DNA from: Poseidonia sp.
Lineage (GTDB): Archaea; Thermoplasmatota; Poseidoniia; Poseidoniales; Poseidoniaceae
NCBI GenBank assembly: GCA_965661285.1
Contig: CBFIDD010000002.1
Span: forward strand, 320,001-384,000
DNA length: 64,000 nucleotides
Direction: 5' to 3'
Shown here: piece after piece, positions 1 to 64,000 of the stretch
Layout of the letters: each line of letters starts with the position of its first letter
How positions within the stretch are numbered: position 1 is the stretch's first letter
Notes under the pieces: generated by a model
What the model was told of the DNA's origin: nothing
What the model saw: only the letters and a program-made list of their open reading frames with translations
The model's database searches: none
Position numbers and translations under genes: made by a program

Positions 1-1
1 T

Positions 2-436
2 TTGGTCCTTGAAGGCGTTCGACTGCGCTTGAAGCTCACCGTTTTTGGACAGCGAGACTACGAGGCCAATCAGATTTCGGCCTTGGCATGGGGTGCGGTC
101 GGTGTCGGATTTGTTTTGCTTCTCGTACCGCACGAAGCCTATGCATGGCCCATCATCGCCAGCCTGGCGTTGGGAGACCCATTGATGGGTGAATTACGTC
201 GGAAAGATATCGAAGACCGGAAGGTCATGACCTACGCGACACTTCTGCTTCTCGCCATATGGCTTGTTTCATCCTTCCAATTCGGCACGCCGTTGTGGAT
301 GGCCTTCCTGCTCCCACCGGTCTGCATGATCTCCGAATGGCCTCGTCTCACCTACATCGACGATAACGCCACGATGGTCCTCATCCCCTTGGCTTTGGTT
401 CTCGTGCTGGAACCCTTCGCCTTGGTGATGGCATAA
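2..436 (+). CDS. Dolichol/phytol kinase-like (cytidylyltransferase family) membrane protein, 5' partial
   Basis: Several hydrophobic helices; LALGDP and C-terminal IDDNATM motifs typical of the family; runs off the window edge. Confidence 0.6.
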   Translation: MVLEGVRLRLKLTVFGQRDYEANQISALAWGAVGVGFVLLLVPHEAYAWPIIASLALGDPLMGELRRKDIEDRKVMTYATLLLLAIWLVSSFQFGTPLWMAFLLPPVCMISEWPRLTYIDDNATMVLIPLALVLVLEPFALVMA

Positions 437-507
437 CCGGATATTTTCAGCCCGCTGTTTCAATATGTTGAAATGGGGGGTTACTGTCGTTGGATTCAGT
501 GGACGAC

Positions 508-618
508 ATGGCGGACGATAACACCAACTCGGACCCACCACAAATTGCCTATCAAGTGGGTTTTGCACTCGCCATCATTCTTCTTGGCGTGGTCATGTTC
601 CGCTACCCGCTTTGGTAA
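508..618 (+). CDS. Candidate 36-aa single-pass membrane microprotein
   Basis: Translated by hand: MADDNTNSDPPQIAYQVGFALAIILLGVVMFRYPLW*; fills the gap between two + strand genes; too short for the ORF track. Confidence 0.55.
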   Translation: MADDNTNSDPPQIAYQVGFALAIILLGVVMFRYPLW

Positions 619-674
619 GCATTCAGGTCCGATTTTGAACATCTCTTGAAAAAGGGAGCCCTTTTGGAGATAGT

Positions 675-2462
675 ATGTGCGCTATCGCAGGCATGCTTGG
701 CCATCCTGATGGCAGCGTCCTGCAACGCATGAATCGACTGCAACAGCACCGAGGCCCCGATGAAAACGATGTGTGGATGGACGACAGCGTCGGCTTCGCC
801 CACGCTCGACTTTCGATCCTCGACCTCGATTCAAGTCAGCAACCGATGAGCGACCATGATGGAGCCGTTCTGGTCTTGAACGGAGAGATCTACAACCATC
901 GAGAACTCAGAAATGCCCATGCCGCCTACCCGTTTCGTACGGCAGGCGACACCGAAGCCGTTCTTGCCGTTCACCGAACAACACGGGCCGTGGCATCAGG
1001 TCCACTTTCAGCAAACGACCATGCCGCATGGCTGGCAACGCTCGACGGCATGTACGCCATAGCGCTGTGGAATCCCGCCGACCGGCAGTTCATCCTCGCT
1101 CGCGACCCCATGGGCATCAAACCTCTGGCTCGTACGGAAATTGACGGGACACTGCTGTTCGCCAGTGAAGTGAAGGCGTTCCAGGCCCACGAAGGACATC
1201 GGCCCGAACTCGACGAACTGGCCCTGGCCGCACGCCTGGTTTGGGAATACCCGCTTGATGCCACCACCCTCCTGAAGGGTGTTCATCAGGTCAGGCCTGG
1301 CACGGTTGAACGCTGGGCGCTGGACCACCACGGTCGGGCGACCCTTCTCGACCGAGCCAACATTGAGCGACAGCACCTCCAGCCAGCTACGTCTTGGAAT
1401 CCGAACGCCCACGCCGATGACCTTCTGGAAAGCTTCGTTGAGGGCGTGCAACAACGCTTGCTATCAGATGTACCCGTGGGCATCGTGTTGTCCGGAGGTC
1501 TTGATTCGAGTTTGGTGGCAGCCGTCGCCCACGAAGCAGCAGAACGAGCCGAACAGGACGTCCCTGCCTGTTGGACGGTCGCTGAGAGCGAAGAAAATCC
1601 AGATTGGGTGGCCGCCGAGCAGGTGGCCGCACATCACGACCTTGTTCATCATCAGCACCTTTTGGAGGCCGATGCCTTTGACAAGCGCTTGCCGGACTTG
1701 GCATGGCACGGCGAAGATGCCGACGTGACGGTCATGTTCTTTCACCCGCTGTTTGAACACATGTCGAGGCATGTCAAAGTTGGATTGTGCGGCCAGGGTG
1801 CCGACGAGTTGCACGCTGGCTACCCACGCTATGGCGACTTGGGTCAGCACAACGCTTTGCTGCAGCAGCGAATGAACGCCCTGCCCGACATGCATCGATC
1901 GGCACTCCTGAACGGCGGCTTATCGTCAGGCGAAGGATGGTACCAATCTTCCCACGACCCGGCGAAGCCGACCGCTGACCTCGGCAGCATGTTGAATTTT
2001 GAGCTTGAGCACGGGCAATTGAGCAACTTCCAACTCCGCTTGGTTGACCGGCACTCGATGGCTCACTCGCTTGAGGTCCGGGTCCCCTTCTTGGGCAGCG
2101 CTCACCGAAAAGCCTCGTACGCTTTGCCCTTGGATTGGAAACGCAGCGCTCAACGGGAAGAAAAGGCAGCCCTCCGCCGGGCCGCCGACCTCACAAACCT
2201 TCCCAAAGACATCGTCCGCCGGCCGAAACTTCCTGCGGGGCGGGCGACAGCCCCGGCCATGCTCGAAACATTCCTTGATGAACGTAGGAGTCAGGTCGAG
2301 GAACTCATGGCACACTACAACCAGTGGAAACCCGTGCTCAAAGGCCAAGAAGAACTGGCCATCGGCTTGGGCCTGTTTGAGGCACTCCACTTGCGCCACG
2401 ACGGTCATCGGCGGGCGAAGCAGAGCATCGACGCTCTCCTCAACGAGGTGATTTCGGCATGA
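675..2462 (+). CDS. asnB: Asparagine synthase-type glutamine amidotransferase
   Basis: N-terminal Cys (MCAIAG), HRGPD, NGEIYN, RDPMGIKPL, LSGGLDSS, GQGADE, EVRVPFL. Confidence 0.92.
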   Translation: MCAIAGMLGHPDGSVLQRMNRLQQHRGPDENDVWMDDSVGFAHARLSILDLDSSQQPMSDHDGAVLVLNGEIYNHRELRNAHAAYPFRTAGDTEAVLAVHRTTRAVASGPLSANDHAAWLATLDGMYAIALWNPADRQFILARDPMGIKPLARTEIDGTLLFASEVKAFQAHEGHRPELDELALAARLVWEYPLDATTLLKGVHQVRPGTVERWALDHHGRATLLDRANIERQHLQPATSWNPNAHADDLLESFVEGVQQRLLSDVPVGIVLSGGLDSSLVAAVAHEAAERAEQDVPACWTVAESEENPDWVAAEQVAAHHDLVHHQHLLEADAFDKRLPDLAWHGEDADVTVMFFHPLFEHMSRHVKVGLCGQGADELHAGYPRYGDLGQHNALLQQRMNALPDMHRSALLNGGLSSGEGWYQSSHDPAKPTADLGSMLNFELEHGQLSNFQLRLVDRHSMAHSLEVRVPFLGSAHRKASYALPLDWKRSAQREEKAALRRAADLTNLPKDIVRRPKLPAGRATAPAMLETFLDERRSQVEELMAHYNQWKPVLKGQEELAIGLGLFEALHLRHDGHRRAKQSIDALLNEVISA

Positions 2463-3661
2463 ATTTGAGAGAACACAACCAACGCTTGGAAAACAAACGC
2501 GAGGAAATCACGGCGTGGATGGCAAAAAAACGTGCTGAGGTCCCCATCCCAATCTATGGTAGCGTGGATGTACGCGACGCCGGTTGGAAAATCGGGGTTG
2601 TTGACGCGAATCACTTCCCGGCTGGATTTAACAACGTATCTGAAGAAAACCTGATTGAACTTGCGAACTTGTTCAAAGAGCACGTCCACCGTGTCAACCC
2701 CTCCTGTGCTTGGGTTCACATCTACCCTGAAAACCACACGCGAAACCCCGGTTATGTAGAAAACATTGCCAGTATTCAATCCATGATCGAGCATGCAGGA
2801 TTTACCTGCACCGTAGGTTCTCCTGACCTCAACGAATTCGATGCACTCAACGGATTGTCCGGCCCGTTGATGCTGCAAAGCGTCGAAGTGGATGACGAAG
2901 GAAAGCTGACGGTCGGGCAACAGAATCCGGACTTGATTTTACTCAACAACGATTTGACCGAAGGCATCATTCCAGGAATTCAAAGCACCAACATCACACC
3001 ACCACCTCACATGGGTTGGTATCGCCGACGCAAATCGCAACATTATGAGATGCTCAAGCCTTACGTCGAGGAAATGGCCGACCTTCTTTCCTTGGATCCG
3101 TGGCATTTGATGCCAGAGTGGTTTGTCTCTCAAGACAAATGTTTGATCGAAGATGCATGCAGGTTCAAACTTGCCGCTGAGATCGATGCCTTCCTTGACC
3201 GCCTGCGAGCGAAGTACGCGAGCCTCGGCATCGAGCGAGAACCCACGGTCGTGATGAAGAACGACAGCGGCACCTACGGCCTTGGCGTCATGATGTTAAC
3301 ATCCGGCGAGCAAATCCTCAATCTCTCGAAGCGAAAGGCGAACAAACTCCGTTATGCCAAAGGCGGTGCTGATGTTGAAAACTACCTCATCCAAGAAGGC
3401 ATACCGACCGCCCTTTCCACCGAGAACAACGAAACCCTCGAGCCTGTGGTCTATCTCGTGGATGGTGAGGCCGCCTCCTGGTTTTACCGCATCAATGCGA
3501 AAAAATCCGACATGGACAATCTCAACTCCCCCAGTTCTCGATTTGAGAATTACGAAGACAGCAAAAACCCGCACCTCGAAGAAGCACACGGGTGGCACGC
3601 CCTCGTCGCTGAATTGAGCATGCTCGCCATGGGGGCGGAAGCCAAAGCATCGGCCAACTAA
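2459..3661 (+). CDS. gshA: Glutamate-cysteine ligase, ATP-grasp-like GshA type
   Basis: PIYGSVDVRDAGWK..VDANHFPAGFNN, PENHTRN, LLNNDL, KNDSGTYGLGV, IQEG motifs; ATGA overlap with asnB. Confidence 0.85.
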   Translation: MNLREHNQRLENKREEITAWMAKKRAEVPIPIYGSVDVRDAGWKIGVVDANHFPAGFNNVSEENLIELANLFKEHVHRVNPSCAWVHIYPENHTRNPGYVENIASIQSMIEHAGFTCTVGSPDLNEFDALNGLSGPLMLQSVEVDDEGKLTVGQQNPDLILLNNDLTEGIIPGIQSTNITPPPHMGWYRRRKSQHYEMLKPYVEEMADLLSLDPWHLMPEWFVSQDKCLIEDACRFKLAAEIDAFLDRLRAKYASLGIEREPTVVMKNDSGTYGLGVMMLTSGEQILNLSKRKANKLRYAKGGADVENYLIQEGIPTALSTENNETLEPVVYLVDGEAASWFYRINAKKSDMDNLNSPSSRFENYEDSKNPHLEEAHGWHALVAELSMLAMGAEAKASAN

Positions 3662-3698
3662 CCCAACAGGATGAAAGCCAAGATTTCCTCGCAGCACC

Positions 3699-4376
3699 AT
3701 GAGCCAGCGGGTTTGGTTGTACATCATGACCATCGCCGTTGGGCTGTGGATTTCTGCAACCGCTGCGGGAGGTCTTCTCCCTGATGCGCTGGCCGAATGG
3801 CCCGTGAACGTATGGTGCTGGGGCGTGTTTGCGTTTATTTTCAAAGGCGCCGACCAAAAGGAGCGCATTGAGATGGTCGCCGTCGTAGCGCTCGCAACGC
3901 CCATGGAACTGTTCTTCTCCGAGGTTTGGCTGGTCTACGAGTACCAACGCGAATTCATGCCGCTCTTTGTCCCAGCAGGCCACTATTTCCTCTTCGATCT
4001 GGGCCGGCGAGGAGCATCCCTGATGCGGGTTGAAATGGCCCTTCCGCTGCTCTTGCCCTTCGTCCCCCTCGTGGCCTACGGCGCATGGACGGGAGGTGAC
4101 ACCTCCGGGGTCGTCATGCTGCTCCTCGTCTTGGGATTCACCAAATGGGGACCCCAACCGCGACTGTATGCCGCCATGGCGTGGGCAGCCTTGGCCATGG
4201 AACTCTGGGGGACCTATCTCGGAAACTGGACGTGGGCCACCGACGTGCCTTGGACCAACTTGACAGCGTGGAATCCGCCACTCCTGGTGGGCGCCTTCTA
4301 CTGTTTTGGCGACCTCTTGGTTAACCTGTGCGTTGCTAAGTTTCAAGGGGAACCTACGTCCGAGGTTCTACCATGA
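3699..4376 (+). CDS. Uncharacterised multi-pass membrane protein
   Basis: About 6-7 hydrophobic segments; two similar halves (MELFFSEVWLVYEY / MELWGTYLGNWTW). Confidence 0.75.
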   Translation: MSQRVWLYIMTIAVGLWISATAAGGLLPDALAEWPVNVWCWGVFAFIFKGADQKERIEMVAVVALATPMELFFSEVWLVYEYQREFMPLFVPAGHYFLFDLGRRGASLMRVEMALPLLLPFVPLVAYGAWTGGDTSGVVMLLLVLGFTKWGPQPRLYAAMAWAALAMELWGTYLGNWTWATDVPWTNLTAWNPPLLVGAFYCFGDLLVNLCVAKFQGEPTSEVLP

Positions 4377-4705
4377 CCGGCGCTGACGAGCTGCGCAAGC
4401 GCCGCGAGCAAGAGGCGCTTCGTATTCGTACGGCGCTGAACCGGCAGCGTGGCGAACAGCGTGCCAACACCAAGGGAGGCGAAGGAACCGTGGCCTTTGT
4501 TGAGGAACGCAAATGCATCGGTTGCGACCAGTGCACCATCGTCTGTGATGACGATGCGATTGAACTCTACTTCGTGGATGTCCGCAGCCCGCTGATGTCG
4601 GTGGAGAGCAACCGGAAGGCGAAGATCATTCGAGATGCGTGCACAGGATGCCGATTGTGTGTCCTCGCATGCCCAACCGATGCCATCACGATGATTGACC
4701 GATGA
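4373..4705 (+). CDS. 2x[4Fe-4S] ferredoxin
   Basis: CIGCDQCTIVC and CTGCRLCVLACP; ATGA overlap with the upstream gene. Confidence 0.9.
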   Translation: MTGADELRKRREQEALRIRTALNRQRGEQRANTKGGEGTVAFVEERKCIGCDQCTIVCDDDAIELYFVDVRSPLMSVESNRKAKIIRDACTGCRLCVLACPTDAITMIDR

Positions 4706-4715
4706 GGTGAACCCC

Positions 4716-5003
4716 ATGTCAAAGAAAGGAAAAGATGCAACAGCCCAGCGATTTGGAGGCGAATTTGGCCCTTACAGGAAACCCGGCACGGAAGGCGTTT
4801 CGCTGTCGACCTTCAAGAACCTGGTATGGACTTCGAATATCGGAGGTTTGCTCCTCGTCGTGCTCGCTTTGGAACTGCTCTTTGTCCAGCAGCGATTCAT
4901 GTGGGGCTTCCTGTCCTTGGTCGCCGGTGTGGCCATCGCCCTGTTCCCGTCCAACTACGAAATCGTCGGGATGAGCGACGAGGACGAAGACGACGCATCG
5001 TGA
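4716..5003 (+). CDS. Small two-helix membrane protein
   Basis: ATG at 4716 after a GAGGTGA Shine-Dalgarno; two hydrophobic segments and an acidic tail. Confidence 0.7.
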   Translation: MSKKGKDATAQRFGGEFGPYRKPGTEGVSLSTFKNLVWTSNIGGLLLVVLALELLFVQQRFMWGFLSLVAGVAIALFPSNYEIVGMSDEDEDDAS

Positions 5004-5018
5004 TGAGGCGTATCAATC

Positions 5019-5122
5019 GGTAGCGTCTGACAAGACCCACTGCAAGCCCTCTGATGAGGTCAAAACGAATCAGTGGGTTTGTGCATTGACCCTTTGATTC
5101 GTTAGTATAACCATTGAATCAG
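5019..5122. repeat. Left arm of a 104-bp inverted repeat bounding the island
   Basis: Aligns without gaps to the reverse complement of 8171-8274; by hand count 84/104 identical, 63/68 in the core 5034-5101. Confidence 0.9.
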
Positions 5123-5125
5123 CCT

Positions 5126-6313
5126 CTACTTTGCTTTTCGATCTGAATATGAACTCAACCATGCCTCATCAATCATTTCGTTAATCCAATATTTACTTCG
5201 TTTTATTATCGTCATGAGTTGCCTTCCATGTATTAACTTCAATGGATATCTTAGTTCATGAACCTCTTCTTGTGCTTGTTTTGAGAAAAATGAGGTGGTG
5301 ACATAAATCCCATATTCTCCTCTGTCGAGTCTTGCAACTAAGCGCGATAATTGAACGGGATTAATGTAGTTTGAACTGGCATACCTCTTCACCTCTCCTT
5401 TCAATTTAATCTCAAATCTGAATGGTTCATCAATCATCATTGAACCTATGAAATCAAATCCTCCGTCTCCACTATTCTTGGTTTTTTCTAGATTTTTGAA
5501 TAAAGTGCCTCCGACTTCAAGGAAAAGATCAACGATTATTTGTTCAAAGACATACGGGTTAATTTCATTCAAGCGTTCCAATGCCATCCATTCTGGAGAA
5601 TTGGTTGGTGGTAATTGATCTTCTTTTGTCAAAATTGAATCATTCCAAGCGGTAAGATATGAGTGGGCATTCCTTGATACGTATTCTCTCCAAGCAAGAG
5701 GAGATTTGTCCAGTCGGGAATCAAGTTCCTCATGCTTGCGCCAATTCGTCAACCAATCAATCGCAACCTGTGGGGTATTTAGAATTCGTAAAGTTGCTCT
5801 GTAATTCCTAACAGGTATGTCTCCATCCATGAACCACTCAACGTCTAATTTTTCTAGAATGCACAAACCGTTGAAGCGATTATATCCCGTTCTTTTTGTG
5901 AAATGGAGAATGAAGGAAGGTTGAGTTGAACCGTTGCGGAGGTTTTCATCGAGCGCCTTCAGTACTTTGTTTCCTTTGAAATCATCAAGAGACTTATCTG
6001 GGTCTGCAACTGAATCGCCCCAGTAATAAATTACACCATTGTGCTGGTCAACAATATCATCCCAAGGTTTAGGAGTATTCGTTTTACCTGAGTGAGTGAA
6101 CAAAAACACACCGTCAATTTGCTTCTTTCTTGATGAGTTTGGAGATTTCAATGCTCTAATGCCCCCTGCATTAGTCAACCCGGATTCAGGTAGGTTAACC
6201 CAACTCAGAAATTGGTCTTCCGGATCGTCTTTCCTTTTTGCGTCTCTGTACTCTTTGCCGACCTCAAAGAATTTCCCAGAGCCTGCTGTAATCCAGTTAT
6301 CTGAACCACTCAT
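5126..6313 (-). CDS. Modification-dependent restriction endonuclease, MspJI/AspBHI-like (N-terminal recognition domain plus Mrr catalytic domain)
   Basis: PWDD...IYYWGD N-terminal region; FEQ...DGGFDF...GEVKRY PD-(D/E)xK motif; SRLVARL; GIYVTTSFFS; no methylase nearby. Confidence 0.8.
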   Translation of the reverse strand: MSGSDNWITAGSGKFFEVGKEYRDAKRKDDPEDQFLSWVNLPESGLTNAGGIRALKSPNSSRKKQIDGVFLFTHSGKTNTPKPWDDIVDQHNGVIYYWGDSVADPDKSLDDFKGNKVLKALDENLRNGSTQPSFILHFTKRTGYNRFNGLCILEKLDVEWFMDGDIPVRNYRATLRILNTPQVAIDWLTNWRKHEELDSRLDKSPLAWREYVSRNAHSYLTAWNDSILTKEDQLPPTNSPEWMALERLNEINPYVFEQIIVDLFLEVGGTLFKNLEKTKNSGDGGFDFIGSMMIDEPFRFEIKLKGEVKRYASSNYINPVQLSRLVARLDRGEYGIYVTTSFFSKQAQEEVHELRYPLKLIHGRQLMTIIKRSKYWINEMIDEAWLSSYSDRKAK

Positions 6314-6353
6314 GAATTCCCCTCAACTGTTGTGGTAATTGAAATTATCACAT

Positions 6354-6432
6354 TAATCAGAGGGTCACTCTGATTAGGCCTCAAAGCAGAGGGTACCCAC
6401 TGCTTACCCATCTGAGCAAAGGGCGCCCTCTG
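6354..6432. repeat. Cluster of palindromes related to the island-end repeats
   Basis: TAATCAGAG-N5-CTCTGATTA, CAGAGGGTACCCACTG and CAAAGGGCGCCCTCTG share TCAGAGGG / ACCCACTGC words with the terminal repeats. Confidence 0.65.
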
Positions 6433-6449
6433 AAGAATAATTATCCAAC

Positions 6450-7100
6450 CTAGATCCAACCCTTAAGAATCGTGTGTATACCCGCTTTTAGTTCAACACT
6501 CATATCGAGGTTAAGAAACGTTAAGTCTGGGTGTTTAAGGGCAGATTTGGAAGGGCTTGAGGGGTTTGCCAGAGGATAAAGTCCCAAGGCGAAAGCCAAC
6601 ATCTGTCCAAATGCTTGAAGGGCATCTTCTAGTCTGGTAAAATGCCCGTTTCTCATTAATGCCTCTGCACCTCTCTGCATGAGTGAGAGTAGATTCAACT
6701 TATGTTCAATTAGCACTTCAACTGAAACCTCTCGTTCATACAATGCTGGAGTAAGTGAAAAAAGAGAAAGAAAGCGATATTCCTTGAGAAAGATTTTGGT
6801 GATGGCACTCGCAAACATATCTAAATCGCTTAATTCAAGTTTGGAATCTTCCTCTAATCCGAGAACTACGTCCTCAAAATCGCATAGATGAACATGAAGA
6901 AGCAACGATTGGATGTTCTCAAAATATCTGTAAATACCGCTCGGTGAAATTCCAACCGAGCTGGCAAGCGGACGCATTCGAAGATCCAGCGGGTCAGTTG
7001 TTTTGAGAAGCGTGCGGACGGCTTCAACAATCGCTCTTTTTCTGACTTCACGATGCTCAGTTGAACGAGCGCGTTGGAAGGGAATCTCTGGGCCAGTCAT
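6450..7100 (-). CDS. TetR/AcrR-family transcriptional regulator
   Basis: FQRARS.. N-terminus; HTH LASSVGISPSGIYRYFEN; divergent from the SDR. Confidence 0.88.
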   Translation of the reverse strand: MTGPEIPFQRARSTEHREVRKRAIVEAVRTLLKTTDPLDLRMRPLASSVGISPSGIYRYFENIQSLLLHVHLCDFEDVVLGLEEDSKLELSDLDMFASAITKIFLKEYRFLSLFSLTPALYEREVSVEVLIEHKLNLLSLMQRGAEALMRNGHFTRLEDALQAFGQMLAFALGLYPLANPSSPSKSALKHPDLTFLNLDMSVELKAGIHTILKGWI

Positions 7101-7137
7101 GTGAATAACCCCTGCTCTGGGTGGAGGACACTTGAAC

Positions 7138-7160
7138 TTAACGGAACACTGTTTCGTTAA
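7138..7160. promoter_or_regulatory. Candidate TetR operator
   Basis: TTAACGGAACA-C-TGTTTCGTTAA, 10/11 symmetric, in the 66-bp divergent tetR/SDR gap. Confidence 0.7.
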
Positions 7161-7166
7161 ATATAT

Positions 7167-8174
7167 ATGGAGGATTTGGTTCGGCGAATCATGCCTCGTT
7201 CTCTCCGAATTGACCCAAGCCTTCGTAACATCGACCTCTCCGGAAAAAGATACGTCATCACCGGTGGCTCAAGCGGCTCAGGACAAGCCACGGTTGAATT
7301 CCTTGCAAAGCAGGGTGCCGAGGTGATCACCACGGGACGAGATCTGGCTCGTGGGCGTCAAAATTTTGAATCCCTACCGCTCGCTGTCCAGGGACGAATC
7401 ACACTCCTTCATCTTGATTTAGAAAACATGGAAAGTGTCGAAAAGTTTGCAGCTGAGGTAAACAAAAAGTGGCAGTCGTTTGATGCATTGGTCAACAATG
7501 CGGGAGGTGCCCTCACGAAAAACGGCACTTTCGAGCTAAACAGAAAAACATACGACAAACAATTTGTCGGCAACCATATAGGGGTATTCCACCTCAGTAA
7601 CTTACTTCTTCCCGGGCTTGAAGCCAATGATGGGGCTCGACTCATCAACGTCTCATCCGTCATGCACGACCAGGCGAAAGGTTTGCAGTCGACTCAGGCT
7701 CAGATACATTGGGATGACATCCATGCCCGCAAGCGCAAGTTCGATGGGTTTGACCAGTATGCTCAATCAAAACTCGCCAACCTCCTTCACGCAAAATCGC
7801 TGGCAAGGAAGTACGATAAAGACAACATTGCTGTTTTCCCCGTTCACCCAGGGACGATCAGCAAAGGCAGTCGTTTCGGCCGTTCGATGGGACCACTAAT
7901 GCGCGCAATGATGGTCCCTCTTAGCATCCTGATGGGACCTATCATGCGCCCCATCACGAAGGAAGACGGCGCTCAGACCACCCTCCACTGCCTGCTTTCC
8001 GAGGAAGCTCTGAACCACCACGGAGTGTATCACGCTCAAACCGGACTCAAACACAGCGACGGTGTTCGCGGGGGCTGGCCGTACCGGTCAGCCAATCCGT
8101 TGTCTCATGACGAAGCCGCTCAGGACCAATTGTGGAGCCTGAGTGAGGAACTTGTGGCAGAATTGAAAGCCTGA
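7167..8174 (+). CDS. Short-chain dehydrogenase/reductase, retinol dehydrogenase-like
   Basis: TGGSSGSG, NNAG, NVSS, YAQSKLAN, VHPG. Confidence 0.9.
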   Translation: MEDLVRRIMPRSLRIDPSLRNIDLSGKRYVITGGSSGSGQATVEFLAKQGAEVITTGRDLARGRQNFESLPLAVQGRITLLHLDLENMESVEKFAAEVNKKWQSFDALVNNAGGALTKNGTFELNRKTYDKQFVGNHIGVFHLSNLLLPGLEANDGARLINVSSVMHDQAKGLQSTQAQIHWDDIHARKRKFDGFDQYAQSKLANLLHAKSLARKYDKDNIAVFPVHPGTISKGSRFGRSMGPLMRAMMVPLSILMGPIMRPITKEDGAQTTLHCLLSEEALNHHGVYHAQTGLKHSDGVRGGWPYRSANPLSHDEAAQDQLWSLSEELVAELKA

Positions 8175-8274
8175 TTCAATCCACAATTCGTCGAATCATA
8201 GGGTCAAAGCACAAACTCACTGATTCGTTTTGACCCAATCAGAGGGCTTGCAGTGGGTCGAATCACTCGCTACC
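8171..8274. repeat. Right arm of the 104-bp inverted repeat
   Basis: Reverse complement of 5019-5122; begins at the SDR stop codon; followed by the perfect 18-bp palindrome TCAGAGGGGCCCCTCTGA (8293-8310). Confidence 0.9.
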
Positions 8275-8322
8275 CTGAGATTTGGCAACCCATCAGAGGG
8301 GCCCCTCTGAGTCGTCGCCGTC

Positions 8323-11133
8323 TCAAGCTTCTGCGGTCTCGCCAACGGTCGTTTCGGCACCGAGTTGGGCCTTCTGCTCGTTGACTTGGCGAGCGAGGAA
8401 GGACACGACGTCGAGGATCTCGATGTCAGCATAGGCTTCGTCGCCCTCGAACTTGAGGCACTCAAAGTGAGAAACACACTTTGGGCAGGAGGTCAACATG
8501 GTCTCAGCACCGGTTGCACGGACTTCTTCCATGCGTGTGACACGCAGGGAGCGGGCGTTCTCGTTGCAGGACATCATGCTCGAAACACCGCAGCACATGG
8601 CGTCTTCACCGCTGTGCTCCATCTCAACAATCTCAACACCATCAACAGCGTTGATGAGGTCGCGAGGCTCGTCGTAAATGCCCATCTGTCGACCGAGGCG
8701 GCACGGGTCGTGGTAGGTGACGGTGGTGTCTTCGGTCTTGAGGTTCATGTCAAAGCCTTGCTCGGTCAGGTATTCCGTGGTGTGCATGACCTTCACGTTT
8801 TCAAGTTCGTAATCACGGGCAAAGGTTCGGAAACACTCAGCACAGGACGAGACCAAGGTGTCAATGCCAGATTCGTTGATCTTGCGCTGGTTGTACGCCT
8901 TGAGCTTCTCAAAGACTTCATCCAGACCTTGCCACTTTTGGTCGTGGCCGCAGCACTTCAGGAAGTCACGGCCGAGGTAGGCCACGTCGGTGCCCATCTC
9001 CTCAAACAGGGTGAAGGCAGCCGTGGTTGTATCACCAAGGTTCATCGTGCCTTCGTTGACGTGGGAGAAGACCATCTCCTGGTCAAGGTAGTCAACGCAT
9101 CCAGGGTAGTATCCGACGTTGGAGGTGATGGGGTAGTCTTCGGTGGCGATGAAATCGTCATCGGCCGCTTCCTCAGCCTCAGCGTTGAGCACCGCTTGAA
9201 GGACGGTGTGCGGAATTTCTGCCTGCGGGCCGCCAACGATAAGCGAACGACGGATGTCAACGTAGGAGTCATAGTTGACGAGTTGAGGACAGGCGTTGGT
9301 GCATGCGGTACAGGTCAAACAGGAATACAGCGGGACGCCGTCGTCTTCGTTGTTCCACGAATTGTAAATGATGTTCAGTTTGTCGCCACCGTTGAACAAG
9401 CGGACCGGACAGGCGTCGTCGCACAGGTCGCAGCCGTAGCACTTGTTCATCTCGAACTCGTAGCCACGAGCCATGTAGCGCAACAGCACGAAGACCAGCG
9501 CACCGAAGGTGATGCATGGAATGAACATGGCGTAGGTCAATTTTGCGTCAAGGGACTTGGGGTTTTGGTGGTAAGTAGGGTTCTCGATGTACGAGAACGC
9601 CGAACCGCCCAGGGCCATCTCTTCGCTGTTGGTAAGGTTGACCGTGTGGCCGGCCAATGCTGCAGGAGCGCTCTCATCCCACACGAGCAAGGGCTGGTAG
9701 GTTGCGATCCTCATCGAGGTTTGCGTCGTGATGCTGTTGTTGAGCGCCAGCGCCCCGCTGACCACGACATCGTAGGTGTAGTCGTAGGTGCCAACGGACA
9801 TTTCGACGGTTGCACCCTCGCAGTTGGCGAAGGAAACCACTTCGCTACCCGTGGCGTCGGTGACGGTCAGCATGGTAGCGACCATGGTTTGGGTTGACAC
9901 ATCGTTGATTTTCCGTTCGCTGGAGCGGAACTCACACGCAAGGTCGGTGGTCAAGGTGGTGACCTCTTCGGGGTGTCCCTCGGGGAAGAGCGTGGTGTCT
10001 TCAGTGATGGTAAACGAACCGCTCACGCTGAAGCCATCCCCACCGTTGAACGTGGTTCCAGCCGCCGCTGCGTTGATGCCGTTTTCGGCGTCTTGATGCC
10101 CGTTCGCATCGTTGAAATCCGTGATGATGTAGCGGGCTGGCTGGTAGATGTTCCAGTTCAACCATGCCGTGGTTGGAACCACGCCTGAGTCGGACCACCC
10201 GCGGTCGTCGGTGAATTCATTCACGTCGTGAACATGAACATCGGAAGGCTGCGTTCGCATGGCCTCCAATTCGCCATAGTCCTTGATGGTCAGCAAACCT
10301 TTCGCATCCCAAAACCCTTTGTCGTAGGTGTCGAAGGTGGCCACGGTAGCGGCGGACGAGAGGATAAGCGCGCCGACGATGAGTTGGCGACTCTTGGCGA
10401 CCGTGAACCCTGCACCCCAGGCGCGGATGAGCAATCCTCTGCCGATGAAATAAATACATATCCACATCAGGACGCCTGTCATCACCCACGGTATCGCATT
10501 GAAGACTTCGGCTATCCACGGCTCCCGAGTTCCACAGAGGAGGTCGCCGTGGGAATCGAGTTTACAGAAATCGGACCGATTTTTCCCGTACAATTCCAGG
10601 AAGATGTTGATGGAAAACACCGAGATGAACCAGATGTGCGCAAGATAGACGGCACCGGCAGCTGCGAACCAAGGGTCCTCAACGGGTCGCTTCTCACGGC
10701 CACCAAGGAAAGGTGGCAAAGCGAGAATGCCCACGGGGATGCCGGTCAGCGCAGCGCCCCACCATGCAGCGTTCCAAGGGAACATGGGCTGGCCGACGAT
10801 ATCGCCGACGAAACCGGTGGGGACCACAAACTGGGGCAAGTATTCGCCCCAGCGGAGATACCCGTAGGAGAACAACACGTACCAGTCGGGGAACACGAAA
10901 CCGGCCTGTGCATACGGGTCGGCTGCGCCGTGCAGTGGTGGAGGAATCAGCCAGGCATAGAAGAGGAGGATGGAGAGCATCGAGGCGAAAATGATGCTAT
11001 CACGCAGCACTTCGTGCGGCCAGAAACCGTGGCCGGTTCGGGTTCGCTTACGCTTTTCCTCTGCTTTTTGCAGTTGCTCTTTCTCCTCCATATACATGGA
11101 GGCGACGCGTCCAAAATTGTCAATCAGTCCCAT
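8323..11133 (-). CDS. Fusion protein: cytochrome b subunit IV (PetD-like), extracytoplasmic domain and HdrD/GlpC-like Fe-S module
   Basis: FWPHE and PDWY (PEWY-equivalent); CYGCDLCDDACP, CLTCTACTNACP; YYPGC..CCG..SSCAEC and YHDPC..CCG..TSCPKC. Confidence 0.85.
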   Translation of the reverse strand: MGLIDNFGRVASMYMEEKEQLQKAEEKRKRTRTGHGFWPHEVLRDSIIFASMLSILLFYAWLIPPPLHGAADPYAQAGFVFPDWYVLFSYGYLRWGEYLPQFVVPTGFVGDIVGQPMFPWNAAWWGAALTGIPVGILALPPFLGGREKRPVEDPWFAAAGAVYLAHIWFISVFSINIFLELYGKNRSDFCKLDSHGDLLCGTREPWIAEVFNAIPWVMTGVLMWICIYFIGRGLLIRAWGAGFTVAKSRQLIVGALILSSAATVATFDTYDKGFWDAKGLLTIKDYGELEAMRTQPSDVHVHDVNEFTDDRGWSDSGVVPTTAWLNWNIYQPARYIITDFNDANGHQDAENGINAAAAGTTFNGGDGFSVSGSFTITEDTTLFPEGHPEEVTTLTTDLACEFRSSERKINDVSTQTMVATMLTVTDATGSEVVSFANCEGATVEMSVGTYDYTYDVVVSGALALNNSITTQTSMRIATYQPLLVWDESAPAALAGHTVNLTNSEEMALGGSAFSYIENPTYHQNPKSLDAKLTYAMFIPCITFGALVFVLLRYMARGYEFEMNKCYGCDLCDDACPVRLFNGGDKLNIIYNSWNNEDDGVPLYSCLTCTACTNACPQLVNYDSYVDIRRSLIVGGPQAEIPHTVLQAVLNAEAEEAADDDFIATEDYPITSNVGYYPGCVDYLDQEMVFSHVNEGTMNLGDTTTAAFTLFEEMGTDVAYLGRDFLKCCGHDQKWQGLDEVFEKLKAYNQRKINESGIDTLVSSCAECFRTFARDYELENVKVMHTTEYLTEQGFDMNLKTEDTTVTYHDPCRLGRQMGIYDEPRDLINAVDGVEIVEMEHSGEDAMCCGVSSMMSCNENARSLRVTRMEEVRATGAETMLTSCPKCVSHFECLKFEGDEAYADIEILDVVSFLARQVNEQKAQLGAETTVGETAEA

Positions 11134-11148
11134 TTTTTCCCCTCTGTA

Positions 11149-12015
11149 TCAATGCGGCTCCGCAATGCCTTGTACCCAAACGATGAACAGATGTATGATG
11201 ATGAGCGTGGTGACGATCACCGGCAGAATGAACACGTGAATGAAATACATTCGAGTGACCGTCAGCGGTGTGAGTTCAGAGCCCGAGAAGAGCAGGGTGG
11301 CGATGTACTTCCCAACCAGCGGGCTGGAGTTGGCGAGGTTGATCCCGATGATGGCCGCACCGTAAGCAAGGCTGTCCCACGGCAAGAGATAGCCGGAGTA
11401 GCCGAAGACGATGGTCAAGGCCATGAGGGCCACACCGATGAGCCAGTTCAGTTCACGTGGGTTTCGGTAGGCACCGGTGAAGTAGACACGGCACATGTGC
11501 AAGAACACGCTGGCGACCATGAAGTGGGTCGTCCAGTGGTGGACGGCACGCAGAATGTAGCCAAAGGGCAGTTGCGTCATGATGTACTGCATGCTTGCAT
11601 AAGCGGGTGATGGGTCGCCTTCGCCTCCGGGGACGTAGTAAATTCCGAGGACGGTTCCCGTGATCACGAGGATGATGAAGGAGAGGAAGGAGATACCGCC
11701 GAGACAGTACAGCGGGTACCAGTACCAGATGATGCGGAGTTTGTATTTCTCAGCGTGTGTCAACGGCATTTGTCGGTGCATGTTGTAGTAGGCACCTTTG
11801 GACATGTTCCAGTAGTCTTGGAGACGGAAGCGGGTGTCAAGCCAGGAGAAGACCCACAGGAACGACCGTTCCGCCACGCCCATCTTGCCGGACGACTCGA
11901 CCGCTCGCAGGATGTCTCTGCGAGGCATTTCCTCGTTTTCCTTGCGCAGCGTGAAGGCCACCAAGAGCACGAGGAAGGCGATGAAGAACCACAGAATCCA
12001 GAACATTGTCGTCAT
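11149..12015 (-). CDS. petB: Cytochrome b6-like subunit
   Basis: YCLGG; heme-ligand histidines in RAVHHW/FLHMCR and FIH-x14-H; PRELNW; GYLLPWD; ends GIAEPH. Confidence 0.92.
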   Translation of the reverse strand: MTTMFWILWFFIAFLVLLVAFTLRKENEEMPRRDILRAVESSGKMGVAERSFLWVFSWLDTRFRLQDYWNMSKGAYYNMHRQMPLTHAEKYKLRIIWYWYPLYCLGGISFLSFIILVITGTVLGIYYVPGGEGDPSPAYASMQYIMTQLPFGYILRAVHHWTTHFMVASVFLHMCRVYFTGAYRNPRELNWLIGVALMALTIVFGYSGYLLPWDSLAYGAAIIGINLANSSPLVGKYIATLLFSGSELTPLTVTRMYFIHVFILPVIVTTLIIIHLFIVWVQGIAEPH

Positions 12016-12024
12016 GTCAACACC

Positions 12025-12870
12025 TCAATCACAATACGTGTACCAGTCCACGTAGTCAGGCAGGCCTTCGATGACGCCGCCGTTGAGCTGAATCGGAATG
12101 ATGGGAAGACCCACAGGGGCAGGACCGCCCGCTCGGCGAATACCAGCATAGTTGAAGGTGGCACCGTTCGAACGGTTACGATTGGTGTTCATCTCCAAGG
12201 CCGTTGGGTCAAAGCGAGAGGAGTGGCAGATGCAGAACATCTTGGTGCCACCGTCGTCGCCGCCACCGGGCGTCCACGAGTCTTCGGTGAAGGAATTCGA
12301 GACGAGTTGCCATCCGGGGATACAACACAGGTGTGTGCAGCGACCGAAGGCCATCACGAGGTCGTCTGAAGGCATTAAACGAGGGTCGGCTTCAGCGAGG
12401 TCTTCGAAGTGACCGACGTATTTGCCAGTCTCGTCGTAGCCTTCCATGAACTGGAACCGAGCCTTACCGTTGGATTCGGGCGTGCCGGCATACTTGGAGT
12501 GAGCGACATAGTTCACAACGACGGGCACGCCGTTCCATACGCCCGCTGCACCGGCCGTGCCGGTCGAGGAGGAGGCAGCCTCGGCTTCAAAGTCCGCTTT
12601 GGTCATGGGCTGCAGGTGTTTGGCGCCGTACCATGCTTCATCTTCGCGGCCCTTGGCCCAAAATTGGACGGCCAAGTCGCCACCGCTGCCTCCGCCAGGT
12701 GGCAGAAGAATAGCAGCAAATCCGAGCATGCCAAGCGAAGCGGTGAGCACGCCCGCTGCGGTGTTGAAACCGTAGCGAAGGAACTGGCGTCGATTGATGG
12801 TGGTGGTGGAACCGCCCAGAGCATCGTCGCCGCTGGAAGGTGCAGGTTTGAGTTCGTATTCACGTGCCAT
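12025..12870 (-). CDS. petC: Rieske [2Fe-2S] protein with Tat signal
   Basis: NRRQFLR twin-arginine plus TM helix; CTHLCC and CICHSSRFD boxes; GGPAP. Confidence 0.9.
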   Translation of the reverse strand: MAREYELKPAPSSGDDALGGSTTTINRRQFLRYGFNTAAGVLTASLGMLGFAAILLPPGGGSGGDLAVQFWAKGREDEAWYGAKHLQPMTKADFEAEAASSSTGTAGAAGVWNGVPVVVNYVAHSKYAGTPESNGKARFQFMEGYDETGKYVGHFEDLAEADPRLMPSDDLVMAFGRCTHLCCIPGWQLVSNSFTEDSWTPGGGDDGGTKMFCICHSSRFDPTALEMNTNRNRSNGATFNYAGIRRAGGPAPVGLPIIPIQLNGGVIEGLPDYVDWYTYCD

Positions 12871-12876
12871 GCTGCA

Positions 12877-13323
12877 TCACCACTTGTACTCCCGCCAGTC
12901 TTTCTGGTGTTCTGGAATGAATTTGTTTTGAGCGTGCTTGACGATGATGGTGTCGGGAAGGATGAACTTCAGGTAGATGATGCCGATCATGATGAGCGTG
13001 GTCATGGTCATGGCGAGGTGGAAGGAGAGTTGTTGTTGGTCCCATCCCTTTGCAAGCCCGTAAATCATGGAGAAACTCCAGTAGCAGATCCAAAACAGGC
13101 CCCAGCCGAGGAAGAACATCGTGAGGTAGGATGCGCCGGAAGGTGCAAGCGAAGCGCTCACAATGGTGCCCGGCTCAGCGATGTTGAACACACCGTGGTC
13201 GATGGCACTCGCCATCTCGTCTTCGGTCAATTCTGTACCCTCGAGCGCCTTGCGGGCGTCGTCAACGTTGATGCTGCCGTCAGCAACACCTCGAAGCAGG
13301 GTCGTGATTGTATCGTCCATCAT
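12877..13323 (-). CDS. Small membrane protein of the Rieske/cyt b operon
   Basis: Two TM helices; start overlaps the upstream stop; 6 bp from the Rieske gene. Confidence 0.75.
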   Translation of the reverse strand: MMDDTITTLLRGVADGSINVDDARKALEGTELTEDEMASAIDHGVFNIAEPGTIVSASLAPSGASYLTMFFLGWGLFWICYWSFSMIYGLAKGWDQQQLSFHLAMTMTTLIMIGIIYLKFILPDTIIVKHAQNKFIPEHQKDWREYKW

Positions 13324-14165
13324 TGATCACCTCGGCGCATGAGTTTGTATCGCAAGCGAAGCTGGTTGCTTCGTCCCTTGTACGATGTTGAAAAGCCGTA
13401 GCGAAGCAAAAGACCGGCGAAGATGACCACGCCAATGACCGCACCGAAGCCGAGAAGCCCCAGCCAGTGCGCACGGAGTTTCGCACCCATGTGATGCAGG
13501 TCAACGCCGTGGTGAGCAGGTTCGGGCGGGCTAACGTTTCCGTCGCCCGCAAACAAGGTACGAGTGCCCATGGCGGCAGAGGCTTCATCACCTTCGTTGA
13601 GCGCAAAGTTGAGTTGATTCCACCGGTCTTCGACACCGGGGATTTGGTCGCCGTTCACGGAGTTTCCAACGATCCAGAAGTTCACGGCGCCCGCACCGGA
13701 GTCAGCGGGTGCGGTCCAGTCAAAGACCCACGAGCGATCCTCGGTGGCAGCCGATGCCTCGGTGTGCGTCAGGGTTTGTTCGTCAAGCGTTCCGTCAATT
13801 TCCCAGTTTTGGGCAACGTCGCTGGCGAGGCTGCCGAGGGAGACACGCATGGAGAATCCTGCAGTGTAGGTGCCGGTGGCTGGAGGTCCGCCGATGAGTT
13901 GGAGATGGAGGGTGTAGGTTTCGCCGGGGACGTAGGCGAAGGGGACGTCGACGAGGATGACCTGGACCGCATTGTCGGCGACTTCGTTGTGGCAAAGACA
14001 ACCCGATTTTGCCACGTCGTCGATGTCGACCTGCCCCGTTGAGCCCTGGTGGGACTGAGGGCCACCGATGCCTCCGTGATAGGAGGAAGCGAGGGCGGGG
14101 AGGAGAAGCAAAACCCCAACGAGCGTAAGCAGCACGGTGCGGGACGTGAGAGAAGTTTTGTGCAT
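13320..14165 (-). CDS. Membrane-anchored Reeler-like (choice-of-anchor V) domain protein
   Basis: Signal peptide; GCLCH; YVPGETYTL; WVFDWTAP; GNSVNGD; C-terminal TM helix. Confidence 0.7.
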   Translation of the reverse strand: MHKTSLTSRTVLLTLVGVLLLLPALASSYHGGIGGPQSHQGSTGQVDIDDVAKSGCLCHNEVADNAVQVILVDVPFAYVPGETYTLHLQLIGGPPATGTYTAGFSMRVSLGSLASDVAQNWEIDGTLDEQTLTHTEASAATEDRSWVFDWTAPADSGAGAVNFWIVGNSVNGDQIPGVEDRWNQLNFALNEGDEASAAMGTRTLFAGDGNVSPPEPAHHGVDLHHMGAKLRAHWLGLLGFGAVIGVVIFAGLLLRYGFSTSYKGRSNQLRLRYKLMRRGDQ

Positions 14166-14354
14166 GGCCTCACCCTTACGACCTAACCGACCTGTAAGGA
14201 CTCCTTAAACATTGCCAGCAAAACATCACATTGAGTGCGGCGCAGTGTTGCGTTTTTTGAGATATTTTGGAGCCCCTATCTATCACCCTAAAAACCCACC
14301 GAATTTCGTGCAGAAGGGTTCATGATATCGCGCCGTCACGCCCATTTGAGCACC

Positions 14355-14654
14355 ATGGGGAAGTACACCTTCGAAAACACCTACGACCTCTCCGAACAAC
14401 AACTCCAAGAGCTGGACGAAGCAGAGGATTTGATGCTCAAAGGGGCGCTTGGGGCCGCTGAAAAAATGCTCCTCAGCATGCTCAAAGCCGACGAAGAATG
14501 CATACCTGTCCTCTCCAATCTGGGTCACCTGTATGGACGACACCTCTCCGAATTCAAAACCGCTGTGGAGTACTACGACCGAGTTCTCGCCATCGAACCG
14601 GACAACGCATGGGCGAGGGACGCAAGGCGACGGTACCTCCGCTACGTGGATTGA
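14355..14654 (+). CDS. Tetratricopeptide repeat protein
   Basis: VLSNLGHLY..AVEYYDRVLAIEPDNAWA. Confidence 0.8.
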   Translation: MGKYTFENTYDLSEQQLQELDEAEDLMLKGALGAAEKMLLSMLKADEECIPVLSNLGHLYGRHLSEFKTAVEYYDRVLAIEPDNAWARDARRRYLRYVD

Positions 14655-14698
14655 CGGCGACACCAAAGTTCATTGAGATGCCACGCACCGTGGCCCTC

Positions 14699-15613
14699 AT
14701 GGACCCCTCCACCATTCTGGTCGCTGGAGTGGGGGGCATCGGTTGTTCATGGGCGCAACAAGCCCACGCAAAATGCCACGGTGGAGCCCACCTGGTGCTC
14801 ATCGATGCCGACGATGCCAGTTTCAAAACCGGCGAGGACATTCATGTGCTACGCCTGGGCCACGCCCTTGACAGCGTGGGATGTGCTGCCCTCCCGCCCT
14901 TGGCAGAACAGCGTATGCGAGGGTTGAGCACCCTCACGAGCCAACTGCTGCAAAACACGGAACTCGTCATTCTTCTCACCGGCCTCGGTGGCGGCGTTGG
15001 GACCGGTGCCGCTCACGAATTCGCTCGCCAAGCCCGACAATCCGGTGCGGTGGTTTTGGCGGTGGCAGGCCTACCGTTTGAGCACCAGCCCACGAGGATG
15101 GAAATCGCTTCCGAGGGATTGGAACGCCTCGAAAACATGGCGCACGTAACCGTCCGCTTGTCCCTTGACAGGCTGGCTCGGCAAGCCCGAGAGAAAGGAC
15201 AGTTGTGGCAGATGGGGGCAGAGTGGATAGAGGACTTGGTTGAGGGTCTTGTGAGCACGTTGATGCGAATGGGGCTGATCAACCTCGACCTGATGGATCT
15301 GCGAGCCATTGTGAACCAGGTTGGCGAAGCGACAATGTTGGTTGGCGTGGGCCGACCTGATGACCCGAAAGGTATCCTCAAAGCAGCTCTCGGAGCGCCG
15401 TTGGCGGCCATGGACGTTGCCGGAGCCAAAGGGTGTCTGATTCAAGTGGAAGGGGGTCTGGGTATGACCATTGGTCAGGTGAGCGCCGTTGCCGACCTGT
15501 TCACCAGTGCGCTCGACGACGATGCGACCGTCATTTTCGGCGCTCGGGTGAGCGAACATCTGCACGACACCATCCGGGTGGTCACCTTGCTCTCCGGCAT
15601 TCGCCCGACTTAG
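14699..15613 (+). CDS. ftsZ: Divergent FtsZ/tubulin-family GTPase
   Basis: GVGGIG, GLGGGVGTG, LPFE, INLDLMDL, GAKGCLI, VIFGA; start set at ATG 14699. Confidence 0.8.
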   Translation: MDPSTILVAGVGGIGCSWAQQAHAKCHGGAHLVLIDADDASFKTGEDIHVLRLGHALDSVGCAALPPLAEQRMRGLSTLTSQLLQNTELVILLTGLGGGVGTGAAHEFARQARQSGAVVLAVAGLPFEHQPTRMEIASEGLERLENMAHVTVRLSLDRLARQAREKGQLWQMGAEWIEDLVEGLVSTLMRMGLINLDLMDLRAIVNQVGEATMLVGVGRPDDPKGILKAALGAPLAAMDVAGAKGCLIQVEGGLGMTIGQVSAVADLFTSALDDDATVIFGARVSEHLHDTIRVVTLLSGIRPT

Positions 15614-16998
15614 TCGACCACTTCGATATCATCGTCCCAAGCAACCTCGGTCGCAAGAACATCAGGTTCCTTCCAGTCCACATCTGTACCGATGTCTTCA
15701 GCGGCTACATCGGGCGCTGAAACAGGCTCGGAAGCGTCAGCATTCTCCTCGTTTTGCGAGCCGTCATCATCGGCGGGGGCGGAGACCACCGGAGGTTCTG
15801 GAGCGATGGTTGCTGCTTCAACAACCCGCTTAATGTGCTCTTGCGATTCGGTCTGACCCATCGTTTGGCGAAGGATGCGAGGTTGAATCCAGAAAAACGT
15901 CAACGCCACCACGAGGTGGCCAGCCATCATGACCGCTCGAACATCATCCAGAACAGTGGTTAACATGGCGACACTCCCTGCGTAAGCATAACCAAAAGCG
16001 AGCCCCATGGGCAAGGCGTTCTCGGTCCTGACGAGTTTCAGCGGTGAGCGGAACGAACGCGAGGTCAGACCCCAGATCGCCATCAGCACCGTGAAGGCCA
16101 TCAAGAGGAATTCCTCGAGAAAGAGAACGGCTGAACCCGGGGAAATAAATTGGTGCCGCCAAACGGTGAGCAGGTGCCACGTGATCATGAACTGGCTTAG
16201 GAGAAACCAGCGCCCAGCGAAGCGGTGGAAATCGGTGCGGGCCGAAGCTTCCAGCCGTGCACCATGAGAACGCCGCCAAGCGAGTGCAAAAACAACGGAA
16301 ACCATCACGAGGAAACCAATGTTTCGAAGCACAATCTCGCCCGGGGTGCTTGAGCTGTCCGCCATCATCTCGAACACATAGAGCAGAAGCGCAGTGAGCG
16401 AGAGAATGATGGCCAACGGCATCGCCATCGAACGGGTGGAGAGGCCTGGTTCACGAGCTGCTGATTCGGGGAGTTTCGATGCCGATACTGAACTGAGCCA
16501 GCGACCAAAGCCTCGACCTTGAACGATGGCCCAGAGGACAAAACAGGAAGACAGCACCCAAGGTATGAGCGAAGAGAGATCCGCAAGCGCTCCCTGCTCC
16601 CCCAGCAACAACACCAACAGCCCGAACATAACGGCGGAGAGGATCAGCGGAAAAATGCAAATGCGAAACGAGAACACCATGCGTTGGACCTTTGTTCGGT
16701 CCGACGAGGCGTCTTTGGGGAGTTGAATCCAACCCTGAACGGTTGGACGGTTTGCCAGCAATCCCGTCAAGAAATAACCGCTTGAGAGCGCCAAAAAACC
16801 GAACGCACTCATCGCCTCAAACGCATTGACGGCAGCGAGTTGCAGGAGCGATGAAAGAACGATGATGAGCACGATGTGGGGAAGCGTTGAGAAGCTCAAA
16901 AGAAGACGGAGCAAGGTCATCAGGGAAGCGTCTTCTTGTTGAAGATGCGCAAGGGTCGCTCCCCCTTCATGGGACACCGCCTCTCCATCGCCATCCAT
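15610..16998 (-). CDS. Multi-pass membrane protein with acidic tail
   Basis: About 10 hydrophobic segments; start uncertain (ORF extends to 17058). Confidence 0.75.
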   Translation of the reverse strand: MDGDGEAVSHEGGATLAHLQQEDASLMTLLRLLLSFSTLPHIVLIIVLSSLLQLAAVNAFEAMSAFGFLALSSGYFLTGLLANRPTVQGWIQLPKDASSDRTKVQRMVFSFRICIFPLILSAVMFGLLVLLLGEQGALADLSSLIPWVLSSCFVLWAIVQGRGFGRWLSSVSASKLPESAAREPGLSTRSMAMPLAIILSLTALLLYVFEMMADSSSTPGEIVLRNIGFLVMVSVVFALAWRRSHGARLEASARTDFHRFAGRWFLLSQFMITWHLLTVWRHQFISPGSAVLFLEEFLLMAFTVLMAIWGLTSRSFRSPLKLVRTENALPMGLAFGYAYAGSVAMLTTVLDDVRAVMMAGHLVVALTFFWIQPRILRQTMGQTESQEHIKRVVEAATIAPEPPVVSAPADDDGSQNEENADASEPVSAPDVAAEDIGTDVDWKEPDVLATEVAWDDDIEVVD

Positions 16999-17082
16999 GG
17001 TGTTTCCTGACGCCGACCCATATTGAGGGTATTCCTTCTCTACGAAGTCAAACATCATGAACAGGAGACCTCACCCCCCACC

Positions 17083-17469
17083 ATGGCCAAGCGGCTGACA
17101 AAGGCCCTGCGGGGGAAACGCCGATGGGTCGGGGTCGGCGTCCACCAGCGTTTTCAGGACCGCCCCTCAGTGGAGAAGGGCCTTGAAAAGGTCCAGAAGG
17201 CGATGGCATCCCAACCCAACCTCCGCCTGATGGACTTCAAAACCATCCAACAACGTGGTGCGTTGGCCGAGCAGCCCGAGTTGACCGACCTTCCGCAGCA
17301 AGACGGACTGGCCATTGTGCGTGTGCCGCACAACGCCATTCGGGACATACGGAAACTCCTCGAAGAAGAGGACGCCATGGACAAATGGGGATTTCAAAGT
17401 TTGACCACCAGCGGCAAGATTCGCTTGGTTCGCCAACGACTTGGTCTACCAAAACCAAAGCGGAAATAA
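17083..17469 (+). CDS. rnp2: RNase P protein subunit Pop5/Rpp14
   Basis: LRGKRRWV N-terminal motif, AIVRV, and TTSGKIRLVR C-terminal motif. Confidence 0.75.
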   Translation: MAKRLTKALRGKRRWVGVGVHQRFQDRPSVEKGLEKVQKAMASQPNLRLMDFKTIQQRGALAEQPELTDLPQQDGLAIVRVPHNAIRDIRKLLEEEDAMDKWGFQSLTTSGKIRLVRQRLGLPKPKRK

Positions 17470-17577
17470 GGCGATTTGACTCAATGAGTCCCGCTCAGGT
17501 CCATCGGTGAAAGCCGCAGAAGTCAAGAGCATCCACCCCGAGGGCAGGCCATGGGAGGAGGAGGTACGGCGCCCGCT

Positions 17578-18042
17578 ATGAAGATGAGCGATGTCTTCAT
17601 CCTGACCGGGCTTACCCTACTTCTTGGTGGCCTTTTCCTTCATGCTTGGGTCACCCCCATCGACCACAGCGGTGAAGACCCATCCTACACCAACGGCGCT
17701 TCCATGATGAAAGGCGATGAGTTCGCGTTCAGGGTGACGGTTGAAGCCGAAACCACCCTCCGCATTGTGGTGATGGACGATGAGAACACCATCCTTAGCG
17801 CCGAAAATTTCGTGCTTGCCGCCGGTGAAGAGCACAACGAACGAATCACCATGGAGACATCCGGCTACTACACGTACGAGATTGACACCAAAGGCGTCAA
17901 TGCAACCATTGAAACCGATATTGTGCGGAAGTACATGATCGACATGCTCCCCTTCCCCGTGGGTGCACTCCTCCTCGGCTTTGGATTGTATCAGCGCAAA
18001 GAAGTGGATGACGAGGTGCTGGACGCCGAGTTAGACGCCTGA
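17578..18042 (+). CDS. Hypothetical membrane protein (TM, beta-rich loop, TM)
   Basis: Host-like codon use, two TM segments; start could be 17551. Confidence 0.7.
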   Translation: MKMSDVFILTGLTLLLGGLFLHAWVTPIDHSGEDPSYTNGASMMKGDEFAFRVTVEAETTLRIVVMDDENTILSAENFVLAAGEEHNERITMETSGYYTYEIDTKGVNATIETDIVRKYMIDMLPFPVGALLLGFGLYQRKEVDDEVLDAELDA

Positions 18043-19467
18043 CCACGTCACATCCTCTGGCTCGTCAAGCGCCTCGATGCCCTCGAGCCGCAATGAACCA
18101 TCGACATTGACACCGAGGAGGTTGGATTCTTGACCTCTATAGAGAAGAGGTCCAAGCAGTTCTTCGCCGTGCAGAACCGCTTGTTCAACCTCGTCAGAGG
18201 AATCCAACCGTGGAAGAAGCGCCAGTCGTTCAAACAACGAAGCGACCATGGCATGAAGTTGAGGATGAAGGTCGGCTGAGCAGACTTGATGACCGAGGTC
18301 CTGAAGACTGCCATGTTCGTCACCGCTGGCGTCAAGATTCAAGCCGATGCCCAGGATCACATGATGGGTCTCGCCTTGAGATATCGCCTCAAAGAGAACG
18401 CCACCTGCTTTTTTCATGTGGCCGTCCGATGAGCGAACGAACAGGTCGTTGGGCCATTTCAAGCACACATCTCCTGCCATTGCACCGCTCATGAACCGGA
18501 CCATACGGGCCATGGCCTCTCCAACCCGTAACTGGTCTGCCGTAACGTGAGACCACCCTTGACCCGAATGGACAAGCCACGAGGCCATGAACGCCCCCGG
18601 GTAGGATTGCCATGTTCGTCCTCGTCGACCTCGCCCGGTGGTTTGTTTGTCCGCACGAACGGAGGCCCCGACAGCACCTGCGAACGCCATGACATCGTCG
18701 TTCGTACTCTCGGTGTGTGAGCGATACACCACGGGAGCGTCGACGTAGGGTTTCCACACCGCAATCACCGACAAGTGCTCTTCGTCCGCAAACGAGCGGG
18801 TGGCAACACAACGAGCAGCCATGCCAGCCGCCCACGCCATTTCGCACGCCGTATCACCCACGCCTTTGGAAGAAACCGTCATGTAAGCAACACCGTGCGG
18901 CGAAAGGAGGTTCGAGGAAGCCAGCCGGTGAAGCATCCGAACGTACAGACCTGTTTGGTCGTTGTCCGTGAGTGCCGCTTCCTCAAAGGGCCCCAGTTTC
19001 GCTCCCCGCAACGCATCACCACCCAAATAAGGCGTGTTCCAAACGACCACGTCGTAGGTTTGATCGCCGCCCCATTGCGCGGACAAGCCGTCATCGGTGG
19101 GCCCTGGACCCCCCTCGAGAACGGTCGCACGGAGGCCATGCTGCTCGAAGTGGGCACGCGTGCAGGCAACAGCAAACGGATTGACATCGCACGCAGTGAT
19201 AAGACAACCCAATCGCGCGGCGTAAAGGGAGAGCACACCCGAACCACAACCGATTTCCAGCCATCGCGTTTTAGGCGTCAAGCGCTGCGATGTCAGGACG
19301 GAAGCGAGGAGGTCGGTGTCCTCCCGAGGAGGATAAACTGTGGGGGGCACGGACATCGAGAAGACCTCACCGTTTGGCGCCTTCCAATCAACCAACGTTG
19401 CCGCCCGGACAAGGCGCTCAATCTCGGCCTCCGCATCAGCGGCATGGAAGGATTCATCACCACTCAT
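18031..19467 (-). CDS. HemK/PrmC-like methyltransferase fused to a BirA-type biotin ligase
   Basis: VYPPREDT, LEIGCGSG, WNTPY; then STND, QTTGRGRRGRTW, KWPND, KAGGVL, GIGLN. Confidence 0.85.
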   Translation of the reverse strand: MSGDESFHAADAEAEIERLVRAATLVDWKAPNGEVFSMSVPPTVYPPREDTDLLASVLTSQRLTPKTRWLEIGCGSGVLSLYAARLGCLITACDVNPFAVACTRAHFEQHGLRATVLEGGPGPTDDGLSAQWGGDQTYDVVVWNTPYLGGDALRGAKLGPFEEAALTDNDQTGLYVRMLHRLASSNLLSPHGVAYMTVSSKGVGDTACEMAWAAGMAARCVATRSFADEEHLSVIAVWKPYVDAPVVYRSHTESTNDDVMAFAGAVGASVRADKQTTGRGRRGRTWQSYPGAFMASWLVHSGQGWSHVTADQLRVGEAMARMVRFMSGAMAGDVCLKWPNDLFVRSSDGHMKKAGGVLFEAISQGETHHVILGIGLNLDASGDEHGSLQDLGHQVCSADLHPQLHAMVASLFERLALLPRLDSSDEVEQAVLHGEELLGPLLYRGQESNLLGVNVDGSLRLEGIEALDEPEDVTWSGV

Positions 19468-19614
19468 GCACCGTCCAAAACGCAACCCGTGAAGAGGCTA
19501 CGGGTCAACACGATTGGAAAATATAGCGATATTTGCCAAAATGAGCACATTTATCAAGTCAAGAGCTAAGGGGAGAGCAGGCCCCCATCGAAGCCGTCAT
19601 GGTCACGGCCGTCC

Positions 19615-19628
19615 CGAAACGTATAAGA
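19615..19628 (+). promoter_or_regulatory. Candidate BRE/TATA promoter for tRNA-Lys and the rpo operon
   Basis: CGAAACGTATAAGA about 45 bp upstream of the tRNA. Confidence 0.45.
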
Positions 19629-19668
19629 AGGGCATGCAAGTCGGATGAAAAGCCCAAGTTGCTACATT

Positions 19669-19742
19669 GGGCCTGTAGCTCAGTCAGGTAGAGCGTCGGA
19701 CTTTTAATCCGATGGTCGCGGGTTCGAACCCCGTCGGGCCCG
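19669..19742 (+). tRNA. tRNA-Lys(UUU)
   Basis: GGGCCTG/CGGGCCC acceptor stem; anticodon arm TCGGA-CTTTTAA-TCCGA; GGTTCGAACCC T-arm; no intron, no encoded CCA. Confidence 0.97.
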
Positions 19743-19791
19743 CCTGATTGGTCTGCCGGCGCGGTGTGGGTGGGCGATCCGGGGAGTAAAA

Positions 19792-20442
19792 ATGGTCGTA
19801 AAGAGTGCAACAAAAAAGCGATTGATGGAACTTGGCGTCTCCGAAGAGTATGCCCACAAACTCGCTACCGACCGAAACATGACCGACATCAAAAACATGT
19901 CTCACGACGATGTCGCCACCACCCTGGGAATTTCCAAAGACGCTGAGGAATTTATCAACACCATGCGCATCATCGCCGAGCAAGGCTCTCGCCGCCGTGC
20001 CGCCAAGAAGAGCACGAAAATCACCATCCGTGCCAAAGCCGTTGACGACATGGATCGTCCGGAAATCACCTCCCGCTTCAACGCCCTCAACCACGTGCTC
20101 GTTCCCCACCAGGAACTCGTCGGCGAGGCCAACATCTCACCCGAAGAACAACTCGCCATCGAGATGGAAGAACTCGCACCTTGGAAGATGGTGCAACCCG
20201 ATGCCGAGACCGGAGAAGACCGCCTCGCAAAGGAACTTCTTCCGAAGATTTTGATCACGGACCCCGTGGTTCAGGTCATCAAAGAATTCGCCGAAATTGC
20301 AGACGCTGCTGCCCATGCGGCCAACCCCGACCACACCCCGTTGGCGGCTGGATGGATTGCAGACCGTGTGCTCAAGGTTGTCCGGCCATCCCCATCCGCC
20401 GGAAAGACGGTGGCTTACCGGCTCATCGTGGAGGGGAACTGA
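19792..20442 (+). CDS. rpoH: RNA polymerase subunit Rpo5 (H) with long N-terminal extension
   Basis: NHVLVPHQEL, LPKILITDPV, VVRPSPSAGKTVAYRLIV; directly upstream of rpoB. Confidence 0.9.
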   Translation: MVVKSATKKRLMELGVSEEYAHKLATDRNMTDIKNMSHDDVATTLGISKDAEEFINTMRIIAEQGSRRRAAKKSTKITIRAKAVDDMDRPEITSRFNALNHVLVPHQELVGEANISPEEQLAIEMEELAPWKMVQPDAETGEDRLAKELLPKILITDPVVQVIKEFAEIADAAAHAANPDHTPLAAGWIADRVLKVVRPSPSAGKTVAYRLIVEGN

Positions 20443-20454
20443 GGAGGAGATATC

Positions 20455-23400
20455 ATGCAGGAAATCATTCAAGCATTTTTCAAACAACGCAGCCTTGTCA
20501 ACCACCAGTTGGCATCCTACAACGACTGTATCCCCGCCTCGGAGAACGCCATCTCCCGCATGGAGCGCATCATCCGAAACATCCGTGTCGGAACCGACGA
20601 AGACTTCAACGACGACGAAGGCGGCTACATCAAACTCGACGTTCACGACCAAGACATCGTGATTCGTCTCAAGAACGTCAAACTTGGGCAGCCAACGGTG
20701 AAGGAAGCTAACGGTGCCCTGAACCCATCGACACCGATGGAATGCCGACTCCGCAAGTTGACCTACATGTCCCCGGTCACCATCGACTTCACCATCAAGC
20801 GCAACGGCGTTCCCTCTCCAACCGAGACCGGCGTTGCGGTCGGAAACATGCCGATCATGGTACGCTCCGAGCGATGTAATCTTCACGCCAAGCACATTGC
20901 TGGCGACCGCGTCCTCTCGCCGACCACCTCCGCTGAGGACAAGGCCACATGGCACGAACTGCTGCGCAAGAAAGGCGAAGACCCTCTTGACCCCGGCGGC
21001 TACTTCATCATCAACGGAACCGAGCGCGTGCTCATCTCAATGGAGGACCTCGCTCCAAACCGAGTTACGGTTGAAATCAACAAGCGCTACGCAAAACAAA
21101 CGGAAGTCGCGAAGATTTTCTCACAGAAAGACGGTATGCGCAAGCCGCTGACCGTCGAAAAGCGCCGAGATGGTATGCTCATGGTCAAGATCAGCACGGC
21201 CGGTACCACCGCAATCCCCGTTGTCTTGTTGATGCGGGCCCTTGGTGTTGAAAACGACCAGAACATCTTCCAAGCGATCGCCGGAAACACGGACTCCTTC
21301 AAGTACATCGTCGCCAACATCAACGAGGTGAACGACAACGAAGAATACAAGGTCGTCACCACCGAAGAAAGCCACCAGTGGCTGGAAAAGAAATTCGCAG
21401 CAGGCCAGCAAAAGGAATACCGCGAGGCTCGTGTGAGCCAACTCCTCGACCGAGAACTCCTCCCTCACTTGGGCGACCAAATCGAAGATCGCGAGAAAAA
21501 GGCCATCTACCTCGGACGCATTGTCCGCCAGGTGTTGGAAATGGCCATTGAAGGACGAGATCCGAACGACAAAGACCACTACGCCAACAAGCGAGTTCGT
21601 TTGGCTGGAGACTTGATCGAAGACCTCTTCCGCGTCTCCGCCGGTCAACTCGCTCGTGACCTCAAGTACCAGTTGGAGCGCCACCACAACCGAAAGCGCG
21701 AGCTCAAAATCACCTCGTGTCTCCGCCCTGACGTTCTCACCAGCAAAATCATGCACGCACTGGCAACAGGAAACTGGGTTGGTGGACGGTCCGGCGTCAG
21801 CCAACTCCTTGACCGCACCACCTACCTTGCCGCGCTCTCCCACATGCGCCGTGTCACTTCCCCGCTTGTTCGAAGCCAACCCCATTTCGAAGCTCGGGAT
21901 TTGCACCCCACCCAATGGGGCCGCCTCTGCCCGAACGAAACACCGGAAGGACAGAACTGCGGTCTGGTGAAGAACGCTGCTCAGATGATCGATATCTCCG
22001 AGAACATCGACGAGGTTGAAATCCGTGAGCGCTTGGATGAACTCGACGTCTACCAACCCGATGACTGGACCGACGGTGACCGTGTCCACGTCAACGGCGA
22101 CATCTACGGTATCCACAAGCGCGGAAAGAAACTCGTGGACCACTTCAAGTCCTCTCGCCGCCGCGGCGTGATTCCTTCCGAGGTCTCCATTCGCCACGAT
22201 GTGGAGAACAAGGACATCTTCATCAACACGGACAAGGGTCGTATCCTTCGACCTTTGCTCATTCTTTACGACGGTGCACCTCGATTGACGCAAGACCACC
22301 TGACCAAACTCGCCAGCGGTGAAATCAACTTCCGCTCCCTCATCCTTGAGGGTGTCGTGGAGTGGGTGGACGCTGAAGAGGAAGAAGACCTCTATATCGC
22401 ACCTCGTCCGTTCGTTCTGCCCGAAACCGTCCCCGAAGGCGACAGCGCCGGACTGGCCGGCCGTGTTGTCAAAAACGAGGACATCGAATGGTTGAATTTG
22501 GGCGAACCCCGAAGCGAAGTGGCTCACCTCAAAGCCAAGGTCTCGATGCCCAACGGCGAAATTGCGACCACGGAATTTGATGTTCCGCTTCTCTACACCC
22601 CCGAACACACCCACTGCGAAATTGACCCGCAACTGGTTCTCGGCGTCTGTGCCTCGCTCATCCCCTACCCCGAACACAACTCAACCCCTCGTGTCACAGG
22701 CGGTACGGCGATGGTCAAGCAATCCTTGGGACTCCCAAGCGCCAACTATCGCATGCGCCCCGACACCCGAGCACACATCTTGCATTACCCGCAACGATCC
22801 ATCACCCGGACGCGTGCTATGGAAACCACGAACTTCGACGACCGCCCAGGTGGCCAGAACTTCATCGTGGCCATCATGTCGCTCCACGGGTACAACATGC
22901 AAGACGCTGTCATCATGAACAAGGGCTCCATTGACCGAGCCCTCGGCCGTTCGACCTTCAACCGCACCTACAACGCTGAACGCCGACGATTCCCAGGCGG
23001 ACAGGTTGAGGAAATCGAAAAGCCCGGTTCGTCCAAGCAGGAGATCAAGGGCTTGAAGGCCCCCGAATCCTACGTCCACCTCGAAGCCGACGGACTCCCC
23101 GTCCCGGAAACCGCCCTTGTAGGCGGGAATGTTTTGGTCGGAAAGACCAGCCCGCCCCGCTTCCTCGAGGAATCCTCAGGTGCTTCGTTCCTGATGGCGC
23201 AAGAGCGCCGGGAATCCTCGATGCTCGTTCGACACGGTGAGAAAGGCTGGGTCGACAATGTCTACGTGACCGAATCGCTTGATTCCGGCCGCTTGGTTCG
23301 CGTGATGGTCCGAAGCCACAAAGTCCCCGAAGTTGGCGACAAGTTCGCTTCCCGACACGGACAAAAAGGTGTCATCGGCCGCTTGGTTGAACCAGAAGAC

Positions 23401-24068
23401 ATGCCGTTCACCCCCGATGGTGTTGTCCCCGATCTCATCATCAACCCCCACGCCATTCCGTCGCGAATGACCGTGGCCCACGTTTTGGAAATGATCGGCG
23501 GGAAAGTCGGTGCTATGGAAGGTCGTCGTATCGACGGCACCGCCTTCCGCGGCGAGAAAGAGTCCAGCCTGCGAGACGGCCTCGTCCGCAACGGGCTTGC
23601 CCACACCGGCCGTGAACTGATGATCAACGGAGAGACCGGTGAATCCTACCCCGCCGATATCTTCGTTGGCTGTATCTTCTACCAACGACTCCACCACCTC
23701 GTGAGTTCCAAGATTCACGCCCGTTCTCGCGGTCGTGTGCAAATCCTCACACGTCAACCGACCGAAGGTCGTGCTCGACAGGGTGGTCTGCGATTTGGTG
23801 AGATGGAACGTGATTGTCTCATTGCCCACGGTGCCTCGATGGTCATCAAAGACCGCTTGTTGGACGAGTCCGACGGCATCGACATGTACGTCTGTGCCCA
23901 ATCCGGTCACATCGCCTGGTACGACCCCAAGCGTGGCACCTACGTCAGCCCCATCCACGGTGATGGCGCAGAGGTGTACAAGGTACAGACTTCTTATGCA
24001 TTCAAGCTGCTCCTCGACGAGATGAAGAGTTTAGGTGTGGCCATGCGTCTTGAACTGGAGGACCGAAG

Positions 24069-24072
<4 letters not shown>
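20455..24072 (+). CDS. rpoB: RNA polymerase subunit Rpo2 (unsplit B)
   Basis: GGYFIINGTERV, ETPEGQNCGLVKN, GDKFASRHGQKG, GGLRFGEMERD. Confidence 0.98.
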
Positions 24073-28822
<4,750 letters not shown>

Positions 28823-28866
28823 AATTCCAACCATGAGAAACACATGTGGAGAATGGAGGAAGAAAA

Positions 28867-29166
28867 ATGGATCTAAGCCGACAACTGAAGAACGCAATCG
28901 CAACAGGAAACCTGTTGTTTGGACAACGACAAACCAAGGACGCCTGCGCAAACGGGAACGCCAAAATGGTCATTGTGGCAGCCAACTGCCCCGAAGATTA
29001 CACGACGGCCCTGCGTGCTGCCCACCCAGAAGTGAGCATGCATCGCGCACGCATGGTGAACCGAGAACTGGGTATTGCCTGTGGTAAACCCTTCTCCGTT
29101 TCCACCATCACCGTCCTCGACGCTGGCGATAGCGACTTGATGGCCCTCGAGAGCAACGTTGAGTGA
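28867..29166 (+). CDS. rpl30e: 50S ribosomal protein L30e
   Basis: TG..LFG, VAANCP, ELGIACGKPF, DAGDSD; canonical position after rpoA2. Confidence 0.93.
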   Translation: MDLSRQLKNAIATGNLLFGQRQTKDACANGNAKMVIVAANCPEDYTTALRAAHPEVSMHRARMVNRELGIACGKPFSVSTITVLDAGDSDLMALESNVE

Positions 29167-29218
29167 ACCCTCATCAACGGGACAAAGGCTTGATGGCCTT
29201 TGGTGCACACGACAAACC

Positions 29219-32200
29219 ATGCGAGTGAATCGTGTTACTCTAGCGGCGACCCTGACGGCCCTGCTCTTGTCCAGCCTTCTGCTGAGTGCAGCCGTCAACC
29301 CCGCTCAAGAACAACCGCTATTGGATGGAGAAGAACACATCGTCCACACCTCAGCACGGTCGACCTCAGCCGAAGTGTTCCTCTCGAGCGGAGGTTCAAC
29401 CACACACGACGAATTTTCAGGAGCCATCGCTGCATCCGACAACGGCTACGTGGTCGCAGGTGACGTGAATTCATCAGCGTCAACCCTCACCTTTGGCCCA
29501 CATTCCTACACACCAACCTCTCCATACAGCAACGGCAACGATTTCTTCGTGGCTTCGTTGAACAACAACGGGGGATGGAATTACCTCGTCGGCGCCGACC
29601 ACACCCAAGGTGGCGTTTCGTTCATGTCGGATGTGACCTCGCACGCCGGGAATGCCATCGTGGCCGGTTACATGTACGGGCCGGTTGATTTTGGGCCAAC
29701 GACCCTCTCTTCAGCCGTGCAGTTTGACGCCTTTGTGGCCCAGACCGATGCCGCAGGAAATTGGATGTGGGCCAAAGGGTTCCAAACCCTCCCGAACTCA
29801 TCCACCGACTCGAGCATACCGCAAGCCATCACCGTTGACCAGGTAGGCGACGTGATCGTCGCAGGATATTTCTCCGGTGAAACTGACTTTGGCGGCACCA
29901 CCATCAACGTCTCAAATCCCGAAGTGTTCATCGCGAAATTGGACGGAGCGAACGGCGCTCTCAAGTGGGTCGTCAGTGGAGGAGGCATCGGTACGCAGCA
30001 GGTCACGGATGTCGTGGTGGATCCAAGTGGAACGATTCATGTTTCGGGCGTAACGCAAAACAACATACGTTTTGGAACACAAAGTTACAACACCATCGGA
30101 ACAACTGATTCGTTTATTGTCAGGGTTTCAAATTCGGGCGCAATCCTCGGCATCAGCGGCTATGGCATCCCCAACCAGGCTGTATCACTTACCAACATGG
30201 CCGTGGACAAGAATGCTGATCTCTACATCGGCGGCTCGTTTGAAGGTACAATGGCGAAAAACGGATGGTCCATCACCGCCAATAAAGGTGGTTCGGATTT
30301 ATTTTTCATCAAGGAAGGAGCTACCCCAAACAATCAGTGGGCCGTTATCGGTGGCACCAACGCAGCCGACAGCTTGCGAGGTATGGAGGTCACATCGAAA
30401 GGCGAGCTTGTCTTCACCACGTTTTTCATCAGTTCGACCTTTACCGGCGGCACCAAAGGAGCGACGCCTACCAGCAGTAGTTGGTACAATAATCAAGCCA
30501 TTGATGCTCTGATGGGTGGATTGACAAATACAGGTGGTTGGTCCTGGCTGGATGTTACGTCCAGCAACGCTCTCGAGCTTGGATGGGGATTAGCCTTGAA
30601 TTCCAGCGATATTGCCACCGTCGTAGGCTCCTACGCAGGACCATCAGGTAGCGATACCATCACGAAAGGCAGCACAAGCGTCACCACGACGGGGGGTTGG
30701 GATAACTTTGTTTGGGCATTGGATCCGAGCATGAAAGCTGACAGCGACAACGACGGCGTGCCAGACGTGAACGATAACTGCCCCAGCGATGTCAACCCGC
30801 TTCAGGAAAACACCGACGGGGACGCACAGGGTGATGCATGCGATTCGGATGATGACAACGATGGCATCACGGACAATTCTCCGGACAACTGCCCCAGAGG
30901 TGGAGCGGCGAATTGGGGCTCCACACAGAACTTTAACGACCCGGCCAACTCCACCGATTGGGACCGAGATGGATGCAAGGACGATGTCGAAGACGCAGAC
31001 ATGGACAACGACGGCGTGGAAAACGATGTTGACCTTTGCCCACGCACGTCCTACCAACCGCCTCGCCCGACCTGGGTTTCTGATGAAATTACGGATGTTG
31101 ACAGTGATGGTTGCCGAGATGCGGACGAGGATACCGATGATGACGGCGACGGATTTGAGGACGTCAGCGATGACTGCCCAACGGTGATTGGTAACTCAAC
31201 CCTCGGTGAGGAAGGGTGCGTTGACAACGACGGCGATGGTTGGTCAAACAATTTCGATGACTGTCCTAACGATTTCGGCAACTCAACGCTGGGCGGCAAG
31301 AACGCCTGCCCCGACATGGACGGCGATGGTTGGGCCGACGTTGACGACGCCTTTATCGAAGACCCAACACAATGGTCGGACGCTGACGGCGACGGCTACG
31401 GCGACAATCCCGAAGGAACCACGCCGGACGATTGCCCGGCGGCGGTTGGCACCTCGGTTTTGGACCGCCTCGGCTGTTTGGACACCGACGGCGATGGGTA
31501 TTCTGACCCCGATAGCATGTGGGACGCAGAATCCGGCGCTGACGCCTTTATCGAGGACACAACGCAATGGTCCGACTTCGACGGCGACGGCTACGGCGAC
31601 AACTATGCGAACGATACATGGACGGACCGCAACCCGTCTTGGCCCGGCGAATATCGAGACGATGTCGTGCTCCAAGACGCCTGCCCCACGCAAGAGGGCA
31701 CATCGTGGCAAAACGGCATGATCGGTTGCCCGGACCAAGACGGTGATGGATGGTACAACCTCCAAGACGCCTTCCCAAACGACGCCACACAGTGGTCTGA
31801 CGGTGACGGTGACGGCTACGGCGACAACGCTTCTGGAAACGATGCCGACCAGTGTCCAGACATCGCTGGCACCTCCACCACCGACCGGTTGGGTTGTGTT
31901 GATAGCGATGATGACGGATATTCTGACCCCGACATCACATGGACACCGGCTCAAGGTGCTGACGCCTTCATGGCCGACCCTACGCAGTGGGCTGACCAGG
32001 ACAACGATTTCTTCGGCGATAATCCCGCTGGCGACCGCCCCGATGACTGCCCGACCGTTCGTGGCACCTCCTTCATCGACCGCTTTGGTTGCGAGGACAG
32101 CGATGGCGATGGCCTCTCCGATGCCACCCCTGAATGGACGCTTGAACAAGGAGCAGATGCATGTCCCCTGGCTTACGGGAACTCGAGTGCTGACCGAATT

Positions 32201-32701
32201 GGCTGCGTGGACACCGACGGGGACAACTACTCTGACCCAACACCTGATTATCGTGCAGAAGACGGTGCTGACGCCTATCCACAAGACCCGACGCGCTGGA
32301 TTCTCGAACCGGAGGAAGAAGGCGCGCTCTTCGCCTCGAGCAACGTGCTCGTCGGCGGTGGCGTTGGACTCGTGGTGCTTCTCGCCCTGATCGGATTCTT
32401 CATGCGTGGACGTCGGCCAAAGAGCGACAACGCTGCTTGGGAGATACCGCCAACCGTCGGAATGCCGGACTTCAACGCTCAACCCGCAGCCATTTCGCCG
32501 GGATACGCAGCGCCGGTCGCCATGCCCGACTTCAACGCTCAACCCGCCCAGGCCACTGTGGCTGCTCAACCCGCCTATGCACCGCCCGTGGCACAGCCTG
32601 ACCCCGCTCGGGAGTACTACAACAGCCTCATTGCACAGGGGTACCCACACGATGATGCCGTGCGATATACTAAGCAATACTTCAACCAGTTCCACGGTTG
32701 A
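29219..32701 (+). CDS. Surface protein: beta-propeller-like N-terminal domain, TSP3-like Ca-binding repeats, TM anchor
   Basis: Signal peptide; repeated DxFVA...W motifs; many DxDGDGxxD / DxCP / QWxD repeats; C-terminal TM and Pro/Ala-rich tail. Confidence 0.85.
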   Translation: MRVNRVTLAATLTALLLSSLLLSAAVNPAQEQPLLDGEEHIVHTSARSTSAEVFLSSGGSTTHDEFSGAIAASDNGYVVAGDVNSSASTLTFGPHSYTPTSPYSNGNDFFVASLNNNGGWNYLVGADHTQGGVSFMSDVTSHAGNAIVAGYMYGPVDFGPTTLSSAVQFDAFVAQTDAAGNWMWAKGFQTLPNSSTDSSIPQAITVDQVGDVIVAGYFSGETDFGGTTINVSNPEVFIAKLDGANGALKWVVSGGGIGTQQVTDVVVDPSGTIHVSGVTQNNIRFGTQSYNTIGTTDSFIVRVSNSGAILGISGYGIPNQAVSLTNMAVDKNADLYIGGSFEGTMAKNGWSITANKGGSDLFFIKEGATPNNQWAVIGGTNAADSLRGMEVTSKGELVFTTFFISSTFTGGTKGATPTSSSWYNNQAIDALMGGLTNTGGWSWLDVTSSNALELGWGLALNSSDIATVVGSYAGPSGSDTITKGSTSVTTTGGWDNFVWALDPSMKADSDNDGVPDVNDNCPSDVNPLQENTDGDAQGDACDSDDDNDGITDNSPDNCPRGGAANWGSTQNFNDPANSTDWDRDGCKDDVEDADMDNDGVENDVDLCPRTSYQPPRPTWVSDEITDVDSDGCRDADEDTDDDGDGFEDVSDDCPTVIGNSTLGEEGCVDNDGDGWSNNFDDCPNDFGNSTLGGKNACPDMDGDGWADVDDAFIEDPTQWSDADGDGYGDNPEGTTPDDCPAAVGTSVLDRLGCLDTDGDGYSDPDSMWDAESGADAFIEDTTQWSDFDGDGYGDNYANDTWTDRNPSWPGEYRDDVVLQDACPTQEGTSWQNGMIGCPDQDGDGWYNLQDAFPNDATQWSDGDGDGYGDNASGNDADQCPDIAGTSTTDRLGCVDSDDDGYSDPDITWTPAQGADAFMADPTQWADQDNDFFGDNPAGDRPDDCPTVRGTSFIDRFGCEDSDGDGLSDATPEWTLEQGADACPLAYGNSSADRIGCVDTDGDNYSDPTPDYRAEDGADAYPQDPTRWILEPEEEGALFASSNVLVGGGVGLVVLLALIGFFMRGRRPKSDNAAWEIPPTVGMPDFNAQPAAISPGYAAPVAMPDFNAQPAQATVAAQPAYAPPVAQPDPAREYYNSLIAQGYPHDDAVRYTKQYFNQFHG

Positions 32702-32718
32702 TTCGGGAAGGGCAGGCG

Positions 32719-34346
<1,628 letters not shown>

Positions 34347-34447
34347 TTACACACCGAGGTGTGTTGCCCCTCCCTAACAAAGTCCCTTTCTAATGGTTGT
34401 CCCTCATTCCTCTCCTCATCAGCCGATTACTGAGAAGAAAAGCGATG

Positions 34448-34891
34448 TCAAAATGAGCACACGGTGAGGTATCGCTCCAAGCGATCCACCCGACGTTGCC
34501 CGTTTTCATCGACCTCGCTCATGGCTCGAATGGATTCCTCGATCAGTGCGTGCTGGTCTTCCTGAAGTCCAATGATTCGACGAAGATGGTCGAGCATCGC
34601 CCATTCATCTTCGCTGATGACATCGTCGTCGAGCGCAGCGATGAGTGCAGACTGATAGGTGGTGGCGTCACCCATGTGATGACCACCGTATTCACTGCCC
34701 TCATCAAACGGCCAATCGACTTCACCCGCCACAACCGCTCGGCACTCCGCCGTATCTGCTGGCGCCACGCCGAGAGCTCCGGCGAGAATCCTGAGAATTT
34801 GGGCCTCATCATCCGTCACGATGGCGTCTTCAAAGGCCACTCGGAGTGTTTCAAGGTAGAGATAGAGACCCCGTGTGGGTTGCAGTGCCAT
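34448..34891 (-). CDS. TerB-like duplicated helical protein
   Basis: Two repeats of AxxDxxxxxDExxxLxxLxxxxG (AFEDAIVTDDEAQIL / ALDDDVISEDEWAML). Confidence 0.7.
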   Translation of the reverse strand: MALQPTRGLYLYLETLRVAFEDAIVTDDEAQILRILAGALGVAPADTAECRAVVAGEVDWPFDEGSEYGGHHMGDATTYQSALIAALDDDVISEDEWAMLDHLRRIIGLQEDQHALIEESIRAMSEVDENGQRRVDRLERYLTVCSF

Positions 34892-34955
34892 GAATTCACG
34901 TGGAGCAGACTCGTCTTTCAAACTTCTCACCTTGCATCAAGGGTGCGAGGAGAAG

Positions 34956-35001
34956 TTTGTCATACAGGTAAATACAATTTGTCATCATTTAGAATACAAT
35001 T
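34956..35001. promoter_or_regulatory. 22-bp tandem repeat, candidate operator
   Basis: TTTGTCAT-N8-ATACAA twice in tandem, immediately upstream of TTATATA and the RHH gene. Confidence 0.5.
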
Positions 35002-35021
35002 ATATACGGCTTGGTTCAGTC

Positions 35022-35414
35022 ATGAATTACGAGGCCACCAAGATGACCCAGCCAACCAGCGCCGTTTCCCTCCGAATCACGGAGGAAGATCTCGCCCTGC
35101 TGGACGCCCGCATTGGCATGGACGGCGCACGAAGTCGTTCGGACGTGGTGCGTTTGGCCATTCAGGAATTCCTTCACAACCAACCGCTCCTGCACGACAT
35201 GAAGTCCGTTCGTATCCCACTTGGTCGAAACGACCAGGTTCAACTTGGGAAATTGTACGAACTTCAAGGCACAACGCCCGAAATTGCAGCCCAAGAGGGG
35301 TTGAAATTGTACATTGACCAAGCCATTGACAAGATTGTCAACGGCATCAAACTCGATGATGCACTGGAGGCGTCCAGAGCAGCAACGATTCGACGCAACG
35401 AATACCAAGAATGA
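35022..35414 (+). CDS. Ribbon-helix-helix (CopG-like) regulator
   Basis: VSLRITEEDLALLDA...SRSDVVRLAIQEFL; start 35022 or 35043. Confidence 0.8.
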   Translation: MNYEATKMTQPTSAVSLRITEEDLALLDARIGMDGARSRSDVVRLAIQEFLHNQPLLHDMKSVRIPLGRNDQVQLGKLYELQGTTPEIAAQEGLKLYIDQAIDKIVNGIKLDDALEASRAATIRRNEYQE

Positions 35415-35454
35415 ATTGGTGAGAGACTGGAGGGGATGGGATGAATTGGCAAAA

Positions 35455-35712
35455 CTCGGGCTACAACCTTGGTGATGCCACCCTTGGAGTTGTGCAGGAC
35501 CGGCCTGTCCTGCAGAGCTTTGTCTCGTTGTGTCAGCGTGCCCGTCGTGCGCGCCTTGGCCTTGGTTCCCACAACCAAACAACCCCACACACCTCCCTGG
35601 ACGACGGCCAGGGAGACCCTGATTCCACTCCCGTCAGTTGACGCGGTGGTTCCCCGTGCCCAGCCCCCACACTTCTGGGCACATTGATTCCAGACAGTCA
35701 AGCCTGTAACCT
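35455..35712. ncRNA. Candidate structured non-coding RNA, family not recognised
   Basis: 330-bp gap with no credible ORF; four perfect stems and a 7-bp loop complement. Confidence 0.5.
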
Positions 35713-35744
35713 CCATGCGAATCCTTTAGGAGGGTCGCCGCAGG

Positions 35745-37865
35745 ATGCTTGATATGAACGAGCAGGAAGAACAGGTGGACGCATCCACCTATCCATTTCT
35801 TGCTCATGCCAATCCCCGACCTGGTCAACTAGAAATGATACAAGACGGCATCAAAGCGCTCCAAAACGGAGGCTACCATCTGGCAGCGGCGCCAACAGGT
35901 ATCGGAAAAACCGCTGCTTCGTTGGCCGCGGCCCTCGAAGTGGCCAGTCAACAACCGCAGAAGAAAACCGTGTTTTTCCTCACCTCCCGCCAAACACAGC
36001 ACCGCATCGTTGTGGATACCGTTCGCCGTATCAACCAGCGAAGAAAGGGCACGATGCCCGTTCGATTGGTCGACATGGTCGGTCAAGCCGGCATGTGCGT
36101 CCAACCCTTCGCCAAAGAATCCCCGTTGGTGTTCTCCCTCCTGTGCAGCCAAGCCAGAAAAACACGTTCGTGCAAGCCGTGGATCACATCGGCACCCGGG
36201 CTGAAGGAGCGAATATTGGCCTCGCCCCTTCATGTTGACGAACTGGTCGACATCGCCCGAACACACACGGCCAACGGCGAGCCTGCCCAAACCTGCCCGT
36301 GGAAAGCGGCTCGAGAAGCCGTGAGCGGCGCTGATGTCTTTGTTGGCGATTACAATCACCTCTTTGATGACGGTGTTCGGGAATCCAGCCTCAAAGCGAT
36401 GGACCTTGACCTCAGCGACATCATCATCGTCGTTGATGAAGCACACAATCTCCCGGACCGTATCCGAATGACGCTGGAGAAACGACTGACAAGAACCATG
36501 ATTCGAAATTCCCAGATGGAATTGGAGGAATACGCCGGCATGCTCGCACAAGCCATGAATGCTCCTGGAGGTGAAGCGCTCTCAATGGCGCACGGTCTTG
36601 CTTCTTGGGCGTTTGAGGTGATCAAAGCCTCACGTGTCGGATTCGATGCGCTTTTTTCCCAGTACCTACGAAACCTCTCGGGTCAAGACGAAGAGGCTGA
36701 GGTGAGCGTGGACGAGGTACTCAATGTCTTTCACCGTGCGTGCGATAGGGTGGAAGGGAAGGCTGGACAACAGCAACTCAACGCCCCGACCTCGTCCAAA
36801 CATCCGGTTGTCGACGTGGCCGTACGCATCCACCAACTTCGAGATGTTTTGGCAAGCGTTGACGTGGATATGGAGGCCGGTGATGACGGCAACCCGATGG
36901 AGCCCAATGCCCACAGGGTTGCCGAGATTCTCGATTGCATGGTGAAATACGGTTCAACCCCAGCCCTGACCATGATTTACGACACCAAAGGGAAAGACGG
37001 GCGAATCACCACCCACCTCCTCGACCCCGGTTTGGTCTCAAAGCCCGTCTTCGAACAGTCAGCAGGAGCCATGCTGATGTCTGGCACACTCTATCCACCC
37101 AGCATGTACGCCAACATCTTGGCCCTCCCGAGTTCCTCTACCACGTCGGTTGCCTACCGGTCACCTTTCGCCGCCATGCGAAGACCGGTGCTCGTTGCGA
37201 AGAACGTGACGACAAAGTACACCGAGCGTGGGCCCGAAAACACCCGGGCCATTCGAGCACACATTCAATCCCTCATCGATGCTTCACCCGGCAACGTGGC
37301 CGTGTTTGCCCCCTCTTACGCGATGCTCAACGATGTCGTTCTTGAAGGGCATTTTACGGGGGCACGCATCATGGCCGAAAGCAGAGAATGGACCAAACAA
37401 GATTTGGACCAGGTGGTTGACACGTTGCTTGAGGAAAAGCGGAGCGGAAGAAAGATTCTCCTCGCTGGCGTATTTGGTGCTCGGCTCTCAGAAGGCGTGG
37501 ACTACCACAGCGGAGCTCTTGACGCCGTGGCGTGTATTGGCATCCCAAACTCACCACCCTCTGTTCTCTCCAAGGCGCTGAAAACCTACGCAGAAGACCG
37601 TTTCGGACGAAATTTGGCCTGGCGATACACGGTGTCGCAGCCGGCTGTGAACGCCATCCTGCAAGCCATGGGCCGTCCCATCCGCTCCATTGGTGACCGC
37701 GCCCTGATTCTGCTGTTGGACCGCCGCGTTACCGACCGAACCTATGCCGGGTGTTTCCCGTCGGACTTACGTATGAACGATGCAAGCGACCATGACTCAA
37801 CACGCCATTTCGCTCGACGCTTTTTCACAAAAGTTCACCCGGACCGCTCGCTGGAAAGCGAATGA
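35745..37865 (+). CDS. xpd: XPD/Rad3-family Fe-S DNA helicase
   Basis: PRPGQ, APTGIGKT, four Cys including TCPW, DEAHNL, MSGTL, SEGVDY, QAMGRPIR. Confidence 0.9.
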   Translation: MLDMNEQEEQVDASTYPFLAHANPRPGQLEMIQDGIKALQNGGYHLAAAPTGIGKTAASLAAALEVASQQPQKKTVFFLTSRQTQHRIVVDTVRRINQRRKGTMPVRLVDMVGQAGMCVQPFAKESPLVFSLLCSQARKTRSCKPWITSAPGLKERILASPLHVDELVDIARTHTANGEPAQTCPWKAAREAVSGADVFVGDYNHLFDDGVRESSLKAMDLDLSDIIIVVDEAHNLPDRIRMTLEKRLTRTMIRNSQMELEEYAGMLAQAMNAPGGEALSMAHGLASWAFEVIKASRVGFDALFSQYLRNLSGQDEEAEVSVDEVLNVFHRACDRVEGKAGQQQLNAPTSSKHPVVDVAVRIHQLRDVLASVDVDMEAGDDGNPMEPNAHRVAEILDCMVKYGSTPALTMIYDTKGKDGRITTHLLDPGLVSKPVFEQSAGAMLMSGTLYPPSMYANILALPSSSTTSVAYRSPFAAMRRPVLVAKNVTTKYTERGPENTRAIRAHIQSLIDASPGNVAVFAPSYAMLNDVVLEGHFTGARIMAESREWTKQDLDQVVDTLLEEKRSGRKILLAGVFGARLSEGVDYHSGALDAVACIGIPNSPPSVLSKALKTYAEDRFGRNLAWRYTVSQPAVNAILQAMGRPIRSIGDRALILLLDRRVTDRTYAGCFPSDLRMNDASDHDSTRHFARRFFTKVHPDRSLESE

Positions 37866-38377
37866 TGTCTGTCCGAAGGTTCATGTGGGCTCGTCCGTTG
37901 CAAAAGCCCATGGACAATTGGCAACCGCTGGACATCACCACTGAGGATACGCCCTCCACGCCCCTTGAACCGGCCATTGATGGCCTCGAAACCGACGCTG
38001 CAAACCTCCAAGCAGCCTTTGAAACATCGAGTTCACATCTTGATGAAGTCCGAGCCCGCCACACCGAGGTGCTCGTCACCGCCGGTATGCTTCCCGAAAC
38101 GGGATTGGCCGACCGCCACCCTGAGCGAGCCTTGGCTTGGATTGTTGAAAGCATCAACGGCCGCATGAACCCGGACGGCCTCACCGTACCGCTGCTGGGA
38201 ACGACCGAGGAAGCCATTCGACTTCATGTGAAGAATACCGAAGACGCCACGCTGGTGAAGTTGGACATTCACGACCCGAACGGACCGCCCTTGCTCCGTG
38301 AACTCCCGCTGCCTGTTGAAGCCAGCGAAACGCTTCAAGCCACCTTTGTTGAGGGCAGGCTCCACCTTCGTTGGTGA
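37862..38377 (+). CDS. Hypothetical protein
   Basis: ATGA overlap with the helicase; host-like codons; C-terminus loosely HSP20-like. Confidence 0.65.
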   Translation: MMSVRRFMWARPLQKPMDNWQPLDITTEDTPSTPLEPAIDGLETDAANLQAAFETSSSHLDEVRARHTEVLVTAGMLPETGLADRHPERALAWIVESINGRMNPDGLTVPLLGTTEEAIRLHVKNTEDATLVKLDIHDPNGPPLLRELPLPVEASETLQATFVEGRLHLRW

Positions 38378-38394
38378 ACCGCGCCCTTCGCATC

Positions 38395-41300
38395 TCACCG
38401 CTGCGGGATGGCTTGCATTTGAGCGATTTCACCGCTCATTCGCGTCAGTGCTTGGACAGCGACCTCTTGGTGTTGAGGGCCCATCTCTTCTCGACTGTAC
38501 CGGGCCATCTCAAACGTGTTGTCGAGGGCGGTCAGAGCATCCTCTGACACGCCCTGCAGCGCTTGGCGGATGGCGAATTCGAATTCCCGAACGGTTTCGA
38601 AGTCACGTCGGAGGAAGCCACGCTGCTGCAGCAGACCGCAGAGGTCCTGATAGCAGGTGAAGATGGCTTCTCGTGTTGCATCCCCGGCCGCCAACAACTC
38701 GGCGGTGTAAGCGAAGACCTCGGCCGCATCCTTGAGCAGGTCGTCGGCGAGTTGCTTTCGTCGGTACATCACGACGCCACCGGCGATGAGCGCGGCGAGC
38801 GCAAGCACGAGGAGGTAGGACCACCACGGTGTTTCCGCTTGTTCTTCTGCAAATTCGTATTGCACAGCAAAGCCTTCACTTCGCAGTGATTCAAAGCCCT
38901 GAAGGCTTTGGGCTGAAAGGCGAGGATCGTTCACGATGATATCCATGGTCAACTGGCCCCAAACATCAGCATCGCCGTATGGCGGGTCAGCATCGAACAC
39001 AAAGGTGGCTTTCCCGGTTTCATCGGTTTGAGCACCACGGTTGGCGAGTTGGGATTGGTTGGCATCGTAGAGATAAATGACAACATCAATCCCCGGCAAG
39101 CCCGTACCCGTATCTTCGGCGATAACGGTGAGGGAACCGCCCACGTCTTCTTGTTCGTCCTCAACCACCTCGAGGAGGTCTACGGTGATGACGGCGTCGA
39201 CCTGTACAAACACCGTTTGACTGATGCTGGCAGCGTTGAGGTAAAGGGAATCGTTTCGAGCGACGTCAAGGAAGAAATACTGCGAACCGACTTCGAGCCA
39301 ATACGGCGCCGTTGCGGTCAGCGAGAAGTTTCCGTTTGACCACACGACGCTGCTCTCTGTGAAGCAGCGTGCTCCTTCCCGACCACCCTCACAATCCGAA
39401 CCGTTCCCAATGCTCAGCAGGAGGTTCTCAAAGACCTCACCTGAGCCTCCGATCTCCTGCACAGAACCCGAATAGAAGACGGGTTCAAACACACTATCAG
39501 AGCGGGTGACGACGTTCGTGTTTGAAGTTGGGTCGACTTGAATCAACAGGTCAGCCCATACCCGAACACTGCTTTCTACGTCGGCTGGAAGATGCGCCTG
39601 CGTCCCTCCAAAGACCACGCCGATGGTGTGTTCGCCCCGGGACAAGTCCATGGTTGCAGGCACCGTTGCGCTCCACGCACCATCAGCACCGGTGGTGGTC
39701 GTGAAGAGCGTGTTTCCGTCGAGTTGGACGAGCAATTCGAATCCGACCAAACCGTCGCGGTCAACGGTGTCGAAGTCGTACAGGCGGCCACTCAATTCCC
39801 ATGTGTCGCCACGGGTGGCATCAATACCATCGTCGAACACCAAGGTGACCCATGAACGATGGGAGAGGAAGAACGAGACGTTTCCTTCCCCGGCACGGTA
39901 ATATCCTTGTGGGGGTGATTCTGCGAACAAGGTTCTGTTCCCGAAGTCAAAGATGTCGGGAACGACCCAGTCATAGGTGAACGCACCGTTTTGGTCGGTG
40001 GTCAAGGTGGAGATGACGATGCCTTCCACGACCAGTTGAACTTCGTGGTTTGCAACGCCCACGAGTTGATTGTCAACCACCGAACCGGTGATGGTCACGG
40101 TTTGGTTCACCGCCACCGGCGAGGAAATATCCACCGTTACGAGGACTGGACTGAAGATTTCCCACAAACCACTGGCGTTGCTGGGGAGGTAAGCCACGGT
40201 CCCGGTGAATCGGGTTTCCAGAACCACTGGACCAAGCGGAGCGTCTGCGGGCACAGGATGGACCGCAGAAAACTCGCCAAGTTCGTCCGTCGTCGTGTTG
40301 GTCAGCCACTGACCACCCAGCCATACCTCGATGGTCAGGTTCGGTAGCGGGTTGTCAACCACATCGAGAAGACGGCCTTGGATGGTGATCGTTGTTTCTC
40401 GGTCGGCATCGCCTGTTGCGGTCAACAGGAGAATCTTCGTGGGTACGCTAACGTTGAATTCCACCATCGCAGAGCTGGGTTGGTAGTATTCGGGATTGTT
40501 GGTGTCCCCGTAGCCGACAGGGTCAACCCATTCACGACCACCACGGAACTCCACCGAGATTTGGTGGGGACCTGCAGCCGTGTCTTCTGGGAGCGCGTAC
40601 GAAAGGGTGTATGCACCCGAGATGTTGTCCGTTTCAATGCTGGCAACGGGAACGCCATCGATGAGAAGGTGCACCACGGCAGTGGAAGGTACACCGTTTC
40701 GTTGCAAGACCAAGCCCAGGTCGTCCAACAGCGTGCCGTTCACGACCAACATGTCGCCAGCCACCAGCACCGTTGGTGCTTCGGTGATGGTAACCTCGGT
40801 CGCACCGAGGACGACAAAGGACGAACTGGCGTTGGTTCCAATGATGCCCGTGGTGCCGGCGATTCCGGTGTAGTCCGCATGGATGCCGGTCGGGCCGACG
40901 CTCATGTTGGCTGGGACGGTCAGGTTGCCCCAAGCAGAACCGTTGGAAGCCGTCAAGACCGTGATTTGGACGGGTGAAGCATCGTTCAGCGTCGCCGTGA
41001 GCGAGACGAGGACGCTTTGATTAGCCAGCGGGAGGCCTTGGTTGTCCCGGAGGAGAATCGAGAACTCAACGATGTCTCCCCTTTCGGTTCGGTCGTTCAA
41101 CGAGGGTTGACCGATACCGTCAAGTGCGGGGAGAATGAAATTCATGACCGAGAACCCACGAGAATCGAACGAGGTGTTGTTGGTCGAGCCAACGTAATAG
41201 TTGACACTCGGGATGTAGGTGGCTTCCATCACGTGGCTACCAGCGGCGAAGGTTTCACTGAGGCGAATCGTGGCGTTCCAATACCCATCAGCACCGACGG

Positions 41301-44300
41301 CACCGCCTGTGGCGGTGAAGCCAGTCGGTTGGCCGTCAATGGAGAACAACACGTTGGCGTTCGCCAAGACGGAGTTGTCCCGCTCAACCAGTCCCGAGCC
41401 GTTGTCGGAGGTGATTTGCCCGCTGATGTTGAAGGAGGTTCCTGCAACGGGGTTGGCTGCGATGCTGTCAACGACCATGAAAGTCAACGAGCGCACGGTG
41501 ATGCTGGTCAGGTTGGCGCTGGTTGAAAGGAGGTCGGTGGAACCGTTGAACACCATCTGAACCACGATGAGGCCCAGAGGATGGTCATAGGGCACGTTGT
41601 AGGTGAAGTTGGCAAACCCTTCTCCGTCCGTGGTTTGTGGCAGGAGCCATGTTTCGTGGAATTGCAGCGCCACCTCGTAATTCGAGAGAGGAGTAAACAA
41701 GTCTGAGGCTTCGACAAGTTGCGCTGACATGTTGATGTCGTTTCCACGGTTGATGACCACGGCATTCAACGGCTGGAGGTTCTCGAGGCGAGAGACGCCC
41801 ATGACCTGGATGGGCGATTGCGCCGTGGCGGTGAGATAGAACGGCGAGGACTCGTTGACGACGGTGACCACCAGCGTGTGCGGGCCACGGGTCGTACCGT
41901 TGCCGGCCGTGTCGGTTGGCACGGTCATGTTGAAACTCCCGTTGTTGGTTGTGGCGTAGTTGCTCAAGAGCAACTCTTCGGGGTTTTCTAGCCAGAACAC
42001 GTTCAGCCTGACGGCGGAAATGAGTGGACGGGTTGCGTTCTCAGCGTCTTCAACCTGCCCGACGACGTTGAACGGGACGCCTGCCGTTACCGTACTTGGC
42101 ACAGAGATGAGCGAGATATCGCTGGTGACTTGCACGGTCACGTTGATCACAGTCAAATTACCGTAGCGGCGCGAGTTACCTTCACTAAGAGCTGCTGTGA
42201 GGTCGTCCTGAACAACGATGCCGACGTCGTAGAACCCGGGTGCAATGCCCGACGGTGTGAAGTCGAACGTGGAGTTTCCTTCGCCGTTTGAGACCACCGT
42301 TCCAAGGCTTTGGTTTGACTTACCGTAATCCCAGACATAGTCAACGCTTGCTCCGCTGATGTTGGAGTTGTCCGCAATGTCGGTGATCTTCGCCGTGAAT
42401 GAAACCGTGTTGTTCATCTCCACGATGTAGGATGAGCGTTCGGCCTCCACCACAACCTCGGTGATGATCCCACCCAGCGTGGATATTTGTGCTGGGGGTG
42501 CAGGGGGGACGGACGTATCCACAAAGGCGTAGTATGCGCCGCCCGCAGGCGCTTGACTGACGAAGTCAAAGTCAAGAATGAATTCATAAGCGTCTGAACG
42601 GAGGTTCATCGGCATCCTGATAGGGATATCAAAGGCACCTGTGCTGTTGTTCAAGGTTGATTGCGCGATGTCGATGGGCCCTTGTTCGGTGAACAGGCTG
42701 ACACTGATGAGCGTGGTGTTGTTGAGGACCGGCGTGAGATAGACCGCATCAAAAACATCGCCGACAAGTCGGGTCGAGTTGCCCATGAATGTCCAATCCT
42801 GCCCGATGGAAAGATTCCATCCGATGTTGGCCATGACACGTAGGGAACCGAGTCCAATTGAGGGTTGGTAAAACGATGAACCGTTGAAGGAGATGCCGAT
42901 GGGGTAGTCGCCCGAGCGTAGGTTGGCATCGAGAGGGATCACAATTTCCAACACATCGGTTTCCGGATCCACGGTGGTGTTGAACCACGACCCATTGAAG
43001 GTGAAATCGTAATTGCCGAAGATTTCAACGCCGGCGCCCACGCCCCGATGGTCGTTGATCTGCACACTGACAAAAGCATCCTGTCCACGCACCTGTGATG
43101 ACTCCTGGACCTCAAACGTCAGCAAGCCTCGGAGGAAGTACGGGGGGTCGACCGTCAAGTTAGCGTCGTCCGTTGCTGGCAGCGTTGAGGGGAAGAAACG
43201 CAATCGCGTCTCGATAGCGCCGGCTGCTACACCAACGTTGGTTGGCATGGGATACTGAACGGTGAAATTCCCGGTGACACTTTGATTGAACAACTCCACC
43301 CAAACATTTCCGGAATCCAAGGCCCGAATGGCAAACTGTAGGTTCCCTGTCAGAGCCGTTGGCGTTGGGCCGAGGGACAGGGCACTTCCGTTCACCCAAA
43401 CGTCATCACCGAGGAGGAAAACGCTCCTGTTGCTGGTCAGAGGACCTTCGATGGTGGCCGTTAGATTTGGGGCCTCGGTGACGTTGAAGGTAATTGAGGT
43501 CGTGGTCGGGTTGAGATGGAAGAGAGCGGGTGTTGAACCTGGAACGGAGGCATCTTGCCAGCCTGAGAATCCAAGGGTCGCCGATAACGGACCGAGCGTC
43601 TCGGCCTCGCTCAAGTTGATCGAGATGCTCCAGGAGCCACTGATGTCGGTTTGTGCAGTGAGATTTTGCGCTCCGTCAACTGAAGAAGTGTACGACAGCC
43701 ACACGGTTTGATTTGGCAGATTGGAGATTTCATCAATCGGTTCATTCGCCAGAGCCAAGCGGCCCTCGAGAACGGTTGTGGCGCCCGCGCCGACAACCGG
43801 GGTGTTGATGGCCAAGGGTGCGGTGTGGACGATGGTGGTGTTCTCGGTCAAATTGACGTAGCCTTCGAAAATAACGCCATCATGCGAAACATAACCGGAT
43901 TGACGGTGTTCGATGACGATGTTGTGCATACCGGGTGCACTGGGTGCGTCGGGGAAGCCGATCATGCTGAAATTGCCGTTGGGGTCAGTGATGTTTTCCT
44001 CAAGCAGGAGTGAAAGGTCAGCGCCTGGACCAGGGACAAAGGGTGCATCACTTACGGGTGAGAGGTAAGCGAACACACGAATATTGGATGCCGGAGTGCC
44101 GTTGGCGGCATACCTCAACTGCCCTGACACCGAGATGCTCTCGGTACCGTCCCGAGCAACGGTGAACGTTGAGATGGTTTGGTTAACGACCTCGATCTCC
44201 TCAGCTGGTGGGCACGGGTCAAAGGCAATCCATCCGAGGTCGGTGTTTCCGTTGGCGCTGTTTTGCTGCAGTCGAACCTCCGACCACGTGGCGGCGTCCG

Positions 44301-47300
44301 AGGCGTAGACGGCATAACCTTCGCCTGTCCATGTGCCTCCGATGTAGCCCGTCACCTGACGAGCAGGAAGCCCAGCAAGACGAGCCATGGTCACGAAGGC
44401 CGTGTTAAACTCACGACACGAACCCTCTTTCACGGCTTCAACCACATTGAGGGTGACGTCCATCGGACTCATGGTTCCCGAACCGTTGAAGTTACGCTTG
44501 AACTCGGTCGTAGCATTGCCGTTGGTGAGGAAGTCTTCCAGGGCAAGCGCCGTATTGTAAGCATCCGTTGCCCCTGCTTCGGCAATGACAGCGGCCGTGA
44601 CGTTATTCACGTATGAGAAGGCCGAAGAAGAGTCGGTAAACTGAGGGTCGACAAGCAGCTCGTAAGGGAAGCCTTGACCGGGGACGGTCGTTGACGCCAA
44701 GTTTGCCCAATCAAAGTAATACTCAGGTTGTTCGTACAAGACCTGCTCTACAGAACCAGCAACCAGCGAGAGCATGTGCGTATCGTTCGACCTTGAGATG
44801 TTGGCTGAGGTTTCGAAGACGAATGAGATGTTGGAATAATATGCAGGAGCAGGGATTTGCCCTGTCGTTATGGGGCGGTTGAATTGAAGGTTCCACTGGA
44901 CGGTTGAGTTGGCAAGGGAAATCGGTGCGAGGTGAGTAAAGTTGCTCATGGGAACAACGACCGCCTCCGAGGGATGAACGCTGTCGAGGTGCGCGTAGGT
45001 GCTTCCGGTGTAGAAGTCATTGGTGATGGTGCGCCACCGATGGTCGCCGTTGAGATCGACGACTCCCGAGGTATTGTTTGCGAAAAAGACAACATCATCC
45101 GACATGATGTCATCGCTGGGGTCAAACACATCAAAGGGCGCGCCTATGCAATCAAAAACCCAAAATGCATCAGGACACTCATCACCGTCAAGCATCCCAC
45201 CACCGTCTGTATCGGGGTTGGTCCAGTCGGTTCCGGTTTGATTCTCAACGGCATCGGGCAATCCATCACCGTCAAAGTCGGCGGGTTGAATATCATCAGA
45301 AGGATCGTTTTGCGGGTTCGTTCCGTCAAAGTATTCACTGCGGTCATCCACGCCCCCCTGGTCGGTATCGAACGCGTTGGGAGCTGTCACCCAAACATCT
45401 TGGGAGCCGTTGGTGATGCCGATGTAAATCAAATCACAGCCAGTGGTGTTCTCAAAGTAGTTGTTGAGTCCGTCGGCGTCATCGTCCAAGAGATTTGAAC
45501 ACGGCTGATTGGGATCGGTGTTGTCCTGAACTTCGTCAAAGTCATTCACGCCGTCAGCATCGCTGTCGGCGATGCTGGGATTGGAGAACCATCCAAAGGT
45601 CCCGAGAAGTTCTTGCCAGTCTGCCAGACCATCACCGTCGGTGTCCTCGTAATCGTCGTCGCAATACTGCTGCGTTGTGCTGATTGTTCCTGAATTCGTG
45701 GCAGCCGTGTGGCAAAATGAACCGTTGCGATTTGCTACCTGGGTCGCCACGCCCGAGGGCCCGTTGGAAACACCCTGCAGAATGTTGGCAACCACAGTCG
45801 CGTAGGCAAAACTTTCCCATGTTCCGGATACGTTGTACCAACCAACGCCCCCTGCGGGGTTGAAACCCGAGCCGTTTCCTACTTCGACCCTGCTGGCGCT
45901 GAGTTCCTGCACGAAGGTGGTCTCAAAGTTCACAAGTGAATCGCAAGGATCCGTACCGTGGCTGATGTTTCGTTCCTGCCCGTCGTTGATGCCGCCAAAG
46001 TCCGTGTCGGCCACATTCCACAGCGTACACGTCAGGTTTTCCTCCCAGTTCTGTATGCCGTCCTGGTCTTCGTCTCCTGAATCCTCACGGCGTGTGGGGT
46101 CCGTCTCACCGGCATCCAACACACCGTTGAAGTTGGTGTCTTCCTCGCCGTCATCAAAAGCATCCCCGTCGGTGTTGTTGTTGCGCGGGTCGCTGGCTTG
46201 GGCAGGGTTGCCGTAAGCACCGTTCACCTCGATACCGTCGCTGATCCCGTCGCTGTCGGTGTCCGAAGACGTTGGATCGGTCAGCAACGTAAAGGCTTCG
46301 TACGAATCGTTCAACCCGTCGCCGTCGGTGTCTGCCCTCTGCGGATCTGTCGAGGTGATACCGTCAACCTCAGCGGTAAATGTGGCACAACCACCCGGTC
46401 CAATGCCTTGGACTGGGTCGCAGGGCGAGGTGGTCTCGGTGACGATGCCATCGGGGCCGTTGCGGAAACAGGGCGAAGAGCCGCACATGGTCGTCCATGT
46501 CGGGTTGACGTACTCGAGGAGGTTGTTCAGGCCATCACCGTCGGGGTCGCCGTTTGGACCGTCAGCGTTGGAGGGCGAGGTGGCGTTCAAGCCGTTAGCG
46601 GCTTCCCAACCGTCGGGCATGCCGTCGCCGTCGGTGTCCCAACCTGCGGGGTCTTCATCGATGACGCCGTCGCCATCATCGTCATCCGATAGACAATCGG
46701 CATCGCCGTCGTTATCCGAGTCCGCCGAGTCGACAAATCCGTCTTTATCATCATCAAATCCATTGGCGCAAATATTCCCGACGGGGTCCTCGTCGCAGAG
46801 GATGATCGAGCCCGTGCCGTCGGAACCTGCCGCACCGCATGCGGGTTGGTTGAACTGCATGGCGTCTTCCTCGTTCCAGTCGTTCACGGGAACGGTGCCG
46901 TTCCACCAAACACCGTTGTCCAGGACAGAAGCGGTGTTGGTGTTGTCCCAACCGCTGGGTTGGAGGTAGAGGTATTCTTGCAAATTGGACATGCCGTCGC
47001 CATCCGGGTCAGCGACTGCGCCATCGGCACCGGTGGACGACAACGGGTCGAGGCCGTACTTCCACTCCCAGCCATCGGGCAAGCCGTCGTTGTCCGAGTC
47101 GGGGTCGTTGGGTTGGGTGTTCATGAGGTACTCAAGGCCGTACGTGAGACCATCACCGTCCTGGTCGGATGCTGCTTGAACATCAACGACCGTGTACTGA
47201 ATGGAGGCGAGGGTGGAGAGGACCATCAAGAGGGTGAGTGAGAGCGACTTGAGCGCTTTTTTCCGCTCTGCGAGGGCTGGTCGAATCGCGGCCGCATTGG

Positions 47301-47319
47301 AATTCGAGCCTGTCAGCAT
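38395..47319 (-). CDS. Giant surface protein: TSP3-like repeats, transglutaminase-like domain, Ig-like repeats, TM, DUF4129-like tail
   Basis: DxDGDG repeats; GSCREFNTAFVTMARLAGLPARQVTGY..WSEV..GWIAFDP; repeated G-L-D beta-sandwich units; ETVREF..FEMARYS; start ATG 47319 or GTG 47328. Confidence 0.85.
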   Translation of the reverse strand: MLTGSNSNAAAIRPALAERKKALKSLSLTLLMVLSTLASIQYTVVDVQAASDQDGDGLTYGLEYLMNTQPNDPDSDNDGLPDGWEWKYGLDPLSSTGADGAVADPDGDGMSNLQEYLYLQPSGWDNTNTASVLDNGVWWNGTVPVNDWNEEDAMQFNQPACGAAGSDGTGSIILCDEDPVGNICANGFDDDKDGFVDSADSDNDGDADCLSDDDDGDGVIDEDPAGWDTDGDGMPDGWEAANGLNATSPSNADGPNGDPDGDGLNNLLEYVNPTWTTMCGSSPCFRNGPDGIVTETTSPCDPVQGIGPGGCATFTAEVDGITSTDPQRADTDGDGLNDSYEAFTLLTDPTSSDTDSDGISDGIEVNGAYGNPAQASDPRNNNTDGDAFDDGEEDTNFNGVLDAGETDPTRREDSGDEDQDGIQNWEENLTCTLWNVADTDFGGINDGQERNISHGTDPCDSLVNFETTFVQELSASRVEVGNGSGFNPAGGVGWYNVSGTWESFAYATVVANILQGVSNGPSGVATQVANRNGSFCHTAATNSGTISTTQQYCDDDYEDTDGDGLADWQELLGTFGWFSNPSIADSDADGVNDFDEVQDNTDPNQPCSNLLDDDADGLNNYFENTTGCDLIYIGITNGSQDVWVTAPNAFDTDQGGVDDRSEYFDGTNPQNDPSDDIQPADFDGDGLPDAVENQTGTDWTNPDTDGGGMLDGDECPDAFWVFDCIGAPFDVFDPSDDIMSDDVVFFANNTSGVVDLNGDHRWRTITNDFYTGSTYAHLDSVHPSEAVVVPMSNFTHLAPISLANSTVQWNLQFNRPITTGQIPAPAYYSNISFVFETSANISRSNDTHMLSLVAGSVEQVLYEQPEYYFDWANLASTTVPGQGFPYELLVDPQFTDSSSAFSYVNNVTAAVIAEAGATDAYNTALALEDFLTNGNATTEFKRNFNGSGTMSPMDVTLNVVEAVKEGSCREFNTAFVTMARLAGLPARQVTGYIGGTWTGEGYAVYASDAATWSEVRLQQNSANGNTDLGWIAFDPCPPAEEIEVVNQTISTFTVARDGTESISVSGQLRYAANGTPASNIRVFAYLSPVSDAPFVPGPGADLSLLLEENITDPNGNFSMIGFPDAPSAPGMHNIVIEHRQSGYVSHDGVIFEGYVNLTENTTIVHTAPLAINTPVVGAGATTVLEGRLALANEPIDEISNLPNQTVWLSYTSSVDGAQNLTAQTDISGSWSISINLSEAETLGPLSATLGFSGWQDASVPGSTPALFHLNPTTTSITFNVTEAPNLTATIEGPLTSNRSVFLLGDDVWVNGSALSLGPTPTALTGNLQFAIRALDSGNVWVELFNQSVTGNFTVQYPMPTNVGVAAGAIETRLRFFPSTLPATDDANLTVDPPYFLRGLLTFEVQESSQVRGQDAFVSVQINDHRGVGAGVEIFGNYDFTFNGSWFNTTVDPETDVLEIVIPLDANLRSGDYPIGISFNGSSFYQPSIGLGSLRVMANIGWNLSIGQDWTFMGNSTRLVGDVFDAVYLTPVLNNTTLISVSLFTEQGPIDIAQSTLNNSTGAFDIPIRMPMNLRSDAYEFILDFDFVSQAPAGGAYYAFVDTSVPPAPPAQISTLGGIITEVVVEAERSSYIVEMNNTVSFTAKITDIADNSNISGASVDYVWDYGKSNQSLGTVVSNGEGNSTFDFTPSGIAPGFYDVGIVVQDDLTAALSEGNSRRYGNLTVINVTVQVTSDISLISVPSTVTAGVPFNVVGQVEDAENATRPLISAVRLNVFWLENPEELLLSNYATTNNGSFNMTVPTDTAGNGTTRGPHTLVVTVVNESSPFYLTATAQSPIQVMGVSRLENLQPLNAVVINRGNDINMSAQLVEASDLFTPLSNYEVALQFHETWLLPQTTDGEGFANFTYNVPYDHPLGLIVVQMVFNGSTDLLSTSANLTSITVRSLTFMVVDSIAANPVAGTSFNISGQITSDNGSGLVERDNSVLANANVLFSIDGQPTGFTATGGAVGADGYWNATIRLSETFAAGSHVMEATYIPSVNYYVGSTNNTSFDSRGFSVMNFILPALDGIGQPSLNDRTERGDIVEFSILLRDNQGLPLANQSVLVSLTATLNDASPVQITVLTASNGSAWGNLTVPANMSVGPTGIHADYTGIAGTTGIIGTNASSSFVVLGATEVTITEAPTVLVAGDMLVVNGTLLDDLGLVLQRNGVPSTAVVHLLIDGVPVASIETDNISGAYTLSYALPEDTAAGPHQISVEFRGGREWVDPVGYGDTNNPEYYQPSSAMVEFNVSVPTKILLLTATGDADRETTITIQGRLLDVVDNPLPNLTIEVWLGGQWLTNTTTDELGEFSAVHPVPADAPLGPVVLETRFTGTVAYLPSNASGLWEIFSPVLVTVDISSPVAVNQTVTITGSVVDNQLVGVANHEVQLVVEGIVISTLTTDQNGAFTYDWVVPDIFDFGNRTLFAESPPQGYYRAGEGNVSFFLSHRSWVTLVFDDGIDATRGDTWELSGRLYDFDTVDRDGLVGFELLVQLDGNTLFTTTTGADGAWSATVPATMDLSRGEHTIGVVFGGTQAHLPADVESSVRVWADLLIQVDPTSNTNVVTRSDSVFEPVFYSGSVQEIGGSGEVFENLLLSIGNGSDCEGGREGARCFTESSVVWSNGNFSLTATAPYWLEVGSQYFFLDVARNDSLYLNAASISQTVFVQVDAVITVDLLEVVEDEQEDVGGSLTVIAEDTGTGLPGIDVVIYLYDANQSQLANRGAQTDETGKATFVFDADPPYGDADVWGQLTMDIIVNDPRLSAQSLQGFESLRSEGFAVQYEFAEEQAETPWWSYLLVLALAALIAGGVVMYRRKQLADDLLKDAAEVFAYTAELLAAGDATREAIFTCYQDLCGLLQQRGFLRRDFETVREFEFAIRQALQGVSEDALTALDNTFEMARYSREEMGPQHQEVAVQALTRMSGEIAQMQAIPQR

Positions 47320-47407
47320 GAGTCTCACGCTATCGGGTGCGTCTGATGCCTCATAAGGGAAATGGTACGATGTTCATACAACAACGATTTCGTGAGGCGA
47401 TTTTTGC

Positions 47408-50374
47408 TCACAAATCTTCGAGTTCCTCGAGCAGCTCGAGGTCGTCGTCATCGTCGTCTGCCAGCACAGGCGCAGGTAAATCATCGTCGTCCTCAATCGG
47501 CTCAAGTTCCTTTTCAAGACCCTCGTAGTCCTCGTAGTCTCCGTAGTTAGCAAGGTCAGGACTATCATCGCTGCGGCTTCCACGACCTCGTGCGTAGAAG
47601 AGCAGGGCCAAAATTACAACGTAAAACGCAATGGTTTGCGGTTCAGGACTGACCAGTTCTCGCAGCAAACAGTTGGCGCCGCTGCATTCCGTCATGTAGT
47701 TGAAGGTGAAGGTCTGGACATAGTCTTCGGAGTACGGTGTCTCGTTGTTCATGGGCGTGACTCTGAACTCAAAGGCTGCTTGCTGGCTGTCTTTGAGATC
47801 TTCAGGAGCCTGCATGGTCACGCTGAAATCCTTTGAGGAATATGCGGGGAGGTTGATGATGAGGAAATCGCTCCCCAACTGGTTTGAGGTCGCCCGGATG
47901 GCGCCCTCCCAACCATCGGGTTGGTCAAGGCGAATCACGACGTCGAGCGGGATGTTGTTTTGGTTGCTGATGCGATATTCGAGGCTCTTTGATTCGCCCG
48001 GAGCGAAGCGAGATTTCTCGGTTTTATCCGTGAGCTCGATGCGGTTTGGAACGACTTCTTCCTGAATGACAACCTTCACCGGGAGGTCGAAGTAGCGAGC
48101 GTCGTCAATGTCAACACCCTCCTCGATGATGCGGGTGTAGACCGTGTGCTCACCCGCTTCCACCTGACCCCTCAAGGTGATGTCGAGTTTCATGTCGACG
48201 TACTCATCCGGGGCGAGGTTCACCGCCACCAAATTGGAGTTGCTGCCGTTGGAAATGACGTAGTCCCATGCAGCATACTTCGGGTTGTTTTCGGCGTTTT
48301 GTTCAACATCACGGGGATTGATGATCTTCCAGGTGGTTGAGCCAGAACCGGTGTCGCTGGAATCGGTAATTCGGAGATTGAAGTACACCGACGCATCGCC
48401 GGTGACCGGTCCAACTTGACCGAGCGGATTGTCCTCGCCCGTCCCGTCGCTGTCCGAAATCACCTCGACAAGAATGCCAAACGTCCGGTGAACGGTGAAG
48501 GCGATGTCGGTGCGAAGTTCTGAATCTTCCTTGCTGGACACCGAGATTTCAAACAAACCGATGTCGACACCGTCTCGGTCGGCTGGAGGATAGACCTCCA
48601 TTCGAATCGTCAGGATTTGGGTCGAGCCGATGTCGGGCGTGAGCGAGTAGATGCCTTCCTCTGCGAGTTCAAGACCGGTATCGTTGTCGTAAAATCGGTA
48701 CTGCCAGTCATCGGGTTGCTCAAGAATTCGCATTTTGAACGAGTCGGTCTGGAATCCCAAGTTGAAGACGTCGATGAAGAAATCACCGACCTCATCTGCA
48801 TCCACGTAGTGCGAAAGGGTCTCATCATAGGCTTCCGGACGCGTTGAATCTGCGATTTGTTTCTGGTGCTCATCGTCTTCGTAGACAAAGAGACGTGGCG
48901 CGGCAAGGGTATCCACTTCCTCGAATTCTAGCGTGAGGGTTCGTATGGCCACCTCTTCGTTTTGGCCGAGTTCGTTCTGTGCATAGACTCGTGCTTCGAT
49001 TTCCAAGGAATCGGGCGCACTGTCCAAATCGCCCTCAGGAACTTCGAGTTGGAGTTCGGGGATGACCGATGCACCGCCGCCGTTGAGCGTGTAGGTGCTG
49101 CTTGGTGCGCTCCACTGTGGGTCTGACCATGTTGAGGGGAGATTGGTTTCTAGGTCAAAGATCACGTCAATGCTGCTCGATGAGGAGCCCGTATGTTCCA
49201 CGAGGAATTCGACTTGGACGACCGCACCGGGAGCGAATAAGACCACATCGGGCTGATTTGAGGGCAGGGTGAGGTAAATGTCGTTCTCAAGCATGGTGAT
49301 GCCGGGGTGTTCAAACACAACGGCGTGGCCCTGTACGTCCTCCACCTCAAGGCGAACGGGGTAGTCACCCGCAGCGATGCCTGCCTCGTAAGTGTAAGTG
49401 AAGTTGCCCACCAAGCCGTTGTTGTCGAGTTTGAAATCATCATCGTCAAAGTTCTTCTCGAAAACCACGTTTGCGCCGTTGGGCGTGTCCATGATGAGGT
49501 TGACCTCCTCAATGTCATCTCGGCCAAAGGCGTCGCGAACTTCAACGGAGAACTGCATCTCTCGGAAGTCAGGACGGTGGTTGGGGGACCACTCAAATTT
49601 CTGGGCGTCGTTCCAGTTGCACCCGAAGGCTTGGTTGCAACTGTGGACGCGTACGCTCGAACCGGAGAGGGCGTTGGTCATGACCTGGAGACGGGAGTAC
49701 CCTCCCGAGCTTTCCATCTTGCCAAAGGCGATGTCAACCGCACAATCGCCACCACCCACACCGCCGGTGTTGCCTTCGCAGGTGGCTTGGGCGTCAATGC
49801 GGATTTTCAGTTGCTTTCCTTTGGCCACCATGAACCCGTTGGGCCCGGCGTCAAACTCCACTTCGATGATGCTCCAATCGCAGCCGCCCCCGGTGAAGGG
49901 GTTCGGCGAGCATGCATCTTCCAGTTGTCGGTTCTCTGAGGAAATTTGGGTGTCGCCCGACTTGAGCGAAAAGGTGACATCTGCGGTGGAACCCTCGGCG
50001 CCACGGAATTGGATGTAGACAGACAGGCGAGCGGTGTTGGAGGAACCGCTTCCGTTGATGTAGAGGTCGCTGATCATCTCGGCGCTTCGGAACTCCAATC
50101 CGTCAATGGCGCTGCCTTCTTCCTGGCCGCCGTTGGGTTCAATTGTGGTAATGGAACCTTGCCCGCCGGTTTCTGAGGTCGCAGCATCGAGATAGAGTTC
50201 GTAGGTTTGCTCGGGGACAGAAACAGGAGCCACAACACGCTCGTCGTCCAGTGTTTGAATCGGCGTGAGAACAGGCGCTGCGGGCACCATCATGCCCACC
50301 AAGGAGAACACGAACAACGCAACGAGACCAAAGGCCACGGTGCGCTTGCCATTTCCTGAGTCACCAAACAGCAT
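47408..50374 (-). CDS. Large secreted, membrane-anchored protein with Ig-like domains
   Basis: N-terminal hydrophobic signal; beta-rich acidic repeats; C-terminal TM and very acidic tail; start 50374 or 50383. Confidence 0.8.
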   Translation of the reverse strand: MLFGDSGNGKRTVAFGLVALFVFSLVGMMVPAAPVLTPIQTLDDERVVAPVSVPEQTYELYLDAATSETGGQGSITTIEPNGGQEEGSAIDGLEFRSAEMISDLYINGSGSSNTARLSVYIQFRGAEGSTADVTFSLKSGDTQISSENRQLEDACSPNPFTGGGCDWSIIEVEFDAGPNGFMVAKGKQLKIRIDAQATCEGNTGGVGGGDCAVDIAFGKMESSGGYSRLQVMTNALSGSSVRVHSCNQAFGCNWNDAQKFEWSPNHRPDFREMQFSVEVRDAFGRDDIEEVNLIMDTPNGANVVFEKNFDDDDFKLDNNGLVGNFTYTYEAGIAAGDYPVRLEVEDVQGHAVVFEHPGITMLENDIYLTLPSNQPDVVLFAPGAVVQVEFLVEHTGSSSSSIDVIFDLETNLPSTWSDPQWSAPSSTYTLNGGGASVIPELQLEVPEGDLDSAPDSLEIEARVYAQNELGQNEEVAIRTLTLEFEEVDTLAAPRLFVYEDDEHQKQIADSTRPEAYDETLSHYVDADEVGDFFIDVFNLGFQTDSFKMRILEQPDDWQYRFYDNDTGLELAEEGIYSLTPDIGSTQILTIRMEVYPPADRDGVDIGLFEISVSSKEDSELRTDIAFTVHRTFGILVEVISDSDGTGEDNPLGQVGPVTGDASVYFNLRITDSSDTGSGSTTWKIINPRDVEQNAENNPKYAAWDYVISNGSNSNLVAVNLAPDEYVDMKLDITLRGQVEAGEHTVYTRIIEEGVDIDDARYFDLPVKVVIQEEVVPNRIELTDKTEKSRFAPGESKSLEYRISNQNNIPLDVVIRLDQPDGWEGAIRATSNQLGSDFLIINLPAYSSKDFSVTMQAPEDLKDSQQAAFEFRVTPMNNETPYSEDYVQTFTFNYMTECSGANCLLRELVSPEPQTIAFYVVILALLFYARGRGSRSDDSPDLANYGDYEDYEGLEKELEPIEDDDDLPAPVLADDDDDDLELLEELEDL

Positions 50375-50474
50375 CAAGTCCACCGTATCGCCGTGGTGTA
50401 GGGGGTGTTAAACGGTTTTGCATGGTTTGTGCAACAAATCCATCATCTGCCCCCGGCGTCATGAACGGCGAAAA

Positions 50475-50561
50475 TGGTGCAGGGGGTGGGATACGAACCC
50501 ACGAACCCATACGGGACCGGATCTTAAGCCCGGCGCCTTTGACCACCTCAGCCACCCCTGC
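50475..50561 (-). tRNA. tRNA-Leu(UAA) with encoded CCA
   Basis: GCAGGGG/CCCCTGC acceptor stem, A discriminator plus CCA; anticodon arm CCGGG-CTTAAGA-TCCGG; long variable arm. Confidence 0.95.
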
Positions 50562-50603
50562 GTGGAGCGATGACGCTTGGGCGTAGCACTTGAATGAATC
50601 TCA

Positions 50604-51365
50604 TCATTCGTTCAACGTCCAACCACCGTCGACGTGAAGCACGTTGCCGGTGATGGTGCCGTTGGAAAGCAAAAAGAAGACGCCGGCTGCGATGTCTGAG
50701 GCTTGACCCGACCGGCCCAAGGGGACCTTCTCAAGCACCTTGGCGAAGTGCTCAGCCTCCCAGTCGGCCGCCATGATGGCGCCCGGGGCGAGGCAGTTGA
50801 CACGGATTCTCCCCGCCAACTCGCCAGCGAGGTTGAGCATCAATTGGCGCAACCCGGCTTTGCTTGAGGTGTAGTGTGCCAGTCCTTCCCAAGCACGCCC
50901 CCACGAGGTGTCGACCACGGCCACGACCGAGCCCTCGGCTCGCTCCAGCGCAGGGAGGAGCGATTGGGTAAGCAGGTACGGTGCTTCCATGTGAAGTCGG
51001 TTGAGGGAGCGGTAGGTTTCGAGCGGAATTTCCTCGAATGAACCTTGGCTATAGAACGACGCATTATGGACCAAACCGAAGAGACCATGTTTCCGTACGA
51101 GCGGATGGTCAAGCACCTCCCGATGCAGCCGTTCAAGGTCCTCATCCACCGTTAAATCAGCCACCAAAAGTGAGCCCCTCGGCTCGCCATGGTTGGCCTC
51201 AGCCTCGTCCAGCAGTTGTTGAGCCGGCTCCACTGAAGAGCGGACGTGGATGAGCACGTGCCAGCCTTCGTCCATCAGGCGTCGTGCGGTCGCTGCGCCG
51301 AGCCGTTGACCTGCGCCGGTGATGAGAACAACTCGGCCTTGCACACCCCGCACAGAGCCGCTCAA
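50604..51365 (-). CDS. Pteridine reductase-like SDR (FolM/PTR1 type)
   Basis: TGAGQRLG, HNAS, YTSSKA, RVNCLAPG, VDGG. Confidence 0.8.
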   Translation of the reverse strand: MSGSVRGVQGRVVLITGAGQRLGAATARRLMDEGWHVLIHVRSSVEPAQQLLDEAEANHGEPRGSLLVADLTVDEDLERLHREVLDHPLVRKHGLFGLVHNASFYSQGSFEEIPLETYRSLNRLHMEAPYLLTQSLLPALERAEGSVVAVVDTSWGRAWEGLAHYTSSKAGLRQLMLNLAGELAGRIRVNCLAPGAIMAADWEAEHFAKVLEKVPLGRSGQASDIAAGVFFLLSNGTITGNVLHVDGGWTLNE

Positions 51366-51468
51366 CTCATGAAGGCTCGTATGTGACTGGCGCCATCATC
51401 ACCCAATCGCGAGCCCCGCACACCTTTTTTGGTGACCGCTTGGTGGCATTGAGCACTGGGGGCAAAGA

Positions 51469-52485
51469 ATGGAAGGAAAACCGCTCCCAATGGCCTCTGC
51501 AAGCGAGCCCCGCACGCCCGCTCGCCGCCTCCCGGAATGGTTCCGCACCAGCTTGCCGAGCGGTGAGCAACAGGCCACCTTCAACGCCACCAAGTCGGCG
51601 GTCAAGGACAACAAACTCCACACCGTATGCGAAGAAGCACGATGCCCCAACATCCACGAGTGTTGGGCCAGCGGCGACGCCACGTTCATGATCGCCGGCC
51701 AAGAATGCACCCGCGGCTGTCGCTTTTGCGCGGTGGGCACCATCAAGCGACCACCGCCCCTTGACCCGGAGGAACCGCAGCACCTTGCCCAAGCCGTCGG
51801 CTCGATGAATCTCCGTCATGCTGTCATCACCGTTGTGAATCGGGACGACCTTCCCGACAGCGGCGCGGACCACTACAAGCAATGCATCGACGCGGTGGCG
51901 ACCACCTCGCCTGAAGTGACGCTCGAACTCTTGTGTTCTGACCTTGCTGGAGATCTCGATGCCCTGGCCCATTTGTTGGACCAGAGTCCTTTGTCGGTGT
52001 TTGCTCACAATGTGGAGTGCGTCCCCCGACTGGACGCAACCGTCCGGGATGCTCGAGCCTCGTTCGGTCAGTCCATTGCCATCCTCAAGGAAGCCAAACG
52101 CCTGCGTCCGGACATCATCACCAAATCCTCGCTGATGGTGGGTGTTGGCGAAACCGATGAAGAAATTGACGAGGCTCTCGGCCTGCTTCGAGACGCCGGC
52201 GTTGACCTCGTGACCATCGGGCAATACCTTGCACCGTCCAAAAAACACCTGCCAGTGGACCGATTCCCTGAGCCCGAACGCTACGACGAGTGGGCAGAGA
52301 AAGCCATGCAACTCGGCTTCTCGGGGGTTGCCAGCGGCCCGCTGGTTCGGTCCTCCTACAAAGCCGGCCTCTTGGTGCGGAAAACCCTAGACCCCGAGAA
52401 CAGCGAAACCATGCTGGGCGCCTATGTTCGTGTTGCTCAACCCCATCCTTCCCTACCGACACCACTTAAGACGGACGAGCCCTGA
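51469..52485 (+). CDS. lipA: Lipoyl synthase
   Basis: CEEARCPNIHECW, CTRGCRFC, VRSSY. Confidence 0.96.
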   Translation: MEGKPLPMASASEPRTPARRLPEWFRTSLPSGEQQATFNATKSAVKDNKLHTVCEEARCPNIHECWASGDATFMIAGQECTRGCRFCAVGTIKRPPPLDPEEPQHLAQAVGSMNLRHAVITVVNRDDLPDSGADHYKQCIDAVATTSPEVTLELLCSDLAGDLDALAHLLDQSPLSVFAHNVECVPRLDATVRDARASFGQSIAILKEAKRLRPDIITKSSLMVGVGETDEEIDEALGLLRDAGVDLVTIGQYLAPSKKHLPVDRFPEPERYDEWAEKAMQLGFSGVASGPLVRSSYKAGLLVRKTLDPENSETMLGAYVRVAQPHPSLPTPLKTDEP

Positions 52486-52494
52486 GGTGAAGCA

Positions 52495-53736
52495 ATGACG
52501 GAGCGAAGCACGGTTACGACCACGCCTTACACCATCGGTGTCGCTCCGTTCCGACCTGGAGATGAGCCATCCTTTGGCGGGGCCTTCACCCAGCAGCCCG
52601 AGGATTTGAACCGCCCCGACCCTGCGACCTGCACGGCCGAGGACACCGCAGAACACGCCAAGGGCTTGATTCGTGTGCTGAACGATGACGGCGAAGCAAA
52701 AGGCGAATGGGACCCCGGTTTGGACGCCGAAACCATGATTCAAGGCCTTGAATACATGATGCGTCTGCGTATTTTCGACGACCGCATGATCAAGATGCAA
52801 CGCACCGGAAAACTCTCGTTTTACATGCGGTCATTCGGTGAAGAAGCCGTCGCCATCGCCCAGACCATGGCGCTTGAGGAACAGGACTGGTTGTTCCCAT
52901 CCTACCGTCAACCCGGTGCTCAATTCGTGCGCGGTCGCGACATGGTCAGCATGATTTGCCACTGCATCGGCAACACCGAAGACAACGTCCGTGGCCGGCA
53001 GATGCCGGTGCACTACACCTGGCGTGAAGGCCGATTCATATCGATTTCGTCCCCTGTTGGCACACAATTCTCGCAAGCTGTTGGCGTTGCTATGGCGAGT
53101 GCCTACAAAGGCGACGACGAGGTGTGCATTTCTTGGCTCGGCGACGGAACCTCTGCCCAAGGCGACTACCACTACGCACTCAACTTCGCTTCGACCTTCA
53201 AACCCCCCGTTATTCTCAACGTGGTCAACAACCAGTGGGCGATCTCAACCCACGTTTCACTGGCCACCGGCGGTCGAACCTTCGCCGAGCGTGGCCTCGC
53301 CTACGACATTCCCTCCTTCCGAGTCGACGGCAACGACTTCCTGGCGCTGTACAGCGTGACCAAGTGGGCCCGTGAGCGAGCCTCAGCCGGCCTTGGTCCA
53401 ACCCACATCGAGGTCTACACCTATCGAGCCGGTGCACACTCCTCTTCCGACGACCCGTCGGCGTATCGCCCGGGTAACGAATTCGAGTGCTGGCCCGGTG
53501 GCGACCCCGTCGAGCGTCTTCGCGACCACCTGATGCAAATCGGTGAGTGGGATGAAGAAAAGGACCAGGCACTGACCGAGAAAATTGACAATGATGTCAT
53601 GACGGCGTACAAGGAAGCCTGCGAATTTGGCGATTTGGCCACCGGCCCCTACCCCCCTGCATCGACCATCTTTACCGAAGTCTACGAGACGGTGCCGTGG
53701 CACATTCAAGAGCAACGAGAGGAACTCGGCAAGTGA
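52495..53736 (+). CDS. bkdA1: Branched-chain 2-oxoacid dehydrogenase E1 alpha
   Basis: GRQMPVHY, GDGTSAQGD..NNQWAIS TPP-binding motif, HSSSDDPSAYR. Confidence 0.9.
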   Translation: MTERSTVTTTPYTIGVAPFRPGDEPSFGGAFTQQPEDLNRPDPATCTAEDTAEHAKGLIRVLNDDGEAKGEWDPGLDAETMIQGLEYMMRLRIFDDRMIKMQRTGKLSFYMRSFGEEAVAIAQTMALEEQDWLFPSYRQPGAQFVRGRDMVSMICHCIGNTEDNVRGRQMPVHYTWREGRFISISSPVGTQFSQAVGVAMASAYKGDDEVCISWLGDGTSAQGDYHYALNFASTFKPPVILNVVNNQWAISTHVSLATGGRTFAERGLAYDIPSFRVDGNDFLALYSVTKWARERASAGLGPTHIEVYTYRAGAHSSSDDPSAYRPGNEFECWPGGDPVERLRDHLMQIGEWDEEKDQALTEKIDNDVMTAYKEACEFGDLATGPYPPASTIFTEVYETVPWHIQEQREELGK

Positions 53737-53742
53737 GGTGAG

Positions 53743-54756
53743 ATGATGGCGAAAATGAACATGATTGCTGCCCTCAACTCGGCACTGGCCCACCAACTCG
53801 AGCGAGACCCGAACGTCGTCATCTTCGGAGAAGACGTCGGCTACTTTGGTGGTGTCTTCCGTGTCACCGCCGGCCTTCAAGAGAAGTATGGTCCGCATCG
53901 GGTGTTTGATTCACCGCTCGCAGAGGGTGGCATCGCTGCGATTGCCATGGGCATGGGACTGAACGGTCTTCGACCCGTTGCTGAGATTCAATTCGCCGAC
54001 TATATCTTCCCTGCCTACGACCAGATCGTCAACGAAATCGCCAAACTGCGCCACCGCTCAGGAGGAGAATTCTCTACGCCGGTGACCTTCCGCACGCCTG
54101 CAGGAGGCGGCATCAAAGGCGGCCACCACCACTCACAATCCCCCGAATCACAGTTCACCCACACCCCCGGACTCAAGGTGGTCTACTGCTCCAACCCTCG
54201 CAACGCCAAGGGGTTGCTCACAAGTGCCATCGAATCCAACGATCCCGTGATTTTCTTTGAGCCAAAACGCTGCTACCGAGGTCCGTTCTACGGCGACCCA
54301 CACAACGTCCCCACCTGGAACAGCCACCCCGACGGTGAAGTTCCCGAAGAGTACTACGCTATTCCACTTGAAGAAGCCAACATCGTCATGGAAGGCAGCG
54401 CTTGCACCGTGATCGCATGGGGCGCCATGGTCCACGTCTGCGAGCAAGCCATCAAAGATTCAGGCGTGGATTGTGAACTCATCGACCTGCAAACCCTCGT
54501 TCCTTGGGACCGCGACACCGTGGTGAATTCCGTGAAGAAAACCGGTCGCGTGGTCATCGTTCACGAAGCGCCAAAGACCAGTGGATTTGGAGCGGAGATG
54601 AGCGCCTCCATCCAAGAGCGTTGCTTCTACCATCTCGAATCGCCCATCGAGCGCGTCACCGGATGGGACACACCGTTCCCTCACACCACCGAATGGGATT
54701 ACCTCCCCAGTCCATCTCGCATTGCTGAAGCCATACACAGAACACAGGAGGAATAA
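53743..54756 (+). CDS. bkdA2: Branched-chain 2-oxoacid dehydrogenase E1 beta
   Basis: GEDVGYFGGVFR, EIQFADY, HHSQSPE, FFEPK. Confidence 0.9.
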   Translation: MMAKMNMIAALNSALAHQLERDPNVVIFGEDVGYFGGVFRVTAGLQEKYGPHRVFDSPLAEGGIAAIAMGMGLNGLRPVAEIQFADYIFPAYDQIVNEIAKLRHRSGGEFSTPVTFRTPAGGGIKGGHHHSQSPESQFTHTPGLKVVYCSNPRNAKGLLTSAIESNDPVIFFEPKRCYRGPFYGDPHNVPTWNSHPDGEVPEEYYAIPLEEANIVMEGSACTVIAWGAMVHVCEQAIKDSGVDCELIDLQTLVPWDRDTVVNSVKKTGRVVIVHEAPKTSGFGAEMSASIQERCFYHLESPIERVTGWDTPFPHTTEWDYLPSPSRIAEAIHRTQEE

Positions 54757-54758
54757 AC

Positions 54759-56045
54759 ATGGGAAAATTTGAGTTTAAACTGCCCGACATCGGCGAAGGC
54801 GTCGTTGAAGGTGAAATCGTTGAATGGATGGTCGCTGTTGGGGACGTCGTCAAGGAAGACGACCCGATTCTCTCGGTGATGACCGACAAAGCCACCGTGG
54901 AGATTCCGGCGCCATGCGACGGAACGGTGGCCAGCATCGTCGGTGAAGCCGGCGATATCCTCCCGGTCGGCGGCGTTTGCATCGTGTTCGATGTCGACGG
55001 TGATGGCAACGCCTCGGAAGCCTCTGAACCCGTCGCTGAAAAGCCGGCACCTGCTGAAGAAAAGGCTCCCGTTGAGGAAAAGGTGGCTGAAACACCGCCT
55101 GCACCTGAACTACCGCCGGTCGCTGCTGCACCTGCTGCTGCGCCGGTAACGCGTGCCCCGGGCACCAAAGCCCTCGCTTCTCCCGCTGTTCGTCAGCGTG
55201 CACGAGCTGCCAACATCGACCTTCAACTCGTGGCCGGTTCAGGCCCCGCAGGTCGCATCAGCCACGCAGACCTCGACCGACACATCGCTGGAGGCGCCGC
55301 TGCTGGCTCAGCCTCCATGCCGATGGGCGGTGTTGCCAAGGTGGCCCGAAACGGTACCGAGGACATCAAGGTCATCGGCCTTCGACGAAAGATCGCCGAC
55401 GGCATGATGTCATCCTACAGCACCATCCCTCACTTCTCGTACTTCGAGGAAGTCGACGTCACCGAACTGGAAGCCTTGCGCCAACACCTCAACGCCACAC
55501 GCCCCGAGGGCGCACCCAAGTTGACCTACCTTCCGTTCATCATGCAGGCCCTCGTGAAGGCGCTGGCTCAGCGCCCAGAATGCAATGCGCTTTACGATGA
55601 TGATGCAGGTGTTGTCACCCGCCACGAAGCCATCAACCTCGGCATCGCTACGCAAACCGACCGTGGCCTCTACGTGCCTGTGGTCAAGCACGTCGAAGCC
55701 ATGGACATCTGGCAATCGGCCACTGAAATGGTGCGTGTCACCCAGGCCACCCGGGACGGCAAGGCAGGCGTTGAGGACTTGACGGGGTCCACGTTCACCA
55801 TCACCAGCCTCGGACGGCTTGGTGGTCTCGGAGCGACACCCATCATCAACAAACCAGAGGTCGGTATTCTCGGTGTTCACAACGCCAAAGACCGAGCCGT
55901 GGTGAAGGACGGGCACGTGGTTGTTCGCCGCATCATGAACCTCTCTTCATCGTGGGACCACCGTGTTGTGGACGGCCATGACGGCGCCACATTGGTTCAG
56001 TTGGTAAAATCTTACTTAGAGCACCCCGCTACCATTTTCATGTGA
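54759..56045 (+). CDS. bkdB: Dihydrolipoamide acyltransferase E2
   Basis: Lipoyl domain TDKATVEI, E3-binding ASPAVR..GSGPAGRI, DHRVVDG. Confidence 0.92.
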   Translation: MGKFEFKLPDIGEGVVEGEIVEWMVAVGDVVKEDDPILSVMTDKATVEIPAPCDGTVASIVGEAGDILPVGGVCIVFDVDGDGNASEASEPVAEKPAPAEEKAPVEEKVAETPPAPELPPVAAAPAAAPVTRAPGTKALASPAVRQRARAANIDLQLVAGSGPAGRISHADLDRHIAGGAAAGSASMPMGGVAKVARNGTEDIKVIGLRRKIADGMMSSYSTIPHFSYFEEVDVTELEALRQHLNATRPEGAPKLTYLPFIMQALVKALAQRPECNALYDDDAGVVTRHEAINLGIATQTDRGLYVPVVKHVEAMDIWQSATEMVRVTQATRDGKAGVEDLTGSTFTITSLGRLGGLGATPIINKPEVGILGVHNAKDRAVVKDGHVVVRRIMNLSSSWDHRVVDGHDGATLVQLVKSYLEHPATIFM

Positions 56046-56055
56046 GGTCGATGAG

Positions 56056-57486
56056 ATGAAGACCAAACAATGCCAAGTTCTTGTCGTCGGGGCAGGCCCC
56101 GGCGGCTATGTCGCTGCCATTCGCTCTGCACAATTGGGCCTGAAGACCATCATCGTTGAAGGCGAGCGTGCCGGTGGAACCTGTTTGATTCGAGGATGCA
56201 TCCCAAGCAAAGCCCTCATTCACGCTGCCCACACGTTCCACAACCTGGCCAAGCACGCCGGAAAGGACGGCCACATGGGCATCTCCATCCCAGGTCCTGC
56301 CGAGCTCAACATGGGCCATCTGGTCGGCTGGAAGGAAGGCATCGTTGACCGCCTCAACAAAGGCGTTGAAGCGCTGTTGAAGAATGCCGGCGCCGAACTC
56401 GTCAGCGGTTGGGCCGTCTTCCAAGACGCCAAGACCGTGAAAATCGGAGAAGGCAAGGATGCGACGCTGATTCAAGCCGACCACGTCATCATGGCCCAAG
56501 GCTCGGTGCCCATCGAACTCCCGTTCATGCCGTTCAGCGACCACGTGCTCTCGTCCCGAGAGGCACTGTCACTGGAAACCCTGCCCGACCACGTCGTTGT
56601 CGTGGGTGGAGGCTACATCGGCCTCGAACTCGGCATCACCTTCCGCATGCTCGGCTCGGATGTCACCATCGTGGAAGCTATGGATTCCGTGCTCCCTCTG
56701 TTTGATAAAGAACTGCGCCGACCTCTCGAAATATTCCTCAAGAAAAACAAGATCACCGTTCATACGGGTGTCTTTGCCAAAGGCGTCGAGGACGCCAAGG
56801 GCGGGAAGGTCAAACTCAACTTCATTGACAAGAACGAGAACGACGAGAAGAAGATACAGCATGTCATCGCCGACAAGGTCCTGGTCACGGTCGGACGAAA
56901 GCCTGCATCAGCCGGCCTCGATGCGACCGGTGTCGCCATGGACGAGCGTGGTTTCGTCAAGGTGAACGAGCGCTGCGAGACGAACATGAAAGGCGTCTAT
57001 GCGATTGGTGACCTCTGTGATTCCGGCGAAATGCTCGCCCACGTCGCTTCCTTCCAGGGCGAGATGGTGGCTGAACTCATCGCAGGCCACAAGCGAGCCT
57101 ACGACCCTGTCGCCGTGCCCGCCATCGTCTTTACCGAACCTGAAATCGTCTCGGTTGGTCTCTCACCCGACCAGGCCAAGGAAGCCGGGCACCCCGTCAT
57201 TACGGGCAAGTTCCCACTGGCCGCCAACGGTCGCTCCTTGACCCAAGAAGCCGAGAAAACCGGCGGATTCGTGCGTGTCGTCGCCCGAGAAGACGACCAT
57301 CGTATCCTTGGCATCCAAGGCGTAGGGACTCACATCAGCGAACTGGTGGGCGAATGGACGCTCGCCCTTGAGATGGGCGCCGTGCTCGAAGACATTGCGC
57401 ACACCATCCACGCTCACCCCACGATGACAGAAATGACCCACGAAGGTGTGCTCGACACGCTGGGGCATGCGATTCACAAGATGTGA
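56056..57486 (+). CDS. lpdA: Dihydrolipoamide dehydrogenase E3
   Basis: GAGPGGY, GGTCLIRGCIPSK, HAHPTMTE. Confidence 0.96.
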   Translation: MKTKQCQVLVVGAGPGGYVAAIRSAQLGLKTIIVEGERAGGTCLIRGCIPSKALIHAAHTFHNLAKHAGKDGHMGISIPGPAELNMGHLVGWKEGIVDRLNKGVEALLKNAGAELVSGWAVFQDAKTVKIGEGKDATLIQADHVIMAQGSVPIELPFMPFSDHVLSSREALSLETLPDHVVVVGGGYIGLELGITFRMLGSDVTIVEAMDSVLPLFDKELRRPLEIFLKKNKITVHTGVFAKGVEDAKGGKVKLNFIDKNENDEKKIQHVIADKVLVTVGRKPASAGLDATGVAMDERGFVKVNERCETNMKGVYAIGDLCDSGEMLAHVASFQGEMVAELIAGHKRAYDPVAVPAIVFTEPEIVSVGLSPDQAKEAGHPVITGKFPLAANGRSLTQEAEKTGGFVRVVAREDDHRILGIQGVGTHISELVGEWTLALEMGAVLEDIAHTIHAHPTMTEMTHEGVLDTLGHAIHKM

Positions 57487-57495
57487 AGCGGGGAT

Positions 57496-58557
57496 TTACT
57501 CTTCTTCAACATCGTTGGCCATCATCACGGCCACCGGGCGAGTGCGTTCGTTCTCGTCCAAAATAAGGCGGGCGATGATGACCATCGGTGCGCCAATGAT
57601 GGCGCCTGCAATCCCCCATACTTGAGAAAACAACATGACGGTCAGCAAGAGCACCAGCGGGGAGATACCGATTTTTGCACCTGAAAGGTTGGGCTCGACC
57701 AGCGAGCCAAACATCTGCTGGTTTCCGATGAGAAGGGCCAGCATCAGGAGCGCCGACACCGGCTCCAGCATGATGAAACCGATGAGCACGGGAGGGATGG
57801 TGGCGAAGAGTGCCCCCAGAATGGGGATGAAATCAAGGAGGAAACACAGCACGCCGAAGAGGAACCAGCCCGGGATATCAAACCCAATCGGGGAGATGAT
57901 GATGGTCATCACAATCGCTTGTCCTCCACTGCAGGTGACCTTGGAGACGACATAGGCGCTGATGGACTCCATGGAATCGTCAACAATTTTCCGAGCCCGT
58001 CCGCTTGATTGGGGAAAGGCCGCATTGAATCGCTTGGCGATGGTGTGCTCTTCGAGAATGATGAACAACAAGAAAATCAGCACGGTGATCATGCTGCCAA
58101 CAAAGGCGCCCAGCGACCCCAAAATGGCGAGCGCGAAGACCTCGATGTTGCTGGGCGAGGCCAGGACATCCACCCACGTCGAATCCGAGAAAATAATTTC
58201 CAAACCGTACAAGTCGGAATTTGCATACCTTGCTCGCTTTTCTTCAAGTTGTGCCGTGATGTCGGGAACCTCTTCAACGAATAACGAGAGCTGCTCGTAG
58301 AGGAAAATCGAGATGAAGTACATCGAGATGATGAAGGTCGCCAACACCGTTCCGTAGGACACCAACTGGTTGCCCACTTTTTTGTGGATGTAGTGTTCGA
58401 TGGGCTTGATGAGGAAAAACAACAGCACGGCGATGGCGAGGGGCATCAAAATGGGTTTAAGGTAGACAAGGGCCAAGTACACGACCACACCAACGATGGC
58501 CACGCTTGCTGCCGTTGTTCGTTTGGAGTCAATGCCAATCTTTGCGTTCACGTCCAT
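57496..58557 (-). CDS. AI-2E family transporter
   Basis: LLDFIPILG, LVEP..G..IGISPL, WGIAGAIIGAP; multi-pass. Confidence 0.85.
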   Translation of the reverse strand: MDVNAKIGIDSKRTTAASVAIVGVVVYLALVYLKPILMPLAIAVLLFFLIKPIEHYIHKKVGNQLVSYGTVLATFIISMYFISIFLYEQLSLFVEEVPDITAQLEEKRARYANSDLYGLEIIFSDSTWVDVLASPSNIEVFALAILGSLGAFVGSMITVLIFLLFIILEEHTIAKRFNAAFPQSSGRARKIVDDSMESISAYVVSKVTCSGGQAIVMTIIISPIGFDIPGWFLFGVLCFLLDFIPILGALFATIPPVLIGFIMLEPVSALLMLALLIGNQQMFGSLVEPNLSGAKIGISPLVLLLTVMLFSQVWGIAGAIIGAPMVIIARLILDENERTRPVAVMMANDVEEE

Positions 58558-58636
58558 GCAGCCCACCTCGCTCAAATCTCATCTAAGGTTTCCTCCGATT
58601 CCAAAACGAAAACAGCGGTTCAATCGCAAAAAGATT

Positions 58637-58754
58637 AGCCGCAGTCAACACGCAGCATCACCCCGATTTACACGCTGCGATAGGTTCGGCGTCCTCTTCC
58701 GAACGTCAACGTGCGAAGGAAATACAGAAGCAGACTTCGTCCATGGTCTCGGCC
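58637..58754 (-). ncRNA. Candidate ~118-nt small RNA (closing stem plus three hairpins)
   Basis: TATA-like TTTTTATG about 27 nt upstream, T5 tract downstream, three stems, end-to-end pairing. Confidence 0.5.
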
Positions 58755-58848
58755 CCAGTCGGAAGGCGTTTACCAAGCATAAAAAGAATTCACCGGCACA
58801 GCCCCGACCGTTGTTGGTTCCTTGGCGGTTCTTGAGCACAGCAAGGCT

Positions 58849-61242
58849 TCAACTGCCGCACATCAAACAGTCGTCTGGACTGTCAAGACTGCAGGCGATG
58901 GCTTCGAGGCTCTCGGTGTCATCGGCTCGCTCGGCGAGGCCGCCAACGGTTTGGTCTTCCTTGGTGGAAGCTTCAACGGTGAATTGAATGGCGTCAGCAG
59001 CGGCCTTGGTTCGCAGGTAGTACATCCCGGTCTTGAGACCCTGCTTCCATCCGTAGAAATGCATGGAAGTGACCTTTGCCGGGTTGGCATCGACCATGTG
59101 AATGTTGAGCGATTGACTCTGGTCGATGTAGGCGCCTCGGTCGGCAGCCATGTCGAGAACGTGCCGTTGTTTGATTTCCCACGTGGTCTTGTAGATGTCT
59201 CGAATGTGCTCAGGGATGCGGTGGATGCCCTGAATGGAACCCTTGTTGCGCAAGATATCGTTCTTCATCTCAAGGCTCCACATGTCCTGGGCGATCAAAT
59301 CCTTGACGAGGTGCTTGTTGAGCACGACGAATTCACCCGACAGGGTCCGGCGGACGTAGAGGTTGGAGGTGAACGCCTCAAAGCACTCGTTGTTGCCGAG
59401 GATTTGAGAGGTGGAGGCCGTTGGCATGGGCGCCAAGAGGAGCGAGTTTCGCATGCCCTTCTCAACGATTTCTGCCTTCAAGCTGTCCCAGTCCCAGCGG
59501 CCGCTGTGCTCGTTCATGCCCCACAGGTCGAACTGAAGGAGGCCTTGGCTGGCCGGTGAGCCCTCAAAGGTCGAGTAGGGACCATCGGCCACGGCTGCGT
59601 CCTTGGATGCGGTGCAGGCAGCGAAGTAGATGGTCTCGAAGATTTCCTTGTTCAGCGCCCGTGCTGCAGGACTTTCGAACGGCAACTTGAGCATGGCAAA
59701 GACATCAGCCAAGCCTTGAACGCCCAAGCCGATGGGGCGGTGGCGCATGTTGGAGTTGCGTGCCTCTTCAACGGGGTAGTAGTTCACGTCGATAACACGG
59801 TTCAGGTTGCCCGTCGCGTGGTAGGTGACGTCGTAGAGCAGTTGGTGGTCAAACACACCGTCGGTCATGTTGACAAACTTGGGAAGAGCGATCGAGGCGA
59901 GGTTGCAGACAGCCACCTCGTCCTTGGCGGTGTATTCCATGATCTCGGTGCACAGGTTCGAAGAGCGAATGGTTCCCAGGTTCTTCTGGTTCGACTTCTC
60001 GTTGGCTGCGTCTTTGTAGAGCATGTAAGGTGTTCCGGTTTCGATTTGTGCTTCGACGATCTTGTCCCAGACCGTACGTGCAGGAACCGTTTCACGTGCG
60101 AGACCACGGCGTTCGTAGTCTTCGTACATGGCCTTGAATTCAGCACCGTAGACATCCTGCAGACCGGGGCACTCGTTGGGGCAGAAGAAGGACCAGTCGG
60201 CATTGTCTTCCACACGCTGCATGAACAGGTCGGGTGTCCACATGGCGTAGAACAAATCGCGTGCTCGCATCTCTTCCTTACCGTGATTCTTCTTCAAGTC
60301 AAGGAACTGAATGACATCGGGGTGCCATGGCTCGAGGTACACGGCAATGGAACCCTTTCGCTTGCCGCCGCCCTGGTCGACGTAGCGTGCGGTGTCGTTG
60401 AAGACCCGAAGCATGGGGACGATACCGTTCGAGGTGCCGTTGGTTCCCTTGATGTAAGAGCCCTTGGAGCGGACGTGGTGGATGGAGAGGCCGATGCCAC
60501 CGGCTGATTTGGAGATGAGCGCACACTGCTTGAGCGTGTCGTAAATGCCGTCCAGTGAGTCGTCTTGCATGGTGAGCAGGAAACACGAGGACATCTGCGG
60601 CATGGGTGTGCCGGAGTTGAACAACGTTGGCGTGGCGTGGGTAAAGTAGCCTTGACTCATCAGGTCGTAGGTGTGGAGGGCTTTCTCGAGGTTGGCGTGG
60701 TGAATGCCGACAGCCACGCGCATGAGCATGTGTTGCGGGCGCTCAGCCACTTCGCCGTTGAGCTTGAGCAGGTAGGAGCGCTCCAGCGTCTTGAAGCCGA
60801 AGTAGTCGTAGTTGTGATCGCGGCTGTAGTCAATGTGGTTGTTGAGCATCTCGGCGTTGGCCATGATGATCTCATACACCTCTTCGGAGATCAGAGGCGC
60901 ATGTTTGTTGGACTCCGGGTCGATGTACTCGCGGAGGTCGGTGATGACATCGGTGAAGGAGTCCTTCGTGGAGCGGTGAAGGTCGTCCACACAGATACGA
61001 GCCGCCAGACGGCTGTAGTCCGGGTGGTGCGAGGCCAACGACGCAGCCGTCTCAGCAGCGAGTTGGTCGAGTTCACGGGTGGTGACACCGTCGTAGAGCC
61101 CTTCGATGGTCAACTTGGTAACGTGGCCGGGGTCAACCCAGGTTTCGTCGAGACCTTCAGCCAGTTTGACGAGTTTCTCGTGAATCGCATCAAATCGTAC
61201 ATCTTCTCGCTCGCCTTTTCTGTTTACAACTTGCATAGCCAT
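58849..61242 (-). CDS. nrdA: Class Ia ribonucleotide reductase alpha subunit with ATP cone
   Basis: VVNRKG ATP cone, SSCFL, SNLCTEI, VCNLAS, GMYYLR, C-terminal CLMCGS; GGAGG before ATG 61242. Confidence 0.96.
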
Positions 61243-61302
61243 GATTCTTCCTCCTCGTGTGTTCATTTGAGAGCGTGGTATCTATCTTCATCCGCGTACG
61301 GT

Positions 61303-62337
61303 TCAAAAGTCTTCGTCCACTGAGAAACGCTGTTGGACGCTTCCGAGCGAAGCACTGTCCATCACGCCGGCTTTCTGATACTCGGCGACTCGCTTCTCGA
61401 AGAAGTTGGTCTTGCCCTGCATGGAGATCATTTCCATCCAAGGGAACGGGTTACCAACGTTGTAGATCTTTGAGCAGTTGAGTTGCACCAGGAGTCGGTC
61501 AGCAACAAACTGGATGTACTGCGTCATCAAATCGGCGTTCATACCGATGAGGTTGACGGGAAGGGCCTTGGTGACGAATTCAATCTCGATGTCAACGGCT
61601 TCGGCGATAATGCGGCGAATCACGTTCTCACCGGCACCACGCAACAATTTGTTGTGGAGCAGGCAGGCGAAGTCGCAGTGGAGGCCTTCGTCTCGGGAGA
61701 TGAGCTCGTTGGAGAAGGTCAAACCGGGCATCAGGCCTCGCTTCTTGAGCCAGAAGATGGCACAGAACGAACCGGAGAAGAAGATGCCTTCAACCGCTGC
61801 GAACGCAACGAGACGCTCGGCGAAGGAGCCTCGCTTCCGAGACAACCAGCGCATGGCCCAGTCGCCCTTCTTTTGAACGGACGGCACGGTTTCGAGTGCC
61901 TTGAACAGGTGGTCCTTCTCCTTCTCGTCTTCGATGTAGGTGTCGATGAGCAGCGAGTAGGTCTCGGCGTGGATGTTCTCCATCATGATCTGAAAACCGT
62001 AGAAGGCACGGGCTTCAGGCCAGCAGACTTCGTTGGAGAAGTTCATGACGAGGTTCTCGTTGACGATGCCGTCACTGGCTGCGAAGAAGGCGAGAATGTG
62101 CTTGACGAAGTGTTGCTCGTCCTTGTTCAGGTTCTTCCAGTCCTTGAGGTCCTCGGCCAGGTCGATTTCTTCAGCGGTCCAGAACGAGGCCTGTTCTTGC
62201 TTGTACATGGCCCAGATGTCGTCGTGCTCGATAGGGAACAGAACGAAACGGTCAAGGTTCTCTTGAAGCATGGGTTCAACGTGCTCTTGCGTCAGGTCAA
62301 TGTTCATGCCGTCATCCTTGCTGTGTTCAATAACCAT
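61303..62337 (-). CDS. nrdB: Class Ia ribonucleotide reductase beta subunit
   Basis: [23 protein letters not shown] (radical Tyr), VEGIFF, RDEGLH, KTNFFE. Confidence 0.96.
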
Positions 62338-62624
62338 GTTCGTACCCTCCGTGATTTACAGACGCGCTGGATTTTGTCCTCCATCGTAGGACGCCTATAA
62401 TCTATCCCCCCTCGGCGAGATTAAACTGAACGGTTTTTGGGGCGTTTGAGAGCGTTCACGCATGGACGCAGTACAACGATTTAACTGAGAGAAGAGCCAT
62501 GTTATTTTTTCATTCAAAATTTCAATTTTCATGCCAAAACCACCCTCTTTTCCACTGGAATACCATGTGGGCAAAATCTTACATCATCCCAACAGTCAAA
62601 AACCAATCTATGGTGAGTGGCAAT

Positions 62625-63077
62625 ATGGACCGAATTTCTCTCAACATTCCGTTTGCCCGACTCGACGAACGCGCCGTACTCCCGACACAAGGTTCAGCAC
62701 AAGCGGCTGGCTGGGATTTGTACGCCATCGAGGAGACCGTGGTACCAAAGGGTTCCACCGTGCTCATCTCCACCGGCTGGGCCACGGCCATACCGGAAGG
62801 TTGGGAAGGACAAATCCGCTGCCGCTCGTCGCTTGGAAAGAAGGGCATGATCATGCCAAACGGACTGGGGACCATCGATTCGGATTATCGAGGCGAACTC
62901 AAAGTACTGGCCACCTGGATTGGAGAAGGCGATGCCTTCACGGTTGAAGCAGGTCAGCGCATCGCCCAGTTGTTATTCGCACCCGTGCCGCTTGTGACCC
63001 TTCGAGAAACCACCGTAGAGGGCCTTGACCAAACCGAGCGCGGCTCGGGTGGGTTTGGCTCATCAGGAAAGTTCTGA
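62625..63077 (+). CDS. dut: Trimeric dUTPase
   Basis: AAGWDL, RSSL, GTIDSDYRGE, RIAQL, RGSGGFGSSG; GGTGA Shine-Dalgarno before ATG 62625. Confidence 0.95.
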   Translation: MDRISLNIPFARLDERAVLPTQGSAQAAGWDLYAIEETVVPKGSTVLISTGWATAIPEGWEGQIRCRSSLGKKGMIMPNGLGTIDSDYRGELKVLATWIGEGDAFTVEAGQRIAQLLFAPVPLVTLRETTVEGLDQTERGSGGFGSSGKF

Positions 63078-63087
63078 GGCGAGGACC

Positions 63088-63702
63088 GTGGTCGACATCC
63101 GTGCACTCGGCGTCGTGCCCTACGATGAAGCGCAGGCGCTCATGAAAGACCTCCAACAGCAGCGTATCGAAGGTACCATTCCCGACACGCTGCTGCTTCT
63201 TTCCCACCCCGAAGTGGTCACGGTCGGGCCTCGCGCCCGGAACGACGGCCTCCGCCCCCCGGAGGGCTACGCGACGGTTGCCGTTGACCGTGGAGGCGGC
63301 CTGACCTGGCACGGACCAGGCCAGGTGGTGGGCTATCCGATTTTCAAGTGGGGTAAGCGCGAAGGCGAAGCCTCGGTGGCCGACATCATTCACATCATCG
63401 AAGGGTGGCTCATTGACACATTGGCGACCTTTGGAATCAATGGCGAGCGAGACAACCGAATGCAGGGCGTGTGGGTCGACGGGCGCAAAGTCTGCAGCAT
63501 CGGTCTCTCCTTCCTGCGCTGGGTTTCTCGCCATGGATTCTCCGTCAACCTCAACACGCCCCCGGGACGTGTGGAGGGCGTGGCCGGGTGCGGTCTCGCT
63601 GCCGACACGACGACCTCACTGAGCGCCCTCGGCTACGAGGTCGCAGCCGATTCATTCATCGAGGCGCTTGTTTCCATCGTCCACCGAACGCTCGGCGTTT
63701 GA
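63088..63702 (+). CDS. lipB: Octanoyltransferase LipB
   Basis: HPEVVTVG, DRGGGLTWHGPGQVVGYP, RKVCSIG, HGFSVN, GCG; GTG start inferred. Confidence 0.9.
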   Translation: MVDIRALGVVPYDEAQALMKDLQQQRIEGTIPDTLLLLSHPEVVTVGPRARNDGLRPPEGYATVAVDRGGGLTWHGPGQVVGYPIFKWGKREGEASVADIIHIIEGWLIDTLATFGINGERDNRMQGVWVDGRKVCSIGLSFLRWVSRHGFSVNLNTPPGRVEGVAGCGLAADTTTSLSALGYEVAADSFIEALVSIVHRTLGV

Positions 63703-64000
63703 GGACAGCGAAGGCGGTCGGCTCGACCAAATCGCCCAGGTCCCCGTCGCACTCGCCACAAGCCGCTCGCCCACCTTGACCTCGCCCGCCAAATGCGCCA
63801 CGTTCTTTCCGCGTCGCACCACGCGCCCCTCCGCCACCAGACGTTCACCGGGTCGGGCGGCCGCAAGGAAACTCGTGGAGAGTTGCGCGGTCGCGCACCA
63901 TTCTTCCACCTTCAGGGACGCCACGAGCGCACTGCCGAGGGCTGAATCGAGCAGCATCATGTGAATCCCGCCGTGGGCCACGCCGCCTTTGTTGAGGTGG
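63652..64000 (-). CDS. PaaI-family hotdog thioesterase, 5' partial
   Basis: HLNKGGVAHGG..LLDSALG, FLAAA, GRVVRRGK. Confidence 0.88.
   Translation of the reverse strand, partial: HLNKGGVAHGGIHMMLLDSALGSALVASLKVEEWCATAQLSTSFLAAARPGERLVAEGRVVRRGKNVAHLAGEVKVGERLVASATGTWAIWSSRPPSLSSNAERSVDDGNKRLDE

Follow-up and report, generated by a model that had tools for sequence, protein, structure and literature searches.

A conserved composite element at the borders of cassette-like gene units in Marine Group II archaea (Poseidoniales)

REP and BIME sequences, like REPINs with their RAYT (TnpA-REP), are intergenic palindromes that often lie between convergent genes and occur as doublets forming long hairpins. 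The 5′ foot of a REP is a GTAG at a short imperfect palindrome. The attC sites of integrons are imperfect palindromes of 55 to 140 nt with the R″ (RYYYAAC) and R′ (GTTRRRY) motifs at their ends, and they conserve structure, not sequence. According to two reports, the dif modules of Acinetobacter plasmids are recombinase-free accessory or resistance modules shuffled between replicons, with a chromosomal enzyme suspected of acting in trans (PMC6449649, PMC13141974). The pdif sites at their boundaries are 28 bp long, are of the XerC/XerD type, and resemble the dif of the host. The literature that we searched held no description of the element reported here, no instance of its exact core string, and nothing pertinent on Poseidoniales repeats, islands, cassettes, or mobile elements; the available text of a paper on corA inversion (PMC10877094) does not mention repeats, palindromes, or recombinases.

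The locus that we analyzed lies within a 64-kb stretch of DNA (the window). Like dif modules, it comprises discrete accessory units that lack a recombinase of their own and are bounded by short conserved sites, often inverted. Unlike dif modules, it lies on an archaeal chromosome rather than a bacterial plasmid, and its boundaries are composites of CAGWGGG motifs 40 to 165 nt long. Nor do its 16-nt palindromes (arms of 7 to 10 nt, center of 1 to 3 nt) obviously fit the 11-6-11 layout of Xer sites. The features of the island, with the basis of each in parentheses, are as follows.

4695..5003, plus strand: left host gene, 102-aa predicted small membrane protein (ORF list; no Pfam match)
5014..5023, plus strand: element A, outer arm CAATCGGTAG, family consensus CARWGGGTAG (sequence, alignment)
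5024..5035, plus strand: element A, variable block, allele V1, CGTCTGACAAGA (family alignment)
5036..5055, plus strand: element A, core CCCACTGCAAGCCCTCTGAT, with two direct CCCWCTG half-sites 11 nt apart (alignment)
5056..5122, plus strand: element A, inner arm GAGGTCAAAA, with hairpin at 5066-5101 (CGAATCA..GGGT..ACCC..TGATTCG) and A/T-rich tail ending TTGAATCAG (sequence, fold)
5126..6313, minus strand: cargo 1, AspBHI-like modification-dependent (type IV) restriction endonuclease, 395 aa, GC content 37-43% (Pfam AspBHI_N and Mrr_cat, E 1e-24 and 1e-14)
6358..6432, no strand: triple-palindrome junction (sequence, palindrome and module searches; fold z -4.9)
6358-6372, no strand: junction palindrome CAGAGGGTCACTCTG (sequence)
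6373-6386 and 6403-6416, no strand: junction linker and inverted linker (sequence)
6387-6402, no strand: central junction palindrome CAGAGGGTACCCACTG (sequence)
6417-6432, no strand: junction palindrome CAAAGGGCGCCCTCTG (sequence)
6450..7100, minus strand: cargo 2a, TetR-family regulator, 216 aa (Pfam TetR_N and TetR_C_34)
7167..8174, plus strand: cargo 2b, short-chain dehydrogenase/reductase (SDR), 335 aa (Pfam adh_short)
8171..8237, minus strand: element B, inner arm, with tail and hairpin at 8192-8227 (sequence, fold)
8238..8257, minus strand: element B, core, identical to the core of A (alignment)
8258..8269, minus strand: element B, variable block, allele V2, CGAGTGATTCGA on the minus strand (family alignment)
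8270..8309, minus strand: element B, outer arm CTCAGGGTAG (8270-8279), 14-nt linker (8280-8293), and 16-nt palindrome CAGAGGGGCCCCTCTG (8294-8309) (sequence)
8323..11133, minus strand: right host gene, 936-aa CCG/4Fe-4S protein (ORF list, Pfam)

The island lies between two convergent host gene clusters. The left host gene is the last of a rightward cluster, with its stop TGA (5001-5003) 10 nt ahead of element A; the right host gene converges on that cluster, and its stop is 13 nt past the palindrome at 8294-8309. GC content is 37-45% across 5100-7100, in the cargo, versus about 55-60% in the flanks. On recounting, 5019-5122 and the reverse complement of 8171-8274 were identical at 84 of 104 positions without gaps, and blastn-short against the window gave a 68-nt core with 63 of 68 identities (92.6%; E 1.4e-22); a repeat search returned inverted arms of 83 nt at 5019-5101 and 8192-8274 (88% complementary). 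Identity stops beyond the pair (20/50 outward, 13/60 inward), and neither blastn nor a profile detected a third copy within the window. The minus-strand ORF of the restriction enzyme stops at 5126, 3 nt off copy A, and the SDR ORF, which is divergent from the TetR gene, ends at 8174, its TGA (8172-8174) falling inside copy B. The hairpin CGAATCA...TGATTCG occurs in both copies, at 5066-5101 and 8192-8227, and the mismatches between them cluster between the hairpin and TTGAATCAG. A first-pass annotation made from the sequence had described the convergent setting, the size and identity of the repeat, its adjacency to stop codons, the internal hairpin, and the mismatch block, and we recovered each of these. 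It had treated the island as a single unit within one inverted repeat, however, and had overlooked the palindromic junction at 6358-6432; two head-to-head cassettes fit the layout better.

Each element, read inward, comprises the outer arm CARWGGGTAG, a 12-nt block that exists as three discrete alleles, a near-invariant 20-nt core, and a hairpin-bearing inner arm; family members are intergenic and about 120 to 165 nt long. The core is also the best-conserved block in seven secondary copies found by profile only, and its conservation in the primary loci, which were chosen by an exact 18-mer, is partly due to ascertainment. GTAG is nearly invariant in the family alignment (T22 and G24 invariant, G21 and A23 at least 90% conserved), and it is followed by a 3- to 4-bp mini hairpin whose register, read from the alignment, differs among the three alleles. 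Each element end holds five to seven copies of the 7-nt half-site, in both orientations. Variable-block alleles and hairpin types assort independently across the family.

The distal end of the cargo is formed by a second module, consisting of a 16-nt palindrome, a 14-nt linker, and CAGWGGGTA; one complete copy of this module (“U”) occupies 8270-8309 on the minus strand. The architecture of the window's triple-palindrome junction recurs at L004 9529-9603, L008 10549-10625, and L005 about 12012-12080 (L numbers designate loci recovered by the family search described below), and such distal junctions lack the variable 12-nt block. Searching the family yielded 14 short palindromes and 12 strict or 16 profile matches to the distal module, all of them in the window's island or in real loci; 98 kb of sequence from chance loci contained none, nor did the remainder of the window. 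At L004 17287-17374, a palindromic junction free of cargo lies between convergent genes.

Scanning 185,579 species genomes with an 18-nt core pattern returned 24 loci, 18 of which align across the whole element and 6 of which match the 18-mer alone. Most of the loci are in metagenome bins. Seventeen of the 18 are in genomes labeled as Poseidoniales, Methanobacteriota, or euryarchaeote, and the remaining one, L007, encodes a protein 67% identical to one in L004. Among the recovered loci, the family is confined to Marine Group II archaea (Poseidoniales). A profile search (score of at least 45) found 26 copies, often two or three to a locus, with clusters of copies spaced 0.4 to 3 kb apart in the window, L004, L005, L008, L015, L021, and L023; solo copies also occur. 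Inverted boundaries without an internal recombinase, the arrangement shared with dif modules, were found in four pairs (the window, L004 a/b, L008, and L021), with the GGGTAG ends facing outward in all four. Direct arrays (L005, L015, L023, and L004b-c) are as common as inverted pairs. None of the recovered related loci has the window's flanking genes, as judged by comparison of synteny. At 12 of the 18 loci, a contig end is found within 1.5 kb of the element; for 11 of these 12, the contig stops on the cargo side.

Comparison with related genomes and tabulation of neighboring genes revealed a family with varied cargo, not just two copies with an invariant one: the cargo includes an AspBHI-like restriction enzyme, AIPR, HNH, and tiny membrane proteins. 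In an all-against-all blastp of ORFs near elements, the one recurrent neighbor was a small membrane protein in L007, L008, and L024, which we considered as an element-linked enzyme and dropped, as it is cargo. Among the matches listed for the restriction enzyme, 11 of the 13 closest relatives are on contigs of ≤2.1 kb, versus 22 of 107 others. The first-pass annotation had likened the repeat to a 3′ tag on foreign genes. By a crude ORF map, 22 copies could be scored on the inner side: 15 of them adjoin a gene 3′ end there and 7 a gene start, a tendency and not a rule. On the outer side, 25 could be scored, of which 16 adjoin a gene 3′ end; the outer end is found just as often beside the stop codon of a host gene.

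Pairs of genomes that share cargo locate the breakpoints. Element B and the 3′ end of the SDR gene are identical in L013, where identity with the window is 100% from GGGTAGCG inward into the gene and the outer flanks are unrelated. Between L004b and L022, identity is ~99% over a stretch that starts at the core, spans an 86-aa ORF, and reaches ...CGTAC, whereas the variable block and everything beyond it differ; one and the same cassette is found with V1 in one genome and with V3 in a second. Homology between L008a and L024 is lost at the same distal GTAC. Together, these comparisons support cassette-like units with fixed breakpoints, at the core and at GTA, that are common to different genomes, with the caveat that assemblers can misjoin contigs at a 120-nt repeat and so mimic the same cassette in a different context.

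The first-pass annotation saw no transposase or integrase in the island, and Pfam bears this out: no integrase, transposase, or Y1 family, and no member of the Phage_integrase family (intI), was detected among the 46 ORFs of the window or the 145 ORFs within 5 kb of elements. Known mobile DNA was also considered and set aside: blastn matched 5000-5135 to none of the 50,697 phage records and to none of the 72,556 plasmids. By eye, flanks in the family alignment showed no target-site duplication at the four inverted pairs, as had been noted for the window.

The analysis shows a family limited to these archaea among the recovered loci, variable cargo, recurring breakpoints, and no linked recombinase. 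We give about an even chance to one in which the conserved element and its companion module bound small cassettes, two of them head-to-head in the window, that are exchanged by an enzyme acting in trans. A cassette would begin at the 20-nt core, take in the hairpin-bearing inner arm and the cargo, and end with the distal CAGWGGGTA. The window's island would then consist of a restriction enzyme cassette and a TetR/SDR cassette, placed head-to-head between the convergent host clusters, with their distal ends joined at the palindrome 6387-6402; the full elements would form an inverted repeat with GGGTAG ends outward because the cassettes are head-to-head and their distal ends meet. A site-specific recombinase or transposase encoded elsewhere would recognize the recurring CAGWGGG/CCCWCTG half-sites, cleavage or strand exchange would occur between GGGTA and the core, and the ancestral empty site may have resembled the cargo-free palindromic junction at L004 17287-17374. 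Capture or inversion in trans, as the first-pass annotation had proposed, is likewise an inference, with mobility deduced from comparing assemblies. Not everything fits cassette exchange. The variable block, which can be V1 or V3 on the same cassette and is absent distally, does not suit one fixed crossover point; the occurrence of both direct and inverted copies is unlike a simple integrase model; and the orientation of cargo to element is mixed (15 converging, 7 codirectional).

The element could instead be a host repeat akin to REP or BIME, serving as a terminator, an mRNA 3′ stabilizer, or a site for a chromosomal protein, around which variable genes gather by homologous or palindrome-stimulated recombination with no dedicated mobility enzyme. 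We consider this unlikely, although the element has features in common with REP sequences: it is intergenic and palindromic and often lies between convergent genes, its GTAG and 3- to 4-bp mini hairpin may correspond to the REP 5′ foot, and the 76-nt junction makes a long hairpin as REP doublets do. Most copies lie between gene ends (16/25 on the outer side and 15/22 on the inner), TTTT follows the hairpin in gene orientation, L004 has its cargo-free junction between convergent genes, the 22-nt identical core could support recombination, and folds of the elements and the junction are more stable than those of shuffles (z -2.5 to -4.9). Yet the copy number appears low and tied to variable cargo, the elements carry genes between them, and no Y1 transposase was found in the window or near elements. 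We did not encounter dispersal over ordinary intergenic regions: the two copies in the window are both at the island, and the 20-kb loci contain clusters only. About 50 other genes in the window have no element, palindrome, or distal module, and copies cluster solely where cargo varies. The same two breakpoint positions in three independent pairs are sharper than homologous recombination across a 120-nt repeat would give, and covariation is weak (6 RNAalifold pairs, -3.7 kcal/mol; 0.125 versus 0.105 in shuffles). Still less probable, in our judgment, is a nonautonomous transposon, MITE-like or composite, that would have the 104-nt repeats as its terminal inverted repeats and its transposase encoded elsewhere, with the half-sites as transposase-binding sites like those of Tn7 and Mu ends and the head-to-head GGGTA|CCC junctions as abutted ends. 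Long imperfect terminal inverted repeats (84/104 in the window), five to seven half-sites per end in both orientations, conserved ends facing outward in all four inverted pairs, central junctions resembling two ends that share TA, and the lack of an internal enzyme would all suit such an element. A transposon sits poorly, however, with the absence of target-site duplication, with homology between L004b and L022 that breaks inside the element, at the boundary of variable block and core and not at a terminus, with solo copies and with direct arrays as common as inverted pairs, and with phage and plasmid collections that gave no match.

Two further explanations carry far less weight. That the island was stitched in during assembly through collapsed or bridged repeats is very improbable: the element equals the longest assembly k-mers in length, it coincides with the ends of many contigs, and in L013 this copy B is attached to a different flank, but the architecture recurs in seven multicopy loci from independent assemblies, including ones with single-cell-style isolate names (L004 and L005), a complete family-typical distal module lies on the outer side of copy B beside the host stop codon, and the two copies, with 20 mismatches over 104 positions, are not a single repeat that was collapsed. 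A canonical integron remnant, that is, an attC cluster lacking its integrase (CALIN), is scarcely credible. Its logic is present: small, mostly uncharacterized ORFs are each followed by a structured site, arrays occur, identical cassettes appear in different contexts, homology breaking within the site, and an integrase is often absent nearby. Integrons and CALINs have also been reported in 75 metagenome-assembled genomes (MAGs) of archaea that belong to nine phyla (PMC9668308), in the main text of which Poseidoniales and Thermoplasmatota do not occur. The attC-like reading of the first-pass annotation nonetheless fails on the motifs, since none of the 24 aligned copies has the consensus RYYYAAC...GTTRRRY pair 30 to 130 nt apart on either strand. 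Unlike in integrons, the sequence of the element rather than its structure is highly conserved, both orientations occur within one array (inverted pairs in the window, L004, L008, and L021), ORFs point toward the inner end in 15/22 copies and away from it in 7/22, there is a second, different distal module, and the family occurs only in Poseidoniales among the recovered loci.

Poseidoniales, which have not been cultured, rank with the most abundant archaea of surface seawater, and to our knowledge essentially nothing has been described of how their flexible genes move. Beyond cassette exchange itself, we regard it as possible, though we hold this tentatively, that Marine Group II archaea have a cassette system of their own, with integron-like logic, an unrelated composite site, and a recombinase encoded elsewhere, which shuffles defense genes and small membrane proteins between species. 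One end of its site would comprise the core, the three-allele block, and the hairpin, and the other would comprise palindrome, linker, and GTA. A boundary element that can be searched by sequence would allow cassettes to be harvested systematically from marine metagenomes and would explain why MAG contigs break at such places, and phylogenetic profiling of the element against gene families offers a handle for finding the enzyme. If that enzyme proved to be new, it would define a second, independently evolved cassette platform beside integrons, an archaeal one whose cargo includes defense systems, among them AIPR and type IV restriction enzymes.

As for a structured RNA gene, a scan of 4000-9500 against Rfam 15 at E values up to 1 gave only a chance match to an XIST intron motif, inside the restriction enzyme gene, and we rejected this reading because nothing in Rfam was relevant and covariation was too weak. 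Hammerhead (CTGATGA) and box C/D readings were dropped by eye, their letters not being conserved across copies. The RNAalifold consensus was derived from 24 copies. A model of hairpin plus outer stem had 77% of cells paired, and its covariation was equaled in 19 of 500 shuffles; for the hairpin alone, 85% were paired, and 4 of the 10 pairs had changed on both sides.

We confirmed that a 104-bp inverted repeat frames the island of the window. Positions 5019-5122 (copy A) match the reverse complement of 8171-8274 (copy B) at 84 of 104 positions without gaps, and the 68-nt core of the repeat matches at 63 of 68 (E, 1.4e-22; blastn-short against the window). Identity is confined to the 104 nt, ending at both edges; a repeat-finding run returned 83-nt arms at 88%. 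No third copy was detected across the 64 kb by blastn or profile search. The proximity to stop codons described in the first-pass annotation was also correct: the minus-strand ORF 5126-6313 terminates 3 nt from copy A, and the stop of the plus-strand ORF 7167-8174 falls within copy B. Pfam upheld the gene calls of that annotation and identified the flanking genes, as follows.

5126-6313, minus strand: restriction endonuclease (AspBHI_N and Mrr_cat)
6450-7100: TetR regulator
7167-8174, plus strand: short-chain dehydrogenase (SDR)
Left flank, plus strand: asparagine synthase, GshA, ferredoxin and a 102-aa membrane protein
Right flank, minus strand: 936-aa CCG/4Fe-4S protein and cytochrome b

The two flanking clusters are convergent, and GC content is 37 to 45% across 5100-7100, compared to 55 to 60% outside. 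The remaining window contains genes of the archaeal core (RNA polymerase H, B, A′ and A″, L30e/L7Ae, FtsZ, ribonucleotide reductase and a 2-oxoacid dehydrogenase complex), and neither transposase nor integrase families are present there. An alternative 65-aa ORF in another frame (4826-5023) ends precisely on the TAG of the element's GGTAGCG.

To look at the repeat beyond the window, we used the 18 nt common to copies A and B as a search string against one genome per species (185,579 species) and obtained 24 loci. Surrounding sequence and a profile search showed that the whole element aligns in 18 of them; the other 6 (L010, L011, L012, L014, L016 and L019) have the 18-mer alone, which is about the chance expectation for 18 nt in 596 Gb. 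Eleven of the 18 real loci are titled Poseidoniales, Poseidoniaceae or Poseidonia, five are titled "Methanobacteriota archaeon," and one is from an uncultured euryarchaeote. The 18th, L007, is titled as a MAG of the alphaproteobacterium Salipiger bermudensis, yet it has the archaeal element; because its 286-aa ORF is 67% identical to one in the real locus L004 (7424-8308), this contig is probably mis-binned. None of the loci contains the flanks present in the window. At a score of at least 45, the profile search found 26 copies (window, 2; loci, 24) and two partial copies in addition. Copies cluster within loci, at the following strands and starts.

Window: +5010, -8282
L008: +9975, -12314
L021: +9979, -11130
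L004: +9093, -10044, -13137
L005: +9977, +11561
L023: +1436, +2370
L015: -812, -418

The GGGTAG ends point outward in all four inverted pairs.

We aligned 24 of the 26 copies, omitting the L006 copy, truncated at the end of its contig, and the L013 copy, which is identical to copy B. The alignment revealed four parts, given here from the side away from the cargo (outer) to the cargo side (inner).

Outer arm: CARWGGGTAG
12-nt block, with three discrete alleles: V1, CGTCTGACAAGA; V2, CGAGTGATTCGA-like; V3, GCTATGACAAAG
20-nt core: CCCACTGCAAGCCCTCTGAT
Inner arm: GGTCAAAAC, a hairpin (GAATCAGTGGGT...ACCCTnTGATTC) and an A/T-rich tail ending in TTGAATCA

The core is the most conserved block, also in the seven copies that the profile, and not the exact 18-mer, had detected. 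The building unit of the element is the half-site CAGWGGG/CCCWCTG, in both orientations; 11 of the 21 CAGWGGG matches in the window, and all 4 matches to ATCAGAGGG, lie inside 5036-8309.

Another recurrent module, shorter than the element, lies at the cargo's far end. This distal module consists of a 15- to 17-nt palindrome (CA[GA][AT]GGG, 1-3 nt, CCC[AT][CT]TG), a 14-nt linker and CAGWGGGTA(C/G). We counted 14 palindromes, 12 strict whole-module matches and 16 profile matches (E, <1e-3), every one located in the window's island or in real loci; the chance loci (97,939 nt) and the rest of the window had none. Two modules placed head-to-head form a 76-nt triple-palindrome junction, of which the following are examples.

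Window: 6358-6432
L004: 9529-9603
L008: 10549-10625
L005: about 12012-12080

Immediately outside copy B, 8270-8309 is a complete distal module, 13 nt from the host stop codon. Positions 17287-17374 of L004 contain a half-junction without cargo (central palindrome CGTGGGTACCCTTTG, linker and degenerate palindrome), located in an 87-nt spacer between two convergent genes. We consider this a candidate empty attachment site.

We compared loci that share cargo. Identity between copy B and L013 is 100% from GGGTAGCG inward, covering the element and extending into the 3′ end of the SDR gene up to the L013 contig end, and their outer flanks differ (the CCG gene beside copy B, a PolX-like gene in L013). 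The second copy of L004 (L004b) shares about 99% identity with L022 over the core, the inner arm, an 86-aa membrane ORF, the palindrome and the linker, as far as ...CGTAC; they diverge past that point, and on the other side they already differ in the 12-nt block (V3 versus V1). L008a and L024 have their inner-end gene in common, and their homology likewise breaks off at this distal GTAC. In L007, L008 and L024, the inner end adjoins a member of one small membrane-protein family, and the blocks are V3, V1 and V2, respectively. Given these breakpoints and the occurrence of one protein family beside all three alleles, the inner arm appears to accompany the cargo, unlike the block and the outer arm. 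The unit therefore runs from the core through inner arm, cargo, palindrome and linker to CAGWGGGTA. We read the window island as two such units, one from 5036 to 6395 (restriction enzyme) and one on the other strand from 8257 back to 6394 (SDR and TetR), meeting at the palindrome 6387-6402. This reading accounts for both the inverted repeat and the GC step between the island halves.

We mapped gene context crudely, using the longest non-overlapping ORFs. The inner end adjoins a gene 3′ end in 15 of the 22 copies that could be scored and a gene start in the other 7 (4 copies were unscorable); at the outer end, the corresponding numbers are 16 and 9 of 25. The earlier description of the repeat as a 3′ tag therefore holds as a tendency, not as a rule. 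Outer-side neighbors are housekeeping genes. At several loci the host stop codon is 2 to 16 nt outside the outer arm (e.g., TGAGCAAT adjoining GGGTAGCG). The cargo includes AIPR (L004), HNH (L023), treble-clef zinc-finger (L005), pentapeptide-repeat (L021 and L024) and TM2 (L008) proteins and numerous small membrane ORFs. Consistent with the proposed lack of a linked recombinase, integrase, transposase and Y1 families matched none of the 145 ORFs within 5 kb of the elements (E, 1e-4 or better).

In 12 of the 18 real loci, an element lies within 1.5 kb of a contig end, which is on the cargo side in 11 of the 12. Similarly, 11 of the restriction enzyme's 13 best matches (48 to 100% identity) are on cassette-sized contigs of 1.0 to 2.1 kb, compared to 22 of 107 other listed relatives on contigs of up to 2.1 kb. 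These short contigs suggest that assemblies break at cassette boundaries. Among more distant relatives of the enzyme (about 40% identity), the named sources are bacteria and a Thorarchaeota MAG.

What we observed directly is the family and its clustering, the breakpoints, the variability of the cargo and the absence of a linked enzyme. The interpretation we favor is that an enzyme encoded elsewhere exchanges cassettes at these sites. It would recognize the half-sites, acting in a presumptive crossover zone between GGGTA and the core, and the empty site would be cargo-free, like the L004 half-junction. However, the three-allele block does not match a single fixed crossover, orientations are mixed, and in L021 one unit is followed by a core that breaks off after CCCCAC. 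At this position (10337-10395), the cut core is preceded by a distal module, an outer arm and a V3 block and followed by unrelated DNA; it is a truncated or rearranged junction for which the simple cassette model does not account. Moreover, all the evidence comes from assemblies, which may be chimeric at repeats, and an assembly artefact is itself a rival explanation.

Alternatively, the element could be a REP/BIME-like host repeat, recombination being its by-product. It could also be a non-autonomous transposon with multi-site ends, but inspection by eye showed no target duplication, and one homology break falls inside the element. A canonical attC cluster, the likeness suggested by the first-pass annotation, is improbable, as none of the 24 aligned copies has the R″/R′ consensus.

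Closest in logic to cassette exchange at these elements are the Acinetobacter dif modules, as outlined in PMC6449649 and PMC13141974, and integron CALINs. CALINs have been reported in 75 archaeal MAGs of nine phyla (PMC9668308); the main text of that paper mentions neither Poseidoniales nor Thermoplasmatota. Topical literature searches found no description of the element, and the core string occurs in none of the papers in the library searched. We rate the element as belonging with recombinase-free cassette modules, which are known in kind, and it stands a fair chance of being a distinct archaeal system.

The TetR and SDR genes diverge from a 66-nt spacer, within which a near-perfect palindrome of 19 nt, AACGGAACACTGTTTCGTT, is followed by AAATATATA (7140-7167). 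These are probably a TetR operator and an archaeal TATA box, respectively, both predicted, and the SDR may start at the ATG at 7192, with a leaderless mRNA, instead of at 7167. Elsewhere in the window, a 2977-aa ORF (38395-47328) has transglutaminase-core, MG2, Big_1 and TSP3 domains and neighbors a 991-aa ORF. Giant surface-protein genes such as these two are typical of these archaea, and they are unconnected with the repeat.
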